IMG/VR virus record: IMGVR_UViG_3300011223_000001
Coordinates: 124,001-188,000 of that record
DNA: 64,000 nt
Direction: 5' to 3' (one strand)
DNA from: an uncultured virus (IMG/VR IMGVR_UViG_3300011223_000001)
Taxonomy: Duplodnaviria > Heunggongvirae > Uroviricota > Caudoviricetes
In this document: piece after piece, positions 1 through 64,000 of the stretch
Layout of the letters: the number at the start of each line of letters is the position of its first letter
Numbering within the stretch: the first letter of the stretch is position 1
Translations under genes and position numbers: made by a program
The notes under the pieces: generated by a model
Databases searched by the model: none
What the model was told of the DNA's origin: nothing
Seen by the model: the letters and a program-made list of their open reading frames with translations, nothing else

Positions 1-1899
1 GTCGAAGAACTCTACCGCCGGGGTCAAGCTCCGTTCCAGCAGAGCATCATCATCGACAAACCCGGCTTCATGGAACGTCCTTCTGTCGGCCATCCGCTGG
101 TACTGGACCTTGACCCAACCGCCGTGGTGCCAGTCTTTCCGCCAGGACGCCCGTATGAGCAGGTCGGTTTCTTTGTGCTGGTAGACATGTATGGCCGTCC
201 CGTGTCGACGGACCATTCCTCTGACTACTACAACGAGCTGCGTAACGACTTCGATAAGCGTTACGGTCAGACCGACAACTCCTCTGAACTGCTGCGCATC
301 ACCCGTGAAGCCATGGGGGGTGGTGATACGCAGAGCAAGGCGGAGATCGAACAGATCCACATGTCGTACAACAGCATCATGGAAGCCGACCTTAAGAAAC
401 GTCTGGCCAATGGTGCGTACCGTGAGGAGTTTGAACTCGGGTTCTCCGAAGAGATCAAACGCATCATGTTCAGCCGTCACCTCAAACAACAGAACACCCG
501 CATGATCTACGTGCCGGCTGAACTGATGGTGTACTCGGCGTTCTACTACGACATCAACGGGGTGGGGCAGTCGTTCCTGGCTCGCTCTAAAGTGCTTGCC
601 AACATGCGTTCGGTGCTGCTGTTTGCCGAAACCATGGCGGGCGTACGCAATGCCGTCGGTCGTAAGAAGGTCAACATCAACCTTGACCCTAACGATCCGG
701 ATAAAGTTGCTACGATCTCTGATATGCAACAACTGATCTTGGAATCAGGACGCCGTGGTTTCCCACTGGGTGCACCTGATCCTGGAAACATCATCGACTA
801 CCTCAACCGTGCAGGCTATGACTTTGGCATCAATGCCAACGGTGCTGAAGACTTCACGCAGATGTCGGTTGATTACGACGACTACAACACCAACATTCAG
901 GCCGGTAACCCCGAACTGCAAGACCGCCTGCGTAAGATGCACATCGCCTCGATGTCGGTGCCGCCTGAAAAGGCCGACCCTGAAAACGGGGCTGAGTTTG
1001 CGACCAGTATCGTGCACAACGATCTGCTGTTCGCCCGCCGGGTGAAGTCCATGCAAAAGGCATTCACCGACAGTTTGAGTAAGTTCGTACGGGTATACAC
1101 CCTGAACTCCTCGATCTTGGTCAACAAACTCCTTGACCACCTCAAAGACAACCCCAACATGATACCCGGTGAGTACAGCAATGAAGCCGGTATGGTGTTG
1201 ATCGAAGACTTCATCAACTCACTGCACGTAAAACTGCCTGAGCCAGATACCAGCCGCACCACGCTGATGCTCGAGATGCTCGAACAACACAGCCAGCTGC
1301 TGGACAAAGTGCTGGAGTCGTACATCACAACCGACCTGTTCCCCGAGGAATACCTCATCAAGGGTGGTTCGGTCGAGAAGGCCATCGTGGCCATCAAGGC
1401 GCACTTCATGCGCCTGTTTATCCAAGACAACAACATCCTTCCCCAAGTCGCTGTGCTTTACGAGATGGAAGAAGGCAAGCCAGTCTTCAACCTCTTCGAC
1501 ACACAGAAGGTTGCGTTCGAATCACTCGGCACTGTTATCCAAGACTACATCCACGGCATGGAAGAAAACCGCGAAGCCTGGTCCACCAAGTTCGTTAACA
1601 AAGCAACGGGCATGGACGGTGGCATGGGTGGTGATTCCTTCGGCGGGGACAGTATGGGCGGTACCGATGATTTCGGTGGCGATACTGATGCAGGCTTTGG
1701 CAGCGATGATGCAGGGTTCGGTACGGACAACGACTTGGCCGACGATGCACCACTCGACGACACTCAACCTGAAGACCAGGCTGCTGCTGACCTCCTCGGT
1801 GAGGGTGGTGAAACGCCCGGCGAAGAAGACGAACAAACAGACGATGCTTCGGAAACCGAACCGGGTTCTGACGATAACCAAGACGACAAACTGGTGTAA
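1..1899 (+). CDS. Probable portal protein (phiKZ gp129-like), 5'-truncated by the window
   Basis: The frame is open from base 1 (VEELYRRGQAP...) into the 609-aa ORF. It has a long acidic Gly/Asp-rich C-terminal tail and lies next to gp131-like genes. The portal call rests on recalled similarity and synteny. Confidence 0.6.
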   Translation, partial: VEELYRRGQAPFQQSIIIDKPGFMERPSVGHPLVLDLDPTAVVPVFPPGRPYEQVGFFVLVDMYGRPVSTDHSSDYYNELRNDFDKRYGQTDNSSELLRITREAMGGGDTQSKAEIEQIHMSYNSIMEADLKKRLANGAYREEFELGFSEEIKRIMFSRHLKQQNTRMIYVPAELMVYSAFYYDINGVGQSFLARSKVLANMRSVLLFAETMAGVRNAVGRKKVNINLDPNDPDKVATISDMQQLILESGRRGFPLGAPDPGNIIDYLNRAGYDFGINANGAEDFTQMSVDYDDYNTNIQAGNPELQDRLRKMHIASMSVPPEKADPENGAEFATSIVHNDLLFARRVKSMQKAFTDSLSKFVRVYTLNSSILVNKLLDHLKDNPNMIPGEYSNEAGMVLIEDFINSLHVKLPEPDTSRTTLMLEMLEQHSQLLDKVLESYITTDLFPEEYLIKGGSVEKAIVAIKAHFMRLFIQDNNILPQVAVLYEMEEGKPVFNLFDTQKVAFESLGTVIQDYIHGMEENREAWSTKFVNKATGMDGGMGGDSFGGDSMGGTDDFGGDTDAGFGSDDAGFGTDNDLADDAPLDDTQPEDQAAADLLGEGGETPGEEDEQTDDASETEPGSDDNQDDKLV

Positions 1900-1902
1900 A
1901 AC

Positions 1903-1941
1903 ACGACATATCGCCCGCCGTGATGGCGGGCGATATGTCGT
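1903..1941. terminator. Perfect inverted repeat between convergent genes (probable bidirectional terminator)
   Basis: ACGACATATCGCCCGCC-gtgat-GGCGGGCGATATGTCGT. Confidence 0.75.
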
Positions 1942-2840
1942 CACAAGACCAGTTCAAGTACAGGCTTGTACGTTATACTGGTTGTTTGACCGGTGGATAA
2001 CACCGCACCGTTATCAGGCCGGCGGGCCACCGCGTTTTTAGGTGTGATGGTGCTTTGAGTAAGGTAGTAGGTGGTGTTGGAGTTGTTAACGATGTCATCG
2101 AAACGTGCCACCGCAGGTGAGTAGAGTGTGCTCAACTGCGCCAAAGCAAAAATTGCATCAATCTCACCACCCATATACAACGCAGCTGTGGCGGTTTCAT
2201 CGTTTGGAATTGCACGACTTACCGGGCAGCGTGGTTGGAATTGGTAGTTCTTATAGGTCAACCGACGGGTCTGATCGACCGTTCCATAATTGCTTTTCAC
2301 GGCATCAGGAATCACGCCGGCTGCGTTAGACCCATACACCAAACCGGCTTTATACGCTGTTTCGAACGTAGCCCCTGTGAAAAACCCGGAGTCAGGAAAG
2401 TACAAGATTTTTCCTTTGACGATGAATTTCAACCACTGTGTGGCAAGGTTCGCCCCAGTTGGTACTGTCCAATCCAACGCAAAGTATGATTTGAACTCAG
2501 CAGGTCCGATTAGGTCGTCGATAGCAAAGCGGCCAAAGTACCCCAGCTCGTAATCACCGCGGATTATTTTGCTAGGCCCAGGCCCGGTATCTGGCAGGTA
2601 CATCAGTGGCTTGTTGGGTGACAGGACTGATTCACCGCCCTTGCTGACTTCGACACGGTAGTAGTACAGGGTATTGCGGACAGCGGTGTCGTCGGCGTAC
2701 TCAGTTGCGGTAACTGCTAATGTGGCCAACGCGGTGGGTAACGCACTGCTACTAATCGGTGCTGTGCTACGGTAAACTTTTATTGCGTCTGCCCCAGCGA
2801 TAGGGTTGGTGATTTTGAAACGAATGCTCATGGGATTCAC
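1941..2840 (-). CDS. Virion tail-associated protein, phiKZ gp131-like family, with N-terminal FN3-like domain
   Basis: Family motif DTGPGPSKIIRGDYELGYFG ... WLKFIVKGKILY ... YKAGLVYG ... YKPVLELV; N-terminal YADDTAVRNTLYYYRVE. Confidence 0.75.
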   Translation of the reverse strand: MNPMSIRFKITNPIAGADAIKVYRSTAPISSSALPTALATLAVTATEYADDTAVRNTLYYYRVEVSKGGESVLSPNKPLMYLPDTGPGPSKIIRGDYELGYFGRFAIDDLIGPAEFKSYFALDWTVPTGANLATQWLKFIVKGKILYFPDSGFFTGATFETAYKAGLVYGSNAAGVIPDAVKSNYGTVDQTRRLTYKNYQFQPRCPVSRAIPNDETATAALYMGGEIDAIFALAQLSTLYSPAVARFDDIVNNSNTTYYLTQSTITPKNAVARRPDNGAVLSTGQTTSITYKPVLELVL

Positions 2841-3781
2841 TCATTAACCAATTCAAGAACTGGGTACCACTGTTGTAAGGTGGTGGCGTTGTAATCGTAC
2901 CAGTTACGTTTTGAGAAGTTCGCTCTTACCATAACCGAACCCGTATCACCACGGACACAGGCCTGTGTCGCGCTTAGTTGGTCTTGACACCATGCGATAC
3001 CATTAACGAGACCCATTTCAGCAGCGGTGTAGGAACCCACGTTGACCATGCGTTGTTTATTGGGTACTAAAACAGCAAGTGGGAAGATGAGGTCATCCCA
3101 TTCGCAGCGAAGATCGTCAGTCGGGTCCTTGTCAGGTACAACGGTTTCTGGGAAGTCTGCAAGATTGTCACTGTAGCCTGTCATTAGACGCACTACGAAT
3201 GTATCGGGTCCGATCTTAATGCGTTTGTTTTGAGGCACCTTGGGGGTGGGTAGGAACGCACCCTTACCTGCGTCACCGGTACCATAGACCAAACCTAGGT
3301 TATACAGTTGTAGCCAAGATATTTTAGCAACCAGTGCTTGATTGGGTATGTACAGGACTCTTCCATTACGCGACCATTTATGCCATTTCAGTGTGGTTCT
3401 TGCTGCGGTCAGGGGGGTCAAAGATATACCCACGCCCGTTAAAAGTGCATCGACACTAATAAACTCGGCCGTGGTGAGTTCACCTAGGTAACCGTAATTC
3501 AGATCACCCACTTGGAAGGTGTTAGGGCCTGGACCCATCCGATAGTTGGCGTAGACCTTCACGTTTTGTGACACGTCGCGGTCATTGGCACTGATCGCTT
3601 CATAGACGTAATAGTAGGTGGCATTTCTTACAGCCGTTGTGTCCACCCATTCCGTCTCACCTTGACTGAGTGTAACCAGAGGTGTACCGAGGTTAGTCCG
3701 GTCGATGGGTGTATCGCCGCGATAGATCTTTACGATTACGGGACCCTTGTTGCGGTCAACCCAACTGTGTCTGATGTTCAT
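2837..3781 (-). CDS. Virion tail-associated protein, phiKZ gp131-like family, with N-terminal FN3-like domain
   Basis: GPGPNTFQVGDLNYGYLGE ... LYNLGLVYG ... WYPVLELV; paralog of both neighbours. Confidence 0.75.
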   Translation of the reverse strand: MNIRHSWVDRNKGPVIVKIYRGDTPIDRTNLGTPLVTLSQGETEWVDTTAVRNATYYYVYEAISANDRDVSQNVKVYANYRMGPGPNTFQVGDLNYGYLGELTTAEFISVDALLTGVGISLTPLTAARTTLKWHKWSRNGRVLYIPNQALVAKISWLQLYNLGLVYGTGDAGKGAFLPTPKVPQNKRIKIGPDTFVVRLMTGYSDNLADFPETVVPDKDPTDDLRCEWDDLIFPLAVLVPNKQRMVNVGSYTAAEMGLVNGIAWCQDQLSATQACVRGDTGSVMVRANFSKRNWYDYNATTLQQWYPVLELVNE

Positions 3782-3791
3782 GGGACCTCGC

Positions 3792-4673
3792 TTAAATTAT
3801 TTCGGTGATCGATGGTGGGACAGTGAGCATCGTGTTAATTCGGATGTCTTGCGGACTCTTAGCGGCGAGGCTGTAGTCTGGCTCGACTTCGTACAATGCT
3901 GGATTTTCAGACAAGTCGTTGGTGATCGCTAGGTCCATGGGTGTAAACACCACACTACCTGGCTCTACCAGTTCAAAAACGGGTCGCCAAGGCTGTGTAC
4001 TGGTTTTTGCAACCGTAGTTGATGTGGTTATGTCCCCATCCGTATTTTTGTTACTACCCCTTATGACGGTGTAGTCGGTAGACCGTGTCCACGTATCCAT
4101 AGTGAGTGATGTCAAGCCCAATGTACCGGCCAACTCAGCGTACGTATTGCGTACCCAAGGCACCCCCTCGTAACCATGTATATACAGCTTTTGAAATAGC
4201 CGATCCCACTCGGAGTTTTTGCTGTTGGTGTTATCCTGGACCTCGTTGTCTAGGCCGCGCAACAACCTAAGCTTAAGCGGCCATTGACGCCCCTGTTCTT
4301 TTATAAAGGTAATGCGAAGTTGATCCACCGAACCCAGTGTGGACGGAACACTGCCATATCCACGTCTACCATACACAACACCTGCTGCATAGAGGTTGTT
4401 CCAGGTACTTAAACCAATGGGTTGTTTGGCAATGTAGATAACCTTTTTGTCGATAAAGCACTTCATCCATTTTGCAACGATTTGCGCATGCGGGGTTCCA
4501 GCAGCACCGCTGAATTCCCAGACCATCGCATTGGACATAAGCTCGTCGCTTGAGACCTCACCAAAGTACCCGAGCGTCTCGTCACCAAACTGAAGTATCT
4601 TTGTACCCGGACCTGATTCAGGGTATTCCAGCCCGCCTTGTTTACCACCTAGGCTTAGTAGTATCTCTAACAT
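3792..4673 (-). CDS. Virion tail-associated protein, phiKZ gp131-like family
   Basis: SGPGTKILQFGDETLGYFGEV ... LYAAGVVYG ... WRPVFELV. Confidence 0.75.
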   Translation of the reverse strand: MLEILLSLGGKQGGLEYPESGPGTKILQFGDETLGYFGEVSSDELMSNAMVWEFSGAAGTPHAQIVAKWMKCFIDKKVIYIAKQPIGLSTWNNLYAAGVVYGRRGYGSVPSTLGSVDQLRITFIKEQGRQWPLKLRLLRGLDNEVQDNTNSKNSEWDRLFQKLYIHGYEGVPWVRNTYAELAGTLGLTSLTMDTWTRSTDYTVIRGSNKNTDGDITTSTTVAKTSTQPWRPVFELVEPGSVVFTPMDLAITNDLSENPALYEVEPDYSLAAKSPQDIRINTMLTVPPSITEII

Positions 4674-4692
4674 ATTCAGGTTCTCGTAGTGT

Positions 4693-4724
4693 CATAAAAG
4701 GAGCGCCGTAGCGCTCCTTTTATG
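4693..4724. terminator. Intergenic hairpin, probable terminator
   Basis: CATAAAAGGAGCGC-cgta-GCGCTCCTTTTATG. Confidence 0.7.
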
Positions 4725-4729
4725 CAGGG

Positions 4730-5374
4730 TTACATCAACGATGCGGGCAACTGGGGCAGTGCGTCAATGGTGGCCGCTTGCAGGATCTTGTCTTTAAGCT
4801 CCCAGCTTGCTTCCATGACACGCTCGAAGGTAGCCAGCGCTTCGTCACACATACGCTTGAGTTCTGCCGGCGACAGCAAGTGACTTTCGTTCTCAGTGCT
4901 GCGGAACTTGGTCAGAGTCTCGGCTTTGGCTGCCAGCAACCGCTCGGCTTTGATGCTCAGGCCTAGCAGGTTGTTCTGGTCGATCGCGCGCAGTTGTACG
5001 GTGAAGATACGCTCATCTTCGGTGGTGTAGATGAAACCTGCGTTAAGCGTTTGCTCGCGCAGATCCAACACACGGTCCGATGCGCGCTTCTTAAGATCAG
5101 CCAAGCGAATGGCCAGCTCTTCTTCGGTGAAGTCGCGAACCTCCCAACCTTGGGTCCAGACACCGTTAACCAGTACCGGTTTGCCTTCGGTGACAACATC
5201 GCCTTTAGGGCGCTGCGTCGGCAAGACTACCGCAAAGCCATATTCGGCAAGGATGTCTTCGGTTGCAGGTTCAGGGAAACTGACGTTTGGATTGGCGGCG
5301 CGTACGTGCTGAAAGTACAGCGGGTATTCACCCGTATCCACGGCCAGTAGAGGGGTGCTTGTGTTGACGTCCAT
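4730..5374 (-). CDS. Tail fibre assembly/chaperone-like protein (DUF4376-like C-terminus)
   Basis: YP...RAANPNVSFP...EGKPVLVNGVWTQGWEV N-terminus and FRSTENE...ASWELKDKI C-terminus are typical of tail fibre assembly proteins; lies directly downstream of the fibre gene. Confidence 0.7.
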   Translation of the reverse strand: MDVNTSTPLLAVDTGEYPLYFQHVRAANPNVSFPEPATEDILAEYGFAVVLPTQRPKGDVVTEGKPVLVNGVWTQGWEVRDFTEEELAIRLADLKKRASDRVLDLREQTLNAGFIYTTEDERIFTVQLRAIDQNNLLGLSIKAERLLAAKAETLTKFRSTENESHLLSPAELKRMCDEALATFERVMEASWELKDKILQAATIDALPQLPASLM

Positions 5375-5423
5375 AAAGATCTCTCTTAGCTAAAGAAGGG
5401 GTCCGAAGACCCCCTCGTGGAGT

Positions 5424-8400
5424 TTACGCCGAAGCGCCGGTGGAACCTACCCAGCTGGAGCCGTCCCACAGCAGGATAACTACCGTGAAGGTAGCACCCA
5501 GTACAGGAGCAGCACCAGCGTTCCAGGTGATGCCGGTTGGCCAGGTGATTTGGCCAGCGTTACCGAAGACCTTAACCACCACGGTCATGGCAGCACCCGC
5601 ACCCGGTGGGTTCTTGAAGGTCAGGGTACGAGCCACCGAAGCGGACACGGTGTATACCTGCTGTGTGGCCAGGTCCATTTCCGTGGTAGTGGACGCCACC
5701 TTGAGGTTATAGCGATCCATCGATCTCAGCACCCAAGCCCCGTCCTTACGAACGTACTGCTTACCGTCCTTCGGTGCGTCTTCGCTGATGGCAGGTTCCA
5801 GCAGCTCTACCCAAGCCCCGTCCTTACGGCCGTGCATCTTGCCGTTTTTAGGGGCTTCACCGACCGCCACTTGCAGCACCGCCCACTGCCCGTCGATACG
5901 GCAGTATTGCTTGCCGTCCTTCGGTGCTTCCGCAACGTCAAGGATTTTCCATACGCCGTTTTGACGAACGTACTCCTTGTCGTCTTGCGGCGCGTCGTAG
6001 ACGTTACCACCGCCCAGGTAGCCCATCGGTGCCCACAGCACCTCGGTAGTCTTCTTGTAGAACTGAAGCGAAGAGCTGTCGAGGTAGTAGTCGTTACGAC
6101 GACCGTCGGTTGGTTGTGGCGGACGACCCAAGACAACCCACAGGGTACCTACATCACCCTTGTCACCCTTGTCACCTTTGAGGCCAGTGCCGGTATCACC
6201 CTTATCGCCTTTATCACCCTTGTCACCTTTCGGCCCTTGGATGATACCCAGGTCCTCGTAGGCAGCACCGGTCCAACCCCAGAAGTGCAGGTCGATCAGG
6301 TAGCCTTCGCCCAGCTTACCGTCTGCTGGCAGCTCCGAGGTACTGGCCTTCTTGCCCAGGATGCTGATGCCAGGACCCATCGGACCATCTGGACCCTCTG
6401 GACCGCGCACGTTACCCATGAACACGAACATCGTGCCATCATGGCTGTAGATGTCACCGGAACCGACGATGTAGGTATCGCCCTCGGCTGGGTTCTCCAG
6501 CGCCACAAGATCGCTGGCATCGTCCAGGTAACCTCTCGGCTTGAACGACTCACCACGGTCACCCTTGTCGCCGTCATCACCCTTATCACCCTTGAGCGAT
6601 GCGATGAACGAAGGCAGGTCAACGATGGAAGGATCGTTCTCCTTGGCCAGATCCAGTGCCGACTTACCATTCGGACCCATTGGGCCAGTCAGGTCACCTG
6701 CGTCGAACCACTCGTTGCCGTTCCAGATGTAGAGGGTGTTTTGTTCCCCATCTGGAATAACGTAGGCGTCGCCGATCACAGGGTTGGCGATCGACGCCAG
6801 TTCCGTGATGTTGTTCAGCGTACCGCGTACCGCGAGGCCTTGGCCGTCTTTACCATCCTTGCCCTTGAGCGAGGTGACCCATTCGGCCGCAGTGCCTTTG
6901 TAACCAGCATCGACCGCAACTTCGAAGGCCGACTTACCCGTGTCCCCTTTAACGGAGTCACCTTTGTCACCCTTGTCGCCTTTGATGGAATCGCCCTTAT
7001 CACCCTTATCGCCTTTTGCCCCTTTGAGGGTAGCCAGCCATTCAGGGATGGTGCCGACGAAGCCCGCCGCTACGGCCAGCTCATAGGTCGATTTACCGTC
7101 CTTGCCGTCTTCGCCTTTGTCACCGACGAATTTACCCAGGTCGTTCCACTTGCCGTTGAACCAGCTGTAGAGGTTCGACCCTACGACGATACTGTCGTAA
7201 TCGGTGGCCGATGCGGGCAGGTCTTCTACGGCATCGACGATGTCGATGACACGCAGGCCAGCGCCGTTGTCGCCCTTATCACCTTTATCGCCTTTGAGGC
7301 CAACACCGGTTGCGCCTTTGAGCGAGGCCATGAACACCGCTTCAGAGCCGGTGTTACCCAGTTGCTGCCAGAGCTCGTAAGCCGAGAGACCAGTCTCACC
7401 TTTCAGCGATTCCAACCACTCTGCGCGGGTACCGACGAAACCTTCGGCCAGAGCGATGGTGTAGTTGTCATCACCGTCATCACCCTTATCGCCTTTGATG
7501 GAATCGCCTTTGTCCCCTTTATCACCTTTGTCGCCCTTGGGACCTTTGATCGGACCGGCGTTGAACCAGTTCTCGCCTTCCCAGACGTAAACGTCGCCGC
7601 TGATCAGGTAGGCATCGGCGATGGCCGCATCGCTTGGCAATTCAGCAACATTGTTGACCGAACCGCGCAGTACAACCACGGCAGCCGAATCACCCTTGTC
7701 ACCCTTGTCACCTTTGATCGAATCGCCCTGATCGCCTTTGTCACCTTTACCACCCTTGATGGATTCCAGCCACTGCTTACGCGTGCCAGTGAACCCTTGG
7801 TCGATGGCGATGTCATAGGCGTCTTTGCCTTTGAGGCTCGCCAGCCACTGGGTGGTGGTGCCATTGAAGCCAAGCTGAACCGCGAGCTGGTAAGCCGACT
7901 TGCCGTCTGGACCGACCTGCCCGACTGGAGACCAGGTCTTGGTGTCCCAAACCCACATCATGTAATTGATGACGTAGGTATCGCCCGACTCGTTTTCCAG
8001 CATCGGCAGGTAGTCGGTCGAGGGGAAGCTACCCAGGATGCGCAAGCCGATACCATCGATGCCTTTAGGGCCCGACATATCGCCTGCGTCAACCCAGGTG
8101 CCTTCTACCACTACCCACAGGTGCTTCTCGATGAACCAGGCCAGACCGTTGGCCAAGTTACCGGCAGGTGGCAGGTCTTCGGTCGAGGCCAGCTCACCCT
8201 GAACGTTCAGAAGTGCGGCATCACCCTTGTCACCTTTATCACCCTTGTCACCCTTGACCGAGTCACCCTTTTCACCTTTGAGCGAAACCAGGTATTCGAT
8301 CAGGGTTCCTTCAAAGCCGTTTTCCTTGGCCAGTTCATAGGCATCCTTACCATTAACGCCATCCTCACCCTTGAGGCCGCCTGTTTCAGCGTCGACGAAT

Positions 8401-8528
8401 TCAACTTCCAGACCCACACCTGTACTGCGTGGGTACAGACCCGCTTTCAATTCAACCGGGTTTTGCTTGGTCGAGACGCGCTTGGGGAGCTCGTCGTTGA
8501 CAAAGCTCTCAAAAGGAGATCCTGCCAT
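5424..8528 (-). CDS. Collagen-like tail fibre/whisker protein with tandem foldon-like motifs
   Basis: Many (GDK)n Gly-X-Y runs; repeated GxSAYxLA...GFxGT...WLxSLKG and LP...GDxY...WxGxxW modules; four (E/D)APxxxKxxxRxxGxW motifs near the C-terminus. Confidence 0.8.
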   Translation of the reverse strand: MAGSPFESFVNDELPKRVSTKQNPVELKAGLYPRSTGVGLEVEFVDAETGGLKGEDGVNGKDAYELAKENGFEGTLIEYLVSLKGEKGDSVKGDKGDKGDKGDAALLNVQGELASTEDLPPAGNLANGLAWFIEKHLWVVVEGTWVDAGDMSGPKGIDGIGLRILGSFPSTDYLPMLENESGDTYVINYMMWVWDTKTWSPVGQVGPDGKSAYQLAVQLGFNGTTTQWLASLKGKDAYDIAIDQGFTGTRKQWLESIKGGKGDKGDQGDSIKGDKGDKGDSAAVVVLRGSVNNVAELPSDAAIADAYLISGDVYVWEGENWFNAGPIKGPKGDKGDKGDKGDSIKGDKGDDGDDNYTIALAEGFVGTRAEWLESLKGETGLSAYELWQQLGNTGSEAVFMASLKGATGVGLKGDKGDKGDNGAGLRVIDIVDAVEDLPASATDYDSIVVGSNLYSWFNGKWNDLGKFVGDKGEDGKDGKSTYELAVAAGFVGTIPEWLATLKGAKGDKGDKGDSIKGDKGDKGDSVKGDTGKSAFEVAVDAGYKGTAAEWVTSLKGKDGKDGQGLAVRGTLNNITELASIANPVIGDAYVIPDGEQNTLYIWNGNEWFDAGDLTGPMGPNGKSALDLAKENDPSIVDLPSFIASLKGDKGDDGDKGDRGESFKPRGYLDDASDLVALENPAEGDTYIVGSGDIYSHDGTMFVFMGNVRGPEGPDGPMGPGISILGKKASTSELPADGKLGEGYLIDLHFWGWTGAAYEDLGIIQGPKGDKGDKGDKGDTGTGLKGDKGDKGDVGTLWVVLGRPPQPTDGRRNDYYLDSSSLQFYKKTTEVLWAPMGYLGGGNVYDAPQDDKEYVRQNGVWKILDVAEAPKDGKQYCRIDGQWAVLQVAVGEAPKNGKMHGRKDGAWVELLEPAISEDAPKDGKQYVRKDGAWVLRSMDRYNLKVASTTTEMDLATQQVYTVSASVARTLTFKNPPGAGAAMTVVVKVFGNAGQITWPTGITWNAGAAPVLGATFTVVILLWDGSSWVGSTGASA

Positions 8529-8572
8529 TTTTCAATCCTCGTAAAGGCCCCTTTTAAAGGGGCCGTGTTACA

Positions 8573-10303
8573 TTAAACCGCTTCTTCGAGTTCGATCTGC
8601 TGCTTGCCGCCGGTGTTGGCCGTGGCGTTGGCATTGTCGCAGTTGTACCAGATGTTTTCGGTCAGCACTGTGTAGCGGTCGCTCGCGGCGGCTTGACCGG
8701 CTTGGTAGGTGTAGTTCAGGCTACCCGTACCGCCTTTGGACAAGTTGGTGCAACGCAGTTTGCTGGTGTTGACCACTTTGGTACCGATGGCGGCCTGACG
8801 GTTCGGGTAGGCATCGATGGTCAGTGTACGGAACACAAAACCACCCAAGACATAATCAGCACTGCCGGTCAGGGCGGTGACGATACGACCGGACAACGAC
8901 TTGGCCGACAGGCTGTTGAACGTGAAGGTGCCCTTGGCGTTGTTGTCGTGGACAGTCAACGCGCGGGTCCATACTTTCTTCGTCGTATCCGAGACCCAGT
9001 TGCCTTTCCAAGTCCCCTCTGGCGCATTGAGCGTCGGGGCTTCAGCCAGGGCCTGGTTCGAAGTCAGGGTGATGGTGTGGTCCTGCGCGGCGGTGCCGTT
9101 GTTACCACCCGAGCGCAGACGGGCTGCTGGCGTGCTGACCGTGATCTGTGGTGATACCGTAGCGACTTTAACCACCGTCGATGCGGTGGTCTGTGCACCG
9201 TTGGCCACACGGCGGGCCACGACCTGGAAGTTCGCAACCGATTCGTTGTACGTACCACCAAGCTGAGTGACCTGCTTGCTGGCTTCAAACACAGTGGGGT
9301 TAGCCACGGTGAGTTGGTTACCGGGCGAGCTGTAGGCAAAGCTGCTGGCGTTGGAGATCGTGTGCGCCACGCTGGCCACGTTACCGGTGTCGAGGGCTTC
9401 TTTACCGGCAGGGTAGGTAACACCTGTGATGGTGACAACAGGGTACAGGTTGTTCGCCTTGACGTACGTCGTCCCGTCGGTCTGCGTGCCTTGGGCAGTG
9501 GTGCTGAACCAGGCCGACCATGTACCCGAGGCTTTACGCACACGGATCTGGAAGCCAAGGTTTTGCGTCGTGGTACCACGGTCAGCCACCACACAGCCTG
9601 GGATGGTGTGCAGCACACCTGGGGTCAGTACGCCCGTTTTGGCGATCAGGGCACCCGCGTCACGGATCTCGTATTCAACCACAGGCACCGTGGTCGAGAA
9701 GCGCACGCTCAAGGTGTCGCCTGCTTTTACTTCGGTCTGACCGGTTGGGTAACCACCAGTGAACACCGCGGTATCAACCGCCGGGGCTTCATCCATCTTG
9801 ACGATGGCCGAATCACTGCCGCCTTCGCCGTGGGTAGCGGTGATGGTGTAGGGCGCCTCGGCACCGATCGACGCCAAGTTCAATGTAGCTGTGCCACGGA
9901 ACAATACGCTGTCAGCGCTGACACGGGCCATTGTGACGGCCACCGAGTCATTCAGGCGCACGACCGGAGTGAACGCGTTAGGGCCGGCGATGGCTTCTAC
10001 GGTGACGCGCACCAGCGTGGTCGAAGAGGTGCATTCTTCCAGGGTGTGTCCATCGCTGGTTTTGACCTTGCTGCCAACGTTATCGGCTGCGTTCAGGGGC
10101 TCGACGTCAGTGATGTAGACACAGCCGATGACCGACGGTTCGGGGATGTCAGTGCTTTTGAGTTGTTCTGCTTTGATGCGTCGGCTGCCAAACCCAGTTG
10201 GGGACGCAACATCGGGGACGATGATCTCCAGGTATTCGCCACCTTGGAGTTCGGGGTGCTCGGGCAGAGCGGAAATCTTACCTTTATCTTCATTAGCGGC
10301 CAT
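8573..10303 (-). CDS. Virion structural protein with Ig-like beta-sandwich domains
   Basis: 576 aa, Thr/Ala/Val-rich beta character; ITLTSNQALAEAPTL resembles an Ig-like segment; N-terminal KISALP motif; co-oriented with the fibre gene. Confidence 0.55.
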   Translation of the reverse strand: MAANEDKGKISALPEHPELQGGEYLEIIVPDVASPTGFGSRRIKAEQLKSTDIPEPSVIGCVYITDVEPLNAADNVGSKVKTSDGHTLEECTSSTTLVRVTVEAIAGPNAFTPVVRLNDSVAVTMARVSADSVLFRGTATLNLASIGAEAPYTITATHGEGGSDSAIVKMDEAPAVDTAVFTGGYPTGQTEVKAGDTLSVRFSTTVPVVEYEIRDAGALIAKTGVLTPGVLHTIPGCVVADRGTTTQNLGFQIRVRKASGTWSAWFSTTAQGTQTDGTTYVKANNLYPVVTITGVTYPAGKEALDTGNVASVAHTISNASSFAYSSPGNQLTVANPTVFEASKQVTQLGGTYNESVANFQVVARRVANGAQTTASTVVKVATVSPQITVSTPAARLRSGGNNGTAAQDHTITLTSNQALAEAPTLNAPEGTWKGNWVSDTTKKVWTRALTVHDNNAKGTFTFNSLSAKSLSGRIVTALTGSADYVLGGFVFRTLTIDAYPNRQAAIGTKVVNTSKLRCTNLSKGGTGSLNYTYQAGQAAASDRYTVLTENIWYNCDNANATANTGGKQQIELEEAV

Positions 10304-10429
10304 GAGCGTACCTATTGGCGTTTGTTGGGTGTGCTGTCGTAAACATTAAAAAGATCGACACATAGATAAACGGTAATTTTTTCCCGAGGCGGCATAAACG
10401 CGGGGGAACCCCCGCGCTATGTCTGTGGC

Positions 10430-11275
10430 TTAGTTGTAGGCTTTGTAGCTGTTGTAAGCAGTCGCCAGTTTGGTGTCGTACTGATTTTCTTTGTAGGCTG
10501 ACCCGTTGTAGAGTCGAGCGAACATCGCCCAGTTTAACGCCTTAAGGGCATTCCAAAGGCCGCGTTGGCTTTTGATAAAGCGCACGAAGCATTCGAGTTG
10601 GTTAGCTTCAGAGGCCGAGACAAACCGCACGTAGTCCTGCACCGAATCAAAGCCCATAAGTTCCCAATGGAAACCCATGGTCTGGTAGGCACCCCAAGAC
10701 GCCGATTCCATGGCTGCGTCTTTGTTGATCTGCATGGCTTTGTCCATGCGTTGCCATTCACGTTCCCCGCCCAGATAACCGCCGCGCGCTGTGTTCACCA
10801 GTCCTGGGTTTTCGCGCATGGCTTTGGCAGGGTCAATGCCGTAGTCGGGAAGCGTGCGGTACATGATGTGGCGTTCATACAAAATTGCCACTTTACCGCT
10901 TGGAAGAAAGCCGGTGCCACGGGATTCAACTTCGTTGACTGCCATGACCGCGGCCGTGGGGACGCCCAGTGCTTTAGCCGCATTGACGATATCGGCTTGG
11001 CACAGGTACTTGTGGCTCTTTTCCGCTGAGCACAGCAAGCCCATGGTTTTCGGCCCTACTTTACCGTCCACCACCAAACCACGTGCGGTTTGGAAAGCGA
11101 TAACCGCATCATAGGTGCGTTGACCAAAGTCACCATCAGGAGTGCCAACGGCGTAACCTGCGTTTAGCAAATGGCGCTGTAGGTCGTTAACCGCAGCACC
11201 CCTGTCGCCACGTTTAAGGACCTGGTCTTTGAACAGGGTGATGCAACTTTCGGCGCCTTGTACTTGAGTAGTCAT
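10430..11275 (-). CDS. Modular endolysin: peptidoglycan-binding domain plus N-acetylmuramidase (DUF3380-type)
   Basis: LKRGDRGAAVNDLQ...DGDFG...FQ...GLVVDGKVGPKT (PG_binding_1); AVNEVESRG...ILYERH...SASWGAYQTMGFHW...FARLYNG (muramidase). Confidence 0.9.
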   Translation of the reverse strand: MTTQVQGAESCITLFKDQVLKRGDRGAAVNDLQRHLLNAGYAVGTPDGDFGQRTYDAVIAFQTARGLVVDGKVGPKTMGLLCSAEKSHKYLCQADIVNAAKALGVPTAAVMAVNEVESRGTGFLPSGKVAILYERHIMYRTLPDYGIDPAKAMRENPGLVNTARGGYLGGEREWQRMDKAMQINKDAAMESASWGAYQTMGFHWELMGFDSVQDYVRFVSASEANQLECFVRFIKSQRGLWNALKALNWAMFARLYNGSAYKENQYDTKLATAYNSYKAYN

Positions 11276-11295
11276 TGTGTACTTCCTTTACTGTG

Positions 11296-11847
11296 TTATT
11301 CGTCCTCCAGTAGACGCTCACGTCCGTCTTCCATCAGGCGCACAGTGCCATCTTCCAAGAGCCGGTGATTAAGCGCGTCTGGAGTTGTGTTGACGTAGAT
11401 AGAAATAAACCCGTAGTACGCATAGCTCTTGGGGAGCATGTACATCGTGTACACGGTGTTGTCTTCAGCGGTCAGGGGTTTGTTGGACACCTCCACATCG
11501 TCGTGGTTAAGGTGCATTTTGAACTTACGGTTGATCTCCGCCAAGATCTTAGCCGAAGTTATTTCACCGTCGATCTCGATGCCGATATAGGGTTCTTCGG
11601 CCAAGGTGTACTGGCGCAACACAGGGTTGATGTCCAGTCGACGGTACACGAACGGGCGCTTCTTACCAGTGCGCAAGTTCGTCATTTCGATGTACGTTCG
11701 GCCCGGTTCCTCATCGGTAGGGGCAAAGAACATATCACCAAAAATCAGGAAGTCTTTTTGGATGTCTTCGCTTGGACGCTCACGGCGGATCAGTTCAACC
11801 AAGGCGTCATAGGAAGGAAGGTCGTAGGGAAAGCGAATGTCAGCCAC
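11296..11847 (-). CDS. Hypothetical, probably virion-associated protein
   Basis: 183-aa ORF with GTG start and GAGG upstream; C-terminal repeated RLLEDG-like motif. Confidence 0.55.
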   Translation of the reverse strand: MADIRFPYDLPSYDALVELIRRERPSEDIQKDFLIFGDMFFAPTDEEPGRTYIEMTNLRTGKKRPFVYRRLDINPVLRQYTLAEEPYIGIEIDGEITSAKILAEINRKFKMHLNHDDVEVSNKPLTAEDNTVYTMYMLPKSYAYYGFISIYVNTTPDALNHRLLEDGTVRLMEDGRERLLEDE

Positions 11848-11905
11848 GGGAAAGGTCCTCGCCTAAAATATTTGGCACATACCATGAGCCGGCAAAAACC
11901 CCCGC

Positions 11906-12340
11906 CTAGGGGGCGGGGGGTAGGTCATCTGTTTTGCCAAAGAACAAACCGATAACAAAGCGAAGTAGGCTGAAGGTCTCCGTGGTGACCAACTTGAGTA
12001 CTTCTGTAAGCTCTGGGCTTATTGTTGCATCACTGTAAGCCACCGCCATGGCTCCAATGACCACCACCACCGCAAGCAGACCCGAGCCCAGCAGTACAAT
12101 TTGCTTATACAGGTCAGTGCTACGAACAACCCCCAGTTGATGCTCCAACAGCTGCAAGCGTTTAGCCTCATTTGGAATCTTGTAAACCTGGCTCAACACA
12201 ATGTAGCCTGGGGTGTCCTTTGTGATGGTGCTCCCCTTCTTGCCCATTTGGGCCAACACCAGTGCTCGAATAGCGGCCGAGAACGGGCTAGTACCCAGTG
12301 GCTTATCGCCGAGGGAGATCAGTGCCTCCTGTAGCGTCAT
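11906..12340 (-). CDS. Membrane protein, holin candidate
   Basis: ATG at 12340 with GGAG RBS; hydrophobic segment IVLLGSGLLAVVVVIGAMAVAY and a second FSLLRFVIGLFF; lies between spanins and endolysin. Confidence 0.45.
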   Translation of the reverse strand: MTLQEALISLGDKPLGTSPFSAAIRALVLAQMGKKGSTITKDTPGYIVLSQVYKIPNEAKRLQLLEHQLGVVRSTDLYKQIVLLGSGLLAVVVVIGAMAVAYSDATISPELTEVLKLVTTETFSLLRFVIGLFFGKTDDLPPAP

Positions 12341-12725
12341 GATATTTCTCCAGCGTGGCCTTCTGTTCATCGTACCAGCCGTTCAGTGCTTTGATTTTGT
12401 CATTGCACAGTCCCACCTGGAGTGTTTGCTTGTCCCACTCCTCCTTCATCAGGAGGAACATCGCTTCCCATTCAGACTTCGCTTTAGGGTAACGAATGTA
12501 CGCCGTGAGGATGTCCGTTTCACTGGGCGGTGGGTTGGGTTTGCACTCCATGCGCATCACTAATGGGGGGACACGTAGCTCGATCGTGGTACGCTCGACA
12601 GTACGTACGCTGCATCCCTGCAACCAGCACAGCGATAGCAGCAGGATCAGGCCCATCAGCCACAGCAGCCACCTTGGGTGCCGCGGGCGCGGTTGGTTTA
12701 GGTCGGCTGGTAGTACGAACGGCAT
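12303..12725 (-). CDS. Rz1: o-spanin-like outer-membrane lipoprotein
   Basis: ATG at 12725 with AAGGAG RBS; signal RWLLWLMGLILLLSLCWLQG|C with lipobox; Pro-rich CKPNPPP; 5' half overlaps the i-spanin in another frame. Confidence 0.75.
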   Translation of the reverse strand: MPFVLPADLNQPRPRHPRWLLWLMGLILLLSLCWLQGCSVRTVERTTIELRVPPLVMRMECKPNPPPSETDILTAYIRYPKAKSEWEAMFLLMKEEWDKQTLQVGLCNDKIKALNGWYDEQKATLEKYHDATGGTDLPRR

Positions 12726-13068
12726 CGGGCTTCTCCTTGGGTGTGTTGGCAATTGGGGTGTTGGCATCGCGTGTAGCGAAATAAGCCTCGAGGTCTTGAG
12801 CCTGATAGACAGGTGCCTCGTTAAGCTTGAGTTCGCGTTCGAAGGTGTAATCGAACACGAGTTGGTCAGTCACGGCCGCGGCTTTCTTTTCCACGAGCAA
12901 AAAGCGCGACAGGTCCTCGGCCTGTTTGGTTAGCTGTTTGTTGTCCTCTTCCATGCGCCCGTGTCGTGTGAAAAACACCGCAGCGATAATCAGTGCCCCA
13001 ATTACACTGATTATTCCCACCCATTCAAACCAAGGAAGTTTTCCTAAAACTTTAAACATACTATTCAT
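12520..13068 (-). CDS. Rz: i-spanin-like inner-membrane protein
   Basis: ATG at 13068 with GAGG RBS; single N-terminal TM (WVGIISVIGALIIAAVFF), coiled coil, Pro-rich linker, C-terminal cysteines. Confidence 0.7.
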   Translation of the reverse strand: MNSMFKVLGKLPWFEWVGIISVIGALIIAAVFFTRHGRMEEDNKQLTKQAEDLSRFLLVEKKAAAVTDQLVFDYTFERELKLNEAPVYQAQDLEAYFATRDANTPIANTPKEKPDAVRTTSRPKPTAPAAPKVAAVADGPDPAAIAVLVAGMQRTYCRAYHDRATCPPISDAHGVQTQPTAQ

Positions 13069-13102
13069 GCCTCGGGGTATCAATGCGCCACTAGGGCTTA
13101 GC

Positions 13103-13690
13103 TCAACCACAGGGTGGTGTAAACCCTTCTAGGTGCAATTGCTGCATCAAGTGTAGGCCTACCGCCACGGCATCGACGCTGTGCTCATCGAGAGCCTCAA
13201 GGTCAACACCCCATCGGATTTCGGTGCGTTTTTTAAGGGCGCGGGTAACGTCCATTTTGTCTTTGAACTTACCCACTACCCCGGCTGCTTTTTTAGCCGT
13301 CATCGGATCGACTTGCAACAGGGGCATCGTTGGGTCGTATCGGTACAACACGTTGCGAATAACCGCCACACATTCCACCAAGGTCGCGTACGCATCGGCA
13401 AAGCGACCCTTGTAGTTCGATTCGCATATCACCAAATGAGGTTGGAAGTCCTCAAAGATTTCACTCAACGTGTCATCAAGGTGATAAAGACGGGCGATCC
13501 GATCGGTACCCATCTCGCGAACTTTGCTGTAGCGCTTATCGCTATCGGGAAACTTCAACGTGAACGCTGTCTTAAGGTCAAATTGAGGTGACTCGAAATC
13601 CCAGTACCACTGGGCAATACCCGTGTTGTAACTGCCAGGGTCTATGGACAAGACCCGCAGTGGCTCGTTACTGACCGGGAGCGTGAACAT
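13103..13690 (-). CDS. ruvC: RuvC-like Holliday junction resolvase
   Basis: VLSIDPG, LVICES, PMTAKKAAG and DEHSVDAVAVG match the RuvC catalytic pattern. Confidence 0.85.
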   Translation of the reverse strand: MFTLPVSNEPLRVLSIDPGSYNTGIAQWYWDFESPQFDLKTAFTLKFPDSDKRYSKVREMGTDRIARLYHLDDTLSEIFEDFQPHLVICESNYKGRFADAYATLVECVAVIRNVLYRYDPTMPLLQVDPMTAKKAAGVVGKFKDKMDVTRALKKRTEIRWGVDLEALDEHSVDAVAVGLHLMQQLHLEGFTPPCG

Positions 13691-14580
13691 CAGCTCAGCC
13701 AGGTCGCGCCGTTGAGGGTGTTCTGACCCAGCAGTGGTTCGGTGTTACCCACATCGAAGGCCAAGGTTGCCCCGTTGCTGGAATACCCGATGGCATGGTG
13801 GGTGGAGATGATCACGTTCAGTTGCGCGGCGATCACTTCGTTGAACAGGAAGCTACCGGCACCGCCGTTACTGGCTTGAACGTTGCGATCGACCCCGGAA
13901 GTAAAGCCCAGTTCGGAAATCACCGGCGAGCGCGATGAGCCGGTACGCACACGGTGGGCGTTGAGGATCTCCGCGATTTGGTTTTCAGTCAGGCGGATGC
14001 TGACAATTGCCGAGGCCGAGATGCTGGTCTCCGAACCGAGCACCACACCGCTGTTGGAGATCTCGGGGACCGGTGGGTTCAGGCGACTCGAGTCCGGTAC
14101 GAACGGATCGACCTTGACTTCGCCGTCAACCGTCGTCAGGGACTGAAGGGTTGTTTTGACCGCGGTGTAGTCCAGGCGCAGGGCGTAGTAGGCAATCTTG
14201 TTGACGCCGTTGTGTGGTTCGATCCGGCGCAGGGCGTATTGCTTGCGCAGTTCAGCCGGCAGGTCGTTGTCCAGGTCACGGATCACGATCGGGATCAGGC
14301 CGTAAAGACCGGCGTGTGAGGCGTCGTGCGGCACGGGTACGATTTCTTCAGAACCATCGTCAGCAACAATGGTCTTATGCCCGCGGTTACCAAAGACCAA
14401 ATACTTCATCTTCGGAATTTCACCGGCCGATGGCGCCACCCCGGCTTGAATACCCAGGCGTTCGTTCAAGGTGGTGTTTGCGATCAGGCTAAACGGCAAA
14501 CCCAGTTTCAAGCAGGTCTGCAAATACGCGCCATATGCCGTGCGGCAGACGTGGATGATCTGGTTGTCTACAGAAGACAT
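13690..14580 (-). CDS. Virion structural protein (phiKZ gp139-like, probably baseplate)
   Basis: 296 aa; NTTLNERLGI...YLVFGNRGH...IPIVIRDLDNDL...AYYA motifs recalled from conserved phiKZ-like virion proteins. Confidence 0.55.
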   Translation of the reverse strand: MSSVDNQIIHVCRTAYGAYLQTCLKLGLPFSLIANTTLNERLGIQAGVAPSAGEIPKMKYLVFGNRGHKTIVADDGSEEIVPVPHDASHAGLYGLIPIVIRDLDNDLPAELRKQYALRRIEPHNGVNKIAYYALRLDYTAVKTTLQSLTTVDGEVKVDPFVPDSSRLNPPVPEISNSGVVLGSETSISASAIVSIRLTENQIAEILNAHRVRTGSSRSPVISELGFTSGVDRNVQASNGGAGSFLFNEVIAAQLNVIISTHHAIGYSSNGATLAFDVGNTEPLLGQNTLNGATWLS

Positions 14581-14679
14581 GTTCCTCTCCTCAGATGGTC
14601 ATGAGCCAATTGCTTCTGTATGATTGTGCAGTGAAGACATAAAACCCGCCCTTGTGGGCGGGCTTATGCCGGGTGCTTA

Positions 14680-15240
14680 TTACGCCGGGTCGCCTGAACC
14701 TGGTCTGGCGTTACGTACCCGCTCTTGCTCAGCGTACTGCTCGTTGCTGACGTAGGTTACGTTAGGGTCAGCCATCAAAGCGGCTTTATTGGTACGACCC
14801 CGCTGACGTTCGGTGGTGATTGTCGTGCGCATTTCGTCCAGCGCGTTCTTAGCCCTGGTAAAGGTAGCGTTGGTTGAACCCCCTTGCCAGAACATCCGGT
14901 CGGCCATGACTTGCACCATCTGCGTCAAGATGTTGAGTTGGTCGGTGAGTGGATACTGACTGGTGATGGCTTGGTGCGTGCCGTCGTCCACGTCAAACTC
15001 ATAGACAGTGTGTTTGGAGAGGTCCCGTTTCTGAACCTTGTGGTTGGGGTAAAAACCCACCACCTCATCGGTGTCGGCGTTAAACACCTCCACGGTCTCG
15101 TACACGTAGTGCTCGTTGTTAAGGGTCGTCGGGTCAACCCAACCCAGGGTTGCCGTGTGGGCCCCATTGTGCTTGTTAAATTGCAGCAACACTTTGCAAT
15201 TGGAAAGCTTAGCGAGCGCCAGGTCGAAGAGTGGGTTCAT
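14680..15240 (-). CDS. Hypothetical protein, possibly fibre chaperone
   Basis: ATG at 15240 follows the stop of the last fibre paralog; 186 aa. Confidence 0.5.
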   Translation of the reverse strand: MNPLFDLALAKLSNCKVLLQFNKHNGAHTATLGWVDPTTLNNEHYVYETVEVFNADTDEVVGFYPNHKVQKRDLSKHTVYEFDVDDGTHQAITSQYPLTDQLNILTQMVQVMADRMFWQGGSTNATFTRAKNALDEMRTTITTERQRGRTNKAALMADPNVTYVSNEQYAEQERVRNARPGSGDPA

Positions 15241-15254
15241 AGGGGTACCTTGTG

Positions 15255-16598
15255 TTAAACGATCCAAGCCTCCCAGCCAGCAGCAGTGCGGATCAGGAAC
15301 TTGGCTTCAGACATTGTCCATTGAGTGATGCCTTGCGTGTTACGTCGCCCCGTGAAGACTGCCTTCGTCCCAACAGGGTATTGCGCAAGGTTACCGTAGT
15401 TTGCATTCAGGTAATTGATCGCAAATGTAGTTGTATACCGCGCATTAGCCAGACGCACGTAAACAACAGCCTTACGGTCAAACAATTTGTCGGTTTGTTT
15501 GATGAGGTCGATCCAGTCTTTCCAGGAACCGTCCCCCATCAGCGCTTTGGTGGAATCCCCACCCGCTTGGCCCATCATCGAGGTAGGGAACAACCCGGAC
15601 GTCACTGAACTGCCGTTGAGGTTAGCCGTGCTGTAGGTTTTCCAACCGGCAATGTCGTAACCAAAGATCAGGCTGCTGTTGTTTGCTATACCGTCCACCG
15701 GGAGGTACTTCTCAAGGCGTGTGTTGATTTCAACGGTGGTGTAGACACCCACGTCCTGCGCCCGGATTTGGTGTGGGTTATCACGCCGTGTGGTGTGTGC
15801 ACGCAGGGCATCTCCTAACACTTTGTTCATGGCCGCCGCACCCGCTTCAGGGGTGGCGTAGTACATGTCCAGTGTCGAGTCTAGCCCGTCAGCTGCGCGC
15901 GCCATGCGCCAGTTGTTCATGAGACTAAGGCCTAAGGCGTCCTTGGTTTCAGCATGGGGACGGTTGAAGTCGTTAACGTGAGCGGTCAATACATCGTCTT
16001 CACCGGCCATGCGTTGTACCGCCTGTTGGTAGTGGGCACTGGCGTAATCACGCAGCTCCTGCACCACCCCACTGTCGCGGCTGTCCAGGACACCACGCAA
16101 GCGCTGCAACACAGTCACGGTGTTTTCAGCGCCGTATAACTGCCAGTATTCATCCATGTGCGGCAGGGGGTTAAACGCTTTCGGTTTGTCGATGATGTCT
16201 TCGTAGTTGACCCGGTAGTTACTCGAGTCGAACGAGGCAATCAACGCCGCCAACTCATCAACGTTGATGCCGTAGTTACCACCGACGGCAGCGTAACTAA
16301 AGGTGAGTGTGTTGCTGACCGCAGCATTGATGATGACGATAAAAGCGTAGGCCGGTTTGCTCGTCAACATGCTAAGGTCGCGGTACAGGTACGTGGTGGT
16401 GTAATCTTTACCGTGCACCAAGCGTTTGGTACCGTCGAGCACAACGAGGCTCTCGTCATTGTAGAACGCACCAAACTTTGGGATCAGCACCCGGTGCGGC
16501 TGATTGTCCACGCGCACCAGCGTACGAACTTCGCGGGTGATGCGGTTGCTGGACAAGGTGCCTTTAAGGTCTAAAGGCAACAGGGTTAGCGAAGGCAT
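15255..16598 (-). CDS. Tail fibre/baseplate protein with H-x-x-x-x-x-NPH repeats (phiKZ gp145/146-like)
   Basis: LPLDLKGTLSSN start; HVNDFNRPH and HTTRRDNPH repeats. Confidence 0.65.
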   Translation of the reverse strand: MPSLTLLPLDLKGTLSSNRITREVRTLVRVDNQPHRVLIPKFGAFYNDESLVVLDGTKRLVHGKDYTTTYLYRDLSMLTSKPAYAFIVIINAAVSNTLTFSYAAVGGNYGINVDELAALIASFDSSNYRVNYEDIIDKPKAFNPLPHMDEYWQLYGAENTVTVLQRLRGVLDSRDSGVVQELRDYASAHYQQAVQRMAGEDDVLTAHVNDFNRPHAETKDALGLSLMNNWRMARAADGLDSTLDMYYATPEAGAAAMNKVLGDALRAHTTRRDNPHQIRAQDVGVYTTVEINTRLEKYLPVDGIANNSSLIFGYDIAGWKTYSTANLNGSSVTSGLFPTSMMGQAGGDSTKALMGDGSWKDWIDLIKQTDKLFDRKAVVYVRLANARYTTTFAINYLNANYGNLAQYPVGTKAVFTGRRNTQGITQWTMSEAKFLIRTAAGWEAWIV

Positions 16599-16608
16599 GC
16601 TGCGCTCC

Positions 16609-18498
16609 TTAGAGTAGGGTCCATTCGGTGTCGCTGAGTTTTACCCAGCAGTCAAGACGTTGTGCATCACGCGTCTCTGTGCGAGAACCGCGTACCCACG
16701 AGCCGGTGTAACGAGTCATCACGAACGCCAGCGTACCGGCAGGGTACAGCCGTAAGTCGTTGTAGGTGTTTTGCAACGTAGTGAGGATGTTGGTGCCGTC
16801 AGCGTTGATCAGGTACACCAGCTTGGTGCCCTTCTGTGCGTAGATAAGCATGGCATCACGCATGTTGATGGTCATGTTGTTACCCACAACGATCTGATCG
16901 CTGCTCAAACCACTGCCAGCGGTAATGTCGTTACCATAGACCTTGGACGATACGTAACCGATGGTCAGGTCACTGACAATCTTGGTGTCCCGGCTACCCA
17001 CGTTCTCATTGAATACCCAGGCTTTAACTTCACCGTTGGCCTTTTCAATACGCACGTTACGCACATACGCCGAATAAGTACCCAGACCGTCGTTCTCAAT
17101 ACCCAGGTTCCACTTGTAGAGCGTTCTGCCCGCAGCGCGCGTCAGATCGATGATACGGGTGTACCAGCGCCGACTGGCGTACTTCGGAATCTCAGGTGCG
17201 GCCGGATGTTGGATGATACCGTTTTGGTCTGTGAGGAAGGGGTTATAGAAACGCAGTGCATCGCGCATCACCTCAGGTCCCCACTGGGCGTCGATACCGG
17301 CAAACACCCCTTGGTCACACCAGAGGTCGTACACCAACTTATCGCCTGAGGCAATTGGTACCGACACGAAGGAGAAGGGCTCGTAGATGTACGAGTTACC
17401 ATCGGGTGGGTTGGAGATACAACTACCGGTAAGCTTGAAGCAGTAACCCCCTGGCCAAGCCCCGTTCACCAAGCGGCGCATGTCCACGATACCTTCGGTG
17501 ATTTGGTTGGCACTAAGCCCCGCGCGGCTGTACGTGTACAGGCTGTTCCAATCGTAACCCAGTACTTTACGGGTAGTTTTGACACGTCCGCTTTTGTTAA
17601 GCCGCAGGGTAGCCGCCGCGTCGAACTCCGCTTTACTCAGCGTCCCGATTTGAGCGCCAGTTACCTTGTGGGGGTTGTTGTCGTCGTTGACATGATTGTT
17701 GATCTCGTCCGTGATACCCACCTGCAACATCTGCCGGTAGCGCCCTACGGTCAAGTAACGTTGGGGTGAGTTAAAGCCAGGGGTGTTGGCTTCAGCTTCG
17801 GTGATGATGGGGTAGTTCGCCAGATCCGACAAACCGATTTGTGCCGGGGTGACTCGGTGGGGGTTACTGGCCCGCAAGTGGTCATCCAGACCGCCTAAGG
17901 AGCTGTTAAGCTCACGCAGCAGATCGTCGATGCGTTTGTTGAAGTCGTCGAGGATGTCGTTGTATTTGCGCGCAGAACCCGCAAGACGAGCCATACGGAT
18001 ACGGTCAATGGCAGCGCACTGCCCTTGGAAGCCGTAAAGTTCCCACATGGCATGCAGGTGACCGCCTACCTCAAACGCATCCGGTTTGTTGGTAATGTCC
18101 TTGTAAATCGGGTTACGGTTGTTTACCGTACCGGCGCTGATGTTAGCCAGCGCTGGGGTGACGTCACAATAGATACCCCCCACCATCGAAGCGGTAACGT
18201 AAACCTGGTCAAACACCCGCGGGTTCAGAATAACCACCACCGAGCAGACTTCAAAACCCGTCAGCTTCATCGCTTCGGCTGAAGCACCGACACACTGGTA
18301 ATCAACTTCCTGTGTCAGCTTGAAACCCATGGAGTCTTCGATCTCCATTTCGTGGGTGTAGAAGTACCCGTGGTCGAGCACCAGCACCCGGTAAGGCAGG
18401 TTGGCCTGATCACTTAGGTCATGGTACTCTCGCAGCATGCGGTTGCGAGGCAACGTGCGCGTGGCGTCAAAGGGTAGCGCATAAATGGCCGGAGTCAT
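16609..18498 (-). CDS. Tail fibre/baseplate protein with NPH repeats and an inserted CBM-like domain
   Basis: ATG at 18498 with AAGG RBS; HLRASNPHRVT and HVNDDNNPHKVT repeats; about 175 aa extra relative to paralogs. Confidence 0.65.
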   Translation of the reverse strand: MTPAIYALPFDATRTLPRNRMLREYHDLSDQANLPYRVLVLDHGYFYTHEMEIEDSMGFKLTQEVDYQCVGASAEAMKLTGFEVCSVVVILNPRVFDQVYVTASMVGGIYCDVTPALANISAGTVNNRNPIYKDITNKPDAFEVGGHLHAMWELYGFQGQCAAIDRIRMARLAGSARKYNDILDDFNKRIDDLLRELNSSLGGLDDHLRASNPHRVTPAQIGLSDLANYPIITEAEANTPGFNSPQRYLTVGRYRQMLQVGITDEINNHVNDDNNPHKVTGAQIGTLSKAEFDAAATLRLNKSGRVKTTRKVLGYDWNSLYTYSRAGLSANQITEGIVDMRRLVNGAWPGGYCFKLTGSCISNPPDGNSYIYEPFSFVSVPIASGDKLVYDLWCDQGVFAGIDAQWGPEVMRDALRFYNPFLTDQNGIIQHPAAPEIPKYASRRWYTRIIDLTRAAGRTLYKWNLGIENDGLGTYSAYVRNVRIEKANGEVKAWVFNENVGSRDTKIVSDLTIGYVSSKVYGNDITAGSGLSSDQIVVGNNMTINMRDAMLIYAQKGTKLVYLINADGTNILTTLQNTYNDLRLYPAGTLAFVMTRYTGSWVRGSRTETRDAQRLDCWVKLSDTEWTLL

Positions 18499-18509
18499 GG
18501 GTTTACCTT

Positions 18510-19889
18510 TTAAGTAAGTACAAACCAACCGCTGGCGCTGCGAATGGCCGCGCGGAAAGGCGTGTATGAATTGTCGGTCCATACCCCGTTGGAATAGACC
18601 CGCGTTTCAACCGCCGTAATTTGGAAGATCACCACGGTACCGGTAGGGTAGGCTTCAAGGTTGGTGTAAGTGGATTTGATTGCGGCCAGCCCGGCGGTAG
18701 CATTAGCAAACTCACCTGCCCAGTAGATGTCATTACCCATACCCAACGAGTATTTCTTGTACAGGTCAGCGAATTCAATCCACTCCCCCGTAGCGAGCAG
18801 CACCGATGTTTTCGTCGGCGTCCCGCGACCCATCCGTTCAGGCGCAATACGGCCTGTTGTGAACGCGGAGGTAGGTAGGTTACTGCGGATTTCGCTATAC
18901 ATCTCTGCGGCGCTCAGAGAGCGTGCTGGGGTGGGTTGAGACACGGTACCACCGAGCATCCCTCCCGCATCCGCCGCTGTCCCATCAAGCGGCAGCTTTT
19001 TGTCTAACGCAGAATCGATTTGTTGCTTGGTGTACAATCCCAAACTTTCAGCCGTTGGGTTATGCGCTGTGTGCAGAACTTTGATGTGATCATCCAGGTT
19101 AATACTGCCAAACTGATCGAGCATCGCGTAGATACCCTTGACCGTCAGGTAGTGGGTCAAGCTGCTACCCGCACGTGCGATGGCTTCGGTTGCCACGGGG
19201 TAGTTCACAACTTGGTCCAACCCGATGTCGTCTTTACTCAGGTTGTGCGGGTTGTTGTGGTCGTTGATGTGGAGAAGCACCTGCCCTTGGAAACGGCTGA
19301 TGAAATCGTTGAAGCGGTCTTTGATTGCCTTGCGGACCTGATCTTCGATGTCACCGTTACCGGCGGTGATCGCCATGGTCAACTGCTCGATGGAGGCATT
19401 GAGGTAACCGTAGTGGTGTTTCTCCCAATGGTCTTCTTGCAGCTCACCGGCTTGCCATTGTGGCTCGTCACCGATATAACCGGCCCACGTAGGGAGAGCG
19501 CCATTGGCCAACCCTTCGAGGTAGGCAATGGTGTCGTCTTCAACGGTTTGGCTAAAGGCAAAATCAGACCCCACCATCTGGCCGTCGAGCAGCACATAGT
19601 CAGTCAGTGCGGCGTTAAGCAACACCACGGCGCTGCAAATCTCGATACCGGTGTAGCTACTGGCATCGACGTGCTTGTAGGTGGCGACGTAGTCTTTGTT
19701 GGCAACCAAGGGTTTGAAGTTCTTGTCGTACACCTTAAGGCTTGGGGTGTAGAATCCACCTTGGGTAAAAGAAACCACCCGGTAAGGGGTGTTCCCGCGG
19801 CTTAACAGCAAGCGTTTCTCACCGGCCACCAGATTGGACGGGTTGGTCCCGGTGAGGTCGAGCGGGTAAATGGAGGTGATACTGGGCAT
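18510..19889 (-). CDS. Tail fibre/baseplate protein with NPH repeats
   Basis: ATG at 19889 with GGAG RBS; YPLDLTGTNPSN start; HINDHNNPH repeat. Confidence 0.65.
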   Translation of the reverse strand: MPSITSIYPLDLTGTNPSNLVAGEKRLLLSRGNTPYRVVSFTQGGFYTPSLKVYDKNFKPLVANKDYVATYKHVDASSYTGIEICSAVVLLNAALTDYVLLDGQMVGSDFAFSQTVEDDTIAYLEGLANGALPTWAGYIGDEPQWQAGELQEDHWEKHHYGYLNASIEQLTMAITAGNGDIEDQVRKAIKDRFNDFISRFQGQVLLHINDHNNPHNLSKDDIGLDQVVNYPVATEAIARAGSSLTHYLTVKGIYAMLDQFGSINLDDHIKVLHTAHNPTAESLGLYTKQQIDSALDKKLPLDGTAADAGGMLGGTVSQPTPARSLSAAEMYSEIRSNLPTSAFTTGRIAPERMGRGTPTKTSVLLATGEWIEFADLYKKYSLGMGNDIYWAGEFANATAGLAAIKSTYTNLEAYPTGTVVIFQITAVETRVYSNGVWTDNSYTPFRAAIRSASGWFVLT

Positions 19890-19961
19890 GATGCGCTCCA
19901 CGGGTGATCGAAAATAAAGTGAGTAGACATGGCGCCGAAGCAACCATGTCTACTCAAGGGG

Positions 19962-20282
19962 TTAGGCGTCTAGATCAGCGATAACCGCATCACACACCGC
20001 GCTGAGTGGGTCGTAGATCGAGGCAGCAGCGTAATCGTCCGTACGACGCGGTGACATCACCGTGTTGTTGTTTACGCCCGCACTTGCTTGCTCCGGCGTA
20101 GCGGGTGCTTGGTTTTGTACTTTACTCAACCCCACATCGGTCTTATCGACCCGGTGTGGGTTATCCACGTTAAGCACATGACCTTTAACCGCGGTGTACA
20201 GCACGTCAAGCTTGCCTTTGACGCCGGAGCTGAACGCGTTGATTCGCCCCACTACTTCAGCCAGCGAATCAAGCATGCTCAT
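19962..20282 (-). CDS. Small NPH-repeat virion protein
   Basis: HVLNVDNPHRVDKTDVGLSKVQN; GAGGAGG RBS. Confidence 0.65.
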   Translation of the reverse strand: MSMLDSLAEVVGRINAFSSGVKGKLDVLYTAVKGHVLNVDNPHRVDKTDVGLSKVQNQAPATPEQASAGVNNNTVMSPRRTDDYAAASIYDPLSAVCDAVIADLDA

Positions 20283-22412
20283 ACATCACCTCCTCAGTCC
20301 AAAGCAAGGCGTTGCCGGGTACGTTACCCCAGAATTCCACATTGCCGCGTTTATCCAAAAACACCGTGAAGTCTTTACCGCAGTCCATCGCCGCTACTGG
20401 GAAGTCAACTTCGTTTTCACAGGCAGCCGGTGCGCCGTACCACACCACCGAACCATCGCTGTAGACAATACCGCAGTGACCGTAGCCACCACCGATATCC
20501 ACCGGTTTGGTTTTGCTGGTGGCCACTTCGGTCAGCACCACCCCTGACGCCCGGTTGATGCTGTACACTTTGCAGGTATTGGTAGCGTCTGGCTCACCAC
20601 TGCCAAACAAGGCGATGATGTGGGTTTCGCTGATAACCAGATCCAGCAGGGTGCTGCTGAGATTGGCCGACGACCACGCACTGATCAGCGCGTTAAACGC
20701 CGTGACGAAGGCAGCCAAGCCGTACGCGTACACCGTACCGGCCTTGTCCTTGAACACAACCATTTCACCGGCAGCAGCGCTTTCGGTGTTGCACCACACA
20801 TTCGCACAGTTCGAGTTCAAGGTGGTGGACGCCGAAGCACTGGTGGTACGCACCAGGCGACCGTCTTGAGTGAGCATGTAAATGGCGGTTTTGGTGACCA
20901 CCACTTTGGCCAAGCGGTTGGCGGCTACAAACCCACTGCCGGTGGCAAAGGAGTTGTGGGGTACCAGGCCCCCGGTGCTGTGCTTGGTCAAAGAACCGTT
21001 CGCGGCGATGGACAAGGCCACCCCAGCGTTCAGTGCAAACCCGCCTTTACCGGAGGTCAGTGTCGCCGGGACGGTTACGCCAGGCAAGGCCCGCGTAATA
21101 CCACCATCAGCACCGTTGATTACCGCATAGCCTGTGTCGCCAGCCACCACATCCACCGGCGCCATCGCATCACGCGCCAAGGTGGTGTTTTGAACATCGG
21201 CTTCGAAGGTAGCCCCTGAGTTAGAGATCAGGTTATTACCAGCGATCCATGCTTGCGCTACGTTGTCGAGGATGCTCTGCATCTCAGCTTCTTGGACAAC
21301 GATCTCCATGAACTGATCGAACGTACGACCGTCGAAAGTCGTAGCATTCCCACCACCACCGCCCCCCGACCCGTTGAGCAGGTTNNNNNNNNNNGAATCT
21401 GCTCGGTGGTCAAGGTCCCTACCTGCGCCGCAGTCACCTTGTGGGGGTTGTCGGTGCGCTTACTGAAGGTATTGAACGCAAACTCAAGGTCTTCAAGGCG
21501 TTCGGTGGGTACGTACGCTTCGATCATCAGCGCTGTGGTGTAGGGCGACATGAACGCACTGTTGTTCAGCGGGTCAATCGCCTGAGCCGCGTTGGCCAGC
21601 GCCAAGTTGGGCACGTTACTGAGACCGACTTGTGCTTTGGTAACCCCGTGTGGGTTATTCTTGTTGCCGACGTGTGAGTTGAGGGGTGCCATGGCGACCG
21701 TGTTGACAACGTGCCACGTCGTTTGTGGCGTCATGTAACCGCCGGTGAAGCTTGCTTGCAGTGCCTGGGCTAAGCTGGCCAGCGGCAGGTTTTGTACCAG
21801 CCCCAACCCCACCTGACCCGACGTAACCTTGTGAGGGTTATTGAAGTTGTTGACGTGCGATGCACTCTGACCCGCTGCCGCCGCTTCGATCGCCGCAGCA
21901 ATCGAGTTGATGGCCGCTTCGATGTCATCACTGCCCACCAGTTTGTCAACCGATTGATCGTGTGCGATCGAGGGGAAGCGCGCGGGCAAACCATCGATCT
22001 GCTCCCAGGAGCGTACGATCGGGTTGATCTGCTTGCGAGTCAGTTCTTCAAGGATCGCGTTGGCGTTAAAGCCCCATTGACCCCCGACGGTGTGGTACTG
22101 AAGCCGTGTGTTACCGCTGATCGACTTCTTAAGGAAACGGATCGAACCGGCCAACGGTCGCTTGAGCGACTTCATGGCATCGACGAAGTAATGACCGATC
22201 ACATAGTCTTCGCCTTCTTTGTAAGCGACACCTGTGACGTGGTTCATCACCTTCAGCGTTTCGACATAAAACGGGGCTGCGAATGGAATGATGAAGTAGA
22301 AGTCGTCCAGCCCCGGCGTTTGCAGAGTCTGGACCTCGTTGGTGATCAAGTTGCTCGGGTTCGAGCAGTAAAGGTCCTCGGCGTAAAGACCGGTGCTTGC
22401 GTGACTGGCCAT
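20269..22412 (-). CDS. Tail fibre protein with NPH repeats and a C-terminal RCC1/beta-propeller-like part; one gene split by an assembly gap
   Basis: ORFs 21258..22412 and 20269..21309 join across the N run (...TTEQI-gap-NLLNGSGGGGGGNATTFDGRTFDQFMEIV); C-terminal GGGYGHCGIVYSDGSVVWYG and DCGKDFTVFLDKRGNVEFWG are RCC1-like. Confidence 0.7.
21385..21394. other. Assembly gap (10 N)
   Basis: Run of 10 n in the sequence. Confidence 0.99.
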
Positions 22413-22523
22413 GGGGGTCTCCTGCGTGACGACAACCCTTTCGTGAAAATTATGAGCACATAGAATTGTCGGCTAAAGATACGACTATAATAATGATGTG
22501 GACATTTTAACGAGGGAAACCCC

Positions 22524-23768
22524 ATGTACCAATTAGTGCGTGCACGCCATCGACGCGATCGACGGGCTGGCCGGTGGCTTGAAGCCGATCTTAAAAATGC
22601 GCTGGTGTCCACGCTGTCCACGGTTTATGGTCAGGTGATTCTGTACATTACCTACCCAGGCTTCCCCGGACAGAAGGCCCTGCGCTTTGAAAACACCTTG
22701 GCGTTTCGTCGGGGCATCAACACCAACACCACTGTGCAGCAGTGGCTCACTGCACTGGGCAATACCACCCTGCCTTGGGAGAAGATGCTACCCAATGAAA
22801 GTGTCCGGCTTGCAGAATACGGCCAAGCTTGGCACATGGGTTATGACATCCAAACCCGAGGGCGGTATTCGGATGTACAGAACAACTTGTCCACCTACGT
22901 GCAAGAAGACCTGTTGTTGACCCACCCCAAGTTCACACCGCAATACATCGATGAACACTGCCTTTTCGATGTTAACGGGTTTATCCACCTGTCTGACTTT
23001 GGCACAGACGGTGTGCGCATCGTTGACGGTAACCGCACGGTGCGTCGCTCTAACGACAACCAAGTGGGGGTGATCAGTTTCGAGAACATCGGCAAGATCC
23101 GTAAGGTGCCGATCGTTGAGGCCATGGTCAAGAAACAAAACCCCAACAGCACCCTGTATCAAGCAGCCTACGTTACCCTGCCTAGCAACATCGACCTTAA
23201 GGACAAAACGGTTCTACTGGTCTTGGGGGGTTACTTGCATCCCTTCAGTAAGTCTTACGTACAGGTCTCTGACCGTACATGGCGGATCGAACTTCAGAAC
23301 ATTTTGTTCTTGGAACGCTACCTCGAATCGGCCCGAGGCATGAACATGGACAAACTCGGGTTAGCCGATGACCCTGAAAACCGTACGTTGTTCTCGGTCG
23401 AAGAGATGCGCCGTGACTCGGCAATGCTGGGTTACCTCACGATGTCGCAGAGCTTCTTTGTCATCATCGATGCCCCGAGCATGTTCCACGAACTCGAGCC
23501 GCTTGAGTACGCAGGCTTCCCTGGGCGCTACCTCAACCGTGATGGTCGTCAGCTACCGGTAGTGGGTGCTTACGGGCGTACCTTGGATTACCACATCATC
23601 CACGAACACGGCATTTACGTCTACGTGTGCAGCAACAACTACCGGTTTGACTACACGGCCAACTTCGGCAACTGGCTCAAGGACAAGCTGGTTAACGGCG
23701 GGCTGTATCCCTACACCCCTTCACGACCAGCGCAAGCCTACTTGCGCCTCTTAGGTACCGACGCCTGA
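22524..23768 (+). CDS. Conserved phiKZ-like virion structural protein
   Basis: 414-aa ORF with GAGG RBS; CLFDVNGFIH, KTVLLVLGGYL and YLTMSQSFFVII motifs recalled from jumbo phage structural proteins. Confidence 0.55.
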   Translation: MYQLVRARHRRDRRAGRWLEADLKNALVSTLSTVYGQVILYITYPGFPGQKALRFENTLAFRRGINTNTTVQQWLTALGNTTLPWEKMLPNESVRLAEYGQAWHMGYDIQTRGRYSDVQNNLSTYVQEDLLLTHPKFTPQYIDEHCLFDVNGFIHLSDFGTDGVRIVDGNRTVRRSNDNQVGVISFENIGKIRKVPIVEAMVKKQNPNSTLYQAAYVTLPSNIDLKDKTVLLVLGGYLHPFSKSYVQVSDRTWRIELQNILFLERYLESARGMNMDKLGLADDPENRTLFSVEEMRRDSAMLGYLTMSQSFFVIIDAPSMFHELEPLEYAGFPGRYLNRDGRQLPVVGAYGRTLDYHIIHEHGIYVYVCSNNYRFDYTANFGNWLKDKLVNGGLYPYTPSRPAQAYLRLLGTDA

Positions 23769-23808
23769 CGGCATAAAGCCCCTCCCATTGGGGAGGGGCT
23801 TATGTCCG
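23769..23808. terminator. Hairpin between convergent genes
   Basis: GCATAAAGCCCCTCCC-attg-GGGAGGGGCTTATG. Confidence 0.7.
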
Positions 23809-23810
23809 AC

Positions 23811-24518
23811 TCAACCGGGTCGAAAGATCGAGAAGCTCGAGGGGTCAATCCAATGGATCAACATGTACTCAAGCAGGTACAGCTTCAATGCCGCCACCTC
23901 ATCCTTCTTGTCCTCAATACTGAGGCCGCTGACGTCCTTCTCAAAAAGACGCGGTACGATCAGGTTAAAACCTTGCGTGCGGTTTACCACAAGGTTCTTC
24001 AGGTGCATTTTTATCCACCCGTTAAAATCGTACATGCAGGCGACTGCAAACGACTGCGTTAGCCAGGCGGGTGTTACTGATTCGGGTTTACGTTTGATGA
24101 ACGTAATCTCGGGTTCAAACCGAAGCCGGTGGCTGAAGAATGTGCGGAACATTTCCATCTCGATGTCATCCATCGAGTAAGGCCAGATGTTCACCACGAT
24201 GCTGATGTCGTTGTTGGGACGACCGTCATTGATCGCGATCTCGTTCTCGGCAATCATCTTAAACAACACCGCAAAGATGTTGGTCATTACCGAAGCTTGC
24301 AAAATCGCATCATCACGGGCGGCGTAGCGGGCCACCATTGTCTCGGTCTTGACCTTGCCCCCGGTCAGCTTGGTCCAGTCGTCTGACTCACGGTGCCAGT
24401 AACTGTCTTGAGTAAGCAACTCGGTCGCCACCTGCGGGTAGATCGCAGCGAGTGTCGCAATACGCGTGTCAAAGACCGTGTCCAGGTCGATGTATAGCTT
24501 TGACTTTGGTTCATTCAT
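23811..24518 (-). CDS. Hypothetical protein with a HAD-like DxD start
   Basis: LYIDLDTVFDTR motif; 235 aa. Confidence 0.5.
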   Translation of the reverse strand: MNEPKSKLYIDLDTVFDTRIATLAAIYPQVATELLTQDSYWHRESDDWTKLTGGKVKTETMVARYAARDDAILQASVMTNIFAVLFKMIAENEIAINDGRPNNDISIVVNIWPYSMDDIEMEMFRTFFSHRLRFEPEITFIKRKPESVTPAWLTQSFAVACMYDFNGWIKMHLKNLVVNRTQGFNLIVPRLFEKDVSGLSIEDKKDEVAALKLYLLEYMLIHWIDPSSFSIFRPG

Positions 24519-24982
24519 TTAGCCGTCAGTCCCCATACGTCCCGGAACAGGATGACCGAGAGCAACCCCGCGGCACCCGGTATGTGGTTGATGTGGTAGT
24601 GTCGATCGGGGCGACAGGTTTTGATATAACCTTCATCGACAATATCCTGATCCAAACCCACTTGCTCGATCATCGCTCCTATCGCGGCGATGTAGGCGAC
24701 ATCCAAACCATCGGCCATCATGAGCGCTTTTGTGATTCGCTCAAGCTTAGTTAGAGCGGCGTGTGTTTTTGGGTCGTGGCGCATGACGTCCCAGATACTG
24801 GTTTTGATCACTGGTGCGGTACCAATGAACCAGTTGGTTTTGGTGGCGATTTCGTCAGCGGTGCCCAGGATCATCTCGGTCAACGCTTTACGTGCGTCTT
24901 CGCTGAATGGGCGTAGGAAGTTGGTCACAGCCAAGGAGTAAACCTTACGCATCTGGTCAACTTGAGTGAACGGGATTTCCAT
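24515..24982 (-). CDS. Hypothetical protein
   Basis: 155-aa ORF with AAGGA RBS; 4-nt ATGA-type overlap with the next gene. Confidence 0.55.
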   Translation of the reverse strand: MEIPFTQVDQMRKVYSLAVTNFLRPFSEDARKALTEMILGTADEIATKTNWFIGTAPVIKTSIWDVMRHDPKTHAALTKLERITKALMMADGLDVAYIAAIGAMIEQVGLDQDIVDEGYIKTCRPDRHYHINHIPGAAGLLSVILFRDVWGLTAK

Positions 24983-24991
24983 GAGACGTCC

Positions 24992-25660
24992 TTAAATGTT
25001 GTTAGCGATATGCATTGCTTTGAGCAGCACACGCAGTGATTCGGTGGCTTTGACCGAAGAAGGGAAAGCAGCCATGATCTGATCGAGCGACACAGCACCC
25101 GTCTCGTAGATCATCTTGTTCATTGCCGCGTAGGCTTTGGCATCGCCTGCTCGGAACTTCACCAGCTCCAGCAGCATCTTGTCCAACCCCTTGGAGAGGT
25201 TTACCTGAATTTCAGGGTAGGACATTCGCGAACCTTTCGACACCCCAGTGGCTTGACCTGTGAGTTGGTCAACCACATCGTCCGACTGCGGTACCGACAT
25301 CTTAGAATCACGGGTCTGTGCTTGTCGGCGGAACGGGACCAGTCCAGTCAGCAGTTTCGCCGGGGTACGTCGTAACATACCGGTTTCTTGGTCGGTCAAG
25401 TAGAGGTGTTGGAACAGGGGATAACCCAGTTCTTCGGCCACCTCGATGTTACGGGTCAGGTTCAGCTTAACGTCGGCTAGGTTGGGATGGAACAACGCAA
25501 GGATCTCCTCGCCCCGTTCTAAACGCTCCATCCAATCGTCGAATTCTTCATCGCTGGTCCGCGCAAAGATCTCTTCGTAAATCTTCGTGTTCGTTCCGTT
25601 CGGTAGCATCCGTTCGATGAAATACAGTATCTCTTGCTCGGCAAGCTTGCGCATGGACAT
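24992..25660 (-). CDS. rpoB: Virion RNA polymerase beta subunit, C-terminal fragment (phiKZ gp149-like)
   Basis: RRQAQTRDSKMS...DQLTGQATGVSKGSRMSYPE...ELVKFRAGD resembles the beta C-terminal region (bacterial KL.H...K...TQQP.GG...GG.RFGEME...E.LT.KSDD). Confidence 0.8.
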   Translation of the reverse strand: MSMRKLAEQEILYFIERMLPNGTNTKIYEEIFARTSDEEFDDWMERLERGEEILALFHPNLADVKLNLTRNIEVAEELGYPLFQHLYLTDQETGMLRRTPAKLLTGLVPFRRQAQTRDSKMSVPQSDDVVDQLTGQATGVSKGSRMSYPEIQVNLSKGLDKMLLELVKFRAGDAKAYAAMNKMIYETGAVSLDQIMAAFPSSVKATESLRVLLKAMHIANNI

Positions 25661-25790
25661 GGTACGCCCCAGTGTAAATGGATCAACATACTATTTCTTT
25701 TCCAGTGCTCCTTTGCGCAAGACGGCATAAAGGAAGGCACAACCTGCACCTTCCTTTATGTCAGAACGTTACTGGTCACAAGGCGAGCCA

Positions 25791-26150
25791 TCAATGCGCC
25801 GCTGCCGCCACGCCAAACCGCCGCTGGGCCAGCGTGCTCAGGTCGTTGTAATACGAACTGACGCGCAAGCTGGTGTTCTGCGGGAAACGGTTAACGATCA
25901 GGTACGGGAGAATATGGGTGACAAACGATTGACCCCATACTGCAAAGTCCTGCGTGTCAGCCAACTGGAGCCGCATCTGGAACGTATCGCCTGGATACTG
26001 TGCCAGCAGTTGGTGGAAGAACGCATTCAGCTCGCGAATGGTGCGGATGTCACGTGGGCAACGGTGATAAAAGTCTTCTGCCAGTTCAACGTCTCGTGCG
26101 CGAATCAGGTAGTAGGCTTGTGCGAGCGGGCCGCTCTTTTGGTTTGGCAT
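25791..26150 (-). CDS. Hypothetical protein
   Basis: 119-aa ORF with GAGGA RBS. Confidence 0.55.
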   Translation of the reverse strand: MPNQKSGPLAQAYYLIRARDVELAEDFYHRCPRDIRTIRELNAFFHQLLAQYPGDTFQMRLQLADTQDFAVWGQSFVTHILPYLIVNRFPQNTSLRVSSYYNDLSTLAQRRFGVAAAAH

Positions 26151-26203
26151 TGGGGTCTTCCTCGAATGATGTTAAGACGGCTGCACTGCGTCATGCTCAG
26201 TCC

Positions 26204-26572
26204 TTATTGTGTTGTAGGTCCGCTGATGTCAGCGATGTGTTTGGCAGATATCAGTTGGCTTAGGTATGCTGCTAACAAATGCCGATGGCAAAACTTCCCG
26301 CCAGGGCAATAGCAGCCAATTGCCACTTTTTCTATTCGCAACAAAGCATTCCAGAATTCTGGATTTACTCGGCGGCTGTAGTCCAGTATGCGATGGTACA
26401 AACGCGTATATTTTTCCTCAGAGATGCGTCCCTGTTTAATACCCATGACCATGTCCCAGGTCGGTGCGAGTTGACGATAACCACTTTTAACGGTGGTGTC
26501 TAAGATGACGATATCGTCGCCCATCGCTTTGACCAAGCGCCAGTGTGCAATCTGGTACGTGTAGATCTCCAC
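26204..26572 (-). CDS. DUF488-like protein
   Basis: LAPTWDMV...ISEEKYTRLY...IGCYCPGGKFCHRHLLA is the typical C...CHR pattern. Confidence 0.7.
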   Translation of the reverse strand: MEIYTYQIAHWRLVKAMGDDIVILDTTVKSGYRQLAPTWDMVMGIKQGRISEEKYTRLYHRILDYSRRVNPEFWNALLRIEKVAIGCYCPGGKFCHRHLLAAYLSQLISAKHIADISGPTTQ

Positions 26573-26653
26573 GCTAACAGACCCGCACCGCTTTAACTTT
26601 TTTGTTTGTCATAGCAAAGACCTCACATACTTGGTCGCCACAGCGACTCCCTT

Positions 26654-26668
26654 GTAATATAAGGCTTA
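26654..26668 (-). promoter_or_regulatory. Putative early promoter
   Basis: Minus-strand TAAGCCTTATATTAC contains TATTAC, the phiKZ early promoter core, and is followed by a GTCGC-tgtg-GCGAC hairpin. Confidence 0.45.
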
Positions 26669-26749
26669 CAGGTAAAACGTTGCTCAAAAAGTAATCAGTA
26701 CCTCATAAAATCACAGACGGCATAAAACCGCCCGAAGGCGGTTTTATAA

Positions 26750-28234
26750 TCACGCGGCCATGGGTTGGGAAACCGGCAGTGCTTTGGCACCCGCGGCAAG
26801 CTTGTCCATGTTGAACTTAAGGGCAGCGGCCTTAAGGCGTTCACGGTCAGCCTCAGGCAGCCAGTACGGCACGTACAGGCCCTTGCGCATGCGCAATAAG
26901 TCCATGGTGGACAGGTAGGGTTTCGGGAAGAGGTGCTCTTCTTCCTTGAAGACCCAGAAGGCCCGTGTGTTCAACAACACCTCCCAGTCGTAGCCGATGG
27001 TCTTGAGGTCTTCGTACAGCGTTTTCGGATCAGTGAAGACTTGTTCACGGTCTTTGCGGTGGAACTGGATCAGCTGGAGCATCTCCGACTGGATCTCGGT
27101 CACCCGGCGCAAGCGCTCGGATTCATTCAGTTTGGCACGAACAGTGGTGCGGCTCAGGTTGGTTTCAGGCGCCAAGGCGAGCTGGTGGTTGAGGTTGCTG
27201 CCGTTGTTACCGAAGTCGTTTTCGTAGCAGTAGTAGAACTCGGTCAGTGACGGCAGGTAACCTTCGGTCTGCGACATGATCATCGGCATGAGCATACCGG
27301 TGATACCACCCTTGCCACGCAGGTTCTGGACTTCCAGGATCTTGAGGTCGGTGTCCCCTTCCATCGCGGTCTTGTTGTCCAATGGGAAGCGCGGCATCTT
27401 CTCTTTGGTGAGCAGTGGTTTGTTCGAGACGATGTCCCACACGTTGTGTGGCATGGAGTAGAAGCCTGGGCCGACACCTTTGATCACAGTGTCTTTCTTC
27501 ATGTGGCTCAGGTTGCGCTTGTCGGTGGGGTACATCTCCATGTTGATGATGTCGCCCACGTGAGCGGTCATGATCACGTAGGAGCCGGTTTGCGCGGCCA
27601 TGGTCGGCATTTGGTTGAACAGCTGGGTCTTGGCCTTACCCATGGTCATGGCGTCAGTGTTGTTCTTACTGTCGCCGATTTTGTTCTTGTCGTACATCTC
27701 CTGAACTTCCTTGATCTGGAACTTCGAGAAGCTGTCGATCAGCAGGGATGTCGGCTGGTAGGCCTGACGGTATTCCCCATCGCGGTCAATGAACGGTGTG
27801 GTGAGGATCTGTTTCTTCGGATCGGAAGTCTTCTTGTAGACCTCGTCACGGAATTCTTTCATGAGCAGGTCGCCGGTGTAGCGCGACAGGTCGGTGAAGA
27901 CGAACTGGGTGTCTTGTTCCCAGTCGATCAACATCAGCTCAGCAAAGGCCATGGAGATCGTCTGGAAACGTTGAATCGGCGACAGCGTACCTTCGGTGTC
28001 GTACACCATGCCGTAGGCGTTTTGGAAAGCACGGCGAATCATCGCCTGCATGAAGATCGCTAAAGCGGTCTTGAAGTTGTTAGGACGGGAGGCGATGCCG
28101 GTCAATGGACCGACACCACCGTTCATAATCGACTCGCCGTGCTTGCCGAGTTCGTAATGCCCGGTGGGTATGTCATACATCCCGTTCACGTTCAGTGCGG
28201 GACGAAACAGGGGTTTTGCGATAGCTCCAAACAT
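26750..28234 (-). CDS. uvsX: UvsX/RecA-like recombinase (phiKZ gp152-like)
   Basis: Divergent Walker A SRPNNFKT, YDTEGT, Walker B LLIDSFS, VIMTAHVG; ATG at 28234 with AAGGA RBS. Confidence 0.8.
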   Translation of the reverse strand: MFGAIAKPLFRPALNVNGMYDIPTGHYELGKHGESIMNGGVGPLTGIASRPNNFKTALAIFMQAMIRRAFQNAYGMVYDTEGTLSPIQRFQTISMAFAELMLIDWEQDTQFVFTDLSRYTGDLLMKEFRDEVYKKTSDPKKQILTTPFIDRDGEYRQAYQPTSLLIDSFSKFQIKEVQEMYDKNKIGDSKNNTDAMTMGKAKTQLFNQMPTMAAQTGSYVIMTAHVGDIINMEMYPTDKRNLSHMKKDTVIKGVGPGFYSMPHNVWDIVSNKPLLTKEKMPRFPLDNKTAMEGDTDLKILEVQNLRGKGGITGMLMPMIMSQTEGYLPSLTEFYYCYENDFGNNGSNLNHQLALAPETNLSRTTVRAKLNESERLRRVTEIQSEMLQLIQFHRKDREQVFTDPKTLYEDLKTIGYDWEVLLNTRAFWVFKEEEHLFPKPYLSTMDLLRMRKGLYVPYWLPEADRERLKAAALKFNMDKLAAGAKALPVSQPMAA

Positions 28235-28319
28235 GCCGTGATCCTTGAGAGGAAGTTCAACCAACACCTAATTAACACACCACGTAAAAACTTTGTGGAG
28301 TACTTGATTCAAAAGACTT

Positions 28320-28349
28320 TGAGACCTATATTGTCAATGTGAATCGGAT
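28320..28349 (+). promoter_or_regulatory. Putative phage promoter, copy 1 of repeated motif
   Basis: TGAGACCTATATTGTCAATGTGAATCGGAT closely matches the motifs at 44881 and 45353. Confidence 0.6.
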
Positions 28350-28390
28350 GCATAAAGCGTTCGATCACCATCCCTTTAAGGAATGACGAT

Positions 28391-28837
28391 ATGTCGCGTT
28401 TGAACCAGTACCACCAATTCTTCCTCCTCGATGCCAGCAACATGGTGGAGCTCAGTGACGTGCAGGACACGCACTGGATCAAAGAGGCTCGGGTGGTCAA
28501 TGCAGCGCTGCCTAAAGGTACACGAACCTTAGGTATCTGGCGCCAAGCCAGCCTCGACCAGCTCGAAGGTGCCCTGAAGCAACAGTACGACATGTTGCTT
28601 GAGGCCGAGTGCGCCAGCATGGTGCCTGAGCAAGAGTATGCACTGGCCGGGTTACTGTGGGGTGGGTTTACCGAGCACCGTCTGCAACGCTACGCAGATC
28701 GCTGGGTGTATCATGCCTGGGGTGGTGTGTGCGGCGATGAACGGGTTGTGGTGTCGGCCAACATCGACCTGATGATCCATCATGGCAAAGGCATTGGTCG
28801 GCTCTACAATGAGTTGGTCAAACACCAAGCGAAATAA
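28391..28837 (+). CDS. Hypothetical protein, probably early
   Basis: 148-aa ORF with AAGGA RBS, downstream of the repeated promoter motif and ending at a canonical terminator. Confidence 0.6.
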   Translation: MSRLNQYHQFFLLDASNMVELSDVQDTHWIKEARVVNAALPKGTRTLGIWRQASLDQLEGALKQQYDMLLEAECASMVPEQEYALAGLLWGGFTEHRLQRYADRWVYHAWGGVCGDERVVVSANIDLMIHHGKGIGRLYNELVKHQAK

Positions 28838-28842
28838 AGACG

Positions 28843-28873
28843 GGGGCCTTCGGGCCCCTTTCTTTTTTCTTTT
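28843..28873 (+). terminator. Rho-independent terminator
   Basis: GGGGCC-ttcg-GGCCCC followed by a T-rich tract. Confidence 0.8.
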
Positions 28874-28915
28874 GATTCATTCTATGAATTGAGCCATCAC
28901 ACTTAAGGGACCGCC

Positions 28916-29812
28916 ATGTCGCTGCTGACTGAATACTCCAATACCCCCGAGGAAGTTTCTTCCTCGCCTGAACCTGCGACCGAAGCCAACGGCCTGGGTG
29001 ACCTGCTTGTTCTGTTTGAAGAAGTCTCCCAAGAAGCGTTCAGCGTCGGTGACCTCAACAGCTGGCTGCAACGCAAAGCCGCTACGATCTCGGCGGCACT
29101 GCGCGATAACTTCCGCGCCCTGACGACGTGGAACTTCAGCAAGCCCGACACCATCAATGTCGCGCCGTTGGCACGGGTGTTGAGCACCTACCAGTACACA
29201 GACCTGGCTGAACTTGAAGTCTATGTACCGGTGGGCTTCCAGCATCAGTTGCAATGGTACACCACCCTGTTGACCAATTTCTCAGCACCGCTGGCGCTGG
29301 GTGCACTGCCCGGCATGTTGCTGCCAGCGCAAAAGTGCTTCGCCTACTACATCAACAACGCATCAGAAGCCAATGAGTCGCGTGAGCTCATTTGCAAACC
29401 CTCGATCACCACGCAAGATGTGCTTAAAGTCATCGAGGGTGAAGCCGACTACTTCATCCAAGGTAACCACCGCACTACAGCCCTGCTGGGCGATGTGTTT
29501 GAAAACAAACAGTCGATCACGCAAGTGGCCGATACTGTCAACAAACTCAATTACCAGCTGTGGCAGCAAGTACCACCACAGAAGGTCAAGGAAGAAACCG
29601 ACAAGCTGGCTAAGCTCGCCACCACGCTGCTTGGCATCCTTGAAGGCAGCCAAGACCGGGTCAACCCTGTGTTCATCAAATCACTGATGGGCCAGTTGGC
29701 GGACGCAGGTCGCTTCGTCGAGTGGTACGCCACACTGATGACCCGCATGTCGGATCTGACCTCGGCCATGAAAATGAACGAGAAGATCTTGCTGGACATA
29801 CAGAAGAAGTAA
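28916..29812 (+). CDS. Virion head protein (phiKZ gp153-like), probably proteolytically processed
   Basis: Acidic N-terminus ending in VSQE|AF, a candidate protease site; position after UvsX. Confidence 0.5.
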   Translation: MSLLTEYSNTPEEVSSSPEPATEANGLGDLLVLFEEVSQEAFSVGDLNSWLQRKAATISAALRDNFRALTTWNFSKPDTINVAPLARVLSTYQYTDLAELEVYVPVGFQHQLQWYTTLLTNFSAPLALGALPGMLLPAQKCFAYYINNASEANESRELICKPSITTQDVLKVIEGEADYFIQGNHRTTALLGDVFENKQSITQVADTVNKLNYQLWQQVPPQKVKEETDKLAKLATTLLGILEGSQDRVNPVFIKSLMGQLADAGRFVEWYATLMTRMSDLTSAMKMNEKILLDIQKK

Positions 29813-29851
29813 GACAGCATAAAGCCCGCCATCAAGGCGGGCTTTATGTCG

Positions 29852-30784
29852 TTAAGCGGGTGGTGTGAATCGAAAAAGACGGTTGGAGATAACGTCTTTG
29901 GTGTCAACCCCGCCAAAGTAATAAATGGAGTCACCTACCGCACTACCTGCCATGCCTGCATAAGCAGTAGTTTTGCCAATGTCTAACACGGACCATGTGT
30001 CGGTCGCTGGGTTATAGACGCGCATCTTGGCTCCTGCGTCAGCCGAGTCACCGACACCCCCATGTACATACAACTTCCCGTTCACAGCACACATGGTACT
30101 GTGCCGTATGGTCTCTGGGAAATCTGCCAAGCGCGTCCATGTATTGGCGGCGGGGTTGTAACACCAGAAATCTTTGAGGCGGTTGCTTGCATCACTGTCC
30201 GTGGCCCCGCCCAAGACGTACAGCTGCTCGTTCATAACCTCATACGTGGCCCCACGTCGAGCCACCGGTGGGTTAGCCGGATTCATTAGTGCCATAGTGG
30301 TCGTTTCGGGAGTCCAGCGCAGGGTCTCATTCAGCATGTTGTTGTTCAAGTCCCAACCGCCAAACAGATAACCATAGCCACCAATAAACCCAGAGGAAGC
30401 TTCTTGACGTTGAGCTCGACCACTGGCCGATAAGGAATTTGTAGTAAAGTTGCTACCTGGACGGGTAAGTTTGTCGTAGGTGTTGCGTAAAGTACCCCCC
30501 GCACCATAAAGCTGGTAGATCGCTGTACCCGCGGCGTTTGCCATGACGTTGTGTGAATGGCGACCATACCCGCTGTTTTGACGCAGGGCCGTACAAACAC
30601 CGGTAGCAGGGTCGTACTTCAGTATCTCGTCGAGCTGCTCTGTACCCGACCAACCCCCAGAGATGTAGAGCTCACCCGCTAAGGACAACGTTCTATGGTA
30701 AGCCCTCGGTCGCGGGACAACACCACTCGGCACCACCACGCCCATCCTGGGACTTGCTCCAGTCCCTAAAAGTATTTCAAGCAT
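29852..30784 (-). CDS. Kelch-repeat beta-propeller protein
   Basis: About six GG-containing repeats (LYISGG, YLFGG, LYVLGG, LYVHGG, IYYFGG) with YNPxxxTW; ATG at 30784. Confidence 0.85.
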   Translation of the reverse strand: MLEILLGTGASPRMGVVVPSGVVPRPRAYHRTLSLAGELYISGGWSGTEQLDEILKYDPATGVCTALRQNSGYGRHSHNVMANAAGTAIYQLYGAGGTLRNTYDKLTRPGSNFTTNSLSASGRAQRQEASSGFIGGYGYLFGGWDLNNNMLNETLRWTPETTTMALMNPANPPVARRGATYEVMNEQLYVLGGATDSDASNRLKDFWCYNPAANTWTRLADFPETIRHSTMCAVNGKLYVHGGVGDSADAGAKMRVYNPATDTWSVLDIGKTTAYAGMAGSAVGDSIYYFGGVDTKDVISNRLFRFTPPA

Positions 30785-30853
30785 AACTAGCACCATCATT
30801 AAGTGAACATACGATGCGGCATAGAGCCCACCGTGGTGGTGGGCCTTATGCGG

Positions 30854-33349
30854 TTAAGCGATCTTCACCGTACGGTTGTACACCGGAGGCAACGTGATGT
30901 TGGTTGGGTCAAGGACTACAATCTCGGCATGGTTGAAAGCACCGTGTGTGGAGCTAAAGTGAGAGATGTACACAATCTGCGACACTTCACCCAGCTCGAT
31001 CAGTTTGTTGAGGAAAGGAATCAGGTTCTGACGATGTTGTTCGTCAAACGTGTTACCGAACTCATCCAGGTACAGGGGGAAGTTTTCCAACCCCATGAAC
31101 TTCATGAAGATCAACTTGAAAGCAAAGTTCACCACGTCGCGCTGTGAACTACTGCCCCGTGCAATATCCGGGGGCGTTACTGCACCATTGCGGATATCGA
31201 GAGGGAAGTTATAGTCGAGCTCATCCTTATCCACCTTAGAAGGCAATACCTCCATGGGGTAGGTCCAGAGTTCTTCGATGATTGCATTCAAAAGCTTGAC
31301 GATCTTTTGCATGAAGCCCATCAGGTAGCGACCGATCAGTCCATCGGTCGGGGACATAGCCTTAGCCAGCAATTGTAAATCAGCGTACCACTGCTTGGCT
31401 TCGCGGTGTTCCCGTTCGATATCCATCAAGGTGTTCTCACGAAGTTCAAACCGGTGCAGCGTGGCTTGAATGTCCGAGAGTTTAATGGAGGTCGCTTTGA
31501 TCTCCTCGTCATACCCCAACTTGACCATGTCAACGATCTGGTCATTGACGTCGCGCATGTACGCTTCAAGGTCCAGTCGCAGCAGCTCCGTCTTCTGGTT
31601 ATACGCATCGACTTCTTTAACCACCCCTTTAAGGGCGTTGGCTTCATAGAGGTGGATGTGCTGCTGGTCAACCGCATGGGTGATTCGGTGGTCAATGGTC
31701 TCCTGTCGGCGTTTGATGAAGTCAGCCTGAGCGGAATCGAAGCTATCGTAACGCCTTAACGTCTCGGCGATGGTTGAGAGGCGTTGTGTGGCCTCTTCCA
31801 GCTCGATACACGCTGTTTGTGCTGTTTGCCATGCAATGACACTGGTAAGGTGCTTGCGTGGCTCTATGAACATCACACGGCGTTCAACAGCATAATCCCA
31901 CACCGGCTTGTACAGCTCGTACTGACGCACCAGTTGACGGAACCGGTTCACAAAAGACAGGTAGTCATCATAACTGTCGATGTAAGGCCCCAGTTCAGCT
32001 TGTTCCTTCTCGATAGCCTCAATTGCATTAGCCAATTGCAAAGCAACTGATTCAGCGGCCCGTACGTCCTCAGGTGACTGACCCGGCACGAAAGTGTGTG
32101 TGCAATCTGGACAAACCACCTCAGCACATCCCCGCAGTTGTGCTAACCGGCGGGTGGCTGCACCATGGCGCTCACCTAACGACAACAAGCGGGTTTTGTT
32201 TTCGGCAAAACGCAGCCTGGCATCGGTACCTTTCTGATGACTGAAATGCTCATCCGGGTTGTTAGGGAACTCCTGGATCAGGGTTGTCCAAGTGTGCATG
32301 AGTTCAGCCAACAGTCCTTTGGAGTGCGGGTAGACTTCATGTCGCACCAGCGGCCAAGGACCGGTATAGGCACTGATGACCTGTTGAATGTTCAGGCACT
32401 TTTGCTCAATGACTGTAACCTCACGGCGCATGTCGTCGATTTGTTCGGGTGTGCCAAAATCAGAAGCAGGTGTCTTTTGTTGCTCCAGCTCTTCCAACTC
32501 TTGGGCCAGTTCTTCAATCTGCTGCTTACAGGCTTGAGCTTGGTGCAGGGCTACTTGAATTTGCCCGGTGAGTTGATCACGTGAAGACACACCGTCCAGC
32601 AGGGTGTTATTGGGCGTGGCTTCGAGGTGCTGCTTAGCCTGCGACCTTATTTCTTCATAGCGACCGCGCAGTGACTTTCCGCGGTTAGGGCTAAGGGGTT
32701 CGTTACCGCGGGTACGGTAAAGCGTCTGTAGGCGTTCGGTGAGTTCTGTGATCTGCTGACGGTAGCCGGTCATCTCCGCATCGTTAGGCAAATCGATGTT
32801 CTCGTTTGCCATACGTTTGGCTTTGTGGTTCATCACCCCACGGGCATCTGACATCAACGACCGAGACAGGTTGTACTTGTCAAAAATAAAACCCAAGTCA
32901 GAAGGAGACATCTTGGTCAGCCACTCTCGGCGCTTAGCGGTGGGCATACCGGTGAACGGCGTGATTCCCACGAGGATCTCATGCATCGCCCTATCGATGC
33001 CAAAGATACGCAGCACCAGTTCTTTCTGTACGGCAAATGTACTGCCTGGATTGAGTTCTTCAACCCCACCACGGATAAAGCTGTGTTTACCCGTACCACG
33101 CCCCGAGTACTCTGACAGCAACGTGTAGCTGTGGTTGTTGTGTGTACAGTGCAGTTCTTTAACCCCACCTGCTTCGAACTGGTCATGATGCGCAGGACAT
33201 GGGGTAAGCTCTTCAACAACGGAGGATTTACCCGCCCCGTTGCTACCCAAGATCAGCATCACGTTACTTTGCGGTGTCCACTCGAAATGGCGGATGTTCG
33301 AAAGCATCAGACGCTTGTAATTCTTGAGCACGAATTTGGTGATATACAT
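30854..33349 (-). CDS. sbcC: SbcC/Rad50-like SMC ATPase (phiKZ gp165-like)
   Basis: Walker A GSNGAGKS, long coiled coils with central CPDC zinc hook, GSSSQ signature-like motif, LYLDE Walker B, ISH switch. Confidence 0.88.
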   Translation of the reverse strand: MYITKFVLKNYKRLMLSNIRHFEWTPQSNVMLILGSNGAGKSSVVEELTPCPAHHDQFEAGGVKELHCTHNNHSYTLLSEYSGRGTGKHSFIRGGVEELNPGSTFAVQKELVLRIFGIDRAMHEILVGITPFTGMPTAKRREWLTKMSPSDLGFIFDKYNLSRSLMSDARGVMNHKAKRMANENIDLPNDAEMTGYRQQITELTERLQTLYRTRGNEPLSPNRGKSLRGRYEEIRSQAKQHLEATPNNTLLDGVSSRDQLTGQIQVALHQAQACKQQIEELAQELEELEQQKTPASDFGTPEQIDDMRREVTVIEQKCLNIQQVISAYTGPWPLVRHEVYPHSKGLLAELMHTWTTLIQEFPNNPDEHFSHQKGTDARLRFAENKTRLLSLGERHGAATRRLAQLRGCAEVVCPDCTHTFVPGQSPEDVRAAESVALQLANAIEAIEKEQAELGPYIDSYDDYLSFVNRFRQLVRQYELYKPVWDYAVERRVMFIEPRKHLTSVIAWQTAQTACIELEEATQRLSTIAETLRRYDSFDSAQADFIKRRQETIDHRITHAVDQQHIHLYEANALKGVVKEVDAYNQKTELLRLDLEAYMRDVNDQIVDMVKLGYDEEIKATSIKLSDIQATLHRFELRENTLMDIEREHREAKQWYADLQLLAKAMSPTDGLIGRYLMGFMQKIVKLLNAIIEELWTYPMEVLPSKVDKDELDYNFPLDIRNGAVTPPDIARGSSSQRDVVNFAFKLIFMKFMGLENFPLYLDEFGNTFDEQHRQNLIPFLNKLIELGEVSQIVYISHFSSTHGAFNHAEIVVLDPTNITLPPVYNRTVKIA

Positions 33350-33414
33350 GGTCTGAACGATCCAGCTCAATGGTTATATACAAGATAGCTCCTGCGTATT
33401 TTTAAGAGGCGGTC

Positions 33415-34224
33415 ATGGACAGCGTTTTCAGACTCTACAGCATCGGTTATGTGGCCGAGAATAAACCCCGTAATGACCGCTTCGTAAACGTACTGGCGGT
33501 TGAGGACACCGGGGGTATTGATGGCGAGGTTACATTCAACCCACAGAAAGAAATTTTGACCGGCACCACCAAAGAAGGCCAGCAGTACGAAGTTGTTTCG
33601 ACCACCGACAGTACTCTGTCTTGTGAATGGTTACCCTCGGGGACCAATCGGTTCACGCCCCCGGATGTGGTGCGCGGTGAGCTGGTGGAAATCTATCGAC
33701 TGGCCGAGACCGACCAGTACTTCTGGCGGTGCATGGGCCTGCGTGATAACCTGCGCACACTGGAGACGGTGATCTTTGCGTTCTCCGCATCACCCAAGGC
33801 CAGTACTGGCCCTTTGAACCTGGAGCGCTGCTATTTCTTAGAGGTCTCCACCCATGAAGGACTCGTTACCTTCTCAACGGCCCAAGCCAATGGCGAACCG
33901 TTTCTTTTTACAACCCAGTACAACACTAAACTGGGGACGTTCCTTCTGACCGATGATATCAACAACAGTTTCTGGTTGGATTGTAAAGAACGGTTTTGGA
34001 AAATGATCAACGCCGACGGCAGTTTCATGGAGATCAACAAAAAGAAGATCGCTATGAAAGCCGATGAGGAGATCTCTTTGACCTGCGGTGGTTCAACGTA
34101 TGTAATGAAACCCCAAGACATCTCCATGAAGTCGACACGGGTGTTTGTCGACGGTGGTGGTACAACGTGGGAACAGGTCGGTACTGGACTGACCGTAAGC
34201 GGCGCGCACTACGCGTTCTTGTAA
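33415..34224 (+). CDS. Baseplate central spike (gp5/VgrG-like, phiKZ gp164-like)
   Basis: OB-fold-like N-terminus (CEWLP...TPPDVVRGELV) followed by beta-strand repeats; directly upstream of the PAAR gene. Confidence 0.7.
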   Translation: MDSVFRLYSIGYVAENKPRNDRFVNVLAVEDTGGIDGEVTFNPQKEILTGTTKEGQQYEVVSTTDSTLSCEWLPSGTNRFTPPDVVRGELVEIYRLAETDQYFWRCMGLRDNLRTLETVIFAFSASPKASTGPLNLERCYFLEVSTHEGLVTFSTAQANGEPFLFTTQYNTKLGTFLLTDDINNSFWLDCKERFWKMINADGSFMEINKKKIAMKADEEISLTCGGSTYVMKPQDISMKSTRVFVDGGGTTWEQVGTGLTVSGAHYAFL

Positions 34225-34233
34225 GGAGGCAAC

Positions 34234-34503
34234 ATGCCAGATATTTCGTTGGTGGGGCAATCTCAAGCCGGTGGGGTTATTCAAGGTCCCGGTGCTGGAC
34301 CTGTAATGACCGTCACAGGTCTTCCTGTGAGTTTGGTGGGTGATGATGTCGCCGGCCACGGCACCGGTGCGCATGCCGGTCCTAAGATGGTTGAAGGTTC
34401 GGTTAAGATGACCTTCAAAGGCATCCCAGTGGTTATCTCAGGTAAACGGGCAAGCTGTAGCGATGCAGCTAATGGCAACCCTAAGTTCACCGTCGGCAGT
34501 TAA
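34234..34503 (+). CDS. PAAR-like spike tip protein
   Basis: 89 aa; GLPVSLVGDDVAGHG...H...GS...GIPVVISG...SC; AGGAGG RBS. Confidence 0.85.
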   Translation: MPDISLVGQSQAGGVIQGPGAGPVMTVTGLPVSLVGDDVAGHGTGAHAGPKMVEGSVKMTFKGIPVVISGKRASCSDAANGNPKFTVGS

Positions 34504-34542
34504 CGGCATAAGGCCCGCCCTTGTGGGGCGGGCGCTATGTCG
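34504..34542. terminator. Hairpin between convergent genes
   Basis: CGGCATAAGGCCCGCCC-ttgtg-GGGCGGGCGCTATGTCG. Confidence 0.7.
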
Positions 34543-34544
34543 AG

Positions 34545-34964
34545 TTAAGCGGTGCGCTGGGGTATTGGGCACTGCTCATTGGCACAGTAGAACATGAGCC
34601 TACTGATATCGTTTTGCAGCACGTCGTCTTCTGCATACTTCAACCAACAAGGAGTGTTTTTGAGCACACGTGTGACGTAGTATTCAAAACGCTCCCCGTC
34701 GATGCGGGTGATAGGCAGTACGTGCTTCCAAAGATAGGGGGCTACCAGTACCGAGAACTGCATGTGCCCCACATGCCGGGTTAGGCCGAAGACTTCATTT
34801 ACCTGCGTAAGGCGCGTTTTGTCGTCTTCATCACACTGCGCAAAACGCGCGTAGAGGGATGAAAGCAAACTCATGCGCCTGAAGTCAGTCGGCGTACGGT
34901 TCCATAAAGCAATCCAGCCGCGCTCCAGCAAGCCGGGTCGCTTCTTCTGAATGTGTCGTAGCAT
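34545..34964 (-). CDS. Hypothetical protein
   Basis: 139-aa ORF with AAGG RBS, downstream of RNase H. Confidence 0.55.
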   Translation of the reverse strand: MLRHIQKKRPGLLERGWIALWNRTPTDFRRMSLLSSLYARFAQCDEDDKTRLTQVNEVFGLTRHVGHMQFSVLVAPYLWKHVLPITRIDGERFEYYVTRVLKNTPCWLKYAEDDVLQNDISRLMFYCANEQCPIPQRTA

Positions 34965-34978
34965 AATGGTTGCCTTCG

Positions 34979-36469
34979 TTATTTCTTAAGTATGAACTGC
35001 GTGTAAGGACAGGCGTAGATAAGCACACCATCGTCCTTGGAGTCCACCACAGTTGTGAAGGAGTAGCACAGCGGACCACTGGCAACAACTAGGACTGAAA
35101 CCTTCGGCTCAGACTCAGCAATACGTGCCAAGGTATTACGAACCGGAATGTCCAGCCCTAGTACCAATTTCAGCTTTATTTCAACCCCACTCACCACAGC
35201 AGGGATTTCGATGAGTGCGGTGTTATTGGTTATGGTCGCGTGCAGTTTATTGACCGGCTTCTTCTTGCCCTCTTGATGGACGTAGTACAGCTGGTCGGTG
35301 ATGTCTATCACCGTGACCGCTTTACCAACGGTGCCGTTGCAGTAGTCGTCCAATTGCTGTTTGAGCACGCTAAAAAGTTTGATGGCTTCATACGCTTGTT
35401 TCGGCGGATTGAGTGTCTTGCTAATTAGCGTATCGTCTGGCGCTACTGTCGCCTGTAGGCTTTTATATTTGGCAAAGCCTGCGTTACCCATCTCCATGTA
35501 CCGCTTGCGCATGTTTGGCGTCAGGACGTTGTCCAAACGCAGCACAGCGGGCAGCGAGTAGGCACTGGCGTGATCCTTGCGGTGGTTATCCATTAACTCT
35601 TCCAAGTAAGGATCACGCTCAGGGGTTTTGAGTACGCAAAAGACGGCTTCAGCCAATCGACGACCCAGGATAAGATCGGTCTTTGCAATCTTGTCCAACG
35701 TCGAGTCAGTTTGCTTGTGGCCGTACGTGTGGGCACGACCTAAAGAATACATGCAGTAGTAGTTACCTGCGTCGAGGGGTAAAGCACCTGCCACATCAAA
35801 CAGCAACCGGGTGCGCTGTAATAGCGGGTTGGCTGCTGCGATCTTGTTGGCTTGGATGATCTCGTTGTAGGAGACCGTCACTTTGCCGGTATGACAGGCT
35901 GAACCTAACAGGGCATTGCCATCCGCCGCCTCGTTACCACGGTGACCAGCATGCCCTTTGATCCATTGGATATCCAGGTTACGGCCCTGCGCCAACCAGC
36001 TGTCTTTTACCTGGGTCAGTGCTTCCCAGTATTCGCGGTTAGCAACAGGGGTACCGTCGGGTTTGATCCAGTCGTTCTTGATCCACTTCGGCACGCTGCG
36101 GAACAGGTTGTCCTGCACGTATTTGCTGTCCGTGTAAATCAGCAACTTCTGAACGTCAGCTTCTTTGGCCAACTCAAAGGTTTCAATAACCGCTTGTAAC
36201 TCGGCAACGTTGTTCGTCACCTTCCGGGCGGGGACAGTGGCGTAAGCATCGACGTAGGACACCACAGCGCAGCTCTTCGCTAGCTCGACTTCTTGGTACC
36301 CTTTGGGGGTGGGTAATTGCTTTTCCCCCCTCGCGTGCTCTAAGGCACCGGCGGTATACACGTAAGCGTGCACACCCCAACCGGCGAGCCCACGACGGAA
36401 ACTGCCGTCAGCGTAGGCAACCATCCCTACCTTAGTGGGCTCTGTCGATTCAGTGCTCATGCATGACAT
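34979..36469 (-). CDS. rnhA: Ribonuclease HI with long C-terminal extension (phiKZ gp155-like)
   Basis: YADGS, TNNVAEL, IYTDSKYV, WIKGHAGHRGNEAAD. Confidence 0.9.
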   Translation of the reverse strand: MSCMSTESTEPTKVGMVAYADGSFRRGLAGWGVHAYVYTAGALEHARGEKQLPTPKGYQEVELAKSCAVVSYVDAYATVPARKVTNNVAELQAVIETFELAKEADVQKLLIYTDSKYVQDNLFRSVPKWIKNDWIKPDGTPVANREYWEALTQVKDSWLAQGRNLDIQWIKGHAGHRGNEAADGNALLGSACHTGKVTVSYNEIIQANKIAAANPLLQRTRLLFDVAGALPLDAGNYYCMYSLGRAHTYGHKQTDSTLDKIAKTDLILGRRLAEAVFCVLKTPERDPYLEELMDNHRKDHASAYSLPAVLRLDNVLTPNMRKRYMEMGNAGFAKYKSLQATVAPDDTLISKTLNPPKQAYEAIKLFSVLKQQLDDYCNGTVGKAVTVIDITDQLYYVHQEGKKKPVNKLHATITNNTALIEIPAVVSGVEIKLKLVLGLDIPVRNTLARIAESEPKVSVLVVASGPLCYSFTTVVDSKDDGVLIYACPYTQFILKK

Positions 36470-36511
36470 CCTTCAAATTGATAAACTACACTATTTTGGG
36501 GATGCGTATAA

Positions 36512-36916
36512 CTATCCCTTACACCCGGACAGGTGTTGCCGATGGGCCTCGTCAAGGGCTTTATGCTCGTGACGGATCAGGCCCTTAAGTTCCTTGATGT
36601 AACTGGCAATGACGGTTTCCAGTTCAGCGTCGCCGATATTGCTAAAATCAGGCTGTACCGGCAACGGCTCTCTGGCGGGTACTACAAAGGGCTCACACCC
36701 TTTTTGAACAATGGTCCGCTCCTTGGGCACCGCGGTTGTGACAATTACCTTTGGTGCGATGGGCTGCGGTTTGTCCTTCTCCACAGATGTCGTTGAGGTA
36801 TGGTAAGACTTGACTTCGACGGTGCGGTACACAACGGTGGATTGTCGTGCATCGATTACCGCGCAACTCGGCAACACGCCGAGTAGGAGGCCACAGGCCA
36901 GCTTCACAAGGCGCAT
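36512..36916 (-). CDS. Predicted lipoprotein, o-spanin-like
   Basis: MRLVKLACGLLLGVLPS|C lipobox-like signal; Pro-rich CEPFVVPAREPLPVQP; terminal cysteine. Confidence 0.55.
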   Translation of the reverse strand: MRLVKLACGLLLGVLPSCAVIDARQSTVVYRTVEVKSYHTSTTSVEKDKPQPIAPKVIVTTAVPKERTIVQKGCEPFVVPAREPLPVQPDFSNIGDAELETVIASYIKELKGLIRHEHKALDEAHRQHLSGCKG

Positions 36917-36919
36917 ATA

Positions 36920-37213
36920 TCAGTCCTTCAGTAGGTCATTAAAGCGATTGGTTTCAAATGGTGCGATGCAGGAACAAGGCGCGATCACCGACTCAGCTTT
37001 TAGAGCTGCTTGTTCTTTTAGTTCAGACAGCCGGATCGTCATCAGTGCTAACGCCAACACCAGCATGAGAATGATTCCCAGCATGCAGGTGAAGTGCGCG
37101 TTTTCTTTTATTACTTCGACGACCGTTCGATCTTTAAAGATCGCTGACCTGAGGTAAGGCCACAAGAGGCGAAGCGCTTTGAAGAGTAATCGACCCAAAT
37201 TTAAGTACGACAT
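36920..37213 (-). CDS. Small membrane protein, i-spanin-like
   Basis: TM segment FTCMLGIILMLVLALALMTI followed by a short coiled coil and PCSC; GAGG RBS. Confidence 0.5.
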   Translation of the reverse strand: MSYLNLGRLLFKALRLLWPYLRSAIFKDRTVVEVIKENAHFTCMLGIILMLVLALALMTIRLSELKEQAALKAESVIAPCSCIAPFETNRFNDLLKD

Positions 37214-37410
37214 TTATTGCCTCTTTGATTTTTAGCCCTGAGACAATACCTACCGTCGACCTCACACAAAAGCCTTCACAGTTAGGGTAGGAATCCCATG
37301 TTTAAGTTAAGTTGGCATGGCAGTTTAAGGAGAGTTTCCCCGGTTGTCAAATAAAATGTGGCTGATTTTATAGATGACTCAATCTACGCCACGGTGAGGA
37401 CCCATCGTTC

Positions 37411-38724
37411 ATGTACACATTAAAAGGTTTTTTCCAGTTCTCTGGCTTGTTTAACAACCAACTGGATCAGGTAGCGCCTTTCGGCGAACTGTCGGAAGAC
37501 TCCAAAAGCTATGGCAAAGACAAGTTGGTTTACACCAACGGTCAAGTTTCACCTGAGACCAGCCTGGTAGTCTTCCATACCGTTAAGGATGGCGCGCGGG
37601 TGACGGTGCCGGTTAACGTCTCCAACACGGCACTGACCATCGGTGCTTTCCTGTTGGCCCGTGCACGTACTGGCCAAATCGGCAGTGATGCATTCGTACT
37701 GCGTCAGCAACTGAACGCCGAGTTTGGCACCAAAGCCACCAACTTCCAAACAGGTGCTATTCTTTCGGGTGACGGCCTACGACTGCCAGAGTGGATCTCG
37801 TACACTGACTCCAGCAGTGGGTTGGGAACCAACACCATCACCATCTGGTTGGCGGACCAGTCGTTCCTCGGTCAATACGACGAGTTCGACATCCAAGTCA
37901 TCACCCCCATCTTGCCCCTTAACGATTTCTTCTTGGACCCGACCGTCGTTAAGCGTAAACTGGCGGCCTACGACCTGGTGGCCAAGACCGACGAAGCGCA
38001 AGCCAAGCGGGGTAAATACCCCTTCACCAAAATCCAGACGTTGCGTTACGATTACGTCAACCCGGTTGATGCCAAGGACCTGACCTCCAGTTACTGGATC
38101 GTTCTGATCTACGGCCAAGCTGGTAACAACCCTGACTTGATCCGCGAGGCGATTGTCGCTGAAATCCTCAAGAACTCCACACACAGCCGTGACGAGTGGG
38201 CGGTGATCTTACCGGACTTGTTTCGCACCACCGAGTTCATCTTCACGCCGTTCTGGAACAACTACAGTGTTCCAAACCACGAGTTCCAGGCCGGTATCTA
38301 CAGCCCGGTGATCGACCCCCGCGAAATGCTCAAACTGATCAAACGCACGGCGCGTGGCACAGGCTATACCGATGCGTACGTCACCAACCGCTATGAGCTT
38401 TCGGTGAACCTGTACAAGTCGATAGCTTTTGGCGTTGTGGGTAACCCCAACAACCGTGACAGCATCACCCAGTTCTCCGACAAGTGGCCACAGTACATGG
38501 TGGTGTCCAACGGCAACCCCGATGGTGACCGGATGTCACCTGACACGGCGGAATGGACGGCCTTGTTCTCCCGTCTGTTGGTGGCGGCCGAGACCATGAC
38601 CATGTTCACCCCGGTTCCGCAAGGGTTGGCGCGGGTGCAACGTGATGGCATTGTGTTTGCTTCGGGCTATTACAAGAACATCAACTACCTCGTCGCCAGT
38701 AAACCATCGCTGGCTTCCCTGTAA
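37411..38724 (+). CDS. Virion structural protein (phiKZ gp157-like)
   Basis: MYTLKGF...GELS...IWLADQSF..QYDEF...LPDLFRTTEF..TPFW recalled from conserved phiKZ-like virion proteins; GAGGA RBS. Confidence 0.6.
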   Translation: MYTLKGFFQFSGLFNNQLDQVAPFGELSEDSKSYGKDKLVYTNGQVSPETSLVVFHTVKDGARVTVPVNVSNTALTIGAFLLARARTGQIGSDAFVLRQQLNAEFGTKATNFQTGAILSGDGLRLPEWISYTDSSSGLGTNTITIWLADQSFLGQYDEFDIQVITPILPLNDFFLDPTVVKRKLAAYDLVAKTDEAQAKRGKYPFTKIQTLRYDYVNPVDAKDLTSSYWIVLIYGQAGNNPDLIREAIVAEILKNSTHSRDEWAVILPDLFRTTEFIFTPFWNNYSVPNHEFQAGIYSPVIDPREMLKLIKRTARGTGYTDAYVTNRYELSVNLYKSIAFGVVGNPNNRDSITQFSDKWPQYMVVSNGNPDGDRMSPDTAEWTALFSRLLVAAETMTMFTPVPQGLARVQRDGIVFASGYYKNINYLVASKPSLASL

Positions 38725-38777
38725 CAGCATAACGGGGCGGGTGACCGCCCCGATTATGTTTGAGTTGTGAGGTGCGC

Positions 38778-39266
38778 ATGCTCGACCTTGACATCCCTTT
38801 TGAACTGAACACGTTAGCGACCAATACACTGGGTCTGTTGTTTGCGCGAATCGCGGCACGCTACGCCAGCCTCAAGATCACACCAGCCACGCACTATGTA
38901 CAGACTGTTCAGCAGATGCCAACGCGCTATCGCCCTTGGTTATCAGTGGCCACTGTGCGATCGCTTACAGACCCAAGCTTTGAACAACGGTTTCGTTATG
39001 ACCGTTGGCCGGTTTCACGGTACGTTAAGAACCCGGTGTTCAATGCGACCGAACTGGCGGCTGTGCAGCAGATGGATGAAGTTCAGTTGGTGGCTGCACT
39101 GCGTACTAAGCTGAATCTCAATATCAACAATGTTGACTTCATCATTCGCAATGCCGGTATACAGTACGTTGGCGGTGAGGCTCGTCCCAACTGGCGTTTG
39201 ACCGCCGCTCCCAACTCCTCGTTCTGGTACGACGATCAAGTGTTGTGGCTACACAACCCTGCGTAA
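38778..39266 (+). CDS. Hypothetical protein
   Basis: ATG at 38778 with GAGG RBS. Confidence 0.5.
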   Translation: MLDLDIPFELNTLATNTLGLLFARIAARYASLKITPATHYVQTVQQMPTRYRPWLSVATVRSLTDPSFEQRFRYDRWPVSRYVKNPVFNATELAAVQQMDEVQLVAALRTKLNLNINNVDFIIRNAGIQYVGGEARPNWRLTAAPNSSFWYDDQVLWLHNPA

Positions 39267-39317
39267 ACCACAACTGGGTACTCTAATTCTGTGAAACTTA
39301 CCTGCTAGGGGTTTACC

Positions 39318-39932
39318 ATGGCGCTGAATGTACCGCCACCTGGCGCACGTGGCTTATACAGCCTCAAAGCACCGTTTAAGACAGTGCCTAACGAGCTGTA
39401 CCGCTGTGCGGCCATTCGCTATTTTAAGGACATCCAAAACGACGGTGAGGATGTTTATGAGAAGTACTACCGTCCCCTGGAATTGACTGAAGCGGATTAC
39501 AGTCGCGATCTGGCTGCCGATGTTGTGATGGTGTCGCTACTCAGTGACACCCAACGACCGATTTATGTACCGTCTTCGTACATCCTGTCCTACCCTGGGT
39601 TATCCAGCCACACTTACCAACACGTGGTGCTGGCCCTGTCCCTGGGGACATTGCCTGACAGCTTGGACCTAACTCACCTGAAAGCGCAAGTGGGTGCCAC
39701 CGTGTCTGAAGTTATCGGCGTGGTGCCTGAGGTGCACGTGACCGTAGCCCCTTCCACCGGGGTGGTTACTTCTGAACAACATGATGCATTGGAAGCGGCA
39801 CGACAAGCCGCAGTAACCAACCGCACCACTGACTACGCACGCTACCTTGAAGAGCGTGCGAAACGTATTTCGCTTGAAGCGAAACTCGCCGCCCTTGAGA
39901 AAATCATCATTGACAAGGGTATTCTGACCTGA
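39318..39932 (+). CDS. Conserved phiKZ-like hypothetical protein
   Basis: 204 aa; GLYSLKAPF...YVPSSYILSYP...LGTLP; C-terminal coiled coil. Confidence 0.55.
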   Translation: MALNVPPPGARGLYSLKAPFKTVPNELYRCAAIRYFKDIQNDGEDVYEKYYRPLELTEADYSRDLAADVVMVSLLSDTQRPIYVPSSYILSYPGLSSHTYQHVVLALSLGTLPDSLDLTHLKAQVGATVSEVIGVVPEVHVTVAPSTGVVTSEQHDALEAARQAAVTNRTTDYARYLEERAKRISLEAKLAALEKIIIDKGILT

Positions 39933-39969
39933 ACCATATGTAGTTCCTTCTCTGAAACTGGAGTATCGC

Positions 39970-42357
39970 ATGAGCGAGAATCATCTGGATTGGCTGTCCC
40001 GCGTTTCCCAAGAAGACGCGACCAACACCAGCGTAAGCATCAAACCTGAAGGTGTCGACCCCAAAGGTGACGAGGCTGCCGACCACGTCGGTGGCGATGA
40101 AAAGTCCACCGCCCAAGGCAGTGACAGCGCCAACAACCATGAAATCGTTCTGAACGAGAACATGGAACCTGACGACAACGCGGACGCTAAAAAGGCGGAC
40201 GGTGAAATCGGCGTGGCTGTGTCCAAGGAGTCGGGCACTGACCCTGACTTTCGCATCGACCTGCAAACCGGCGGTCCCGTTGGCGGCAAGCCGTCGACCG
40301 AGGACGGCGAAACCGAAGAAGAAGACGAAACCGAGCTGGACGCCGATGCCCAAACCACCGATGAACCTGGCGCCGAAGGTGCTGTCGCTGGTGATACACC
40401 AGCTGCTGTTCCCGATGCCGGCGAGACAACTGTGGCTGAGAACGTAACCGAGCCTGAAGTTGGTGCCGCTGGCGAAACCGGTCCTGCTGTTGCAGATGAC
40501 GCTGGCGAGATCCCTGCCGCTCCCGAGCTGCCTTCGGAAAACGAAGCGCCCGTGACCGAAGGTGCAGGTGACGACGTAGCGACCCTGACGGGCGCCGAAG
40601 CACCGGCTGTACCAGAAGTGGCTGAAGGTCAGGTGTTGGTGGCCATCGATCCGGTTACCGAAATCAAAGAAGGCCTGCGTCCTGCGGTTGATGAAGCCCA
40701 AGGGCAAACCGACGGGCTTGTTCCAGCCACAGGCGATGAGCAGATCTCCCAAGAAGGTTTTGGTGGGGGCCTGCTGGGCTTCCTGGCCGGCGGTTTCATG
40801 TGGACCCCGTTTGTCGGTGCTGGTGTCAGCGCTACTGCCAAGGTTGCTCGCTTGAAGCTGCAACAGGACATCGAAAAGATCTCCAAGCGCATTGCTGCTG
40901 TGCGTAAGGGTGACCTTGAAGATGCCAAGAAAAATGGTACCAAAGTACCGAAGGGCATGGACAACGTCGATTTCGTGACGGTGCTCAAATCGGCGCTGTT
41001 GGGCCAGTTCTTCGGTTCGTTCTACGGTGCTCACCAAGGCAGTGAGTTGCAGAACCTCAACAATGAGCTTCAGGCCAAGCTCAAACAGCTGAAGGCTGAA
41101 ATGGAGAAGGCCGGGATCTCCAACGAAGATTACGACCTGGTGCCTGAAGACGACGGCGAACAGCAAGACACCGAATTCGACGGCGTGGCCGATGACGGTA
41201 TCATGCAGCCGGTTGAACAAACCCTCGATGACGTGCGTGACATCGGTGCCATGCAAGTGGCGGTTGAAAACTACGCTGACATCCTGCGCAGCGTTGACGC
41301 CCGTGGTCAGGCGGCTGACCCTCTGTTGGTACGCTCGATTCAGATCGGTCTGCGTGCCTTCCAAGGTGAAGGCCTGGCTGAAGGGCAACCTTCGGTCGAA
41401 GACTTCAAGGACGGTGCCAACCAGTTCGTGCTCTCGCAAGAGCTGATGTCCGACATCAAAGGTAAGGCAACCATCGTCGGCGAAGCCATGACCAACGCCA
41501 TCAAGAAATTGATGCAGATGCTCATGGACACCGTTCAGGAAATCAACAGCAACTCGCCGGCCCTGCGTGAGAAGAACAAAGCGCTGCTCGAGCGTCTGGG
41601 TGCCGTCAAAGGCGAAGCCCAGGGTAAAGTGCCAGTAGGCGGTGCTGCACGCCTGTTGATCGGCAGCAACTTTGCCGGTGACAAGGCAGGCAACTACACC
41701 GACCTGCAAAAGTACGCCGACCGGTTCCTGGTCGACTACCCGAACTACTGGAATGGGGTTTCGACCAAACTGTTCCAGCTGTTCATGCAGGACAAGGAAG
41801 GCGGTAAAGTCAGCCTGGCTGACATTGCTGAGATCATCGGCCAAGGCTACCAGCCAGGCATGTTCGGTCTGACTCAGACCAACGATGTGCCAAACGCTGA
41901 CCGTTACGACAACAACTTCGCCTCGCCAACCCTGCTGGGTAACCGCAAGGTGGTGGTGCACCTGTCCAAAGCAGGTGAGCGCCATGGTGTGTCGGCGTTG
42001 TCGGATGTGTTCAGCGTGGAACTGGCCTCGGTGGAAGCCTCCGGCCAACCGTCAGTAGATGTCATGCTGCCGGACACCCAGTCCCTGCGCCAGATCCTGA
42101 CCGCACTGGACAAGCTGATCGCTCAGGTGCCTCGCTACGCCGAGGCCGGCAAGAAGATGGCTTCCAACCAGCAAACCACCAAGGTGCTCACGCACCGTCT
42201 GTTGATTGGTGCAGCAGGTGAACACGGTGCCTCGGCCCTGGCGGCGTCGATGACCAAACCAACCGGTGCCATGGTTGGTCACGTTGTCAACACCATCAAG
42301 GTGGCGCACAAGTTCGTTGAGCACTGCATCGCTCAACACGAAGGCGCTTCGAAGTAA
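39970..42357 (+). CDS. Internal head/ejection protein (phiKZ gp93/gp162-like family) with long acidic propeptide
   Basis: GGAG RBS; about 260 acidic low-complexity residues; multiple S-x-E sites; PSVEDF...VLSQE precedes the putative mature domain. Confidence 0.65.
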   Translation: MSENHLDWLSRVSQEDATNTSVSIKPEGVDPKGDEAADHVGGDEKSTAQGSDSANNHEIVLNENMEPDDNADAKKADGEIGVAVSKESGTDPDFRIDLQTGGPVGGKPSTEDGETEEEDETELDADAQTTDEPGAEGAVAGDTPAAVPDAGETTVAENVTEPEVGAAGETGPAVADDAGEIPAAPELPSENEAPVTEGAGDDVATLTGAEAPAVPEVAEGQVLVAIDPVTEIKEGLRPAVDEAQGQTDGLVPATGDEQISQEGFGGGLLGFLAGGFMWTPFVGAGVSATAKVARLKLQQDIEKISKRIAAVRKGDLEDAKKNGTKVPKGMDNVDFVTVLKSALLGQFFGSFYGAHQGSELQNLNNELQAKLKQLKAEMEKAGISNEDYDLVPEDDGEQQDTEFDGVADDGIMQPVEQTLDDVRDIGAMQVAVENYADILRSVDARGQAADPLLVRSIQIGLRAFQGEGLAEGQPSVEDFKDGANQFVLSQELMSDIKGKATIVGEAMTNAIKKLMQMLMDTVQEINSNSPALREKNKALLERLGAVKGEAQGKVPVGGAARLLIGSNFAGDKAGNYTDLQKYADRFLVDYPNYWNGVSTKLFQLFMQDKEGGKVSLADIAEIIGQGYQPGMFGLTQTNDVPNADRYDNNFASPTLLGNRKVVVHLSKAGERHGVSALSDVFSVELASVEASGQPSVDVMLPDTQSLRQILTALDKLIAQVPRYAEAGKKMASNQQTTKVLTHRLLIGAAGEHGASALAASMTKPTGAMVGHVVNTIKVAHKFVEHCIAQHEGASK

Positions 42358-42405
42358 CCATTCGGGGGTGGGCAACCACCCCCATCTATTTCATCCGAGG
42401 TTGAT

Positions 42406-43602
42406 ATGATCGCGACGACACTCCAAGAGGCGTCTCAACATCTCGACACGGCCCGCCGCCTGACGTGCGCTCTGGATGCTTACAGCACGTTGTTGAAAGA
42501 CGATGTGTCCCTCGACAGTCCACTGGGTCGTTCGATCTGTGTGAGTATCGAAAGCATCGACCCGAGCATCGACTTAAAAGAAGGCTCCTACATCACCTTG
42601 CGCATGATCAAAGAAGGGATCATTCGGACCGCCAAAGCGACCCGAGAACTTCTTCGCGTGCTATTCGAGATCGTGGGTAACCTGTACGTTAAGTTCACAG
42701 GCAGCACTGGCCGTGTGCGTGGACACCAGAAAGCGGTGTCCAAGCGACTGGGTCGATTGGGTAACCGGGTTTCGTACAAGCAGATGGAGATCTCCGGGAT
42801 CAACCGCTTGTCGGTCAACGGGACCTTTGTGGGTGATGACCCACAAGTACTGGTGGGTATTTATGCCATCAGTGAGCACCTGCTCAAGCAACACCCCGCG
42901 ATGGTCGTGCGGGTAGCCCGCGTGTGCGCACGCCGCTTCATTGATCTGGTGGAGCAGCACCCCACCGCCAGTCAAAACGAGGTGGCTAAGCTGGGCATGC
43001 AGATCTTCATGGAAACCATGGCCTCTGCGGCGCAGCCAGCGTTTGGTGAGCAGGAGGTGAAAGCCGGTGAGTTGGGTAACTCCTTCACAGGTGGACGCTA
43101 TCTGCGCAGTGCCACGATGCCGGGCAACTGGGCCTTGGTGTACAGCAACACCAAAGAAACCCTCAATGCAGGCGCTATCAGTAAAGCAGACATGTATGCT
43201 AACGTCATCAAACAGGCGTTTCGTATCGAGTTTGTGGAACTGACCCTGAACACCGCTGACCGTGCAGCCCGTACGGTTGATGTTCCACCTATCCGTACAC
43301 TGGCCAAATTGGTCGATGGGATCTCCAAGATCCTGGACGTGGCGGAGAAAGCTGAGCTGGGTCGTCGCGACTTCGGTTCAGTCAAGACGGTGGTCGACGA
43401 TGCGATTCGTCAGGTGATGGATGTTCGCACTGAAGGTGGCAACGGTACCGCCAACAGCACGGTTATCCAAATGCTGGGTAGCATCTCTGAGGTGCTGGCA
43501 GCGCCAATGGATAGCTTTACTCATTGGATCGCGGTGACGCTCAACATCTACCTGAACTACATCGACCACTGCATCAAGCACTACGAAATGGAAGGTGTTT
43601 AA
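42406..43602 (+). CDS. Internal head protein (phiKZ gp163-like), paralog of the upstream gene
   Basis: Shares RL.ING/GS.F.GD, S..L/M.GN and YIDHCI/FVEHCI motifs with the C-terminal half of 39970..42357; GAGG RBS. Confidence 0.6.
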   Translation: MIATTLQEASQHLDTARRLTCALDAYSTLLKDDVSLDSPLGRSICVSIESIDPSIDLKEGSYITLRMIKEGIIRTAKATRELLRVLFEIVGNLYVKFTGSTGRVRGHQKAVSKRLGRLGNRVSYKQMEISGINRLSVNGTFVGDDPQVLVGIYAISEHLLKQHPAMVVRVARVCARRFIDLVEQHPTASQNEVAKLGMQIFMETMASAAQPAFGEQEVKAGELGNSFTGGRYLRSATMPGNWALVYSNTKETLNAGAISKADMYANVIKQAFRIEFVELTLNTADRAARTVDVPPIRTLAKLVDGISKILDVAEKAELGRRDFGSVKTVVDDAIRQVMDVRTEGGNGTANSTVIQMLGSISEVLAAPMDSFTHWIAVTLNIYLNYIDHCIKHYEMEGV

Positions 43603-43788
43603 TGCCCAAGTAATCTTGGGCATGCTTGCGTTGGGCACAGCAGGGTTTGGGGTACATCCCCAAACCCTAGTACTGAACATACGGTCCTCCCGCTTGGGAG
43701 GGCTTTATGCCGAGAATTACATCTGGACTGTATAAGATGCTGGGCATTCCAGCGGTCCCGCATTGGGACATAATCCACTACAACCCAC

Positions 43789-44820
43789 ATGGGAGCAGCC
43801 ACAATGGCCGCAGCAGTGAATGTGCTTAAAGCACAACAGGTGTATCTGAAGCTCGTTGAGTGTGCGATGAACCAGACGTACACCAACTTCAATTACATCC
43901 ATGGCCTGATCCATGGTGAAGAACATTTAGACTCCTCGGAAGAGGAGTTCAATCAAACGGTAGCGGTTATTAGCTACGTGGCGGCTATGTGTCGTAAGTT
44001 ACATCAACCACGTTTGACCGTGTTGATTAACAGTTGCGCACATTCCGTTGGCGTGGGTCGAGGCTTCTACAAAGACCTGGGGGTCAAGATCGATTTGGCC
44101 GAGACACACTGGGGTGCTTTCTACTGCCTGATGCGCAGTGAATGCTATAATTACTTCGCTGACTTCTGTGCACACAACGAAGGGTTACAGCAGTACGTCT
44201 GGGATCGTATCATCGACGGACTCAGTCTTGAAACCGTCAACGGTGAGTTCATCAGCCAGGTGGTGCGTGAACAGACCGAACGCTTTGCCCAAGCCTCAAC
44301 CAGCACCGAGCAGATTTCGATTTCTCGCTCGAACCCACTGGAGCTCGGCTTCGTCCATCGTGAGTTCTTCACCCGCATGCGTGACTGGCTCGACCAAGCC
44401 TGTCGCTACAACGACCTCGGTCGACTGGTATGGGATATGGGGTTCTTGACCAAGGCAGCCAAATACCTGCGCCGTGAATTCACCATCACCGTACCGCTGG
44501 GCACGGAGCTCAACCTCTACGCTTTGACTCTGGCCAAAGAGCTGAAAGAAGGTCAGGCGTATTGCGCAACGATGGATGAGGTCGAGATGCTCACCGTCAG
44601 CAATATGGCCAGTGGTGAACCCAGCATCCAACATACGCCCGTCGAGAACGGCACACTCGTAGTGTCGCTAATTGACGATACCCGTATCAAGGCAGGGTGC
44701 GCTACTGTAAGTGATACCCATATCAATGCCACTGCACATCCCGAGAAGTGCACGTTCAAGTCCGCAGGTGGCGAAGGTTACACCCACGTGACTCTGCGTG
44801 TGTCGTTCCGTTTGAGCTAA
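43789..44820 (+). CDS. Hypothetical protein
   Basis: 343-aa ORF flanked by hairpins; no motif recognised. Confidence 0.6.
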   Translation: MGAATMAAAVNVLKAQQVYLKLVECAMNQTYTNFNYIHGLIHGEEHLDSSEEEFNQTVAVISYVAAMCRKLHQPRLTVLINSCAHSVGVGRGFYKDLGVKIDLAETHWGAFYCLMRSECYNYFADFCAHNEGLQQYVWDRIIDGLSLETVNGEFISQVVREQTERFAQASTSTEQISISRSNPLELGFVHREFFTRMRDWLDQACRYNDLGRLVWDMGFLTKAAKYLRREFTITVPLGTELNLYALTLAKELKEGQAYCATMDEVEMLTVSNMASGEPSIQHTPVENGTLVVSLIDDTRIKAGCATVSDTHINATAHPEKCTFKSAGGEGYTHVTLRVSFRLS

Positions 44821-44880
44821 CTGTACGGCCTGTCCTTCGGGACAGGCTTTATGCCGCCTACCACTTGACTCGAATAAATC

Positions 44881-44910
44881 TGAGAACTATATTGTCTTTG
44901 TGAATTAGGA
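44881..44910 (+). promoter_or_regulatory. Putative phage promoter, copy 2 of repeated motif
   Basis: TGAGAACTATATTGTCTTTGTGAATTAGGA. Confidence 0.6.
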
Positions 44911-44953
44911 ACAATAAGGTTCCTGATTACTATCCCTTTTAAGGAATAACCTC

Positions 44954-45340
44954 ATGTTGAAAGCCATCGCCCAAGCTATCGTTCTGCGCGCCATCAGTGT
45001 GATCATCGCTCTGTCTCTGGTCGCCGCTTACGCCAAATACAAAGAAGGTAAAGCCAAGGCCTTCAAGACTGCACGCCAAGCAGTGGTCGTCAACAACAAG
45101 GTCAAAGCCAAGACCAGTGTTGAGACCATGCAGGACCTGCTGGCACAACTGAACAACGATGTCACCATCCAACTGGCCATCGCCGCCGACGCTACCGTCG
45201 AGGAACGTCGTCAAATGAAAACCGCATTGGTGGCTCACTGGAGCGACTGTGGTGGTCAGATCGACAACGGCAGTGTCCGTGACATCTACCTCTCAGCGGT
45301 GCAAAACATCGCCAATACAGCTTTTGCTGAAAAAGCTTGA
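44954..45340 (+). CDS. Small N-anchored membrane protein, probably early
   Basis: AAGGA RBS; hydrophobic N-terminus AIVLRAISVIIALSLVAAYA. Confidence 0.65.
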   Translation: MLKAIAQAIVLRAISVIIALSLVAAYAKYKEGKAKAFKTARQAVVVNNKVKAKTSVETMQDLLAQLNNDVTIQLAIAADATVEERRQMKTALVAHWSDCGGQIDNGSVRDIYLSAVQNIANTAFAEKA

Positions 45341-45352
45341 TTGGAAAAAGTT

Positions 45353-45382
45353 TAAGAACTATATCGTCCTGGTGAATTGGGA
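45353..45382 (+). promoter_or_regulatory. Putative phage promoter, copy 3 of repeated motif
   Basis: TAAGAACTATATCGTCCTGGTGAATTGGGA. Confidence 0.6.
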
Positions 45383-45423
45383 GTCCTAAGCGACTCCCTG
45401 CACGTGTCTCTTGGAGAAAAAGA

Positions 45424-45780
45424 ATGAGCGTAAGCAACGTAGTCAAAGGTGCAATTACTGGCGCTGCAATCGGCCTGGTAACCTTCGGTACAATCCAGCT
45501 GGCTAAAGCCACTGGGCGTGGTCTGGCTAACACCGCGGCGCTGGGCTTTGCAGTCAAAGCGGTGGAAGGTGAGTTTGATGAAATCATCAAGCTGTCCCGC
45601 GAACACAACGACGTGCTGCAATGGCCGTCGGCTGCACGGTTGGCGCTGAATACGATCTGGGAAACCGCCACGTCCCACCTACCACAAGACCGTAAGTTCG
45701 CTGCTTGCCGTACCGCGCTCTTTGCTCGGTTCCAAAAGCGCATCGATGCGATCAACCGTAAAGACCACACCGCGGAGTAA
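45424..45780 (+). CDS. Small protein with hydrophobic Gly-rich N-terminus
   Basis: GGAG RBS; GAITGAAIGLVTFG. Confidence 0.65.
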   Translation: MSVSNVVKGAITGAAIGLVTFGTIQLAKATGRGLANTAALGFAVKAVEGEFDEIIKLSREHNDVLQWPSAARLALNTIWETATSHLPQDRKFAACRTALFARFQKRIDAINRKDHTAE

Positions 45781-45785
45781 CTGCC

Positions 45786-45935
45786 ATGAGCCGTTTCGTC
45801 AAAAAGCTTAAAGTCGCTAAACAAGAAACCGCCGAGATCACCAAGATGGCGTTCTCCGGTATCGGCGAAGGCATGAAGGTGGCCATCGGCTTGGCCCCTG
45901 TGATTGTCGTCCTGGCCGTTATCTCTCGCCTCTGA
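45786..45935 (+). CDS. 49-aa membrane peptide (below ORF-track cutoff)
   Basis: GGAG RBS; MSRFVKKLKVAKQETAEITKMAFSGIGEGMKVAIGLAPVIVVLAVISRL*. Confidence 0.6.
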   Translation: MSRFVKKLKVAKQETAEITKMAFSGIGEGMKVAIGLAPVIVVLAVISRL

Positions 45936-45949
45936 AAAGGAATCCCGTC

Positions 45950-46072
45950 ATGAAAGACAATGCCAAAGAAACAGCCCTGAAGATCGCCTACATCGCCGGC
46001 TTCACCATCGGCATCTCGGTTGTGGTTACCGTGGTAAACAAAACAGTCAACGCAGCTTTCAACGCACTTTGA
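45950..46072 (+). CDS. 40-aa membrane peptide (below ORF-track cutoff)
   Basis: AAGGA RBS; MKDNAKETALKIAYIAGFTIGISVVVTVVNKTVNAAFNAL*. Confidence 0.6.
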   Translation: MKDNAKETALKIAYIAGFTIGISVVVTVVNKTVNAAFNAL

Positions 46073-46140
46073 CCAATCCGCGTTACTCCCCTGTGTCATA
46101 CACACCCAAACCCAAGCCTACTAAAACGGAAGACACCATC

Positions 46141-46554
46141 ATGCAAAACAACGACCAAAACAACCCCAACGCCAACAACGAAGCTGGCAAGCCGATCGAC
46201 AACGTGGCACCGCTGGCCAAAGCCATCCACGAAAGCGCACAGCTTTCACCTGAAGTTCAGCAGGGCATCGACAACATCGCACGCTCCTGTGGTCAGGCTG
46301 CGGCCGAAGCCCTGAACATCGCCACGAAACCAACCCTGTCCGACCGCGTCAAGCGTGTCGGCGGGTCGGTGGGTAAAGTCGTCAAGTACGGCGCCATCGC
46401 GGCAGTTGCTGGCGGCCTCGGTTACATCGCTTACCGTGCCCTCAAAAGCACCCCTGCTGCGCAAGTAGCGGCCGCTGCGGCCGATGCTGGTGCCGAGGCT
46501 GCTACCGCTGTAGCGGACGCTGCCGCTGATGCTGTCCAAGCGGCGTTTCGCTGA
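46141..46554 (+). CDS. Small membrane protein
   Basis: ATG at 46141; TM-like YGAIAAVAGGLGYIAY; Ala-rich C-terminus. Confidence 0.65.
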   Translation: MQNNDQNNPNANNEAGKPIDNVAPLAKAIHESAQLSPEVQQGIDNIARSCGQAAAEALNIATKPTLSDRVKRVGGSVGKVVKYGAIAAVAGGLGYIAYRALKSTPAAQVAAAAADAGAEAATAVADAAADAVQAAFR

Positions 46555-46609
46555 TGCACCGGGGGTAGGCAACTACCCCCTTATCCCTACCCCACACCGA
46601 GCCCACGAC

Positions 46610-46729
46610 ATGAACATGACTCTGAAGAACCTGACCGCTGAAGAAAAGCAAGCCGCCGAACTCAACATCGCCTACGTTGAGTACCTGCTTGCACTGCGCA
46701 AGCGTAAGAAAGATGCTGAGTCCCGTTAA
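46610..46729 (+). CDS. 39-aa hypothetical peptide
   Basis: MNMTLKNLTAEEKQAAELNIAYVEYLLALRKRKKDAESR*; weak RBS; followed by a terminator. Confidence 0.45.
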   Translation: MNMTLKNLTAEEKQAAELNIAYVEYLLALRKRKKDAESR

Positions 46730-46743
46730 TGGGGGTTGGTGTA

Positions 46744-46784
46744 GGGTAGTCTGGGCTTCGGCCCGGGCTATCCTTTTTCTTTTT
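46744..46784 (+). terminator. Rho-independent terminator
   Basis: GGGTAGTCTGGGC-ttcg-GCCCGGGCTATCC followed by a T tract. Confidence 0.75.
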
Positions 46785-46817
46785 GTCGACATAAAGCCAC
46801 CCGAAGGTGGCCTTAGG

Positions 46818-47330
46818 TTATTCAGGTTTCTTACCACCCGGGCTAATACCCATCCGGCCAAAGAAGGTATCGCTCGTTTCCTGCACGACACCGATCTCGC
46901 CCTCACCGTCCACCAGCTCATGCTCACCCAGACGGTCTTCATCAAGCTGCGGTAGAATCGCCCGCGGCGTGCGCTCGGCAGTGGCCGATCCATCAGTTGC
47001 ACGCAACGAGAACGGGTTTTCGTTCTTGAGGGTCTTGATGACCTCCACCATGGCGTGAGCCACTTCGGCCGACGAGGCGCTGGTAGAGGCATCGATGGCG
47101 TTGCGTTTGTTGCTGATCTCGGTACCGTCGTGGTCTTTGAGAGCCGCCAACATGATCTTGATGTCATCATTGTCCTTGGGGACATCGCCTGTACGCGTAA
47201 GCTTAGACCTGACGATCTTACGCCGCAGGCGCTGGGAGTACGCTAGCGCCTGTTCATACGTCAGGTCTTGTTCTTCTTCCTGTGGCAGTTCAGGCTGCTC
47301 TACACTATGCGAATCAAGTGGTTCAAACAT
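46818..47330 (-). CDS. Conserved phiKZ-like hypothetical protein
   Basis: 170-aa acidic ORF with GAGG RBS. Confidence 0.55.
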   Translation of the reverse strand: MFEPLDSHSVEQPELPQEEEQDLTYEQALAYSQRLRRKIVRSKLTRTGDVPKDNDDIKIMLAALKDHDGTEISNKRNAIDASTSASSAEVAHAMVEVIKTLKNENPFSLRATDGSATAERTPRAILPQLDEDRLGEHELVDGEGEIGVVQETSDTFFGRMGISPGGKKPE

Positions 47331-47446
47331 GGTCTTTTGCCTCGAAGTAAAAGTCTACCAGCCTACCAGACTGTATATAACGGAATATTTTAAGCACCTA
47401 TATCATCGTTATGCTAGACAGTACAATGCCCTCTGGAGCCCACCTA

Positions 47447-47980
47447 ATGTTGTTAGGATCGTTGTTGCGACGCGTAGCGTCATGGCGTACAGCAAAACAC
47501 AAACTGAACGTCATCGAGGAAATAGAACGGTTAAGGGAGCTTGAAATCAGCGACCCTGGGAAACCTTTGGCATTTGCAAAGTTCTGGCGTGACGTCGGTG
47601 CTGAGATCTTCACAGCGATTCCGGTTGCTGAGCAGATCTGTTACCCTATCGTGAGAAATCACGAAACCATAGAGGAGATGGCTAACCTCTTGGATAAAAC
47701 GCTCCGGCTAATCGCTGAGGACGATTACGAGCACCTAGCCACTTACCTGTCGCGACGGCTTGAGACCAAGCATGAAAGTTCGCTTGCAGGCTATCTCACC
47801 GACAAAGACGGGTATCCGTTAGACAGTGTGGAGCAACACACGCACGTCTCTACCTTGCTGTTCAGTTTGGCTGCAACCTTAGACGGGATGGAGTCATACG
47901 AGTATCATCGCTTAGCAAATCACCTGTATGGTGAGTTACTGGCCGTGATCACACGCCTGCTGGAATACAAGCAACGGTAA
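47447..47980 (+). CDS. Hypothetical protein
   Basis: ATG at 47447 with GGAG RBS (the track extends it to 47411). Confidence 0.55.
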   Translation: MLLGSLLRRVASWRTAKHKLNVIEEIERLRELEISDPGKPLAFAKFWRDVGAEIFTAIPVAEQICYPIVRNHETIEEMANLLDKTLRLIAEDDYEHLATYLSRRLETKHESSLAGYLTDKDGYPLDSVEQHTHVSTLLFSLAATLDGMESYEYHRLANHLYGELLAVITRLLEYKQR

Positions 47981-48032
47981 CACCCCCAAGGAAGGCGTAG
48001 TCTTCCCTAAACAACTCACCGTAGGTGTATAC

Positions 48033-48803
48033 ATGGACAATATCAAACAGTTGCTGACCAGCTCAGATAAGGGGCGCAGTCGGTCGCAAGGGATCTTGTG
48101 CTACATGTTTCGCAACACCTTGCTTTGGTGCAACCTAACGTACCATCGCTGGGTCAGAGCGACCAACTTCTACTTTGAGAAACCCCACAACCGGAAAAAC
48201 CCCGACCGTGGCAATCTCAACAAGGCACTTGTGCAGGATGACTTAAGCTGGGCGTCATTCAAAAAGGGTTTGGATCTATTAAACCCCTGCAAGGCCGTCC
48301 TCACTATCGAACTGACCTGGAAAAGCGGTAAGAAATCCACGTACGCCGTTGAAATCGATCTCGTAGAAGACGAAGACGACGTGATCCTTGTGGCGCTGCC
48401 TGAACAGGAAGACACCGACTTACTCAAAAGCATGGCCGAGCGTCAGAAGAACAAACCCAAGAATACCTTGGCGCGGTTGTTCGGACGCATTCTAAGCGCG
48501 GAGTCAATTGACCACACGCGTTGGACTGCTCTGCTGGAAGAGTACGCCAAGAACCCGCTGAACGGCTTTACCGGCAGCAAGAAAGAAACAGCCGGCACGA
48601 TCAGCAGTATTCAACGGCAGCTGTTTGAACCACGCCTGTCGTGGAACAACTTTCGTAAGGGGCTCACCATACTTGGGCCTATCCAGGAGGATTATATCCT
48701 TCGCTTGGAATGGGTACCGGAAGTGAAACGCATCGAGGACTTCACCGAGACGCATGTCACTATTCGCGATCCTTTCAGCACTGGACGTAACTATGCCAAA
48801 TAA
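48033..48803 (+). CDS. Hypothetical protein with an internal tandem domain duplication
   Basis: Two copies of L...F...L......RW......Y....N...LSW..F.KGL..L.P; AGGT RBS. Confidence 0.6.
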   Translation: MDNIKQLLTSSDKGRSRSQGILCYMFRNTLLWCNLTYHRWVRATNFYFEKPHNRKNPDRGNLNKALVQDDLSWASFKKGLDLLNPCKAVLTIELTWKSGKKSTYAVEIDLVEDEDDVILVALPEQEDTDLLKSMAERQKNKPKNTLARLFGRILSAESIDHTRWTALLEEYAKNPLNGFTGSKKETAGTISSIQRQLFEPRLSWNNFRKGLTILGPIQEDYILRLEWVPEVKRIEDFTETHVTIRDPFSTGRNYAK

Positions 48804-49203
48804 ATGCAACGCTATCGACATTGGTGAAAAAGCCACTCTTGATATCCAGAACGTCCTGGGCTACTATGCCCCACAGCGTCGCACCACGGAAAGCGGGTTG
48901 GTGTTTATGACGTACTTTGGTCTTCGTCAGTACCATATCACAGGCGGCTTTGATGAGCGTCTGTTGGTGCTTGAAGACAGGGCGGTGATTCTGGAGACCA
49001 GTCGTGAGTGGAAATGGAAGCACGTGGGCGATCTACGTATCCGCCTGATGGCAGCACTGCTGCACAACATCCGGCTGAACCATTCGATAGTGTCGCATAT
49101 CACACCTGATGATTGCCTCAAGTGGGCTCGGTCTACGCCGAAACTCAATGAGCAGGAACTGGTGTGGTTGGACATCGTGCGTTCCGTCATCGGCTGTAAA
49201 TAA
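48793..49203 (+). CDS. Hypothetical protein
   Basis: ATG at 48793 overlaps the end of the upstream gene. Confidence 0.5.
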   Translation: MPNKCNAIDIGEKATLDIQNVLGYYAPQRRTTESGLVFMTYFGLRQYHITGGFDERLLVLEDRAVILETSREWKWKHVGDLRIRLMAALLHNIRLNHSIVSHITPDDCLKWARSTPKLNEQELVWLDIVRSVIGCK

Positions 49204-49246
49204 CCATCGGCCCTCCCTTCGGGGAGGGCTTATGCCTGGAGCAGTT

Positions 49247-49492
49247 ATGAAAGTAAGACCCCATCGTCGTTTGTTGGTAGAAGCCATGGCTGAAGTTCAA
49301 GAGATTGAACCGACGCGTACCGCGTTGCTTAAATGGGCCGATGCGTCATTCGGTGGTATGCAACCCCCTGACCTCAGTGGTCTTGTCATCGAGTTTTATA
49401 CGTTCGATGAGCGCATCAATTGGAACACGCACATTGTGCATCTGCCTGGCTGGGGTGTCCTCGGTTTCACCGACGGTCCGCTGATGGCATAA
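49247..49492 (+). CDS. Small hypothetical protein
   Basis: ATG at 49247 with GGAG RBS; MKVRPHRRLLVEAM...FDERINWNTHIV...GVLGFTDGP. Confidence 0.55.
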   Translation: MKVRPHRRLLVEAMAEVQEIEPTRTALLKWADASFGGMQPPDLSGLVIEFYTFDERINWNTHIVHLPGWGVLGFTDGPLMA

Positions 49493-49565
49493 ACACAGAC
49501 CTCTCCATTGGGGAGGTTTGCCATCCTATGAACCCCTTTTTCTTTTTGCTCGAAACGAGGCCGCT

Positions 49566-50606
49566 ATGGTTGCCATTGCCAGTCCTGTCTTTAAATCAGG
49601 ACCTCAAGACAATATCTCGATGGTCGATGCCTACAACAAGGCATCGTCTGAAGTCCGTAACGAGTTGACCAGCCACCTGTCCTCGTTTGGCGCACAGCTG
49701 ACGGAGTCCTTTGGATTTGCCAGTCGTGCCATCTCCACACTCGGGATGCGCATCTCTAAAGGTGAACTCAATATCGAAGACGCCGCAGAACGCATCAGAG
49801 GGGCCCTTAAAGGCTCGCGCAGTGATTTGGCTAACCTATCTAGCGGTTTGCAGAACGCGATCTACAGCGGCCTTACAGGCGTCGTACCGGGCACTGATTT
49901 CGTCAAGGGTGCGGTGGATCTGTACGATCAGGTCCAGTTAGTGTCGGGCAACGGGAGTTACAGCATCCGGGGTGATCGCACCCAGGTGTCGTCGGTACTG
50001 GGATTTATCTCAGACCTCACGGGTAAGTCAGTGTTCCGGGCCCTGGACCTAGGTGCTGAAGCAGCGTTGATCGGTGGCTTAATCGGTACGGTGTCCAGCT
50101 GGGGTGTTCCTGCTTTGGTGGATAGCCTGATGGAAGGCAAGGACGATCAATTCAAACATTCTGTCTACAGCCGTAACGCTGCCAACCTGACTACTTCCAA
50201 CATCACAATGCTCGAGTACTACGTTGATCAGGGTATGGCCAATGCCTTGACCAGTCAGACCCCGGATTTTGGCAGCAGTTACCTGAGTCGGTACACCATG
50301 CCGAGCGGCGCTACCCCCGATACCTACCCCGTGCTGCATAAGCAGTTGGTTAAGGTCATGGATGCCCTTGATCCACAATGGCTGTATACCGCCCGGGGCA
50401 GTAAGATAACCGTACAGAACGGTCAGAATGTCTCCACCCCGCAGATGGTTATCAACTTGGCCAGCCTTAACCGTGTGAGCAGTGAAGCCAAACAAGTACT
50501 GATGTCGGACGAAACAACACGCACCGCAGTGTTGGCGGCGGGTAATTTCCCAAGTCAAGACCTTATTCAAATTGCTAAAAACATGTACCCCTTGATTGCT
50601 ATCTGA
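49566..50606 (+). CDS. Probable virion structural protein (phiKZ gp174-like by position)
   Basis: ATG at 49566 with GAGG RBS; VFKSGPQD N-terminus and MYP C-terminus; convergent with the protease. Confidence 0.5.
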   Translation: MVAIASPVFKSGPQDNISMVDAYNKASSEVRNELTSHLSSFGAQLTESFGFASRAISTLGMRISKGELNIEDAAERIRGALKGSRSDLANLSSGLQNAIYSGLTGVVPGTDFVKGAVDLYDQVQLVSGNGSYSIRGDRTQVSSVLGFISDLTGKSVFRALDLGAEAALIGGLIGTVSSWGVPALVDSLMEGKDDQFKHSVYSRNAANLTTSNITMLEYYVDQGMANALTSQTPDFGSSYLSRYTMPSGATPDTYPVLHKQLVKVMDALDPQWLYTARGSKITVQNGQNVSTPQMVINLASLNRVSSEAKQVLMSDETTRTAVLAAGNFPSQDLIQIAKNMYPLIAI

Positions 50607-50648
50607 CAGCATAGAACCCCTCCCGGTTAAGGGAGGGGCTTTATGCCG
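50607..50648. terminator. Hairpin between convergent genes
   Basis: GCATAGAACCCCTCCC-ggttaa-GGGAGGGGCTTTATGC. Confidence 0.7.
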
Positions 50649-50649
50649 C

Positions 50650-51426
50650 TTACCACTTCATGTAAGCGGGGGTACGATGGGTCTCGATCTTGCTACGCTG
50701 CCAACCCAACGATTCAATCAATGGGTTAACATCCGGTTCGTTGGATTCAAGGCCAACACTTTGACGTCTGGCTTGTTGACGGGCAATGGCGTGCAGGTGT
50801 TCAGGACGCACATCCCGGTAGGTGTCGTCAAACTCTTCCAGGGCCACGGCATTGTGTTTGCACGCCCCCAAGATACCGCCTTCACCCACAAAGTCGTGGG
50901 TTACCACCTCACGGGTGTACTTCACACGTTCGATGAAGTCATCAACCGTGATGCACCGCACCGAGAAGTAGGTGTTCTGCGCCGGGTTCTTGAGCGACTC
51001 TTCGACGTATTTGCCATATGGGCCAAACGGTTTGAGCCAAGCGATGACCAGGGTGATTGGACGGCCGTGTTCATCGGTGCTGGGTACGAGTTCGTAATCG
51101 CGGATGTGGTGGCTCCAGCGATCAGGGTCGATCCGACGGGCGCGTTGTACGTACGCAGCATCAGACATACCTGGTGTTTGTTCAGGGTGTTTGTATTCGC
51201 CGTACAGCGCCCCTTTCTTGACTTGGCGCATCAACACCGAGCCTGGGGTGAACATGGCCAAGCCTGACTTGGCGTCGTACAGATAGCCGCCGCTGTTGTA
51301 GGCGTTATACGCCCCGACAGGCACAGGATAGTAACCTTGAGCATCGGGTTTAAGGATGCCTTGTTTTTGAGTACCTGCAAGCATGGTAGAACCAATGCGT
51401 ACAGATTGACGCGGTGCCGATAACAT
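50650..51426 (-). CDS. Prohead (head maturation) serine protease, phiKZ gp175-like
   Basis: LYGEYKHP, WSHHI, KPFGPYG, YFSVR and THDFVGEGG match the T4 gp21/phiKZ gp175 pattern. Confidence 0.85.
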   Translation of the reverse strand: MLSAPRQSVRIGSTMLAGTQKQGILKPDAQGYYPVPVGAYNAYNSGGYLYDAKSGLAMFTPGSVLMRQVKKGALYGEYKHPEQTPGMSDAAYVQRARRIDPDRWSHHIRDYELVPSTDEHGRPITLVIAWLKPFGPYGKYVEESLKNPAQNTYFSVRCITVDDFIERVKYTREVVTHDFVGEGGILGACKHNAVALEEFDDTYRDVRPEHLHAIARQQARRQSVGLESNEPDVNPLIESLGWQRSKIETHRTPAYMKW

Positions 51427-51433
51427 AGAGACC

Positions 51434-52144
51434 TCAGGTTCTCAAGAGTTCCTCGATTCGCTCTACACGGTCACTGGGGTTGACTAACGCCGAAACGATA
51501 CTGTCCGCGGTGTAAGCACCGATCAGCTTCGAAGTGGTGTCGGAGGTGTTCCAGATCACGTTGCGGAAAGGAATGCTCACGGGTGGATTGGTCTCGACGT
51601 CGCTGTGCTTTTCGTAGATGTGGCGGTAGAGTCGTGTCATGTCATTTCGGTCACGACAAATCGTGGAAATGATCAGGCTTAGGATTGCCCGGTTACCCAA
51701 GTAGATCCCTGCAAACTCTTCCGCGGTCTCGAACAGGTTGGCGATGTCGAAGTAATTGAAGTACCAAGGGATATTGCCCTTGGACACATGCTCGCTATAA
51801 ACGTAGTAAGACAGGGTGTCGTTCTTTACCGGTTCAGTGCCGGCGATGAGCGTGTCGCCTGGCTCAAAGTGAAAATCAAAATACGTCACACCACCGATCA
51901 CTACCTTCTCTGACGAAGAAGGAACGATGCGAAACATCGCGATGGTGCGTGAAACACCATAGCGGTTGCCCATGAGAATACCATAGAAACCGAGGATGTA
52001 GATTTCGGTTCCTATGTTGGCCAAGTGCACAGAAGCATAGCGTTCAGGCACGAGAATACGACAGGCAGTATCCACAAGGATACTGCCGTCCGTTTGCTCA
52101 TGGAGGTGTTTCTTGATGAAGTCAGGGTCTCGGACCATCTGCAT
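51434..52144 (-). CDS. Virion RNAP beta-prime C-terminal fragment (phiKZ gp176 / SPN3US gp244-like)
   Basis: GNIPWYFNY...RD...YRH...KLIGAY...SAL...ERIEELLR; position between the head protein and the protease. Confidence 0.6.
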   Translation of the reverse strand: MQMVRDPDFIKKHLHEQTDGSILVDTACRILVPERYASVHLANIGTEIYILGFYGILMGNRYGVSRTIAMFRIVPSSSEKVVIGGVTYFDFHFEPGDTLIAGTEPVKNDTLSYYVYSEHVSKGNIPWYFNYFDIANLFETAEEFAGIYLGNRAILSLIISTICRDRNDMTRLYRHIYEKHSDVETNPPVSIPFRNVIWNTSDTTSKLIGAYTADSIVSALVNPSDRVERIEELLRT

Positions 52145-52176
52145 CAGAAAGTACCTCTGGTTGGGAACTGACAGCC

Positions 52177-54042
52177 TTACAGCTGCGGTTTGGCTTCTTC
52201 GGTGTCATCGGAGGTGGTGCCCTGTGGGGCGTCCTCGTCAGCACCTGGCAGGTTGGCTTCAGCATCGTCACCTGGGGTGCGGGCATCGTCAGTGGGCAGC
52301 TCGCTTGGGTCAGCGACATTGGTGGCGTTAGCCCCCGTGTCATTGCCGCCCGCGTCGGTGCTGGTACCGTCGGTGCCGTTACCGGTCAGTGGTGTGTCGC
52401 CTTCACCGGCTGCTGGGATGGGGTTACCGTTTTCATCAAACTCGGTACCCTCAGCGGCCGCTTCATTGACTTCGTTGACTTCAGGCTCTGGTTGAACTAC
52501 GCCCAGGTCAGCGGCGATGTCAACGTTGTCACCGTCGATTTTGACATTGGCGCCACCGTCGTCTTCCTGCGAGACTGCATTCGGATCAACATCGGGGGTG
52601 TAGCCCACGGTAGTGATCTGACTGGTCAGCCAGGTGGCCACCATTTCGATCACCGCTTCGATGGCCAGCTCACGACCCGTCGCTTTGGGGTGAACCCGCG
52701 CGTAGCGGTCCATCGAACGCATGAAGCCGAAGTACAGCGGCTGATTGGGGTAGTACGCACGGCAAACCAAGTCGGTAAACAACTGGCAGGGTTTGTCGTA
52801 CGCGTCATCCTCGATCACGCGCAGTTCTGCATCCAGACGCTCGCGGATCACACCGGCGTCCATCATCGGCAAGCCTTCAACCGCTGGCACCGTGTTGGAG
52901 AGGAACACATCGACCACGTCGCGGCGACGGGCGCGCAGTGCGTTGTCCAGGCAAGCCTGACGCAGCACGGGGTAGTAGTTGGTCCAGCGTGCTACCAGAT
53001 CGCCGGCAATGGCGTTGACCTGGGGTACGGTGTGAACGGCGGGTTCGAAGACGGCCACACCAAGCAGTGCCTGGACATCGCCACCGGCGGCCAGCCAGTT
53101 GGTGTAAACATCACCGTTAACCAGCACTGACACCTGACCGGTGCGCATTGGGTCCTTGGCATCGGTGGCCAGCACCAGGCGCTGGGCTTTGATGTCTTGG
53201 GCGCGGGCCTTGTAGGCTTCGAACAGCTTGTGGCCGAGCAGGTGATGCAGGTTACCCAGTGCCAGCTCCCAGGCTTTAAGGTCGACAGACTCACCGATCG
53301 GGTCACGTGGGTTTTCGATCAGTGCGCCAGTCAGGCAATAAGCCAACAGCAGTTCGTCGATCATCACCGGCCAGTTGCGTGGATGCATCCAGGCGGCGGT
53401 GCTGTAGTCGAACAGGCGCGAGGTGCCGTAGAGTTTACCCCACACGGCGTTGATGCGTTCAGCACCCACCTTGAGCAGCCACTCCACCACATCCGGCGTG
53501 TCCAGGTGTGGGTTGCCTTCAGCGACCAGCGTCACGATCGCTTCGGCCGACAGTGGCTGAAGCATGAAGGTGCGGTATTCAGCCAGAGGTTGGGACGTCT
53601 CGTAGTTGCTCGAGATGTGGTTGACCAGCGCCGAGGAGCTGTGCACCGAATCGTAGCTGTAACGATCGACCGAAACGTTAGGCTGGGTAGCCTTGGCTTG
53701 CTTGCTGGTGAACTGGTTGACCAGCGCATCGACCGTTGGAACAATCACGTTGCGAGCGTTGAAGGTCATCGCCTGCACCGCACGGGTGATGCTGGCCACT
53801 TGGTCTTCGACCGCCGCTTGGTCGGCACCGACCATGACTTCGTTGGCGCGGGAGAACTGGTCTTCAGATTCCTGCGACACCCGCTCGCTGAACTTCAGAC
53901 GGTTGGGACGGGCGGCGGATTGGTAGGCGTTGGCAACCTGGGTAACGGGGGCATTGAGAGACTTGAAGCCGACCAAACGGCCGGCCTCAGTCAGTGCCCG
54001 TGCCGTTGGCGATACGCTCTTTACAGAAGCGGCAATGGACAT
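52177..54042 (-). CDS. Processed head protein (phiKZ gp177 / SPN3US gp243-like)
   Basis: RVSQE near the N-terminus and AVSQE before a long acidic C-terminal tail; synteny. Confidence 0.55.
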   Translation of the reverse strand: MSIAASVKSVSPTARALTEAGRLVGFKSLNAPVTQVANAYQSAARPNRLKFSERVSQESEDQFSRANEVMVGADQAAVEDQVASITRAVQAMTFNARNVIVPTVDALVNQFTSKQAKATQPNVSVDRYSYDSVHSSSALVNHISSNYETSQPLAEYRTFMLQPLSAEAIVTLVAEGNPHLDTPDVVEWLLKVGAERINAVWGKLYGTSRLFDYSTAAWMHPRNWPVMIDELLLAYCLTGALIENPRDPIGESVDLKAWELALGNLHHLLGHKLFEAYKARAQDIKAQRLVLATDAKDPMRTGQVSVLVNGDVYTNWLAAGGDVQALLGVAVFEPAVHTVPQVNAIAGDLVARWTNYYPVLRQACLDNALRARRRDVVDVFLSNTVPAVEGLPMMDAGVIRERLDAELRVIEDDAYDKPCQLFTDLVCRAYYPNQPLYFGFMRSMDRYARVHPKATGRELAIEAVIEMVATWLTSQITTVGYTPDVDPNAVSQEDDGGANVKIDGDNVDIAADLGVVQPEPEVNEVNEAAAEGTEFDENGNPIPAAGEGDTPLTGNGTDGTSTDAGGNDTGANATNVADPSELPTDDARTPGDDAEANLPGADEDAPQGTTSDDTEEAKPQL

Positions 54043-54052
54043 GGGGGGCTCC

Positions 54053-54256
54053 TTAGACGCCGAGTTTTTTCGAGATGCGGGCGGTCAGTGCTTCGCGGAT
54101 GTCGTCATCCTGAAACAACTGGCCATTGAGGGTGGCTGACACTTCATCAGTGCCCAAGCAGTTCCGGATCACTTCAGTGCCCAGTTCCACCATCGACGCC
54201 AACGCTTGGGTGTTGTGCGCGTGGGCGATGTTAGGACTTACGTTTTGCTCTTGCAT
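54053..54256 (-). CDS. Small hypothetical protein
   Basis: ATG at 54256 with GAGGA RBS; overlaps the end of the beta gene. Confidence 0.55.
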   Translation of the reverse strand: MQEQNVSPNIAHAHNTQALASMVELGTEVIRNCLGTDEVSATLNGQLFQDDDIREALTARISKKLGV

Positions 54257-56810
54257 GGGTGGTTCCTCTATACACTGCGGCGACATGCTTGGACAGCGAT
54301 GCCATGTTCATGTTGGTGGTGGCGATGAGTTTAGGCGACAGTACCATTCGCTCCTCAACCGAGGTGTTGGCAAACTTCAATCCCAAAGGACGTCCGTCTT
54401 CCAAGTAGTTCTCACCTTTGAAGACCCCCGAAATGATGGTCTTCATCTGGTTGGCTACCACACCCTTGTCACCGATGCCGGCAGCCACATCGTGGTCGAT
54501 GTAGATACGGATGGCGAGGCTGTCTGGATCGATAGGTTCACCTTTGATGCGGAAGCTGAAATCCACTTCGCCCGTGAAGGGGGTTTCGCCCATGGCAAGT
54601 GCAAGCTCTTTCCGTTCTTTGTCGCCACGACGCGCCAGGCTTTGCAGCGATTCCGACATGTCTTCGAAATCACCGTGGTAGTAAACCTCGATTTTCGAGA
54701 CGGTCCCCACCACGCCTGCCTTAGGCGACTTGGCTTCGATCCGGCGCAAGGTATCCAGCGCGGTGTCGCCAAAGATCGGGTTGTTTGCCAGCTCAGGGTC
54801 TTCGATTCTACATAGAATTGTTTCCAAGTCTACGTGGTCACCGACTTTCACAAGAGCATCGACGACCTGATCGAAACGCACCACGATGTTGCGTGGCTCA
54901 CTGGCCTGGGTGTTGAACTGCTGAGCGACTTCCTCGGAAATCTCACAACCGTCTTCAAGCGTTGTGATCTTCTCCATGAACGCCACCGTGCACATGACGC
55001 CCATTTTCATGGAGACCTGTGTGGGGTTAAAGCGGTCAACTTGGAAGAACTTGCTGTTGTAGGAAAGGGTATCGCCAGCTTTGAACGCCATCCCTTCTTT
55101 AAGTGTTGTCGTCAGTGTGTGTGGGTAGGTGTGACCTGCGGCGACGCCATGGCGAAGACCCAGTGGTACGATCTCAACGGTACCGTCAGCGTAACGCACC
55201 TGAAGTGACCATTTGGTGATCTTTTCCACCACCCCATCTTGCGCAGCGGCGGTGGCGAAGTTCGCCGTGGTGCCTTGGCCAATGACCTGTTCCTCACCGG
55301 TACGCAGCGGCGGTACGGCGGCGCCATCACAGAAGATCGCTTGCTGCCACTGTACAGACACAAAACCGATGCGCTTCATGTCGTCGTGTTCAACACAAGG
55401 CGAGAGCAAGGCCGAGGAAGAGAGTAGCTTAGCAGGACCATCCCCTTCTTGCTTCGGTCGGGTCATGCCGCGCAGGTCGGTGATGTTAGCGTCTGGCGTC
55501 AGGTAGGCAATCACACCCACTTCACCGGAGTCCACAGTCGCTTCACCGGTAGTGCCTTCATCGTCTTTGTGGAAGACGCGGGTGCGCTCCACCATCGACA
55601 CCGAAGAACGACCACCGTCACCACGGTAGGTGTAGCCTTCCTGTTCACGCTGGTTGGCCATTGGGTTGGATTCTTCGACGATGCCGACCGAAGGGTCCTG
55701 TACCAATTTCTGCCACACGGCGTAGGGATTCAGCTCCACCCCGATCTCACCGGCCGACGAGCGGTTGTTAAAGGACTTCACCGCACGGGATAGTTCGCCA
55801 TACACCACACCCGAGAACCGTTCATAACCCCGGTACCGCATGAACTTAGGGTCGGTCTCTTTGGGGCAGTAGTCGGTCATCAACAGCTCAACTGCACGCA
55901 CCAGCAACTTGGAGAACTCGGTGGGTTCACCCATTTGCAGGAGCAGCCCTTCTGTGATCGGATCGACCCAGGCAGTCTTGAGTGCATCGAGTTCACGCAG
56001 GTAGCGCACACCGAGCCCCGCTTCTTCAAGCAGGCGGTAGTAGACGTCTTTCTTGTCAAAGTCCCAGACCGAGAACTTCTTCAAGCTGCGGTGGTAACGG
56101 TTCAGGCCGTTGAGGATCATCATCGCACGAGTGTCGGTGGTGGACAGGACAATTACCTCGTCCTGGAACACCAGCGTGTATGCATCCTCGGGCAGCTGCA
56201 AACGCTCACCCCGTGGGTGGCGACTGTGCTCGATACCCAGTTCTTTGATGAGGTTGCTCAGGCCATAGTAGTACGCCAGGGTAAAGCCCACGGGTACTAC
56301 TTTGTTCTGAACCGTCATCTCAGCGACTTCACCCGGGGCGCGGGTGGTGTCCAACTGGATAACGTCTGTCAAGCTGCCGATAGCATCCTGACCATCCGGT
56401 GTGTTGATGTACAGCACGTTGTTGGTGTCGATACAGATGGCTTGTGTGCCGACCACTGCCAGAACGACCTGACCTGCCAACTCGCAGGTTTTGACGTCGA
56501 TACCGTGTTCAGCAAACCACGCTTCACGATTGGCGTAATCGAAGTAGAACTGGTAATCTCCCGCTTTGAAGGAGGTAACCTGTTTGGCCAGCATCGAGTA
56601 GGTGCGAGGCAGTTGCAGCTCTTCTTGGAACACGTTACCCAGCTTCAGCTCGGTGATGCTCGTGTCGTCTGCCTTAAGCGCTGTGGCTTTGATGGTGGTA
56701 AGCAACCACCGCTCATAGTCGTCTGTCTTACGCTTAGAGCGATCGACAAAGACCTTATTAAAGTAACTGGTCAGTGCCACACGGAAGTCATTGACTTTGC
56801 GGATTGGTAG
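54231..56810 (-). CDS. rpoB: Virion RNAP beta subunit (phiKZ gp178-like), exon 2
   Basis: GDGGRS, DSGEVG, HDDMKR, WQQA...PLRTG, EDGCEIS and GIGDKGVVANQMKT are beta-subunit motifs; begins LPIRK right after the intron's terminal G. Confidence 0.88.
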   Translation of the reverse strand, partial: LPIRKVNDFRVALTSYFNKVFVDRSKRKTDDYERWLLTTIKATALKADDTSITELKLGNVFQEELQLPRTYSMLAKQVTSFKAGDYQFYFDYANREAWFAEHGIDVKTCELAGQVVLAVVGTQAICIDTNNVLYINTPDGQDAIGSLTDVIQLDTTRAPGEVAEMTVQNKVVPVGFTLAYYYGLSNLIKELGIEHSRHPRGERLQLPEDAYTLVFQDEVIVLSTTDTRAMMILNGLNRYHRSLKKFSVWDFDKKDVYYRLLEEAGLGVRYLRELDALKTAWVDPITEGLLLQMGEPTEFSKLLVRAVELLMTDYCPKETDPKFMRYRGYERFSGVVYGELSRAVKSFNNRSSAGEIGVELNPYAVWQKLVQDPSVGIVEESNPMANQREQEGYTYRGDGGRSSVSMVERTRVFHKDDEGTTGEATVDSGEVGVIAYLTPDANITDLRGMTRPKQEGDGPAKLLSSSALLSPCVEHDDMKRIGFVSVQWQQAIFCDGAAVPPLRTGEEQVIGQGTTANFATAAAQDGVVEKITKWSLQVRYADGTVEIVPLGLRHGVAAGHTYPHTLTTTLKEGMAFKAGDTLSYNSKFFQVDRFNPTQVSMKMGVMCTVAFMEKITTLEDGCEISEEVAQQFNTQASEPRNIVVRFDQVVDALVKVGDHVDLETILCRIEDPELANNPIFGDTALDTLRRIEAKSPKAGVVGTVSKIEVYYHGDFEDMSESLQSLARRGDKERKELALAMGETPFTGEVDFSFRIKGEPIDPDSLAIRIYIDHDVAAGIGDKGVVANQMKTIISGVFKGENYLEDGRPLGLKFANTSVEERMVLSPKLIATTNMNMASLSKHVAAVYRGTTHARAKRKS

Positions 56811-57185
56811 CATCCCAATCCAAAATGGACCATATCTTCACCCGCCACTGCTGTGGGTAGGGTGCCTACCATTTCGGCTCTCCTTCACAGGAGAGGTGAT
56901 TTTATTCACGACATTTGCATGTCCCTACTCTACTCGCTTTAATCACTTAAAGTGACCACCCGGTTTTACACGGATGTCATTAGTCGCTGCCGCGATGTAG
57001 CTTTCGATGGCCTCTGAGCACACCCCATGGCTGTCGCTTTAGGGGCTTCGCTGCGCCGGTTGTGCCTGTCAATGACGTTTTTACCATACCTGTCACTTCC
57101 ATTACTGGGACAGGTGTTACACTGGGTTTCCCCGTGTAAGTGGTAGTCATTGCATACGGCAAGTTCCCGCAATTAGGTAGGTTTT

Positions 57186-58349
57186 CTAGTGAAGTATTTC
57201 TACCTCACGCGGACCATGTGGTTTACTAATGGTGATACTCTCATCAAAAACATGACCTTTGTAACGCAGTGCCATCTCAAGGGCTATCTCTATCCCGCTG
57301 TTGTCCATCTGCTGGTATACCAACTCCAACAGATAGTAACCACGTTCTTTGGCTAGCGCTCGTTTAGCTTCGTCGTTCTTGATGGTTTCTCGAAAATACA
57401 ACTCACCGCCAAATAATGCGACCGGTTTAAAATGCTGATGTCCATGATGCTCGATGAGGATGTTGTACTCAGGGATGTAGAAATCAAAACGATACCGGTA
57501 TGGCACCACCTTAAACTCTTGGATAAACCCTATCCCGTGCTTCTCTAGAAAAACACGTATCCGTGATTCACCTTTCGATTCTTTGCATCTGGCGCACCCG
57601 CCTCTGGAGGAGACATGTCCGTTTGGTGTTATCCAAAAGGGCCCATGCTTATCACAAACAAGCTCAACCTTTGTTTTACTGGTTACATAGACAACCCGAC
57701 TATAGTCGTATTTATCGCCGTGAACCAATGTGGCCTGTTTAATGAATTCCTCTACACCGAGTCGATTGCCACTGTTGTGGCACTGTTTACAACCATGTCC
57801 ATCTAGGTGTGACCTAGGTAACTGCTGATACGGACCGTGGCTTGGGCAGACTATCGTAACTGGTAATGACCTTTTGTCATAAACCACGAGAGAGTAATCG
57901 TATTTATCACCATGTCGCTGTTGCGATGCAGCAATAAACTTCTCACGTGTAGAACGTTTTCGTTCTCTAAAACACCGACTACACCCCACCTTCTTCCCAT
58001 AATGCTCATATGGCGTCACGGTGAAACAACCATGGGTAGGGCAGATGATATTTACTGCGGTGTTTGTATCGACAAATTCAATTTGACTGTAGTCGTATTG
58101 ATTTCCATGGGCCGCATTGGCCCGTTGGATAAAGTCTTCTTCGGTTACTCTAGAATTCCCGCAACGCGAACACCCAAAAGGCGATCGCAAAAAGTACTGC
58201 GCATTAATTTCAAAGTCACCATGCACCTTGCATGCGATGGTTACATTGTGGCGCCGCCCTCTGTAAACAGTATTCGTATAAATGAATTTTTCACCGAATT
58301 TGTTTCTAGCTAGTTCAATGAAATTTTCAGTGGTGAGTCTTGCAACCAT
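57186..58349 (-). CDS. Intron-encoded endonuclease: four CxxH...CxxC zinc repeats plus a C-terminal DUF559/Vsr-like PD-(D/E)xK domain
   Basis: Repeats like HGDKYDYSxVxY...VxIxCxxHGxF...GCxxC; C-terminal SKGE...QEF...RFDFYIPEYNILIEHHGHQHF; ATG at 58349 with GGAGG RBS; AT-richer than the flanks. Confidence 0.85.
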   Translation of the reverse strand: MVARLTTENFIELARNKFGEKFIYTNTVYRGRRHNVTIACKVHGDFEINAQYFLRSPFGCSRCGNSRVTEEDFIQRANAAHGNQYDYSQIEFVDTNTAVNIICPTHGCFTVTPYEHYGKKVGCSRCFRERKRSTREKFIAASQQRHGDKYDYSLVVYDKRSLPVTIVCPSHGPYQQLPRSHLDGHGCKQCHNSGNRLGVEEFIKQATLVHGDKYDYSRVVYVTSKTKVELVCDKHGPFWITPNGHVSSRGGCARCKESKGESRIRVFLEKHGIGFIQEFKVVPYRYRFDFYIPEYNILIEHHGHQHFKPVALFGGELYFRETIKNDEAKRALAKERGYYLLELVYQQMDNSGIEIALEMALRYKGHVFDESITISKPHGPREVEILH

Positions 58350-58357
58350 TGTAAACC

Positions 58358-58383
58358 CCTCCACGGTTATTATACCATAGAGG
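58358..58383 (-). promoter_or_regulatory. Hairpin sequestering the endonuclease RBS
   Basis: Minus-strand CCTCTATGGT-ataata-ACCGTGGAGG is a 10-bp stem (two G.U pairs) with the GGAGG in its 3' arm. Confidence 0.65.
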
Positions 58384-58391
58384 TGCTTTTA

Positions 58392-60164
58392 ATCCGCACG
58401 CTGCCATTTCATTCGGTACAGCACGCCGTTAGACATGAACCGACCGTCTTTGTCGACGACAGGTACACGGAAGCGGACGGTGGTTTGACGACCCCGGATT
58501 GGCTTGATGGTAACCGAATGGATTTCGTAGTGGTTCATGGCGTCACGCACCACTTCCACTTTGTAATCCTTAACGGCGACACCTTGTTTCTGAATCGCGA
58601 TGACCGCGTTCAGGATGTCTTTGCGCATCAGGTTGGTAACGTAGGCCTTGGTGATGCCCTTGAGCTTTGCATTGAGCATGCTCTTGTCGATGATGGTCGA
58701 CTTGTCCGGGTAACTCTGCTGCGCAGGCAGCTGGGTGTCTTCCGGGGCGATCTTCATCGCGTCTTCGATGGTCTTCCCGGTCCCGTAGGGATCAGGTAGC
58801 TCTTTAAAGCTCAGGGAGTCCTCGATAGCGCGATTCATGGAGCGCGCCGTGATGACCCCTGTCTGCGACATCTCAAACGCTTTAAGGGCGATGGGGGCGA
58901 CGTTAGGGTCACCTAGGAGCTGGTCGGCAAAAGACGTCGGGGTGTCTTCCGGGTCTTCGTCGGTGATGTCATCGATGGTGGAACCGATCGGATCGAGAAG
59001 CTCATCGTCATCGTCGGTGGCCAGCGTTTCAATCTTACCCGCCTCAGGTGCTTGTGGGACTTCGAAAGTATCCACGTCCAGCCCAGAGAACAAGTCCAAC
59101 CCATTATCCGCGGCATTGCCTGCTCCAGCCACTTCACTGCGGTCTTCGTCGTCTTCGTCCTCGGCCACGGTGGCTGAATCGTCAGTAACGGTCTTGGCAG
59201 TGATCTTGGTTTTGGCAACCGGCGTCTTCTCTTCCTCACCCAGGTTCAGGAACAGCCCTTCGCTGTCTTCGTCCAGTTCGGTGCCTTCCAGCTGGAACTG
59301 GTGCAGGCCGCGCAGCAAGCGAATGAACGCCATCTGAAGTTGACTGCCCTCGATCCCACCGGGGTTGAGGGTTTGCTCCTTGCCGTTCTCGTCTTTGACT
59401 TTCTCTTTACGCCAACTGTCAAGCAAGCCAAGGTTCAGAACAAAGAAGTGAGTACGCAGGCGGAACAGGAAGTTGATATGACCATAGGCGTCTTTGGGGA
59501 TCACCGCCATCTTTGACCTGGCCCGGTCCGGGCCGAGCCACAGGTACAGATCATGCGCCGTCAGGTGCGAGGCTGTGGGGAACAAATCCAAGCTGGCCTG
59601 CGTAATGCCGCCAGTCAAGAGGTCCCACTTGGACTTGGCCGGAATCGAGTTAGGTACTTCGAACTCGATGTACTGGTTCCAGCGGAAACGAGCATGGGCT
59701 TCGACCACGTGTTTCCAGAAGGTGTCGGCGTTGTTGTTCCAGCGGTAGTACGTGGCCTTGTATGAGGCAATGTACTTGTACAGTGGGTTGAGCATGTTGA
59801 AGTTGACCACCAACATGCTTTTCTCGTTGATGGTCAGCGCCTCATCCTTGCGCAGCGGACGGAACGTGCGGTTGACCCGGCGAAAGTCTGCTTCAAGGGT
59901 ATTGGGGTTAACCACAGTGCGCCTTGGATTACCCAGGCTGCCTTCAAGGTGTTTTACGTGTTCAATGAACAGGCGCCCACCTTCGGTGTTGAACAACCGG
60001 TCCTGTGGGGAAGGCCCCACGATCGCCCCGTTGTCGCGGTAGTACTGGTAGATCGAACTCAAAGGTAGATGGAGCTTGCCCATCGGTGCCATACGCGGTT
60101 TGAGCAGCTGTGCGCGCTGCCGTAACCCGTATTGCTGGTAAAACTTCGGCTGTTTATAGCGCAT
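58392..60164 (-). CDS. rpoB: Virion RNAP beta subunit (phiKZ gp178-like), exon 1
   Basis: ATG at 60164 overlaps the beta-prime stop; ends ...VPVVDKDGRFMSNGVLYRMKWQRAD at the 5' splice site. Confidence 0.82.
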
Positions 60165-61815
60165 GTGCCACCCGTGGTTTTGGTTGCCCGGTGATGTACA
60201 GCAGGGTGAGGTTGACGGTATGGATATCGATACCAAAGCTCATCCCGCCACCTGCTTGGATATAAGCGCGGCGTTTGGTGAAATACTTCTTCGCCTCAGC
60301 CACAGCTTCATCAGAGTAGGTGGCGTTATAGCTCATGGTGTCGCCGTCAAAGTCAGCCCCTTTGGCTGTCAGTCGGGCCGGTGGAATACTGGTTGAATCA
60401 TGGTACTGGGGCAGGGAATCACCCCCAAGGCGTGGGAACTCTTTGGCCACGATGGATTCGTCACGAACCCAGTTGCTGTCAAGGCCATAACGCAGCTCAC
60501 CCGGCACTGTGGTCTTGACGTACTGCATCACAGGCGAGGAGCTGTTGAAGTTCTCAACCGGGTAGCGTGTCACGAATGCTGCGGTGTCCTCCCACATACT
60601 CAATCCGGCGAGGTAGATCATCTCGACATACGAGAGCGGTCGAACGAACGCACGGTTAAAGCCTTCGGGTAGTTCGTCGATATCCCGGAAGATCTTGAAG
60701 CAGCCTTTGTCGTCAACGTAAATCAAGGCCAGGTAATAACCCTCGATCTCAACCGGACGGTGGCGCTTGTTGATCACCGAAAGCTCATCCACCACTGCTT
60801 CCAGACCTTCCTCCGTGGACCAACGGTCCATGGTTTCGTTGGTCACTCCCACCCACTCCAACTGCAAGGTCTTTTTGTTGACCAGTTGGATATTGTTGGT
60901 ATTGCTGGAGAAGATTTGATCCAGCAGGGAGTTACGCAGGTGGTACACCGTTTTAGGCAGTACCGCAGCAGCTGCTTGGTACAAGCCCACCACGGCGTCG
61001 TTGAACTTGGGTCGGTTCGGGGCATCCAAGTCCACTGCCGTGACGTCCAATGAGGAGATCACGTTCCGGGTGCCGTTAAACACCTTACGCGATGCCCACT
61101 TGGCCTGGATCATACCCCCCTTGCCTTTGATCAGTGTTTCGAGGTATTCGTAGATCGCCACCACCGTAAGTTGCATGGCATAGCGAGTACGGTCGTAGAT
61201 CGACAGGTCATCCCCACGGTTAATACGTTCGGGGAAGTTGCGCCCTTGAATCAAGCAGCGTTGATACAGGTCATTGATCTCACCGACCGTCACACGGCCC
61301 GCGGCATCGACCTCTACGTCGCGCAAACCGGCTGGCAATACCAACAGATGGCTGAAGGTCGCTTTCGCTCTGTAACGCTCAATCAGCTCGATCTGGACGT
61401 TACGGGTGGTAGAGTCCCCTTTCTCAAACTGAAGGGACTGCCAATTGTCCATGAAGAAGCTGTAGCCGGTTTTACCGTCAACTTCGTTGGACCGTTCGAA
61501 AGTTCCTTTTACGGTGTTAAAGATGGCGTATTCCTTGCCTGCCATGATGTCCACGTAAAACGCTTTCATCTTAGACAGCACCCGGAAGATGATCGGGTGC
61601 AGCACAGGTAGGCGCAGATCGATGTGACCGAAGGTCATGTCCCGCATTGGGTCACCCACGCGCCCAAAGATGGACGTTGAGAACAAACCCTCATCATCGA
61701 AGCTACCGCCAGGACCATCCATGATACCCAGACTCTTGACCTGGGGCACGAGCCGAAGCATTTCCGGCGTGGGGATCAGGAGGCTGATGTTCAAGGGTAG
61801 CAATTTCTTTTTCAC
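60154..61815 (-). CDS. rpoC: Virion RNAP beta-prime subunit, N-terminal/catalytic part (phiKZ gp180-like)
   Basis: GLFSTSIFG, FGHIDL...HP, VLPAGLRD, RKVFNGTRNVI, TRYP and catalytic GADFDGD; GTG start at 61815 with GAGG RBS. Confidence 0.92.
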   Translation of the reverse strand: MKKKLLPLNISLLIPTPEMLRLVPQVKSLGIMDGPGGSFDDEGLFSTSIFGRVGDPMRDMTFGHIDLRLPVLHPIIFRVLSKMKAFYVDIMAGKEYAIFNTVKGTFERSNEVDGKTGYSFFMDNWQSLQFEKGDSTTRNVQIELIERYRAKATFSHLLVLPAGLRDVEVDAAGRVTVGEINDLYQRCLIQGRNFPERINRGDDLSIYDRTRYAMQLTVVAIYEYLETLIKGKGGMIQAKWASRKVFNGTRNVISSLDVTAVDLDAPNRPKFNDAVVGLYQAAAAVLPKTVYHLRNSLLDQIFSSNTNNIQLVNKKTLQLEWVGVTNETMDRWSTEEGLEAVVDELSVINKRHRPVEIEGYYLALIYVDDKGCFKIFRDIDELPEGFNRAFVRPLSYVEMIYLAGLSMWEDTAAFVTRYPVENFNSSSPVMQYVKTTVPGELRYGLDSNWVRDESIVAKEFPRLGGDSLPQYHDSTSIPPARLTAKGADFDGDTMSYNATYSDEAVAEAKKYFTKRRAYIQAGGGMSFGIDIHTVNLTLLYITGQPKPRVAHAL

Positions 61816-61874
61816 GCAGAACACCCCTCGGGCTGGACAACAATATGAATGATTACACGTACCGGAGACCTTAA

Positions 61875-64000
61875 ATGGCCGGCAAGAAGAAACTAGGTGA
61901 TCCAAAAACCAAAGCCCCCATGCTGCTCGGTGGCTTGGATCTGGACGACATCGACAGCCTGTTAGGTGATGGCAGCAACACCACCTCGTCCGGGAACCGC
62001 ACACCAGGCGCCTCGATTCGCAAACTGACCACGTCGAGCAAGAACACCCTGCGTGACCGTGTCACGGCCAAGTCGGTCCTCGCTGCTTTTGCCCGCACGG
62101 CGCTGCCTGATGGCTACACCCGTTTGTTGGGTCTCTACGACGAAGCCCGTTTGGGTGTCCAATCCGTAGTCGACGGCGTTGAACAAACCGAATATGCCGC
62201 CCTTGAGAAGCTGACCGAACAGTTTCAGGACCACCTGCCTAAACTCAAAGGCAAGGTCTCTGATGCAGTCTATGAGCGGATCAAACAGAAGATCGAAGAG
62301 CGTAAGGACGATTATGCCCTGCGTCGCCAAATTGATCAGGCTCAAGGCGCCCGTAAACGCGGGGACTACGATGAAACCAGTGAAGGTGCCCAAGTTCAGC
62401 AGATGCTGGACAACATGGAACTGGATCAACTTCAAAACGAACAGGCCAAAGCCGCAAGTGATGAAGAACACAATAAATTAGAATACGATATCCAACGGGA
62501 CAGCATCCAAGCCCGGTTGGACAAAACACGTTTCAATTTGTTGAACCGTCACCTGGGCATGATTGCCGATGCCAGTCAGCGCAGCACCGCCTATAACGAC
62601 ACCGTTACCTACCAGTTCCAGAAGAAAGCCTTGGAGCTGAACCTGCGCCAGTACTTGGTGCAGCGCAACCTGCTTAAAGTCGCCACTGACGGTCTTCAGT
62701 TGCAACGAGAGGCGTATACCGCCATCGTGCACAACACGTCACTTACAGAAGAACAGAAGACGACCGAAGCTGAAAAGGCCAAGTGGCACCTTAAGCAGCA
62801 GATCCGCAATCCGTTCCATCAGTTGCTCTCTAAGACCGCCGCCGATGCCGCTGCTAACTTCCTGCCGAACCTGTTTAACAACATCGGTTCGAAGACCGCG
62901 GGTACCGTGCGTGGAACCGCCCAAGCGGGCACGGGTCTGCTGGGTATGTTGGTTAGTCGGCTGGCGCAAAACCCTGAAGAAGCCGGCGGGCAGATGCTGG
63001 GTGAAGGGCTGGCGCATGCCTTGCACAGCTACGTCATTCCATACGCGGCCCGTAAAATCAGACCGGCCGCACAGGCGGTTTCTGATCGCCTGACTGACGG
63101 GGCTGATAGCCGTATCGCCTACAACCTTGACAACATGGCGTCGATCGCACAAGACTTCGCCAATGACCCCAGCCAGTCCACTGGCATGCGGGGTAAACTG
63201 CAAGGTTTGGTGCGTGCTTTTGCGCCACAGTTCCGTGTCGATGACCTGGTCAAAACCGGGACTTATCAAACCATTGATAAGGCAGCGTCGTTCAACCAGA
63301 TGTCGCAGCGTTCGATCGTTGAGGTGATCCCAGGTTACCTCGCCCGGATTTTGCAAGAAACCCGGATGATTCGCACGGGTGATCACACGGTAGGGCGTGA
63401 GGTCTTCGACATCACACGCGGGCAGTTTGTCCAAGAACGCAAAGCCCAAGACAACCTGGCCAAGCGCATTGTTTCGGCTGGGGCTCGGCGTTCGGTGCGC
63501 TGGTCGTTGAACAATGCCACGGAACATTACGATGACGAAGGCGTCCTGTCACCTGAGGCTAAGCATGCGCTGGAAGAACGCCTGCTACGGGACGCCATGG
63601 AAGGGCGTCATTTCGATCCTGTGGCCTATACCAACGTCAACGGCTATGCCCCAGGTACCGACCCTGCGGTGTTGAACGAACTTGAGCAGTTCTTCAAAGC
63701 CAAGTTCAAATTCGATGCCAATGGTAAACTGACCAAGGATGCGGGTAACTACCGCAAACGTCAAGAGTACTCTCAGCGCTTTAACGAGCTGCGTGACACC
63801 GTACGCAGTCCAATCGCTGAAATCGAGCGACTGCTACGTTCGGGTAACCACACCGCGTTGCGTGATCTGGGCATCATCAAGACCGTTGAAGGTGAAGACC
63901 GGATCGACTTTGGTGTGCTTCGCGACATGTACCGCGACTTGGGTGATCCGAATGGAGGACCCGGTACGCCGCCCCCTGCACCACCGGGTCCAACCGACCC
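61875..64000 (+). CDS. Tail tape-measure / lytic protein (phiKZ gp181-like), 3'-truncated by the window
   Basis: ATG at 61875 with GGAG RBS; the frame appears open to the window end, which would explain its absence from the track; YQFQKKALEL and QRSIVEVIPGYLARIL motifs; divergent from the beta-prime gene. Confidence 0.75.
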   Translation, partial: MAGKKKLGDPKTKAPMLLGGLDLDDIDSLLGDGSNTTSSGNRTPGASIRKLTTSSKNTLRDRVTAKSVLAAFARTALPDGYTRLLGLYDEARLGVQSVVDGVEQTEYAALEKLTEQFQDHLPKLKGKVSDAVYERIKQKIEERKDDYALRRQIDQAQGARKRGDYDETSEGAQVQQMLDNMELDQLQNEQAKAASDEEHNKLEYDIQRDSIQARLDKTRFNLLNRHLGMIADASQRSTAYNDTVTYQFQKKALELNLRQYLVQRNLLKVATDGLQLQREAYTAIVHNTSLTEEQKTTEAEKAKWHLKQQIRNPFHQLLSKTAADAAANFLPNLFNNIGSKTAGTVRGTAQAGTGLLGMLVSRLAQNPEEAGGQMLGEGLAHALHSYVIPYAARKIRPAAQAVSDRLTDGADSRIAYNLDNMASIAQDFANDPSQSTGMRGKLQGLVRAFAPQFRVDDLVKTGTYQTIDKAASFNQMSQRSIVEVIPGYLARILQETRMIRTGDHTVGREVFDITRGQFVQERKAQDNLAKRIVSAGARRSVRWSLNNATEHYDDEGVLSPEAKHALEERLLRDAMEGRHFDPVAYTNVNGYAPGTDPAVLNELEQFFKAKFKFDANGKLTKDAGNYRKRQEYSQRFNELRDTVRSPIAEIERLLRSGNHTALRDLGIIKTVEGEDRIDFGVLRDMYRDLGDPNGGPGTPPPAPPGPTD

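Follow-up and report, generated by a model that had tools for sequence, protein, structure and literature searches.

A probable mobile group I intron in the virion RNA polymerase beta gene of an uncultured phiKZ-like giant phage

Among group I introns of protein genes, those of the T4 td type have a stop codon at the intron start, a looped-out homing nuclease ORF, which in td itself is located in P6, and a sequestered ribosome-binding site for that ORF. Hallmarks of the group are a guanosine-binding G-C pair in P7 beside a bulged A and a terminal omega-G, and subgroup IA is defined by extra pairings, P7.1 and P7.2, between the 5′ strand of P7 and the 3′ strand of P3. The 1581-nt element at 56811-58391 of our window (the whole 64,000-nt stretch analyzed; all features below are on its minus strand) shares with the td type the stop, the looped-out nuclease ORF and the sequestered ribosome-binding site, but its ORF is looped out of P1 and runs on through the guide sequence and P2. 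The gp210 intron of Pseudomonas phage PhiPA3 (gp211/gp209) lies in the same host gene, the gp178 orthologue, as described by Birkholz et al. 2024 (PMC11620839). Both introns follow a conserved Asp codon, and that of PhiPA3 likewise has a group I core (67.8 bits in Rfam) and encodes a homing nuclease. The sites differ, however: the PhiPA3 intron follows gp178 D1072, equivalent to exon-2 residue 477/478 here, whereas ours lies at gp178 594/595. The nucleases differ as well, that of PhiPA3 being an HNH nickase and ours, as judged from sequence and a structural model, combining DUF723 repeats with a Vsr-like domain. The Pseudomonas chimallivirus 201phi2-1 has an ORF-less intron of about 336 nt in the same gene (gp273/274, NC_010821; a joined CDS annotated 'interrupted by a mobile ...'), at the PhiPA3 site, and is continuous at ours. 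The element in the window is a further example of a kind already known in phiKZ-like giant phages.

Introns at the identical codon boundary, D/[MV]PIRK (slashes mark splice sites), occur in the Vibrio jumbo phages vB_VmeM-Yong XC31 (with three sister records) and vB_pir03. Their nucleases are 35-37% and their cores 58-60% identical to ours, with Rfam scores of 43-45 bits, but P2 is missing from them, and a P9 hairpin of the ordinary kind stands where our intron has a helix between its 3′ tail and exon 2. The expectation that gene callers would split such a gene is borne out by these records, which annotate the halves as separate CDSs; the word 'intron' does not occur in the pir03 paper (PMC7765460).

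With high confidence, we read 56811-58391 as a mobile self-splicing group I intron inserted in phase 0 between Asp591 (GAU) and Leu592 (CUA) of a 1450-residue virion RNAP beta subunit. The original prediction, made from the letters alone, had proposed a group I intron in a gp178-type virion RNAP beta gene, and this identity is upheld by a model match, covariation, uninterrupted homologues and intron-less alleles. The two ORFs in the ORF list, at 58389-60236 and 54231-56813, both on the minus strand, are indeed exons of one gene, colinear with single-piece gp178-type virion RNAP beta genes. Exon 1 (58392-60164, phiKZ gp178-like, 591 codons) ends CAG CGT GCG GAT, with its last base at 58392; the intron opens with an in-frame TAA (58391-58389; first base U 58391) and closes GGGATG at omega-G 56811; exon 2 (54231-56810, 859 codons plus stop) starts CTA CCA ATC CGC AAA from 56810, all exactly as first proposed. 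The predicted sum of 591 + 859 = 1450 codons is right with the ATG at 60164, which lies 11 nt inside the upstream gene, as the start of exon 1. In the alignment to phrog_3148 (RNAP beta subunit, 1424 positions) exon 1 covers 3-574 and exon 2 covers 575-1423, and on intron-less gp178 homologues the halves abut without gap or overlap, at 595/596 of Noxifer gp195 and 594/595 of phiKZ gp178. Each exon is an open frame with 78-85% identity to Noxifer, in which the gene is uninterrupted. At this position the gene is continuous in 283 of 288 phage records. Pfam gave no match for either exon or the neighboring genes at E 0.01 or better, and a PDB sequence search with the first 400 residues of exon 2 gave none. 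An intein was considered and dropped because the first codon of the insert is an in-frame stop.

Within the window every helix of the ribozyme core is intact. The last six nucleotides of exon 1, GCGGAU (58397-58392), form the 5′ strand of P1, and the internal guide sequence GUCCGC (57209-57214) forms its 3′ strand, with G 57214 opposite U 58392 at the 5′ splice site (U.G). The guide is followed by the P2 hairpin, GUGAGGUA-GAAA-UACUUCAC (57189-57208), in which all eight pairs show compensatory change; a 9-bp P1 read by eye was abandoned because its additional bases belong to P2. The catalytic core (56827-57181; Rfam alignment, our own model and covariation) comprises P3 (57181-57176/56870-56865), P4 (57171-57166/57059-57052), P5 with a P5abc-like three-way extension (57161-57063) whose L5b is GAAA, P6 (57051-57018) with a CCUAAA/CAUGG receptor-like motif, the P7 pseudoknot (57014,57012-57008/56832-56827), P7.1 (56995-56984; pairs 56995-56992/56987-56984), P7.2a (56976-56957), P7.2b (56956-56942), a variable insert (56925-56876) and P8 (56864-56839). 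The guanosine-site pair G57012-C56828 comes immediately after the bulged A57013, and neither G-C pair varies among the 18 introns. Within J7/9 and the 3′ tail (56812-56826), AU 56826-56825 pairs with AU 56813-56812 as P9.0, and a further stretch supplies the 5′ strand of the tail/exon-2 helix. A hairpin that RNAalifold placed at the 3′ end, pairing omega-G, was rejected in favor of these two elements: its outer two pairs are P9.0 itself, and the remainder is U.G and competes with the better-supported tail/exon-2 helix.

By the Rfam alignment and our own model, the core elements named in the original prediction are where it put them for P (57164-57174), which coincides with the 5′ strand of P4, for P3 (57176-57181 with 56865-56870), and for S (56827-56839), which coincides with J8/7 and the 3′ strand of P7. 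Its R is misassigned: the string at 56980-56990 is present but is the 3′ half of the covarying hairpin P7.1, and the true R element, the partner of S, is GCUCAGAGGCCAUCG (about 57019-57005). The segment from R to the 3′ strand of P3, first given as roughly 110 nt, consequently measures about 137 nt from the 5′ strand of P7. From this segment the prediction had tentatively suggested an IA-type intron. Its 137 nt, between 57008 and 56870, hold three covarying hairpins and the variable insert, and the intron has in addition the P5abc-like extension with its GAAA loop and the receptor-like motif in P6.

Chance is excluded as the source of the intron signal. In permissive mode, Rfam RF00028 matches 56808-57272 over the full model (1-253) with 43.7 bits (E 2.4e-9 on 2 kb, 7.7e-8 across both strands of the 64-kb window) and with 45.3 bits in a genome search. 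The covariance-model search proposed for the prediction gave a significant match, though one under the gathering score: at 50 bits nothing in the window is reported. Scores of 40-45 bits are found throughout the same-site family, a sign of atypical architecture and not of decay. Megablast of the region against phages found no match. A 19-nt core pattern recovered 15 IMG/VR contigs, all with an intron at the identical codon boundary (exon 1 aligned to its last residue; exon 2 from residue 1 in 14 contigs and residue 2 in one); with Yong XC31 and pir03 these make 17 same-site relatives. In the alignment of these and the window (18 sequences, 508 columns), the 93-pair model has 93.9% of cells paired versus 32-39% when the partners are slid, a contrast inflated because the structure string came from the window's own sequence. 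Sixty of the 93 pairs have changes on both sides, and 0/500 shuffles reached the observed values. P7 and P9.0 are paired throughout; P9.0 is compensated in both of its pairs, and P7 by GGCCA/UGGUC versus GACUA/UAGUC, while the six pairs of P3 and 4/6 of P4 are invariant and say nothing either way. The guide is 6/6 complementary to exon 1 in 18/18 introns, tracking six different exon hexamers from a fixed position 31-34 nt before the P3 pattern (11 nt in the two P2-less Vibrio introns), and the last base is G in 18/18. P10 is only 1-4 bp. In 7/15 IMG/VR contigs the intron has no ORF and is 405-688 nt long with the core kept, which indicates that the RNA is conserved for its own sake. Among the relatives, identity is 58-76% (nt) for the core and 34-57% (aa) for exon 2, with no clear signal of horizontal transfer.

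The 3′ end shows an unusual feature. The intron strand UGGAUUGG (56822-56815) pairs with CCAAUCCG in codons 2-4 of exon 2 (56800-56807), placing the 3′ splice site inside the 7-nt loop GAUG/CUA of a helix of -11.2 kcal/mol. Its covariation in the 16 non-Vibrio introns involves third positions of the Pro and Ile codons, where the changes are synonymous. It is conceivable, though we hold it only tentatively, that in these 16 members the helix, formed by the last 6-9 paired bases of the intron and exon-2 codons 2-4, replaces the P9 hairpin and most of P10, such that the ribozyme would define its 3′ splice site via host coding sequence, and that the element may also be a ready intermediate towards split jumbo-phage RNAP genes, given the stop after exon 1, the in-frame start before exon 2 and the helix itself. 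Literal literature searches, a weak instrument, returned nothing relevant on a tail/3′-exon helix, and we do not claim it as unpublished.

We infer from this structure the following course of splicing. Exon 1's last six bases would pair with the guide 1.18 kb downstream, setting U.G at the cleavage site; guanosine bound by the P3-P8 core with its P7 pseudoknot would attack after U58392; P9.0 (2 bp), the tail/exon-2 helix and a minimal P10, in which C+1 pairs with the G beside the guide, would dock omega-G 56811; and exon ligation would yield ...WQRAD-LPIRK....

The ORF within the intron (57186-58349, 387 aa plus stop UAG 57188-57186) encodes an intact homing endonuclease. It sits in L1, between the two P1 strands, with its final codons traversing the guide and P2, and has four DUF723-type Zn-finger repeats (Pfam DUF723, 45.4 bits against a cut-off of 20.9) followed by a C-terminal Vsr/I-Bth0305I-like nuclease domain. 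It matches phrog_559 at 3e-66 and can be aligned over its whole length to 8 homologues (35-54% identity), all 73 invariant columns being intact. For the C-terminal domain, an AF2 model (pLDDT 78.6) has as its best Foldseek matches Vsr (1cw0_A, TM 0.53) and I-Bth0305I (3r3p, target TM 0.69), with weak E-values of 8.6e-3 and 1.8e-2. For the C-terminal 144 aa Pfam has no match even at E 10, and NCBIfam and PDB sequence searches with the nuclease returned chance-level matches only. I-Bth0305I (PDB 3R3P), with a Vsr-like domain, is likewise encoded by a group I intron, that of a Bacillus phage, and is similar in fold to our nuclease, but they share 16% sequence identity, and the DNA-binding part of ours consists of the four DUF723 repeats. 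I-Bth0305I belongs to the family named 'EDxHD', and the candidate stretch for that motif in the window reads IEHHGHQH. The homologous ORF 35 is assigned 3R3P_A at 97.46 in the annotation table of the pir03 paper (PMC7765460). Regulation of the nuclease, like its target and cut, we infer from the sequence: its Shine-Dalgarno GGAGG (about 58362-58356) is held in the 3′ strand of the intron's 5′-end hairpin, CCUCUAUGG-N8-CCGUGGAGG (58358-58383; -18.3 kcal/mol, z -3.6), in which the ribosome-binding site would be buried.

Natural intron-minus alleles exist. DNA contigs of runs X1 (3 differences over 457 nt) and X7 (14 over 611), which come from two other studies, have flanks 98-99% identical to the window and lack exactly 56811-58391: in them 56807 is connected to 58391 by two additional letters, reading GCGGAT-TTG-CCAATC, so that exactly 1581 nt are absent. 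The same intron-less junction was seen in X5 as a loose end, and run X9, labeled RNA-Seq but probably DNA, gave just short, diverged pieces of related introns, none with an informative joint. A search of sequencing runs for this sequence turned up no RNA run. An intact nuclease ORF together with intron-plus and intron-minus alleles in close relatives indicates that the intron is evidently mobile; the nuclease presumably would cut intron-less alleles (GCGGAT/TTGCCAATC), copying the intron into co-infecting relatives.

Three other readings were weighed. That the intron splices and unspliced RNA also gives separate N- and C-terminal halves, a possible intermediate to a split gene, is improbable. 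The boundary stop and in-frame start would permit it, and T4 td reportedly gives an N-terminal fragment from unspliced pre-mRNA, but the start codon and its upstream purines are in or beside a stable helix (-11.2 kcal/mol), and the gene is in one piece at this site in 283/288 relatives. We consider it very unlikely that a nuclease cassette has permanently split the gene, its halves being translated apart and assembling as two subunits with no splicing. A review (Sokolova 2020, PMC7598289) relays the idea that RNAP subunit splits arose from introns, and split beta and beta' subunits occur naturally in jumbo phages. At our locus the first intron codon is an in-frame TAA and AUG 56813-56811 stands directly before exon 2, with the purine-rich GGAUUGGG ahead of it; the final triplet of each of the 16 non-Vibrio introns, read in the exon-2 frame, is AUG, GUG or UUG, and in the two Vibrio phages exon 2 itself begins AUG or GUG. 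Most of this NUG pattern, however, follows from the invariance of omega-G and from P9.0, in which the two bases before it are paired, and the putative ribosome-binding stretch sits within the tail/exon-2 helix. A spacer that did not splice would not retain a 93-pair fold with 60 compensated pairs, maintain a guide tracking six exon variants in 18/18 introns, or persist as an ORF-less element of 405-688 nt in 7/15 IMG/VR contigs. There is, finally, hardly any likelihood that the intron has decayed and no longer splices, leaving the polymerase gene broken in a metagenomic genome that is defective or misassembled. The Rfam score is under the gathering threshold and the genome is an uncultured virus record, but all core helices, P1, P9.0 and omega-G are intact in the window, the nuclease ORF runs its full length and retains every invariant residue, the exons have open frames with 78-85% identity to Noxifer, and low scores are common to the whole family.

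Reading the element as a self-splicing intron, annotation should show one subunit of 1450 residues, not two, with the 387-residue ORF between the halves as a homing nuclease, and the same correction is due in five deposited Vibrio jumbo-phage genomes and 15 IMG/VR contigs. As a structural oddity the covarying tail/exon-2 helix is small but testable and, if it does define the 3′ splice site, would put RNA-structure selection on the polymerase gene. Beyond the window, the same phage carries another intron that likewise interrupts an RNAP beta-type gene, supporting the view of chimallivirus polymerase genes as intron hot spots. QRAD/LPIRK is a second, independently occupied homing site in the gene and adds a different nuclease family. 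In PhiPA3 the intron nuclease has been shown to serve as a weapon when phages co-infect (PMC11620839), and intron-plus and intron-minus alleles in near-identical phages offer a natural system for testing such co-infection competition.

The 1581-nt stretch at 56811–58391 (−) is a real and mobile group I intron. The original prediction of such an intron in the gp178-type virion RNA polymerase (RNAP) beta gene is borne out by a match to the Rfam model RF00028, by covariation, by a P1 helix in 18/18 introns and by the intron-less alleles in DNA contigs of sequencing runs X1 and X7. The gene occupies two minus-strand ORFs, 58389..60236 and 54231..56813. Exon 1 ends ...CAG CGT GCG GAT at 58392 and is followed directly by TAA, and exon 2 opens CTA CCA ATC CGC AAA directly after ...GGGATG, the last G of which is 56811. 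Exon 1 begins with the ATG at 60164 and shares 11 nt with the upstream RNAP gene, so that the exons are 591 and 859 codons long, in agreement with the predicted lengths. Both halves match one PHROG profile, the 1424-position RNA polymerase beta subunit phrog_3148, the first at 3–574 and the second at 575–1423. In blastp, the first half aligns to Noxifer gp195 up to residue 595 and the second half from 596, and the exon boundary falls at 594/595 of phiKZ gp178; each of these homologs is annotated as a single CDS. The alternative that homologs are naturally two polypeptides at this position was checked with an 81-residue piece of Noxifer gp195 across the junction, searched against 50,697 phage records. 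Of the 288 records with a match, 283 have it unbroken, indicating that the homologs are not naturally split here.

Evidence for the boundaries also came from sequencing data. No run contained above 19% of the words sampled from the region, and none is recorded as RNA; contigs from four runs were compared with it. In the X1 contig (2192 nt; 3 differences in 457 aligned nt) and the X7 contig (710 nt; 14 differences in 611 aligned nt), which come from different studies, 56807 is joined to 58391 plus two extra letters, giving GCGGAT-TTG-CCAATC on the coding strand, so that exactly 56811–58391 is missing. Near-identical phages without the intron thus exist, and the boundaries in the protein alignments, which are exactly those predicted, are the natural ones. 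A contig from a further run, X5, breaks off at the same point, and its loose end matches the junction. The first exon-2 codon (56808–56810) is CTA in the window versus TTG, also Leu, in the X1 and X7 contigs and in Noxifer. This difference could reflect co-conversion, or could shield the occupied allele from the nuclease; the C+1 of the CTA codon is also able to form P10 with the G adjacent to the guide.

A covariance-model search had been proposed as a check. At gathering thresholds, the window had no match in Rfam. At E-value thresholds, the full RF00028 (Intron_gpI) model (1–253) aligned to 56808–57272 (−) with significant E-values (2.4e-9 for the 2 kb searched, 7.7e-8 for the whole window) but at 43.7 bits, below the gathering score of 50; the genome search gave 45.3 bits. 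In this alignment P3, P4, P6 and P8 fall at their expected places, as do the R and S elements, and large insertions open within P5 and in the interval from P7-5′ to P3-3′. We then aligned 18 cores (window, 15 IMG/VR contigs and two Vibrio phages) and combined an RNAalifold proposal, the Rfam alignment and inspection into a model of 93 pairs, including the P7 pseudoknot, P9.0 and a 3′ helix. Standard pairs fill 93.9% of 1634 cells versus 31.7 to 39.1% when the 3′ partners are slid by one to three columns, a comparison biased in favor of the model by its having been built on the window's own sequence. Both sides changed in 60/93 pairs, a count to be read with the relatedness of the 18 cores in mind, and 0/500 shuffles matched any of the five observed measures. 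Compensatory changes occur in each of P2, P5, P5a–c, P6, P7.1, P7.2 and P8; P3 is invariant and hence uninformative. P7 is 100% paired, with GGCCA/UGGUC in the window corresponding to GACUA/UAGUC in Vibrio.

P1 cannot be placed in the core alignment because the nuclease ORF separates its strands, which also puts this 387-codon ORF (57186–58349, −) in the P1 loop. A scripted check found that each of the 18 introns has a hexamer able to pair along its full length with the last six bases of exon 1, with G.U at the cleavage site, lying 31 to 34 nt before the P3 pattern (11 nt in the two P2-less Vibrio introns). The guide, GUCCGC at 57214–57209 in the window, tracks six exon hexamers: GCGGAU, AGUGAU, GGGGAU, GGCGAU, GUGGAU and GGAGAU. 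The last codons of the window's nuclease ORF span the guide and P2, and its stop is the UAG of the conserved J2/3 (CACUAGAAAA). The predicted P, P3 and S strings were correct; the string taken for R (56980–56990) is the 3′ half of hairpin P7.1, and S pairs instead with GCUCAGAGGCCAUCG (about 57019–57005), the R element. The segment from P7-5′ to P3-3′ therefore grows from the roughly 110 nt originally estimated to about 137 nt, and it holds three covarying hairpins and a variable insert. P7.1/P7.2 at this position defines subgroup IA, to which the intron may belong, but its P5 region is extended into a P5abc-like three-way structure whose GAAA loop is invariant, and P6 carries a receptor-like motif, CCUAA(G/A)...(U/C)AUGG.

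The 3′ end is compact, with only 16 nt between P7 and the splice site in the window. P9.0 is formed there by the AU after P7 and the AU before omega-G and is paired in 18/18 introns, with variants including AU/AU, AC/GU and AA/UU. The tail UGGAUUGG (56822–56815) pairs with CCAAUCCG of exon 2 (56807–56800), closing on a loop that reads GAUG|CUA (−11.2 kcal/mol, z −2.3). In the 16 non-Vibrio introns, which have eight exon hexamer types, this helix covaries with third-position changes in the Pro and Ile codons, and its mean score is 6.9 for cognate combinations versus 5.2 for 240 non-cognate ones. On the core alignment it is 87.4% paired, with 3/6 pairs compensated; an ordinary P9 hairpin takes its place in the Vibrio introns. 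Our literature searches, which were weak, found no description of such a helix. P10 is minimal, consisting of the guide-adjacent G with C+1 of exon 2, or U with A+1 in one IMG/VR contig (L020) and Vibrio phage Yong XC31; pairing at +1 was counted in 17/18 sequences.

The nuclease ORF is intact and has four DUF723-type repeats (Pfam 45.4 bits versus a cut-off of 20.9), which are described as Zn-finger modules by which phage homing nucleases bind DNA (PMC10448857). Its C-terminal domain has the invariant motifs ES.GE, R.DF, IE..G.QH, FGG and D..K. An AlphaFold model of this domain (9 sequences, pLDDT 78.6) is closest to Vsr endonuclease (1cw0_A, E 8.6e-3, TM 0.53) and to the I-Bth0305I catalytic domain (3r3p, target TM 0.69); an HHpred match listed for ORF 35 of Vibrio phage pir03 agrees with such a fold (PMC7765460). 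A search at E ≤1e-10 finds relatives of the nuclease in 909 phage records. The Shine-Dalgarno sequence, GGAGG, forms the 3′ side of a hairpin (−18.3 kcal/mol, z −3.6). The loop region of the 5′ hairpin (58367–58380) reads UAUGGUAUAAU, resembling an extended −10 element, and UAUG-containing strings stand at this place in several relatives; it may be a promoter of the nuclease gene or a chance likeness.

The site (gp178 594/595, QRAD|LPIRK) is occupied in 5/288 deposited phage records, and in those examined the halves are annotated as separate CDSs. Blastn with the core found matches of ~185 nt (71 to 74% identity) in the Vibrio jumbo phages vB_VmeM-Yong (four records) and vB_pir03, and one of 136 nt (73%) in Serratia phage KpGz_1. 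The Yong XC31 alignment covers exon 1 to its final residue and exon 2 from residue 1, with a nuclease ORF (35% identity) and an Rfam match of 43 bits between them. The pir03 alignment is similar for exon 2 and the nuclease, and the end of exon 1 was placed by eye there; the word "intron" is absent from the pir03 paper (PMC7765460). A 19-nt pattern from P3/P4 retrieved 15 IMG/VR contigs, all aligning with exon 1 up to residue 615 of the ORF and with exon 2 from residue 1 (14 contigs) or 2 (one contig). Eight carry a nuclease homolog (35 to 54% identity), and seven lack the ORF and have introns of 405 to 688 nt. In L007, L008, L013, L014, L016, L017, L018 and L020, all from this set, the exon-2 alignment ends at residue 451–481, resuming in L018 482 nt on, at residue 479, which suggests a second intron at the site used in the same gene by phages PhiPA3 and 201phi2-1.

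A second group I intron in the same genome, outside the window (G000:C1:47684–48008, +; L022:1501–1825), scores 80.7 bits in Rfam, more than the window intron, and lacks an ORF; the gene that it interrupts is a different one of RNAP beta type, with phrog_2987 positions 1–416 in ORF L022:255–1535 and 415–476 in L022:1874–2110. KpGz_1 has an intron (L006:3820–4257) after the same phrog_2987 position, and its nuclear shell protein gene adjoins. The phiKZ gp180 gene (NC_004629) appears to be interrupted at 2394–3836 of the extracted locus (L003): residues 64–551 of the window's gp180-like protein align to 924–2393 and residues 552–611 to 3837–4016, a short second exon unannotated in that record, and the interval contains gp179 (endonuclease) as well as a group I core scoring 92 bits (3465–3786). 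The corresponding point in Yong XC31 also carries an intron (L004:798–1204; residues 552–607 at 1251–1418), and the window's gp180-like gene (60154–62004) is uninterrupted. Rfam also matches 3078–3161 (+) weakly to the CPEB3 ribozyme of mammals (22 bits versus gathering 35, E 0.26), most likely by chance.

Group I introns with homing nucleases are established in chimallivirus RNAP genes (PMC11620839; review PMC12908238), and PhiPA3 gp210 is described as giving PhiPA3 an advantage over phiKZ (PMC11620839). That intron lies in the same gene as ours but after the residue equivalent to gp178 D1072 (PMC11620839); 201phi2-1 gp273/274 is annotated as interrupted at the PhiPA3 site, whereas the site occupied here is continuous in 201phi2-1. 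The window intron is probably active. It is a further case of a kind already known, distinct by its site, its nuclease family, the ORF in the P1 loop and its unusual 3′ helix.

Follow-up and report, generated by a model that had tools for sequence, protein, structure and literature searches.

In the Pseudomonas jumbo phage PhiPA3, which encodes chimallin, a group I intron interrupts the beta-subunit gene of the virion RNA polymerase (RNAP) after residue D1072 (EHDD/PKR, the slash marking the junction), and this intron carries gp210, an HNH nicking enzyme for which a competitive role has been shown (PMC11620839, Science 2024). The locus described here lies in the window, the whole 64,000-nucleotide stretch of DNA analyzed, and it shares with the gp210 locus, as the latter is presented in PMC11620839, the combination of a group I intron and a homing endonuclease, the gene that is interrupted, and the kind of phage that carries it. 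The intron host in the window is a Noxifer-like phage with a chimallin homolog (38% identity, E 5e-98). The two loci differ in that the window intron is inserted after D594 (QRAD/xPIRK) and encodes a nuclease of the Vsr/EDxHD fold. A preliminary description of this DNA had proposed an independent case with a different nuclease family and a different target. The nuclease family and the insertion site do differ, but the target does not, because the gene that harbors gp210 likewise encodes virion RNAP beta and is the homolog of phiKZ gp178 (PMC11620839).

A family of proteins with three to five ∼60-aa DUF723-related domains, followed by a ∼100-aa domain distantly related to Vsr/EDxHD nucleases, was described in 2025. 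In the parts of that description available to us, the same architecture as that of the window protein is found in jumbo phages, within self-splicing introns that interrupt virion RNAP genes, with thousands of unannotated relatives; in the present analysis, 7225 of 8000 scored candidates matched. Those introns occupy the beta′ N-terminal gene, in contrast to the beta (gp178) gene here, and a further difference is the position of the window open reading frame (ORF), which occupies the P1 loop and whose tail extends over the guide. The zinc-module and Vsr-fold type of element is already described, and the window locus adds another; no biochemical assay of homing enzymes of this type was found in the literature so far consulted.

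Among characterized enzymes, the best structural match to the window nuclease is I-Bth0305I, the EDxHD prototype (PDB 3R3P; PMC3239194), which is likewise encoded by a phage group I intron and has the active-site residues E170, D196, N208, H213, and D222; the order of acidic and histidine residues is the same in both proteins. The two share 16% identity, without a HMMER-level match, and according to the same report I-Bth0305I differs in binding DNA via two NUMOD-2/HTH motifs rather than zinc repeats, in an ORF that interrupts P5 rather than P1, and in its host gene, recA (PMC3239194). The T4 td intron offers a second comparison, as the I-TevI ORF also runs into the ribozyme core, and its translation is restrained to protect folding and splicing (PMC3984707, citing Gibb and Edgell 2010). 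I-TevI differs in belonging to the GIY-YIG family and in occupying a different loop, whereas the elements overlapped in the window are the guide and P2, and translation control is here predicted from RNA structure. Docking of an endonuclease gene in the P1 loop is known from fungal mitochondrial group I introns, such as cox3-i2 of Hypomyces aurantius, although these encode LAGLIDADG enzymes and reside in organellar genes (PMC4964425). In the accessible text of that report, no covariation series from ORF-less to ORF-bearing introns was found for cox3-i2, and a limited literature search returned fungal mitochondrial precedents and no example of a P1-loop ORF in a phage group I intron.

Host Gene and Intron Boundaries

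By alignment, the interrupted gene encodes the beta subunit of the virion RNAP and is orthologous to phiKZ gp178 (Table 1). The spliced protein has 45.9% identity to phiKZ gp178 over residues 1–1451 (full length) and 82% identity to the intron-less Noxifer gp195, with no gap at the junction and with ...YRMKWQRADLPIRKVNDF identical; the host reading frame is exactly restored by exon joining, the alignments with both proteins being gapless there. The corresponding junction in Noxifer reads GCUGAC/UUGCCU. Exon 1 probably starts at MRYKQPKF, the Noxifer gp195 alignment beginning at M25 of the listed ORF, and it ends in ...KWQRAD, with GAU at 58394–58392. The intron begins with UAAAAG, which places an in-frame UAA directly after the 5′ splice site, and ends in ...GGGAUG, with the omega-G at 56811. 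The stem of the hairpin that holds the 3′ splice site folds in 19 of 20 loci, with differing sequences (alignment columns 465–477).

Table 1. Features of the intron-bearing virion RNAP beta gene, in window coordinates.
Feature	Position	Strand	Basis
Exon 1, virion RNAP beta gene (gp178 ortholog)	58392..60164	-	Gapless alignment with intron-less Noxifer gp195; alignment with phiKZ gp178
Group I intron, 1581 nt	56811..58391	-	Rfam RF00028, intron-less homologs, and a contig joining the exons
Hairpin just within the 5′ splice site	58353..58388	-	Predicted fold
Homing-endonuclease ORF, 387 aa + stop, in P1 loop (L1 = 1177 nt)	57186..58349	-	ATG at 58349, TAG at 57188-57186
Four tandem DUF723-type zinc modules, C-x2-H...C-x2-C	57579..58346	-	Residues 2-65, 65-128, 130-192, 194-257
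Vsr/EDxHD-fold nuclease domain, residues 255-366	57252..57587	-	VIA-align, Foldseek, near-invariant columns
Internal guide GUCCGC, P1 3′ strand	57209..57214	-	Pairs with exon GCGGAU (58397-58392); covariation in 20/20 loci
P2 hairpin GUGAGGUA-GAAA-UACUUCAC, GNRA loop	57189..57208	-	Covariation; translated as the last codons of the ORF
Ribozyme core P3 to P9, extra hairpins between P7 and P3 3′ strand	56811..57185	-	Predicted pairs and covariation
Hairpin, 3′ splice site in loop	56801..56824	-	Intron tail GGAUUGG pairs with exon-2 CCAAUCC
Exon 2 (LPIRKVNDF...), stop included	54231..56810	-	Alignments with Noxifer gp195 and phiKZ gp178

P1 and the Internal Guide Sequence

The preliminary description had paired the end of exon 1, CGUGCGGAU (58400–58392), over 9 bp with GUCCGCGUG (57214–57206), a guide placed about 1180 nt downstream of the splice site. 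Nine contiguous pairs are indeed possible (six Watson-Crick and three G.U, including the U.G at the splice site), and the guide was measured at 1177 nt into the intron. P1 itself comprises only 6 bp, because GUG (57208–57206) pairs with CAC (57191–57189) to form the base of the covarying P2 (alignment columns 15–17 with 35–37).

Judged from this one intron alone, the pairing is not significant: dinucleotide shuffling gave a run of 9 bp at some position in 640 of 2000 trials, and the intron holds nine sites that pair over at least 6 bp with the exon end. The reality of P1 is established by comparison across relatives. Related introns at the same site keep six of six P1 pairs in register at 20 of 20 loci, through seven exon/guide combinations (GCGGAU/GUCCGC, GCGGAU/GUUCGC, GGGGAU/GUCCCC, GGCGAU/GUCGCC, GUGGAU/GUCCAC, GGUGAU/GUCACC, and GGAGAU/GUCUCC), and 0 of 10,000 permutations match this 20-locus pairing. 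The U.G pair is invariant across the 20 loci, and positions −4 and −5 covary; at a 21st locus, from the cultured Vibrio phage Yong MS32, the combination is GUGGAU/GUCCAC. A 6-bp P1 formed by exon GCGGAU and guide GUCCGC, with the U.G at the cleavage site, defines the 5′ splice site.

With G.U pairs permitted, eight other intron sites can form 6–8 bp with the end of the exon (e.g., GUUCGCGU and GUCCGUAU, at intron nt 221 and 557, respectively), and one of these, nearer to the 5′ splice site, could in theory be the true guide, which would put the ORF in P2 or a later loop. These sites fall within the ORF, however, and are without counterpart in the ORF-less relatives, where the guide is 13–75 nt from the splice site and directly before P2/P3; moreover, it is with the aligned guide position that the exon covaries in 20 of 20 loci. 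We consider a guide elsewhere in the intron to be extremely improbable, and the guide at 57209–57214 is used below. By eye, there was no convincing P10 pairing between the bases 5′ of this guide and the start of exon 2.

Ribozyme Core and Class

The window intron scores 43.7 bits (E 4.8e-9) and 45.3 bits against RF00028, both below the gathering score of 50, and homologous introns score 59.2 bits (L085, above the cut-off) and 44.8 bits (L086). Compensatory changes occur at 56 of the 87 consensus pairs of the core (20 sequences), and three covarying hairpins are located between the P7 5′ strand and the P3 3′ strand (columns 248–269, 277–300, and 301–321). Subgroup IA introns are those with P7.1 and P7.2 between P7 and the 3′ strand of P3. 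The explanation that we regard as quite probable for the locus as a whole is a mobile group I intron, IA-like by its extra P7–P3 hairpins. In P2, eight pairs are each altered on both sides in 4–8 sequences, and the UAG stop codon of the ORF (57188–57186) comes directly after this hairpin. RNAalifold proposed that GG.CC of the guide pairs with the 3′ strand of P7 (columns 8–12 with 449–453), which we regard as an artifact that arises because the exon strand is absent from the alignment.

Nuclease and Zinc Modules

The endonuclease ORF was placed in the P1 loop from the sequence alone; it does fill L1 (58349–57186), and comparison with ORF-less relatives agrees. All four of the ∼63-aa CxxH...CxxC repeats noted in the preliminary description are present. 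DUF723 (Pfam PF05265) matches the protein in three stretches with 45.4 bits against a cut-off of 20.9, and in a set of 11 ORFs with 48 repeats, none of the zinc ligands C39, H42, C58, and C61 varies. A single module was modeled by AF2 with a pLDDT of 88; its best PDB fold match reaches only Z 3.9, and with no PDB match at Z ≥ 5, no known fold could be named for it. By analogy with CapR-type domains in the literature, the modules may bind DNA, and the plausible idea of a modular DNA-binding array is already in print (PMC10448857, PMC12350094).

The Vsr-like nature of the nuclease, also recognized earlier, is recovered as a fold match in the predicted structure (pLDDT 92.1). VIA-align places 3r3p_B first (Z 12.1, rmsd 2.6, 97 of 98 residues), followed by 1cw0_A (Z 11.3) and 3hrl_A (Z 10.3), and Foldseek gives a probability of 1.00 for 1cw0, 1vsr, and 3r3p. 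The candidate catalytic residues are E261, D289, H301, H306, and D326. Conservation across 40 sequences is 90% or higher for E261, D289, H306, and D326, and H301 stands at the x position. From D to H the spacing is 17, equal to that between D196 and H213 in I-Bth0305I (PMC3239194), and residue order, this spacing, and the aligned ranges of the model make catalytic equivalence with the I-Bth0305I residues a candidate assignment. The motif IEHHG (residues 299–303) had been read as a departure from a usual IEYDG; this does not hold among relatives, in which the D of ‘DG’ is nowhere conserved (IEYQG, IEFHG, IEHQG).

That the protein is not an HNH, GIY-YIG, or LAGLIDADG enzyme agrees with Pfam, which gives no such domain (HNH: none at E 0.1). 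The best PHROG is phrog_559, labeled ‘HNH endonuclease’ (9.5e-66), and no HNH structure is among the fold matches listed for the whole protein or for the single module. A search of PDB sequences with the nuclease, by phmmer and with a 40-sequence profile, gave no Vsr or 3R3P match, the hits to 3kbg (E 0.34) and 2p22 (E 0.24) being chance only; the nuclease domain alone had no Pfam match even at E 10, and an NCBIfam search gave nothing meaningful. The criterion for sequence similarity to Vsr given in PMC3239194 is a BLASTP value below 1e-3, and the lack of a sequence match to Vsr places the nuclease in the ‘outgroup’ described in PMC12350094. The nuclease would cut the intron-less allele near GCGGAU/CUACCA and thereby drive homing.

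Gain and Loss of the ORF Among Related Introns

Relatives in viral contigs were found with an alignment as query, a single-protein query having given none. The series of related introns at this one site comprises 21 members: 7 without an ORF, 2 with remnants, and 12 with full nucleases (the Vibrio phage included). The length of L1 is 13–181 nt in the 7 ORF-less loci, 317 and 942 nt in the two remnant loci, and 1165–1553 nt in 11 ORF-bearing loci, whose ORFs encode 372–491 aa. The ancestral intron would thus have had a short P1 loop, into which a homing-endonuclease gene was inserted, and such an insertion would account for the 1177 nt that separate the P1 strands in the window.

Records of cultured Vibrio jumbo phages leave the same intron unannotated, splitting the RNAP beta gene into two entries and placing a spurious CDS within the ribozyme core.

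Decay of the ORF does occur among the relatives, with a 159-aa nuclease fragment in one (L146), a 67-aa ORF in another (L149), and loss of the ORF in seven loci. The window element could, by extension, be late in the homing cycle, with an inactive endonuclease, a vertically inherited intron, and an ORF heading to decay, and the difference between IEHHG and the DUF559-type motif named in the preliminary description might be taken the same way. The state of the ORF argues against this: it is full length, its four C/H/C/C sets are intact, E261, D289, H306, and D326 are all present, and the model is confident (pLDDT 92.1). Furthermore, nuclease relatives at 51–55% identity keep the same length and the same motifs, and an intron-less contig with ∼99% identical flanks and three clustered synonymous differences (see below) suggests a recent gain, loss, or target escape. 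Inactivity of the nuclease is in our estimation unlikely, and a mobile intron is the reading retained here.

Overlap of the ORF With the Guide and Probable Control of Translation

As the preliminary description had noted, the guide lies inside the last codons of the ORF: GGU CCG CGU encode G379-P380-R381, and the protein ends ...H-G-P-R-E-V-E-I-L-H. Two proposals had been built on this overlap, namely that the bases are under joint protein and ribozyme constraint and that translation of the endonuclease is coupled to splicing. Comparison with relatives speaks against both. The stop codon is located 11–36 nt before the guide in 7 of 11 ORF-bearing loci; the four that overlap it (the window locus, L151, L153/L085, and L086) use two frames; and the tail is predicted to be disordered, with a pLDDT below 50 for residues 379–387. 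The guide is read as UGG UCC GCG UAG (W-S-A-stop) in L151, L153, and L086, and as GGU CCG CGU (G-P-R-E...) in the window phage, after a 2-nt indel relative to these three. Because the two overlapping groups are in different frames, no protein constraint is visible, and since the RNA constraint fixes the bases and leaves the protein tail free, the overlap looks incidental. It would have arisen within one sub-clade, where the frame shifted locally and the stop codon drifted.

A hairpin just within the 5′ splice site bears on how the conflict between translation and RNA folding may be handled. Its 3′ arm contains GGAGG (58362–58358), 8 nt upstream of the nuclease ATG, and the first 70 nt of the intron have a predicted folding energy of −20.8 kcal/mol; all 13 loci that keep an ORF or a remnant of one have an equivalent hairpin, of differing sequence. 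This hairpin, which buries the Shine-Dalgarno sequence in the predicted fold, probably keeps ribosomes off unspliced RNA, as in T4 I-TevI.

Retention of the overlap in at least four loci, and probably in three further proteins (P0039, P0045, and P0049, with GPR tails, ...GPRITEM), makes some benefit possible. The overlap, which is physically real, might be a selected device in which ribosomes unwind the guide and P2, so that nuclease synthesis from an RNA molecule and splicing of that molecule are linked or exclude one another, with the bases doubly constrained. The conserved hairpin would fit such a conflict of translation and folding, and I-TevI offers a precedent for an ORF/core overlap with tight translation control (PMC3984707). 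Such a device is nonetheless improbable given the seven ORFs that finish before the guide, the two frames, and the disordered tail. The chimallin homolog also weighs against it: were this phage to keep transcription apart from ribosomes in the manner of phiKZ, most splicing would come before translation. We therefore prefer an incidental overlap.

Intron-Less Allele and Possible Phage Competition

A 2192-nt contig from sequencing run X1 joins the exons exactly at the insertion site (GAT/TTG CCA) without the intron, and its flanks differ from the window at 1 of 147 and 2 of 310 positions (about 99% identical). The three differences are all synonymous and cluster no more than 10 nt from the insertion point, with CGU replaced by CGG at −7 and CUA by UUG at +1 and +3. 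This contig appears to be intron-less DNA, although it could in principle be the spliced transcript of a variant. In contigs of runs X9, X10, and X16, the ribozyme core and the exon are represented by diverged relatives alone.

Taken further, the element may be a second, independent intron-borne weapon in the gene of gp210, with a re-targetable zinc array, with the X1 changes as nuclease-selected escape, and with chimallin-based exclusion of ribosomes as the explanation for the P1 layout. We regard this extended scenario as possible but doubtful. The locus offers the substrates on which cleavage could be assayed, namely an intron-plus allele, a near-identical intron-less allele, and the cultured intron-less Noxifer.

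The 21-intron series shows an endonuclease gene colonizing and then leaving a P1 loop, and the creep of its ORF into the ribozyme. For annotation, the intron becomes recognizable in Vibrio jumbo phages whose RNAP beta gene is split in the records. On the extended scenario above, if this phage shields its nascent RNA as phiKZ does, an ORF in P1 that extends over the guide would cost splicing nothing, and the layout could persist. Should the nuclease play a gp210-like part when phages co-infect, competition between these phages would have targeted the virion RNAP beta gene repeatedly.

Gene Structure and the Site of Insertion

On the minus strand of the window, the first ORF ends ...YRMKWQRAD, with a UAA stop immediately 3' of the GAU codon, and a second ORF reads LPIRKVNDF... 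from the start of exon 2 onward. When positions 58392 and 56810 are joined, the resulting protein aligns without gaps to Pseudomonas phage Noxifer gp195 (82% identity, with an identical junction peptide), an uninterrupted protein of 1454 aa annotated as "RNA polymerase beta subunit," and to phiKZ gp178 at 45.9% identity across all 1451 aa. The gene order is also like that of phiKZ (tail fibre, second RNAP subunit, gp178-like gene, small ORF, virion proteins, head protease). Judged by these alignments and the matching neighbourhood, the interrupted gene is that of the virion RNAP beta subunit. Between the joined positions lie 1581 nt that match the Rfam group I intron model with 43.7 bits (E 4.8e-9), which is below the gathering score of 50. 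Inspection of the intron by eye found no obvious P10. The hairpin enclosing the 3' splice site also occurs at the same place in the related loci L142-L159 and L086; since its stem folds in 19 of the 20 loci with differing sequences, intron tail and exon covary.

Features of the intron-containing gene, and of other loci discussed in the text
Feature	Sequence	Positions	Strand	Remarks
Last codon of exon 1 (GAU)	Window	58394-58392	minus	
Intron	Window	58391-56811	minus	
5'-splice-site hairpin, loop and 5' arm	Window	58367-58380	minus	contains CUAUGGUAUAAU
P1 guide	Window	57214-57209	minus	GUCCGC
P2	Window	57208-57206, 57191-57189	minus	GUG, CAC (base of P2)
Stop of intron ORF	Window	57188	minus	UAG
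3'-splice-site hairpin	Window	56801-56824	minus	intron tail GGAUUGG with exon-2 +4 to +10 CCAAUCC (P-I-R codons), splice site in loop
Start of second ORF	Window	56813	minus	
Start of exon 2	Window	56810	minus	
Chimallin homolog	Own genome (G000:C1)	44608-46272		
426-aa ORF	Own genome (G000:C1)	46438-47718		
Second group I intron	Own genome (G000:C1)	47684-48008		RF00028, 80.7 bits
Unannotated gap	phiKZ	12159-12660		500 nt
gp179	phiKZ	12661-13734		357 aa
RNAP beta gene	Yong MS32 (MK308677.1)	941-6358		two "hypothetical proteins," 941-2329 and 3818-6358
Endonuclease	Yong MS32 (MK308677.1)	2346-3434		between the two RNAP parts
48-aa CDS	Yong MS32 (MK308677.1)	3584-3730		inside ribozyme core

A search with an 18-nt core motif yielded 18 viral contigs; L085, which is the same contig as L153, and L086 came from a metagenome scan guided by the protein. 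Together with the window these made up the 21 oriented sequences of a tblastn search whose query was the C-terminal 100 residues of exon 1. Matches reaching the query's last residue were obtained in 20 of them, namely the window, L085 and the 18 contigs found by motif, and in each exon 1 ends ...Q(R/K/I)(A/G/V)D; the unmatched L086 carries merely 15 nt of exon 1, and its exon end is likewise GCGGAU. The same arrangement, with no intron annotated, is present in cultured Vibrio phages (vB_VmeM-Yong MS32 and relatives, and vB_pir03). For pir03, the middle ORF was labelled "Homing endonuclease" with a match to 3R3P, and the word "intron" is absent from the available portion of that paper's text (PMC7765460). 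The Yong MS32 intron seemingly has no P2, and the 48-aa CDS in its core is probably spurious.

An allele in which the exons are joined without the intron (GAU/UUG CCA) was found on a 2192-nt contig of sequencing run X1 (DNA or RNA library), which covers 56661-56807 with one difference and 58391-58700 with two, its flanks being ~99% identical. Relative to the exons of this phage, it has CGU to CGG (-7) and CUA to UUG (+1 and +3): three changes, all synonymous and none more than 10 nt from the insertion site, with at most two other differences in ~450 flanking nt. Noxifer also has UUG at the start of exon 2, and C, not U, at -1; exon 2 begins with C in 19 of 21 intron-plus alleles. Such a pattern is consistent with co-conversion or target escape.

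Guide Sequence and the Position of the ORF

The preliminary description proposed a 9-bp pairing between the exon end and a guide ~1180 nt downstream. By itself this pairing is unremarkable: the window intron alone holds nine sites with at least 6 bp to the exon end (G.U allowed), and a 9-bp run occurs in 640 of 2000 shuffles. Comparison of the 20 distinct loci upholds a 6-bp P1, in which the guide just 5' of P2/P3 forms 6/6 pairs with its own exon end in every locus, in seven combinations, with Watson-Crick compensation at -4 and -5 and an invariant U.G at the splice site (0 of 10000 permutations reached the observed pairing). The guide position is thus settled by covariation across loci, not by one pairing. 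The GUG bases of the three further P1 pairs first proposed instead form the base of P2 with CAC in the family alignment. There, each of the eight P2 pairs has 4-8 double changes, and compensatory changes back 56 of the 87 consensus pairs overall.

Seven loci lack an ORF, two have remnants (67 and 159 aa), and 11 have ORFs of 372-491 aa. Because the P1 strands of ORF-less members lie 13-75 nt apart as an ordinary hairpin (L1, the P1 loop, 13-181 nt in seven loci), the ORF of the other members is, by this comparison, located in the P1 loop. The decaying genes in this loop are those of L146 (159 aa, the nuclease domain alone; L1 of 942 nt) and L149 (67 aa; L1 of 317 nt).

That the guide lies within the last codons of the nuclease is real for the window, L151, L153/L085 and L086, the only loci in which the ORF extends beyond it; the proposed dual constraint on protein and ribozyme was not supported, as two frames are used and the remaining seven of the 11 ORFs terminate 11-36 nt upstream. 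In L151, L153 and L086 the guide frame is ...UGG UCC GCG UAG (W-S-A-stop), and in this phage two additional bases just upstream give ...GGU CCG CGU GAG..., read through P2 to the UAG. The string AUGGUCCGCGU is therefore conserved as RNA, not as protein. Since it is kept while its translation differs, and since residues 379-387 of the AF2 model have pLDDT < 50, we concluded that the guide/P2 bases are under RNA constraint and that the protein tail is predicted to be dispensable. The overlap of ORF and guide looks incidental on this evidence, and an ORF running into core sequence, with translational control, is an already-described situation (PMC3984707).

A stable hairpin is predicted immediately 3' of the splice site in 13/13 loci with an ORF or remnant, with Shine-Dalgarno-like purines on its 3' arm wherever the ORF is present. 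A transcription start within it would expose the Shine-Dalgarno sequence, by analogy with the T4 I-TevI late promoter. The decaying L146 and L149 retain this hairpin. Late promoters of phiKZ have a TATG core; short motifs occur here as well: UAUA(A/G)U is seen again in the hairpin loop in the two nearest relatives, and several further loci have UAUG in the 5' arm.

The Encoded Nuclease

Each of the 11 ORFs encodes four or five C-x2-H...C-x2-C modules, and across all 48 of these the four ligands are invariant. In the window ORF, Pfam places DUF723 over cut-off and gives no HNH, GIY-YIG or LAGLIDADG family, in agreement with the preliminary description; the best PHROG label is "HNH endonuclease," and the C-terminal ones are "homing endonuclease" and "intron encoded nuclease." The protein belongs to a very large family, into which 7225 of 8000 scored candidates fall, as do 525 of the 591 pattern hits from viral contigs. 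The AF2 model is confident (pLDDT 92.1), and its residues 255-366 match the catalytic domain of I-Bth0305I (Z 12.1, rmsd 2.6, 97/98 residues) and Vsr (Z 11.3), bearing out the Vsr-like fold suggested earlier. No link to Vsr was found at the sequence level (phmmer and profile against PDB sequences; Pfam on the nuclease domain), and PDB fold comparison of the model found no solved structural relative of the single zinc module. E261, D289, H306 and D326 are near-invariant, and H301 occupies the variable position; residue order and the D-to-H spacing of 17 are the same as in the I-Bth0305I series as described (E170, D196, N208, H213, D222; PMC3239194). IEHHG, initially seen as a departure from IEYDG, is normal within the family, since relatives also have H or Q at the position of the D.

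Repeated DUF723/CapR-type zinc domains were discussed in 2023 as modular DNA binders in phage homing enzymes (PMC10448857), and in 2025 the same architecture was described as a large unrecognised EDxHD/Vsr homing-enzyme outgroup carried by the group I and II introns of a virion RNAP beta' gene (PMC12350094).

Other Insertions and Biological Context

As described, the intron of PhiPA3 gp210 splits the virion RNAP beta gene behind the position aligned to phiKZ gp178 D1072, and encodes an HNH nickase (PMC11620839). The nuclease family therefore differs from ours, as was proposed, but the target gene, thought to be different, is shared; the site differs (D594 here). In the cultured jumbo phages 2050HW (Serratia), phiKp_32 (Klebsiella) and PS1 (Aeromonas), the exon-2 part is split in two by inserts of ~0.4-1.4 kb, one annotated "putative endonuclease," and the virion RNAP beta gene thus has more insertion sites. 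In phiKZ, gp179 and an unannotated gap lie between the virion RNAP genes gp180 and gp178. The second group I intron of this phage lies outside the window and is apparently ORF-less. It begins where a 426-aa ORF ends, and that ORF closely follows the chimallin homolog, at the position of phiKZ gp55 (RNAP subunit) and gp56 (HNH endonuclease).

The chimallin homolog has 38% identity to phiKZ gp54 (E 5e-98). If a phage nucleus forms as in phiKZ, nascent RNA is probably kept apart from ribosomes, so that the proposed ribosome-mediated coupling of nuclease expression to splicing, already weakened by the overlap pattern, becomes weaker still.

The initial observation is real, and its support now comes from covariation. 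The mechanism would be that of an ordinary homing intron whose ORF occupies the P1 loop and overlaps the guide incidentally, and precedent exists for every component. The value of these introns lies mainly in a well-resolved natural series and in a way to assay the zinc-module/Vsr-fold nuclease family.
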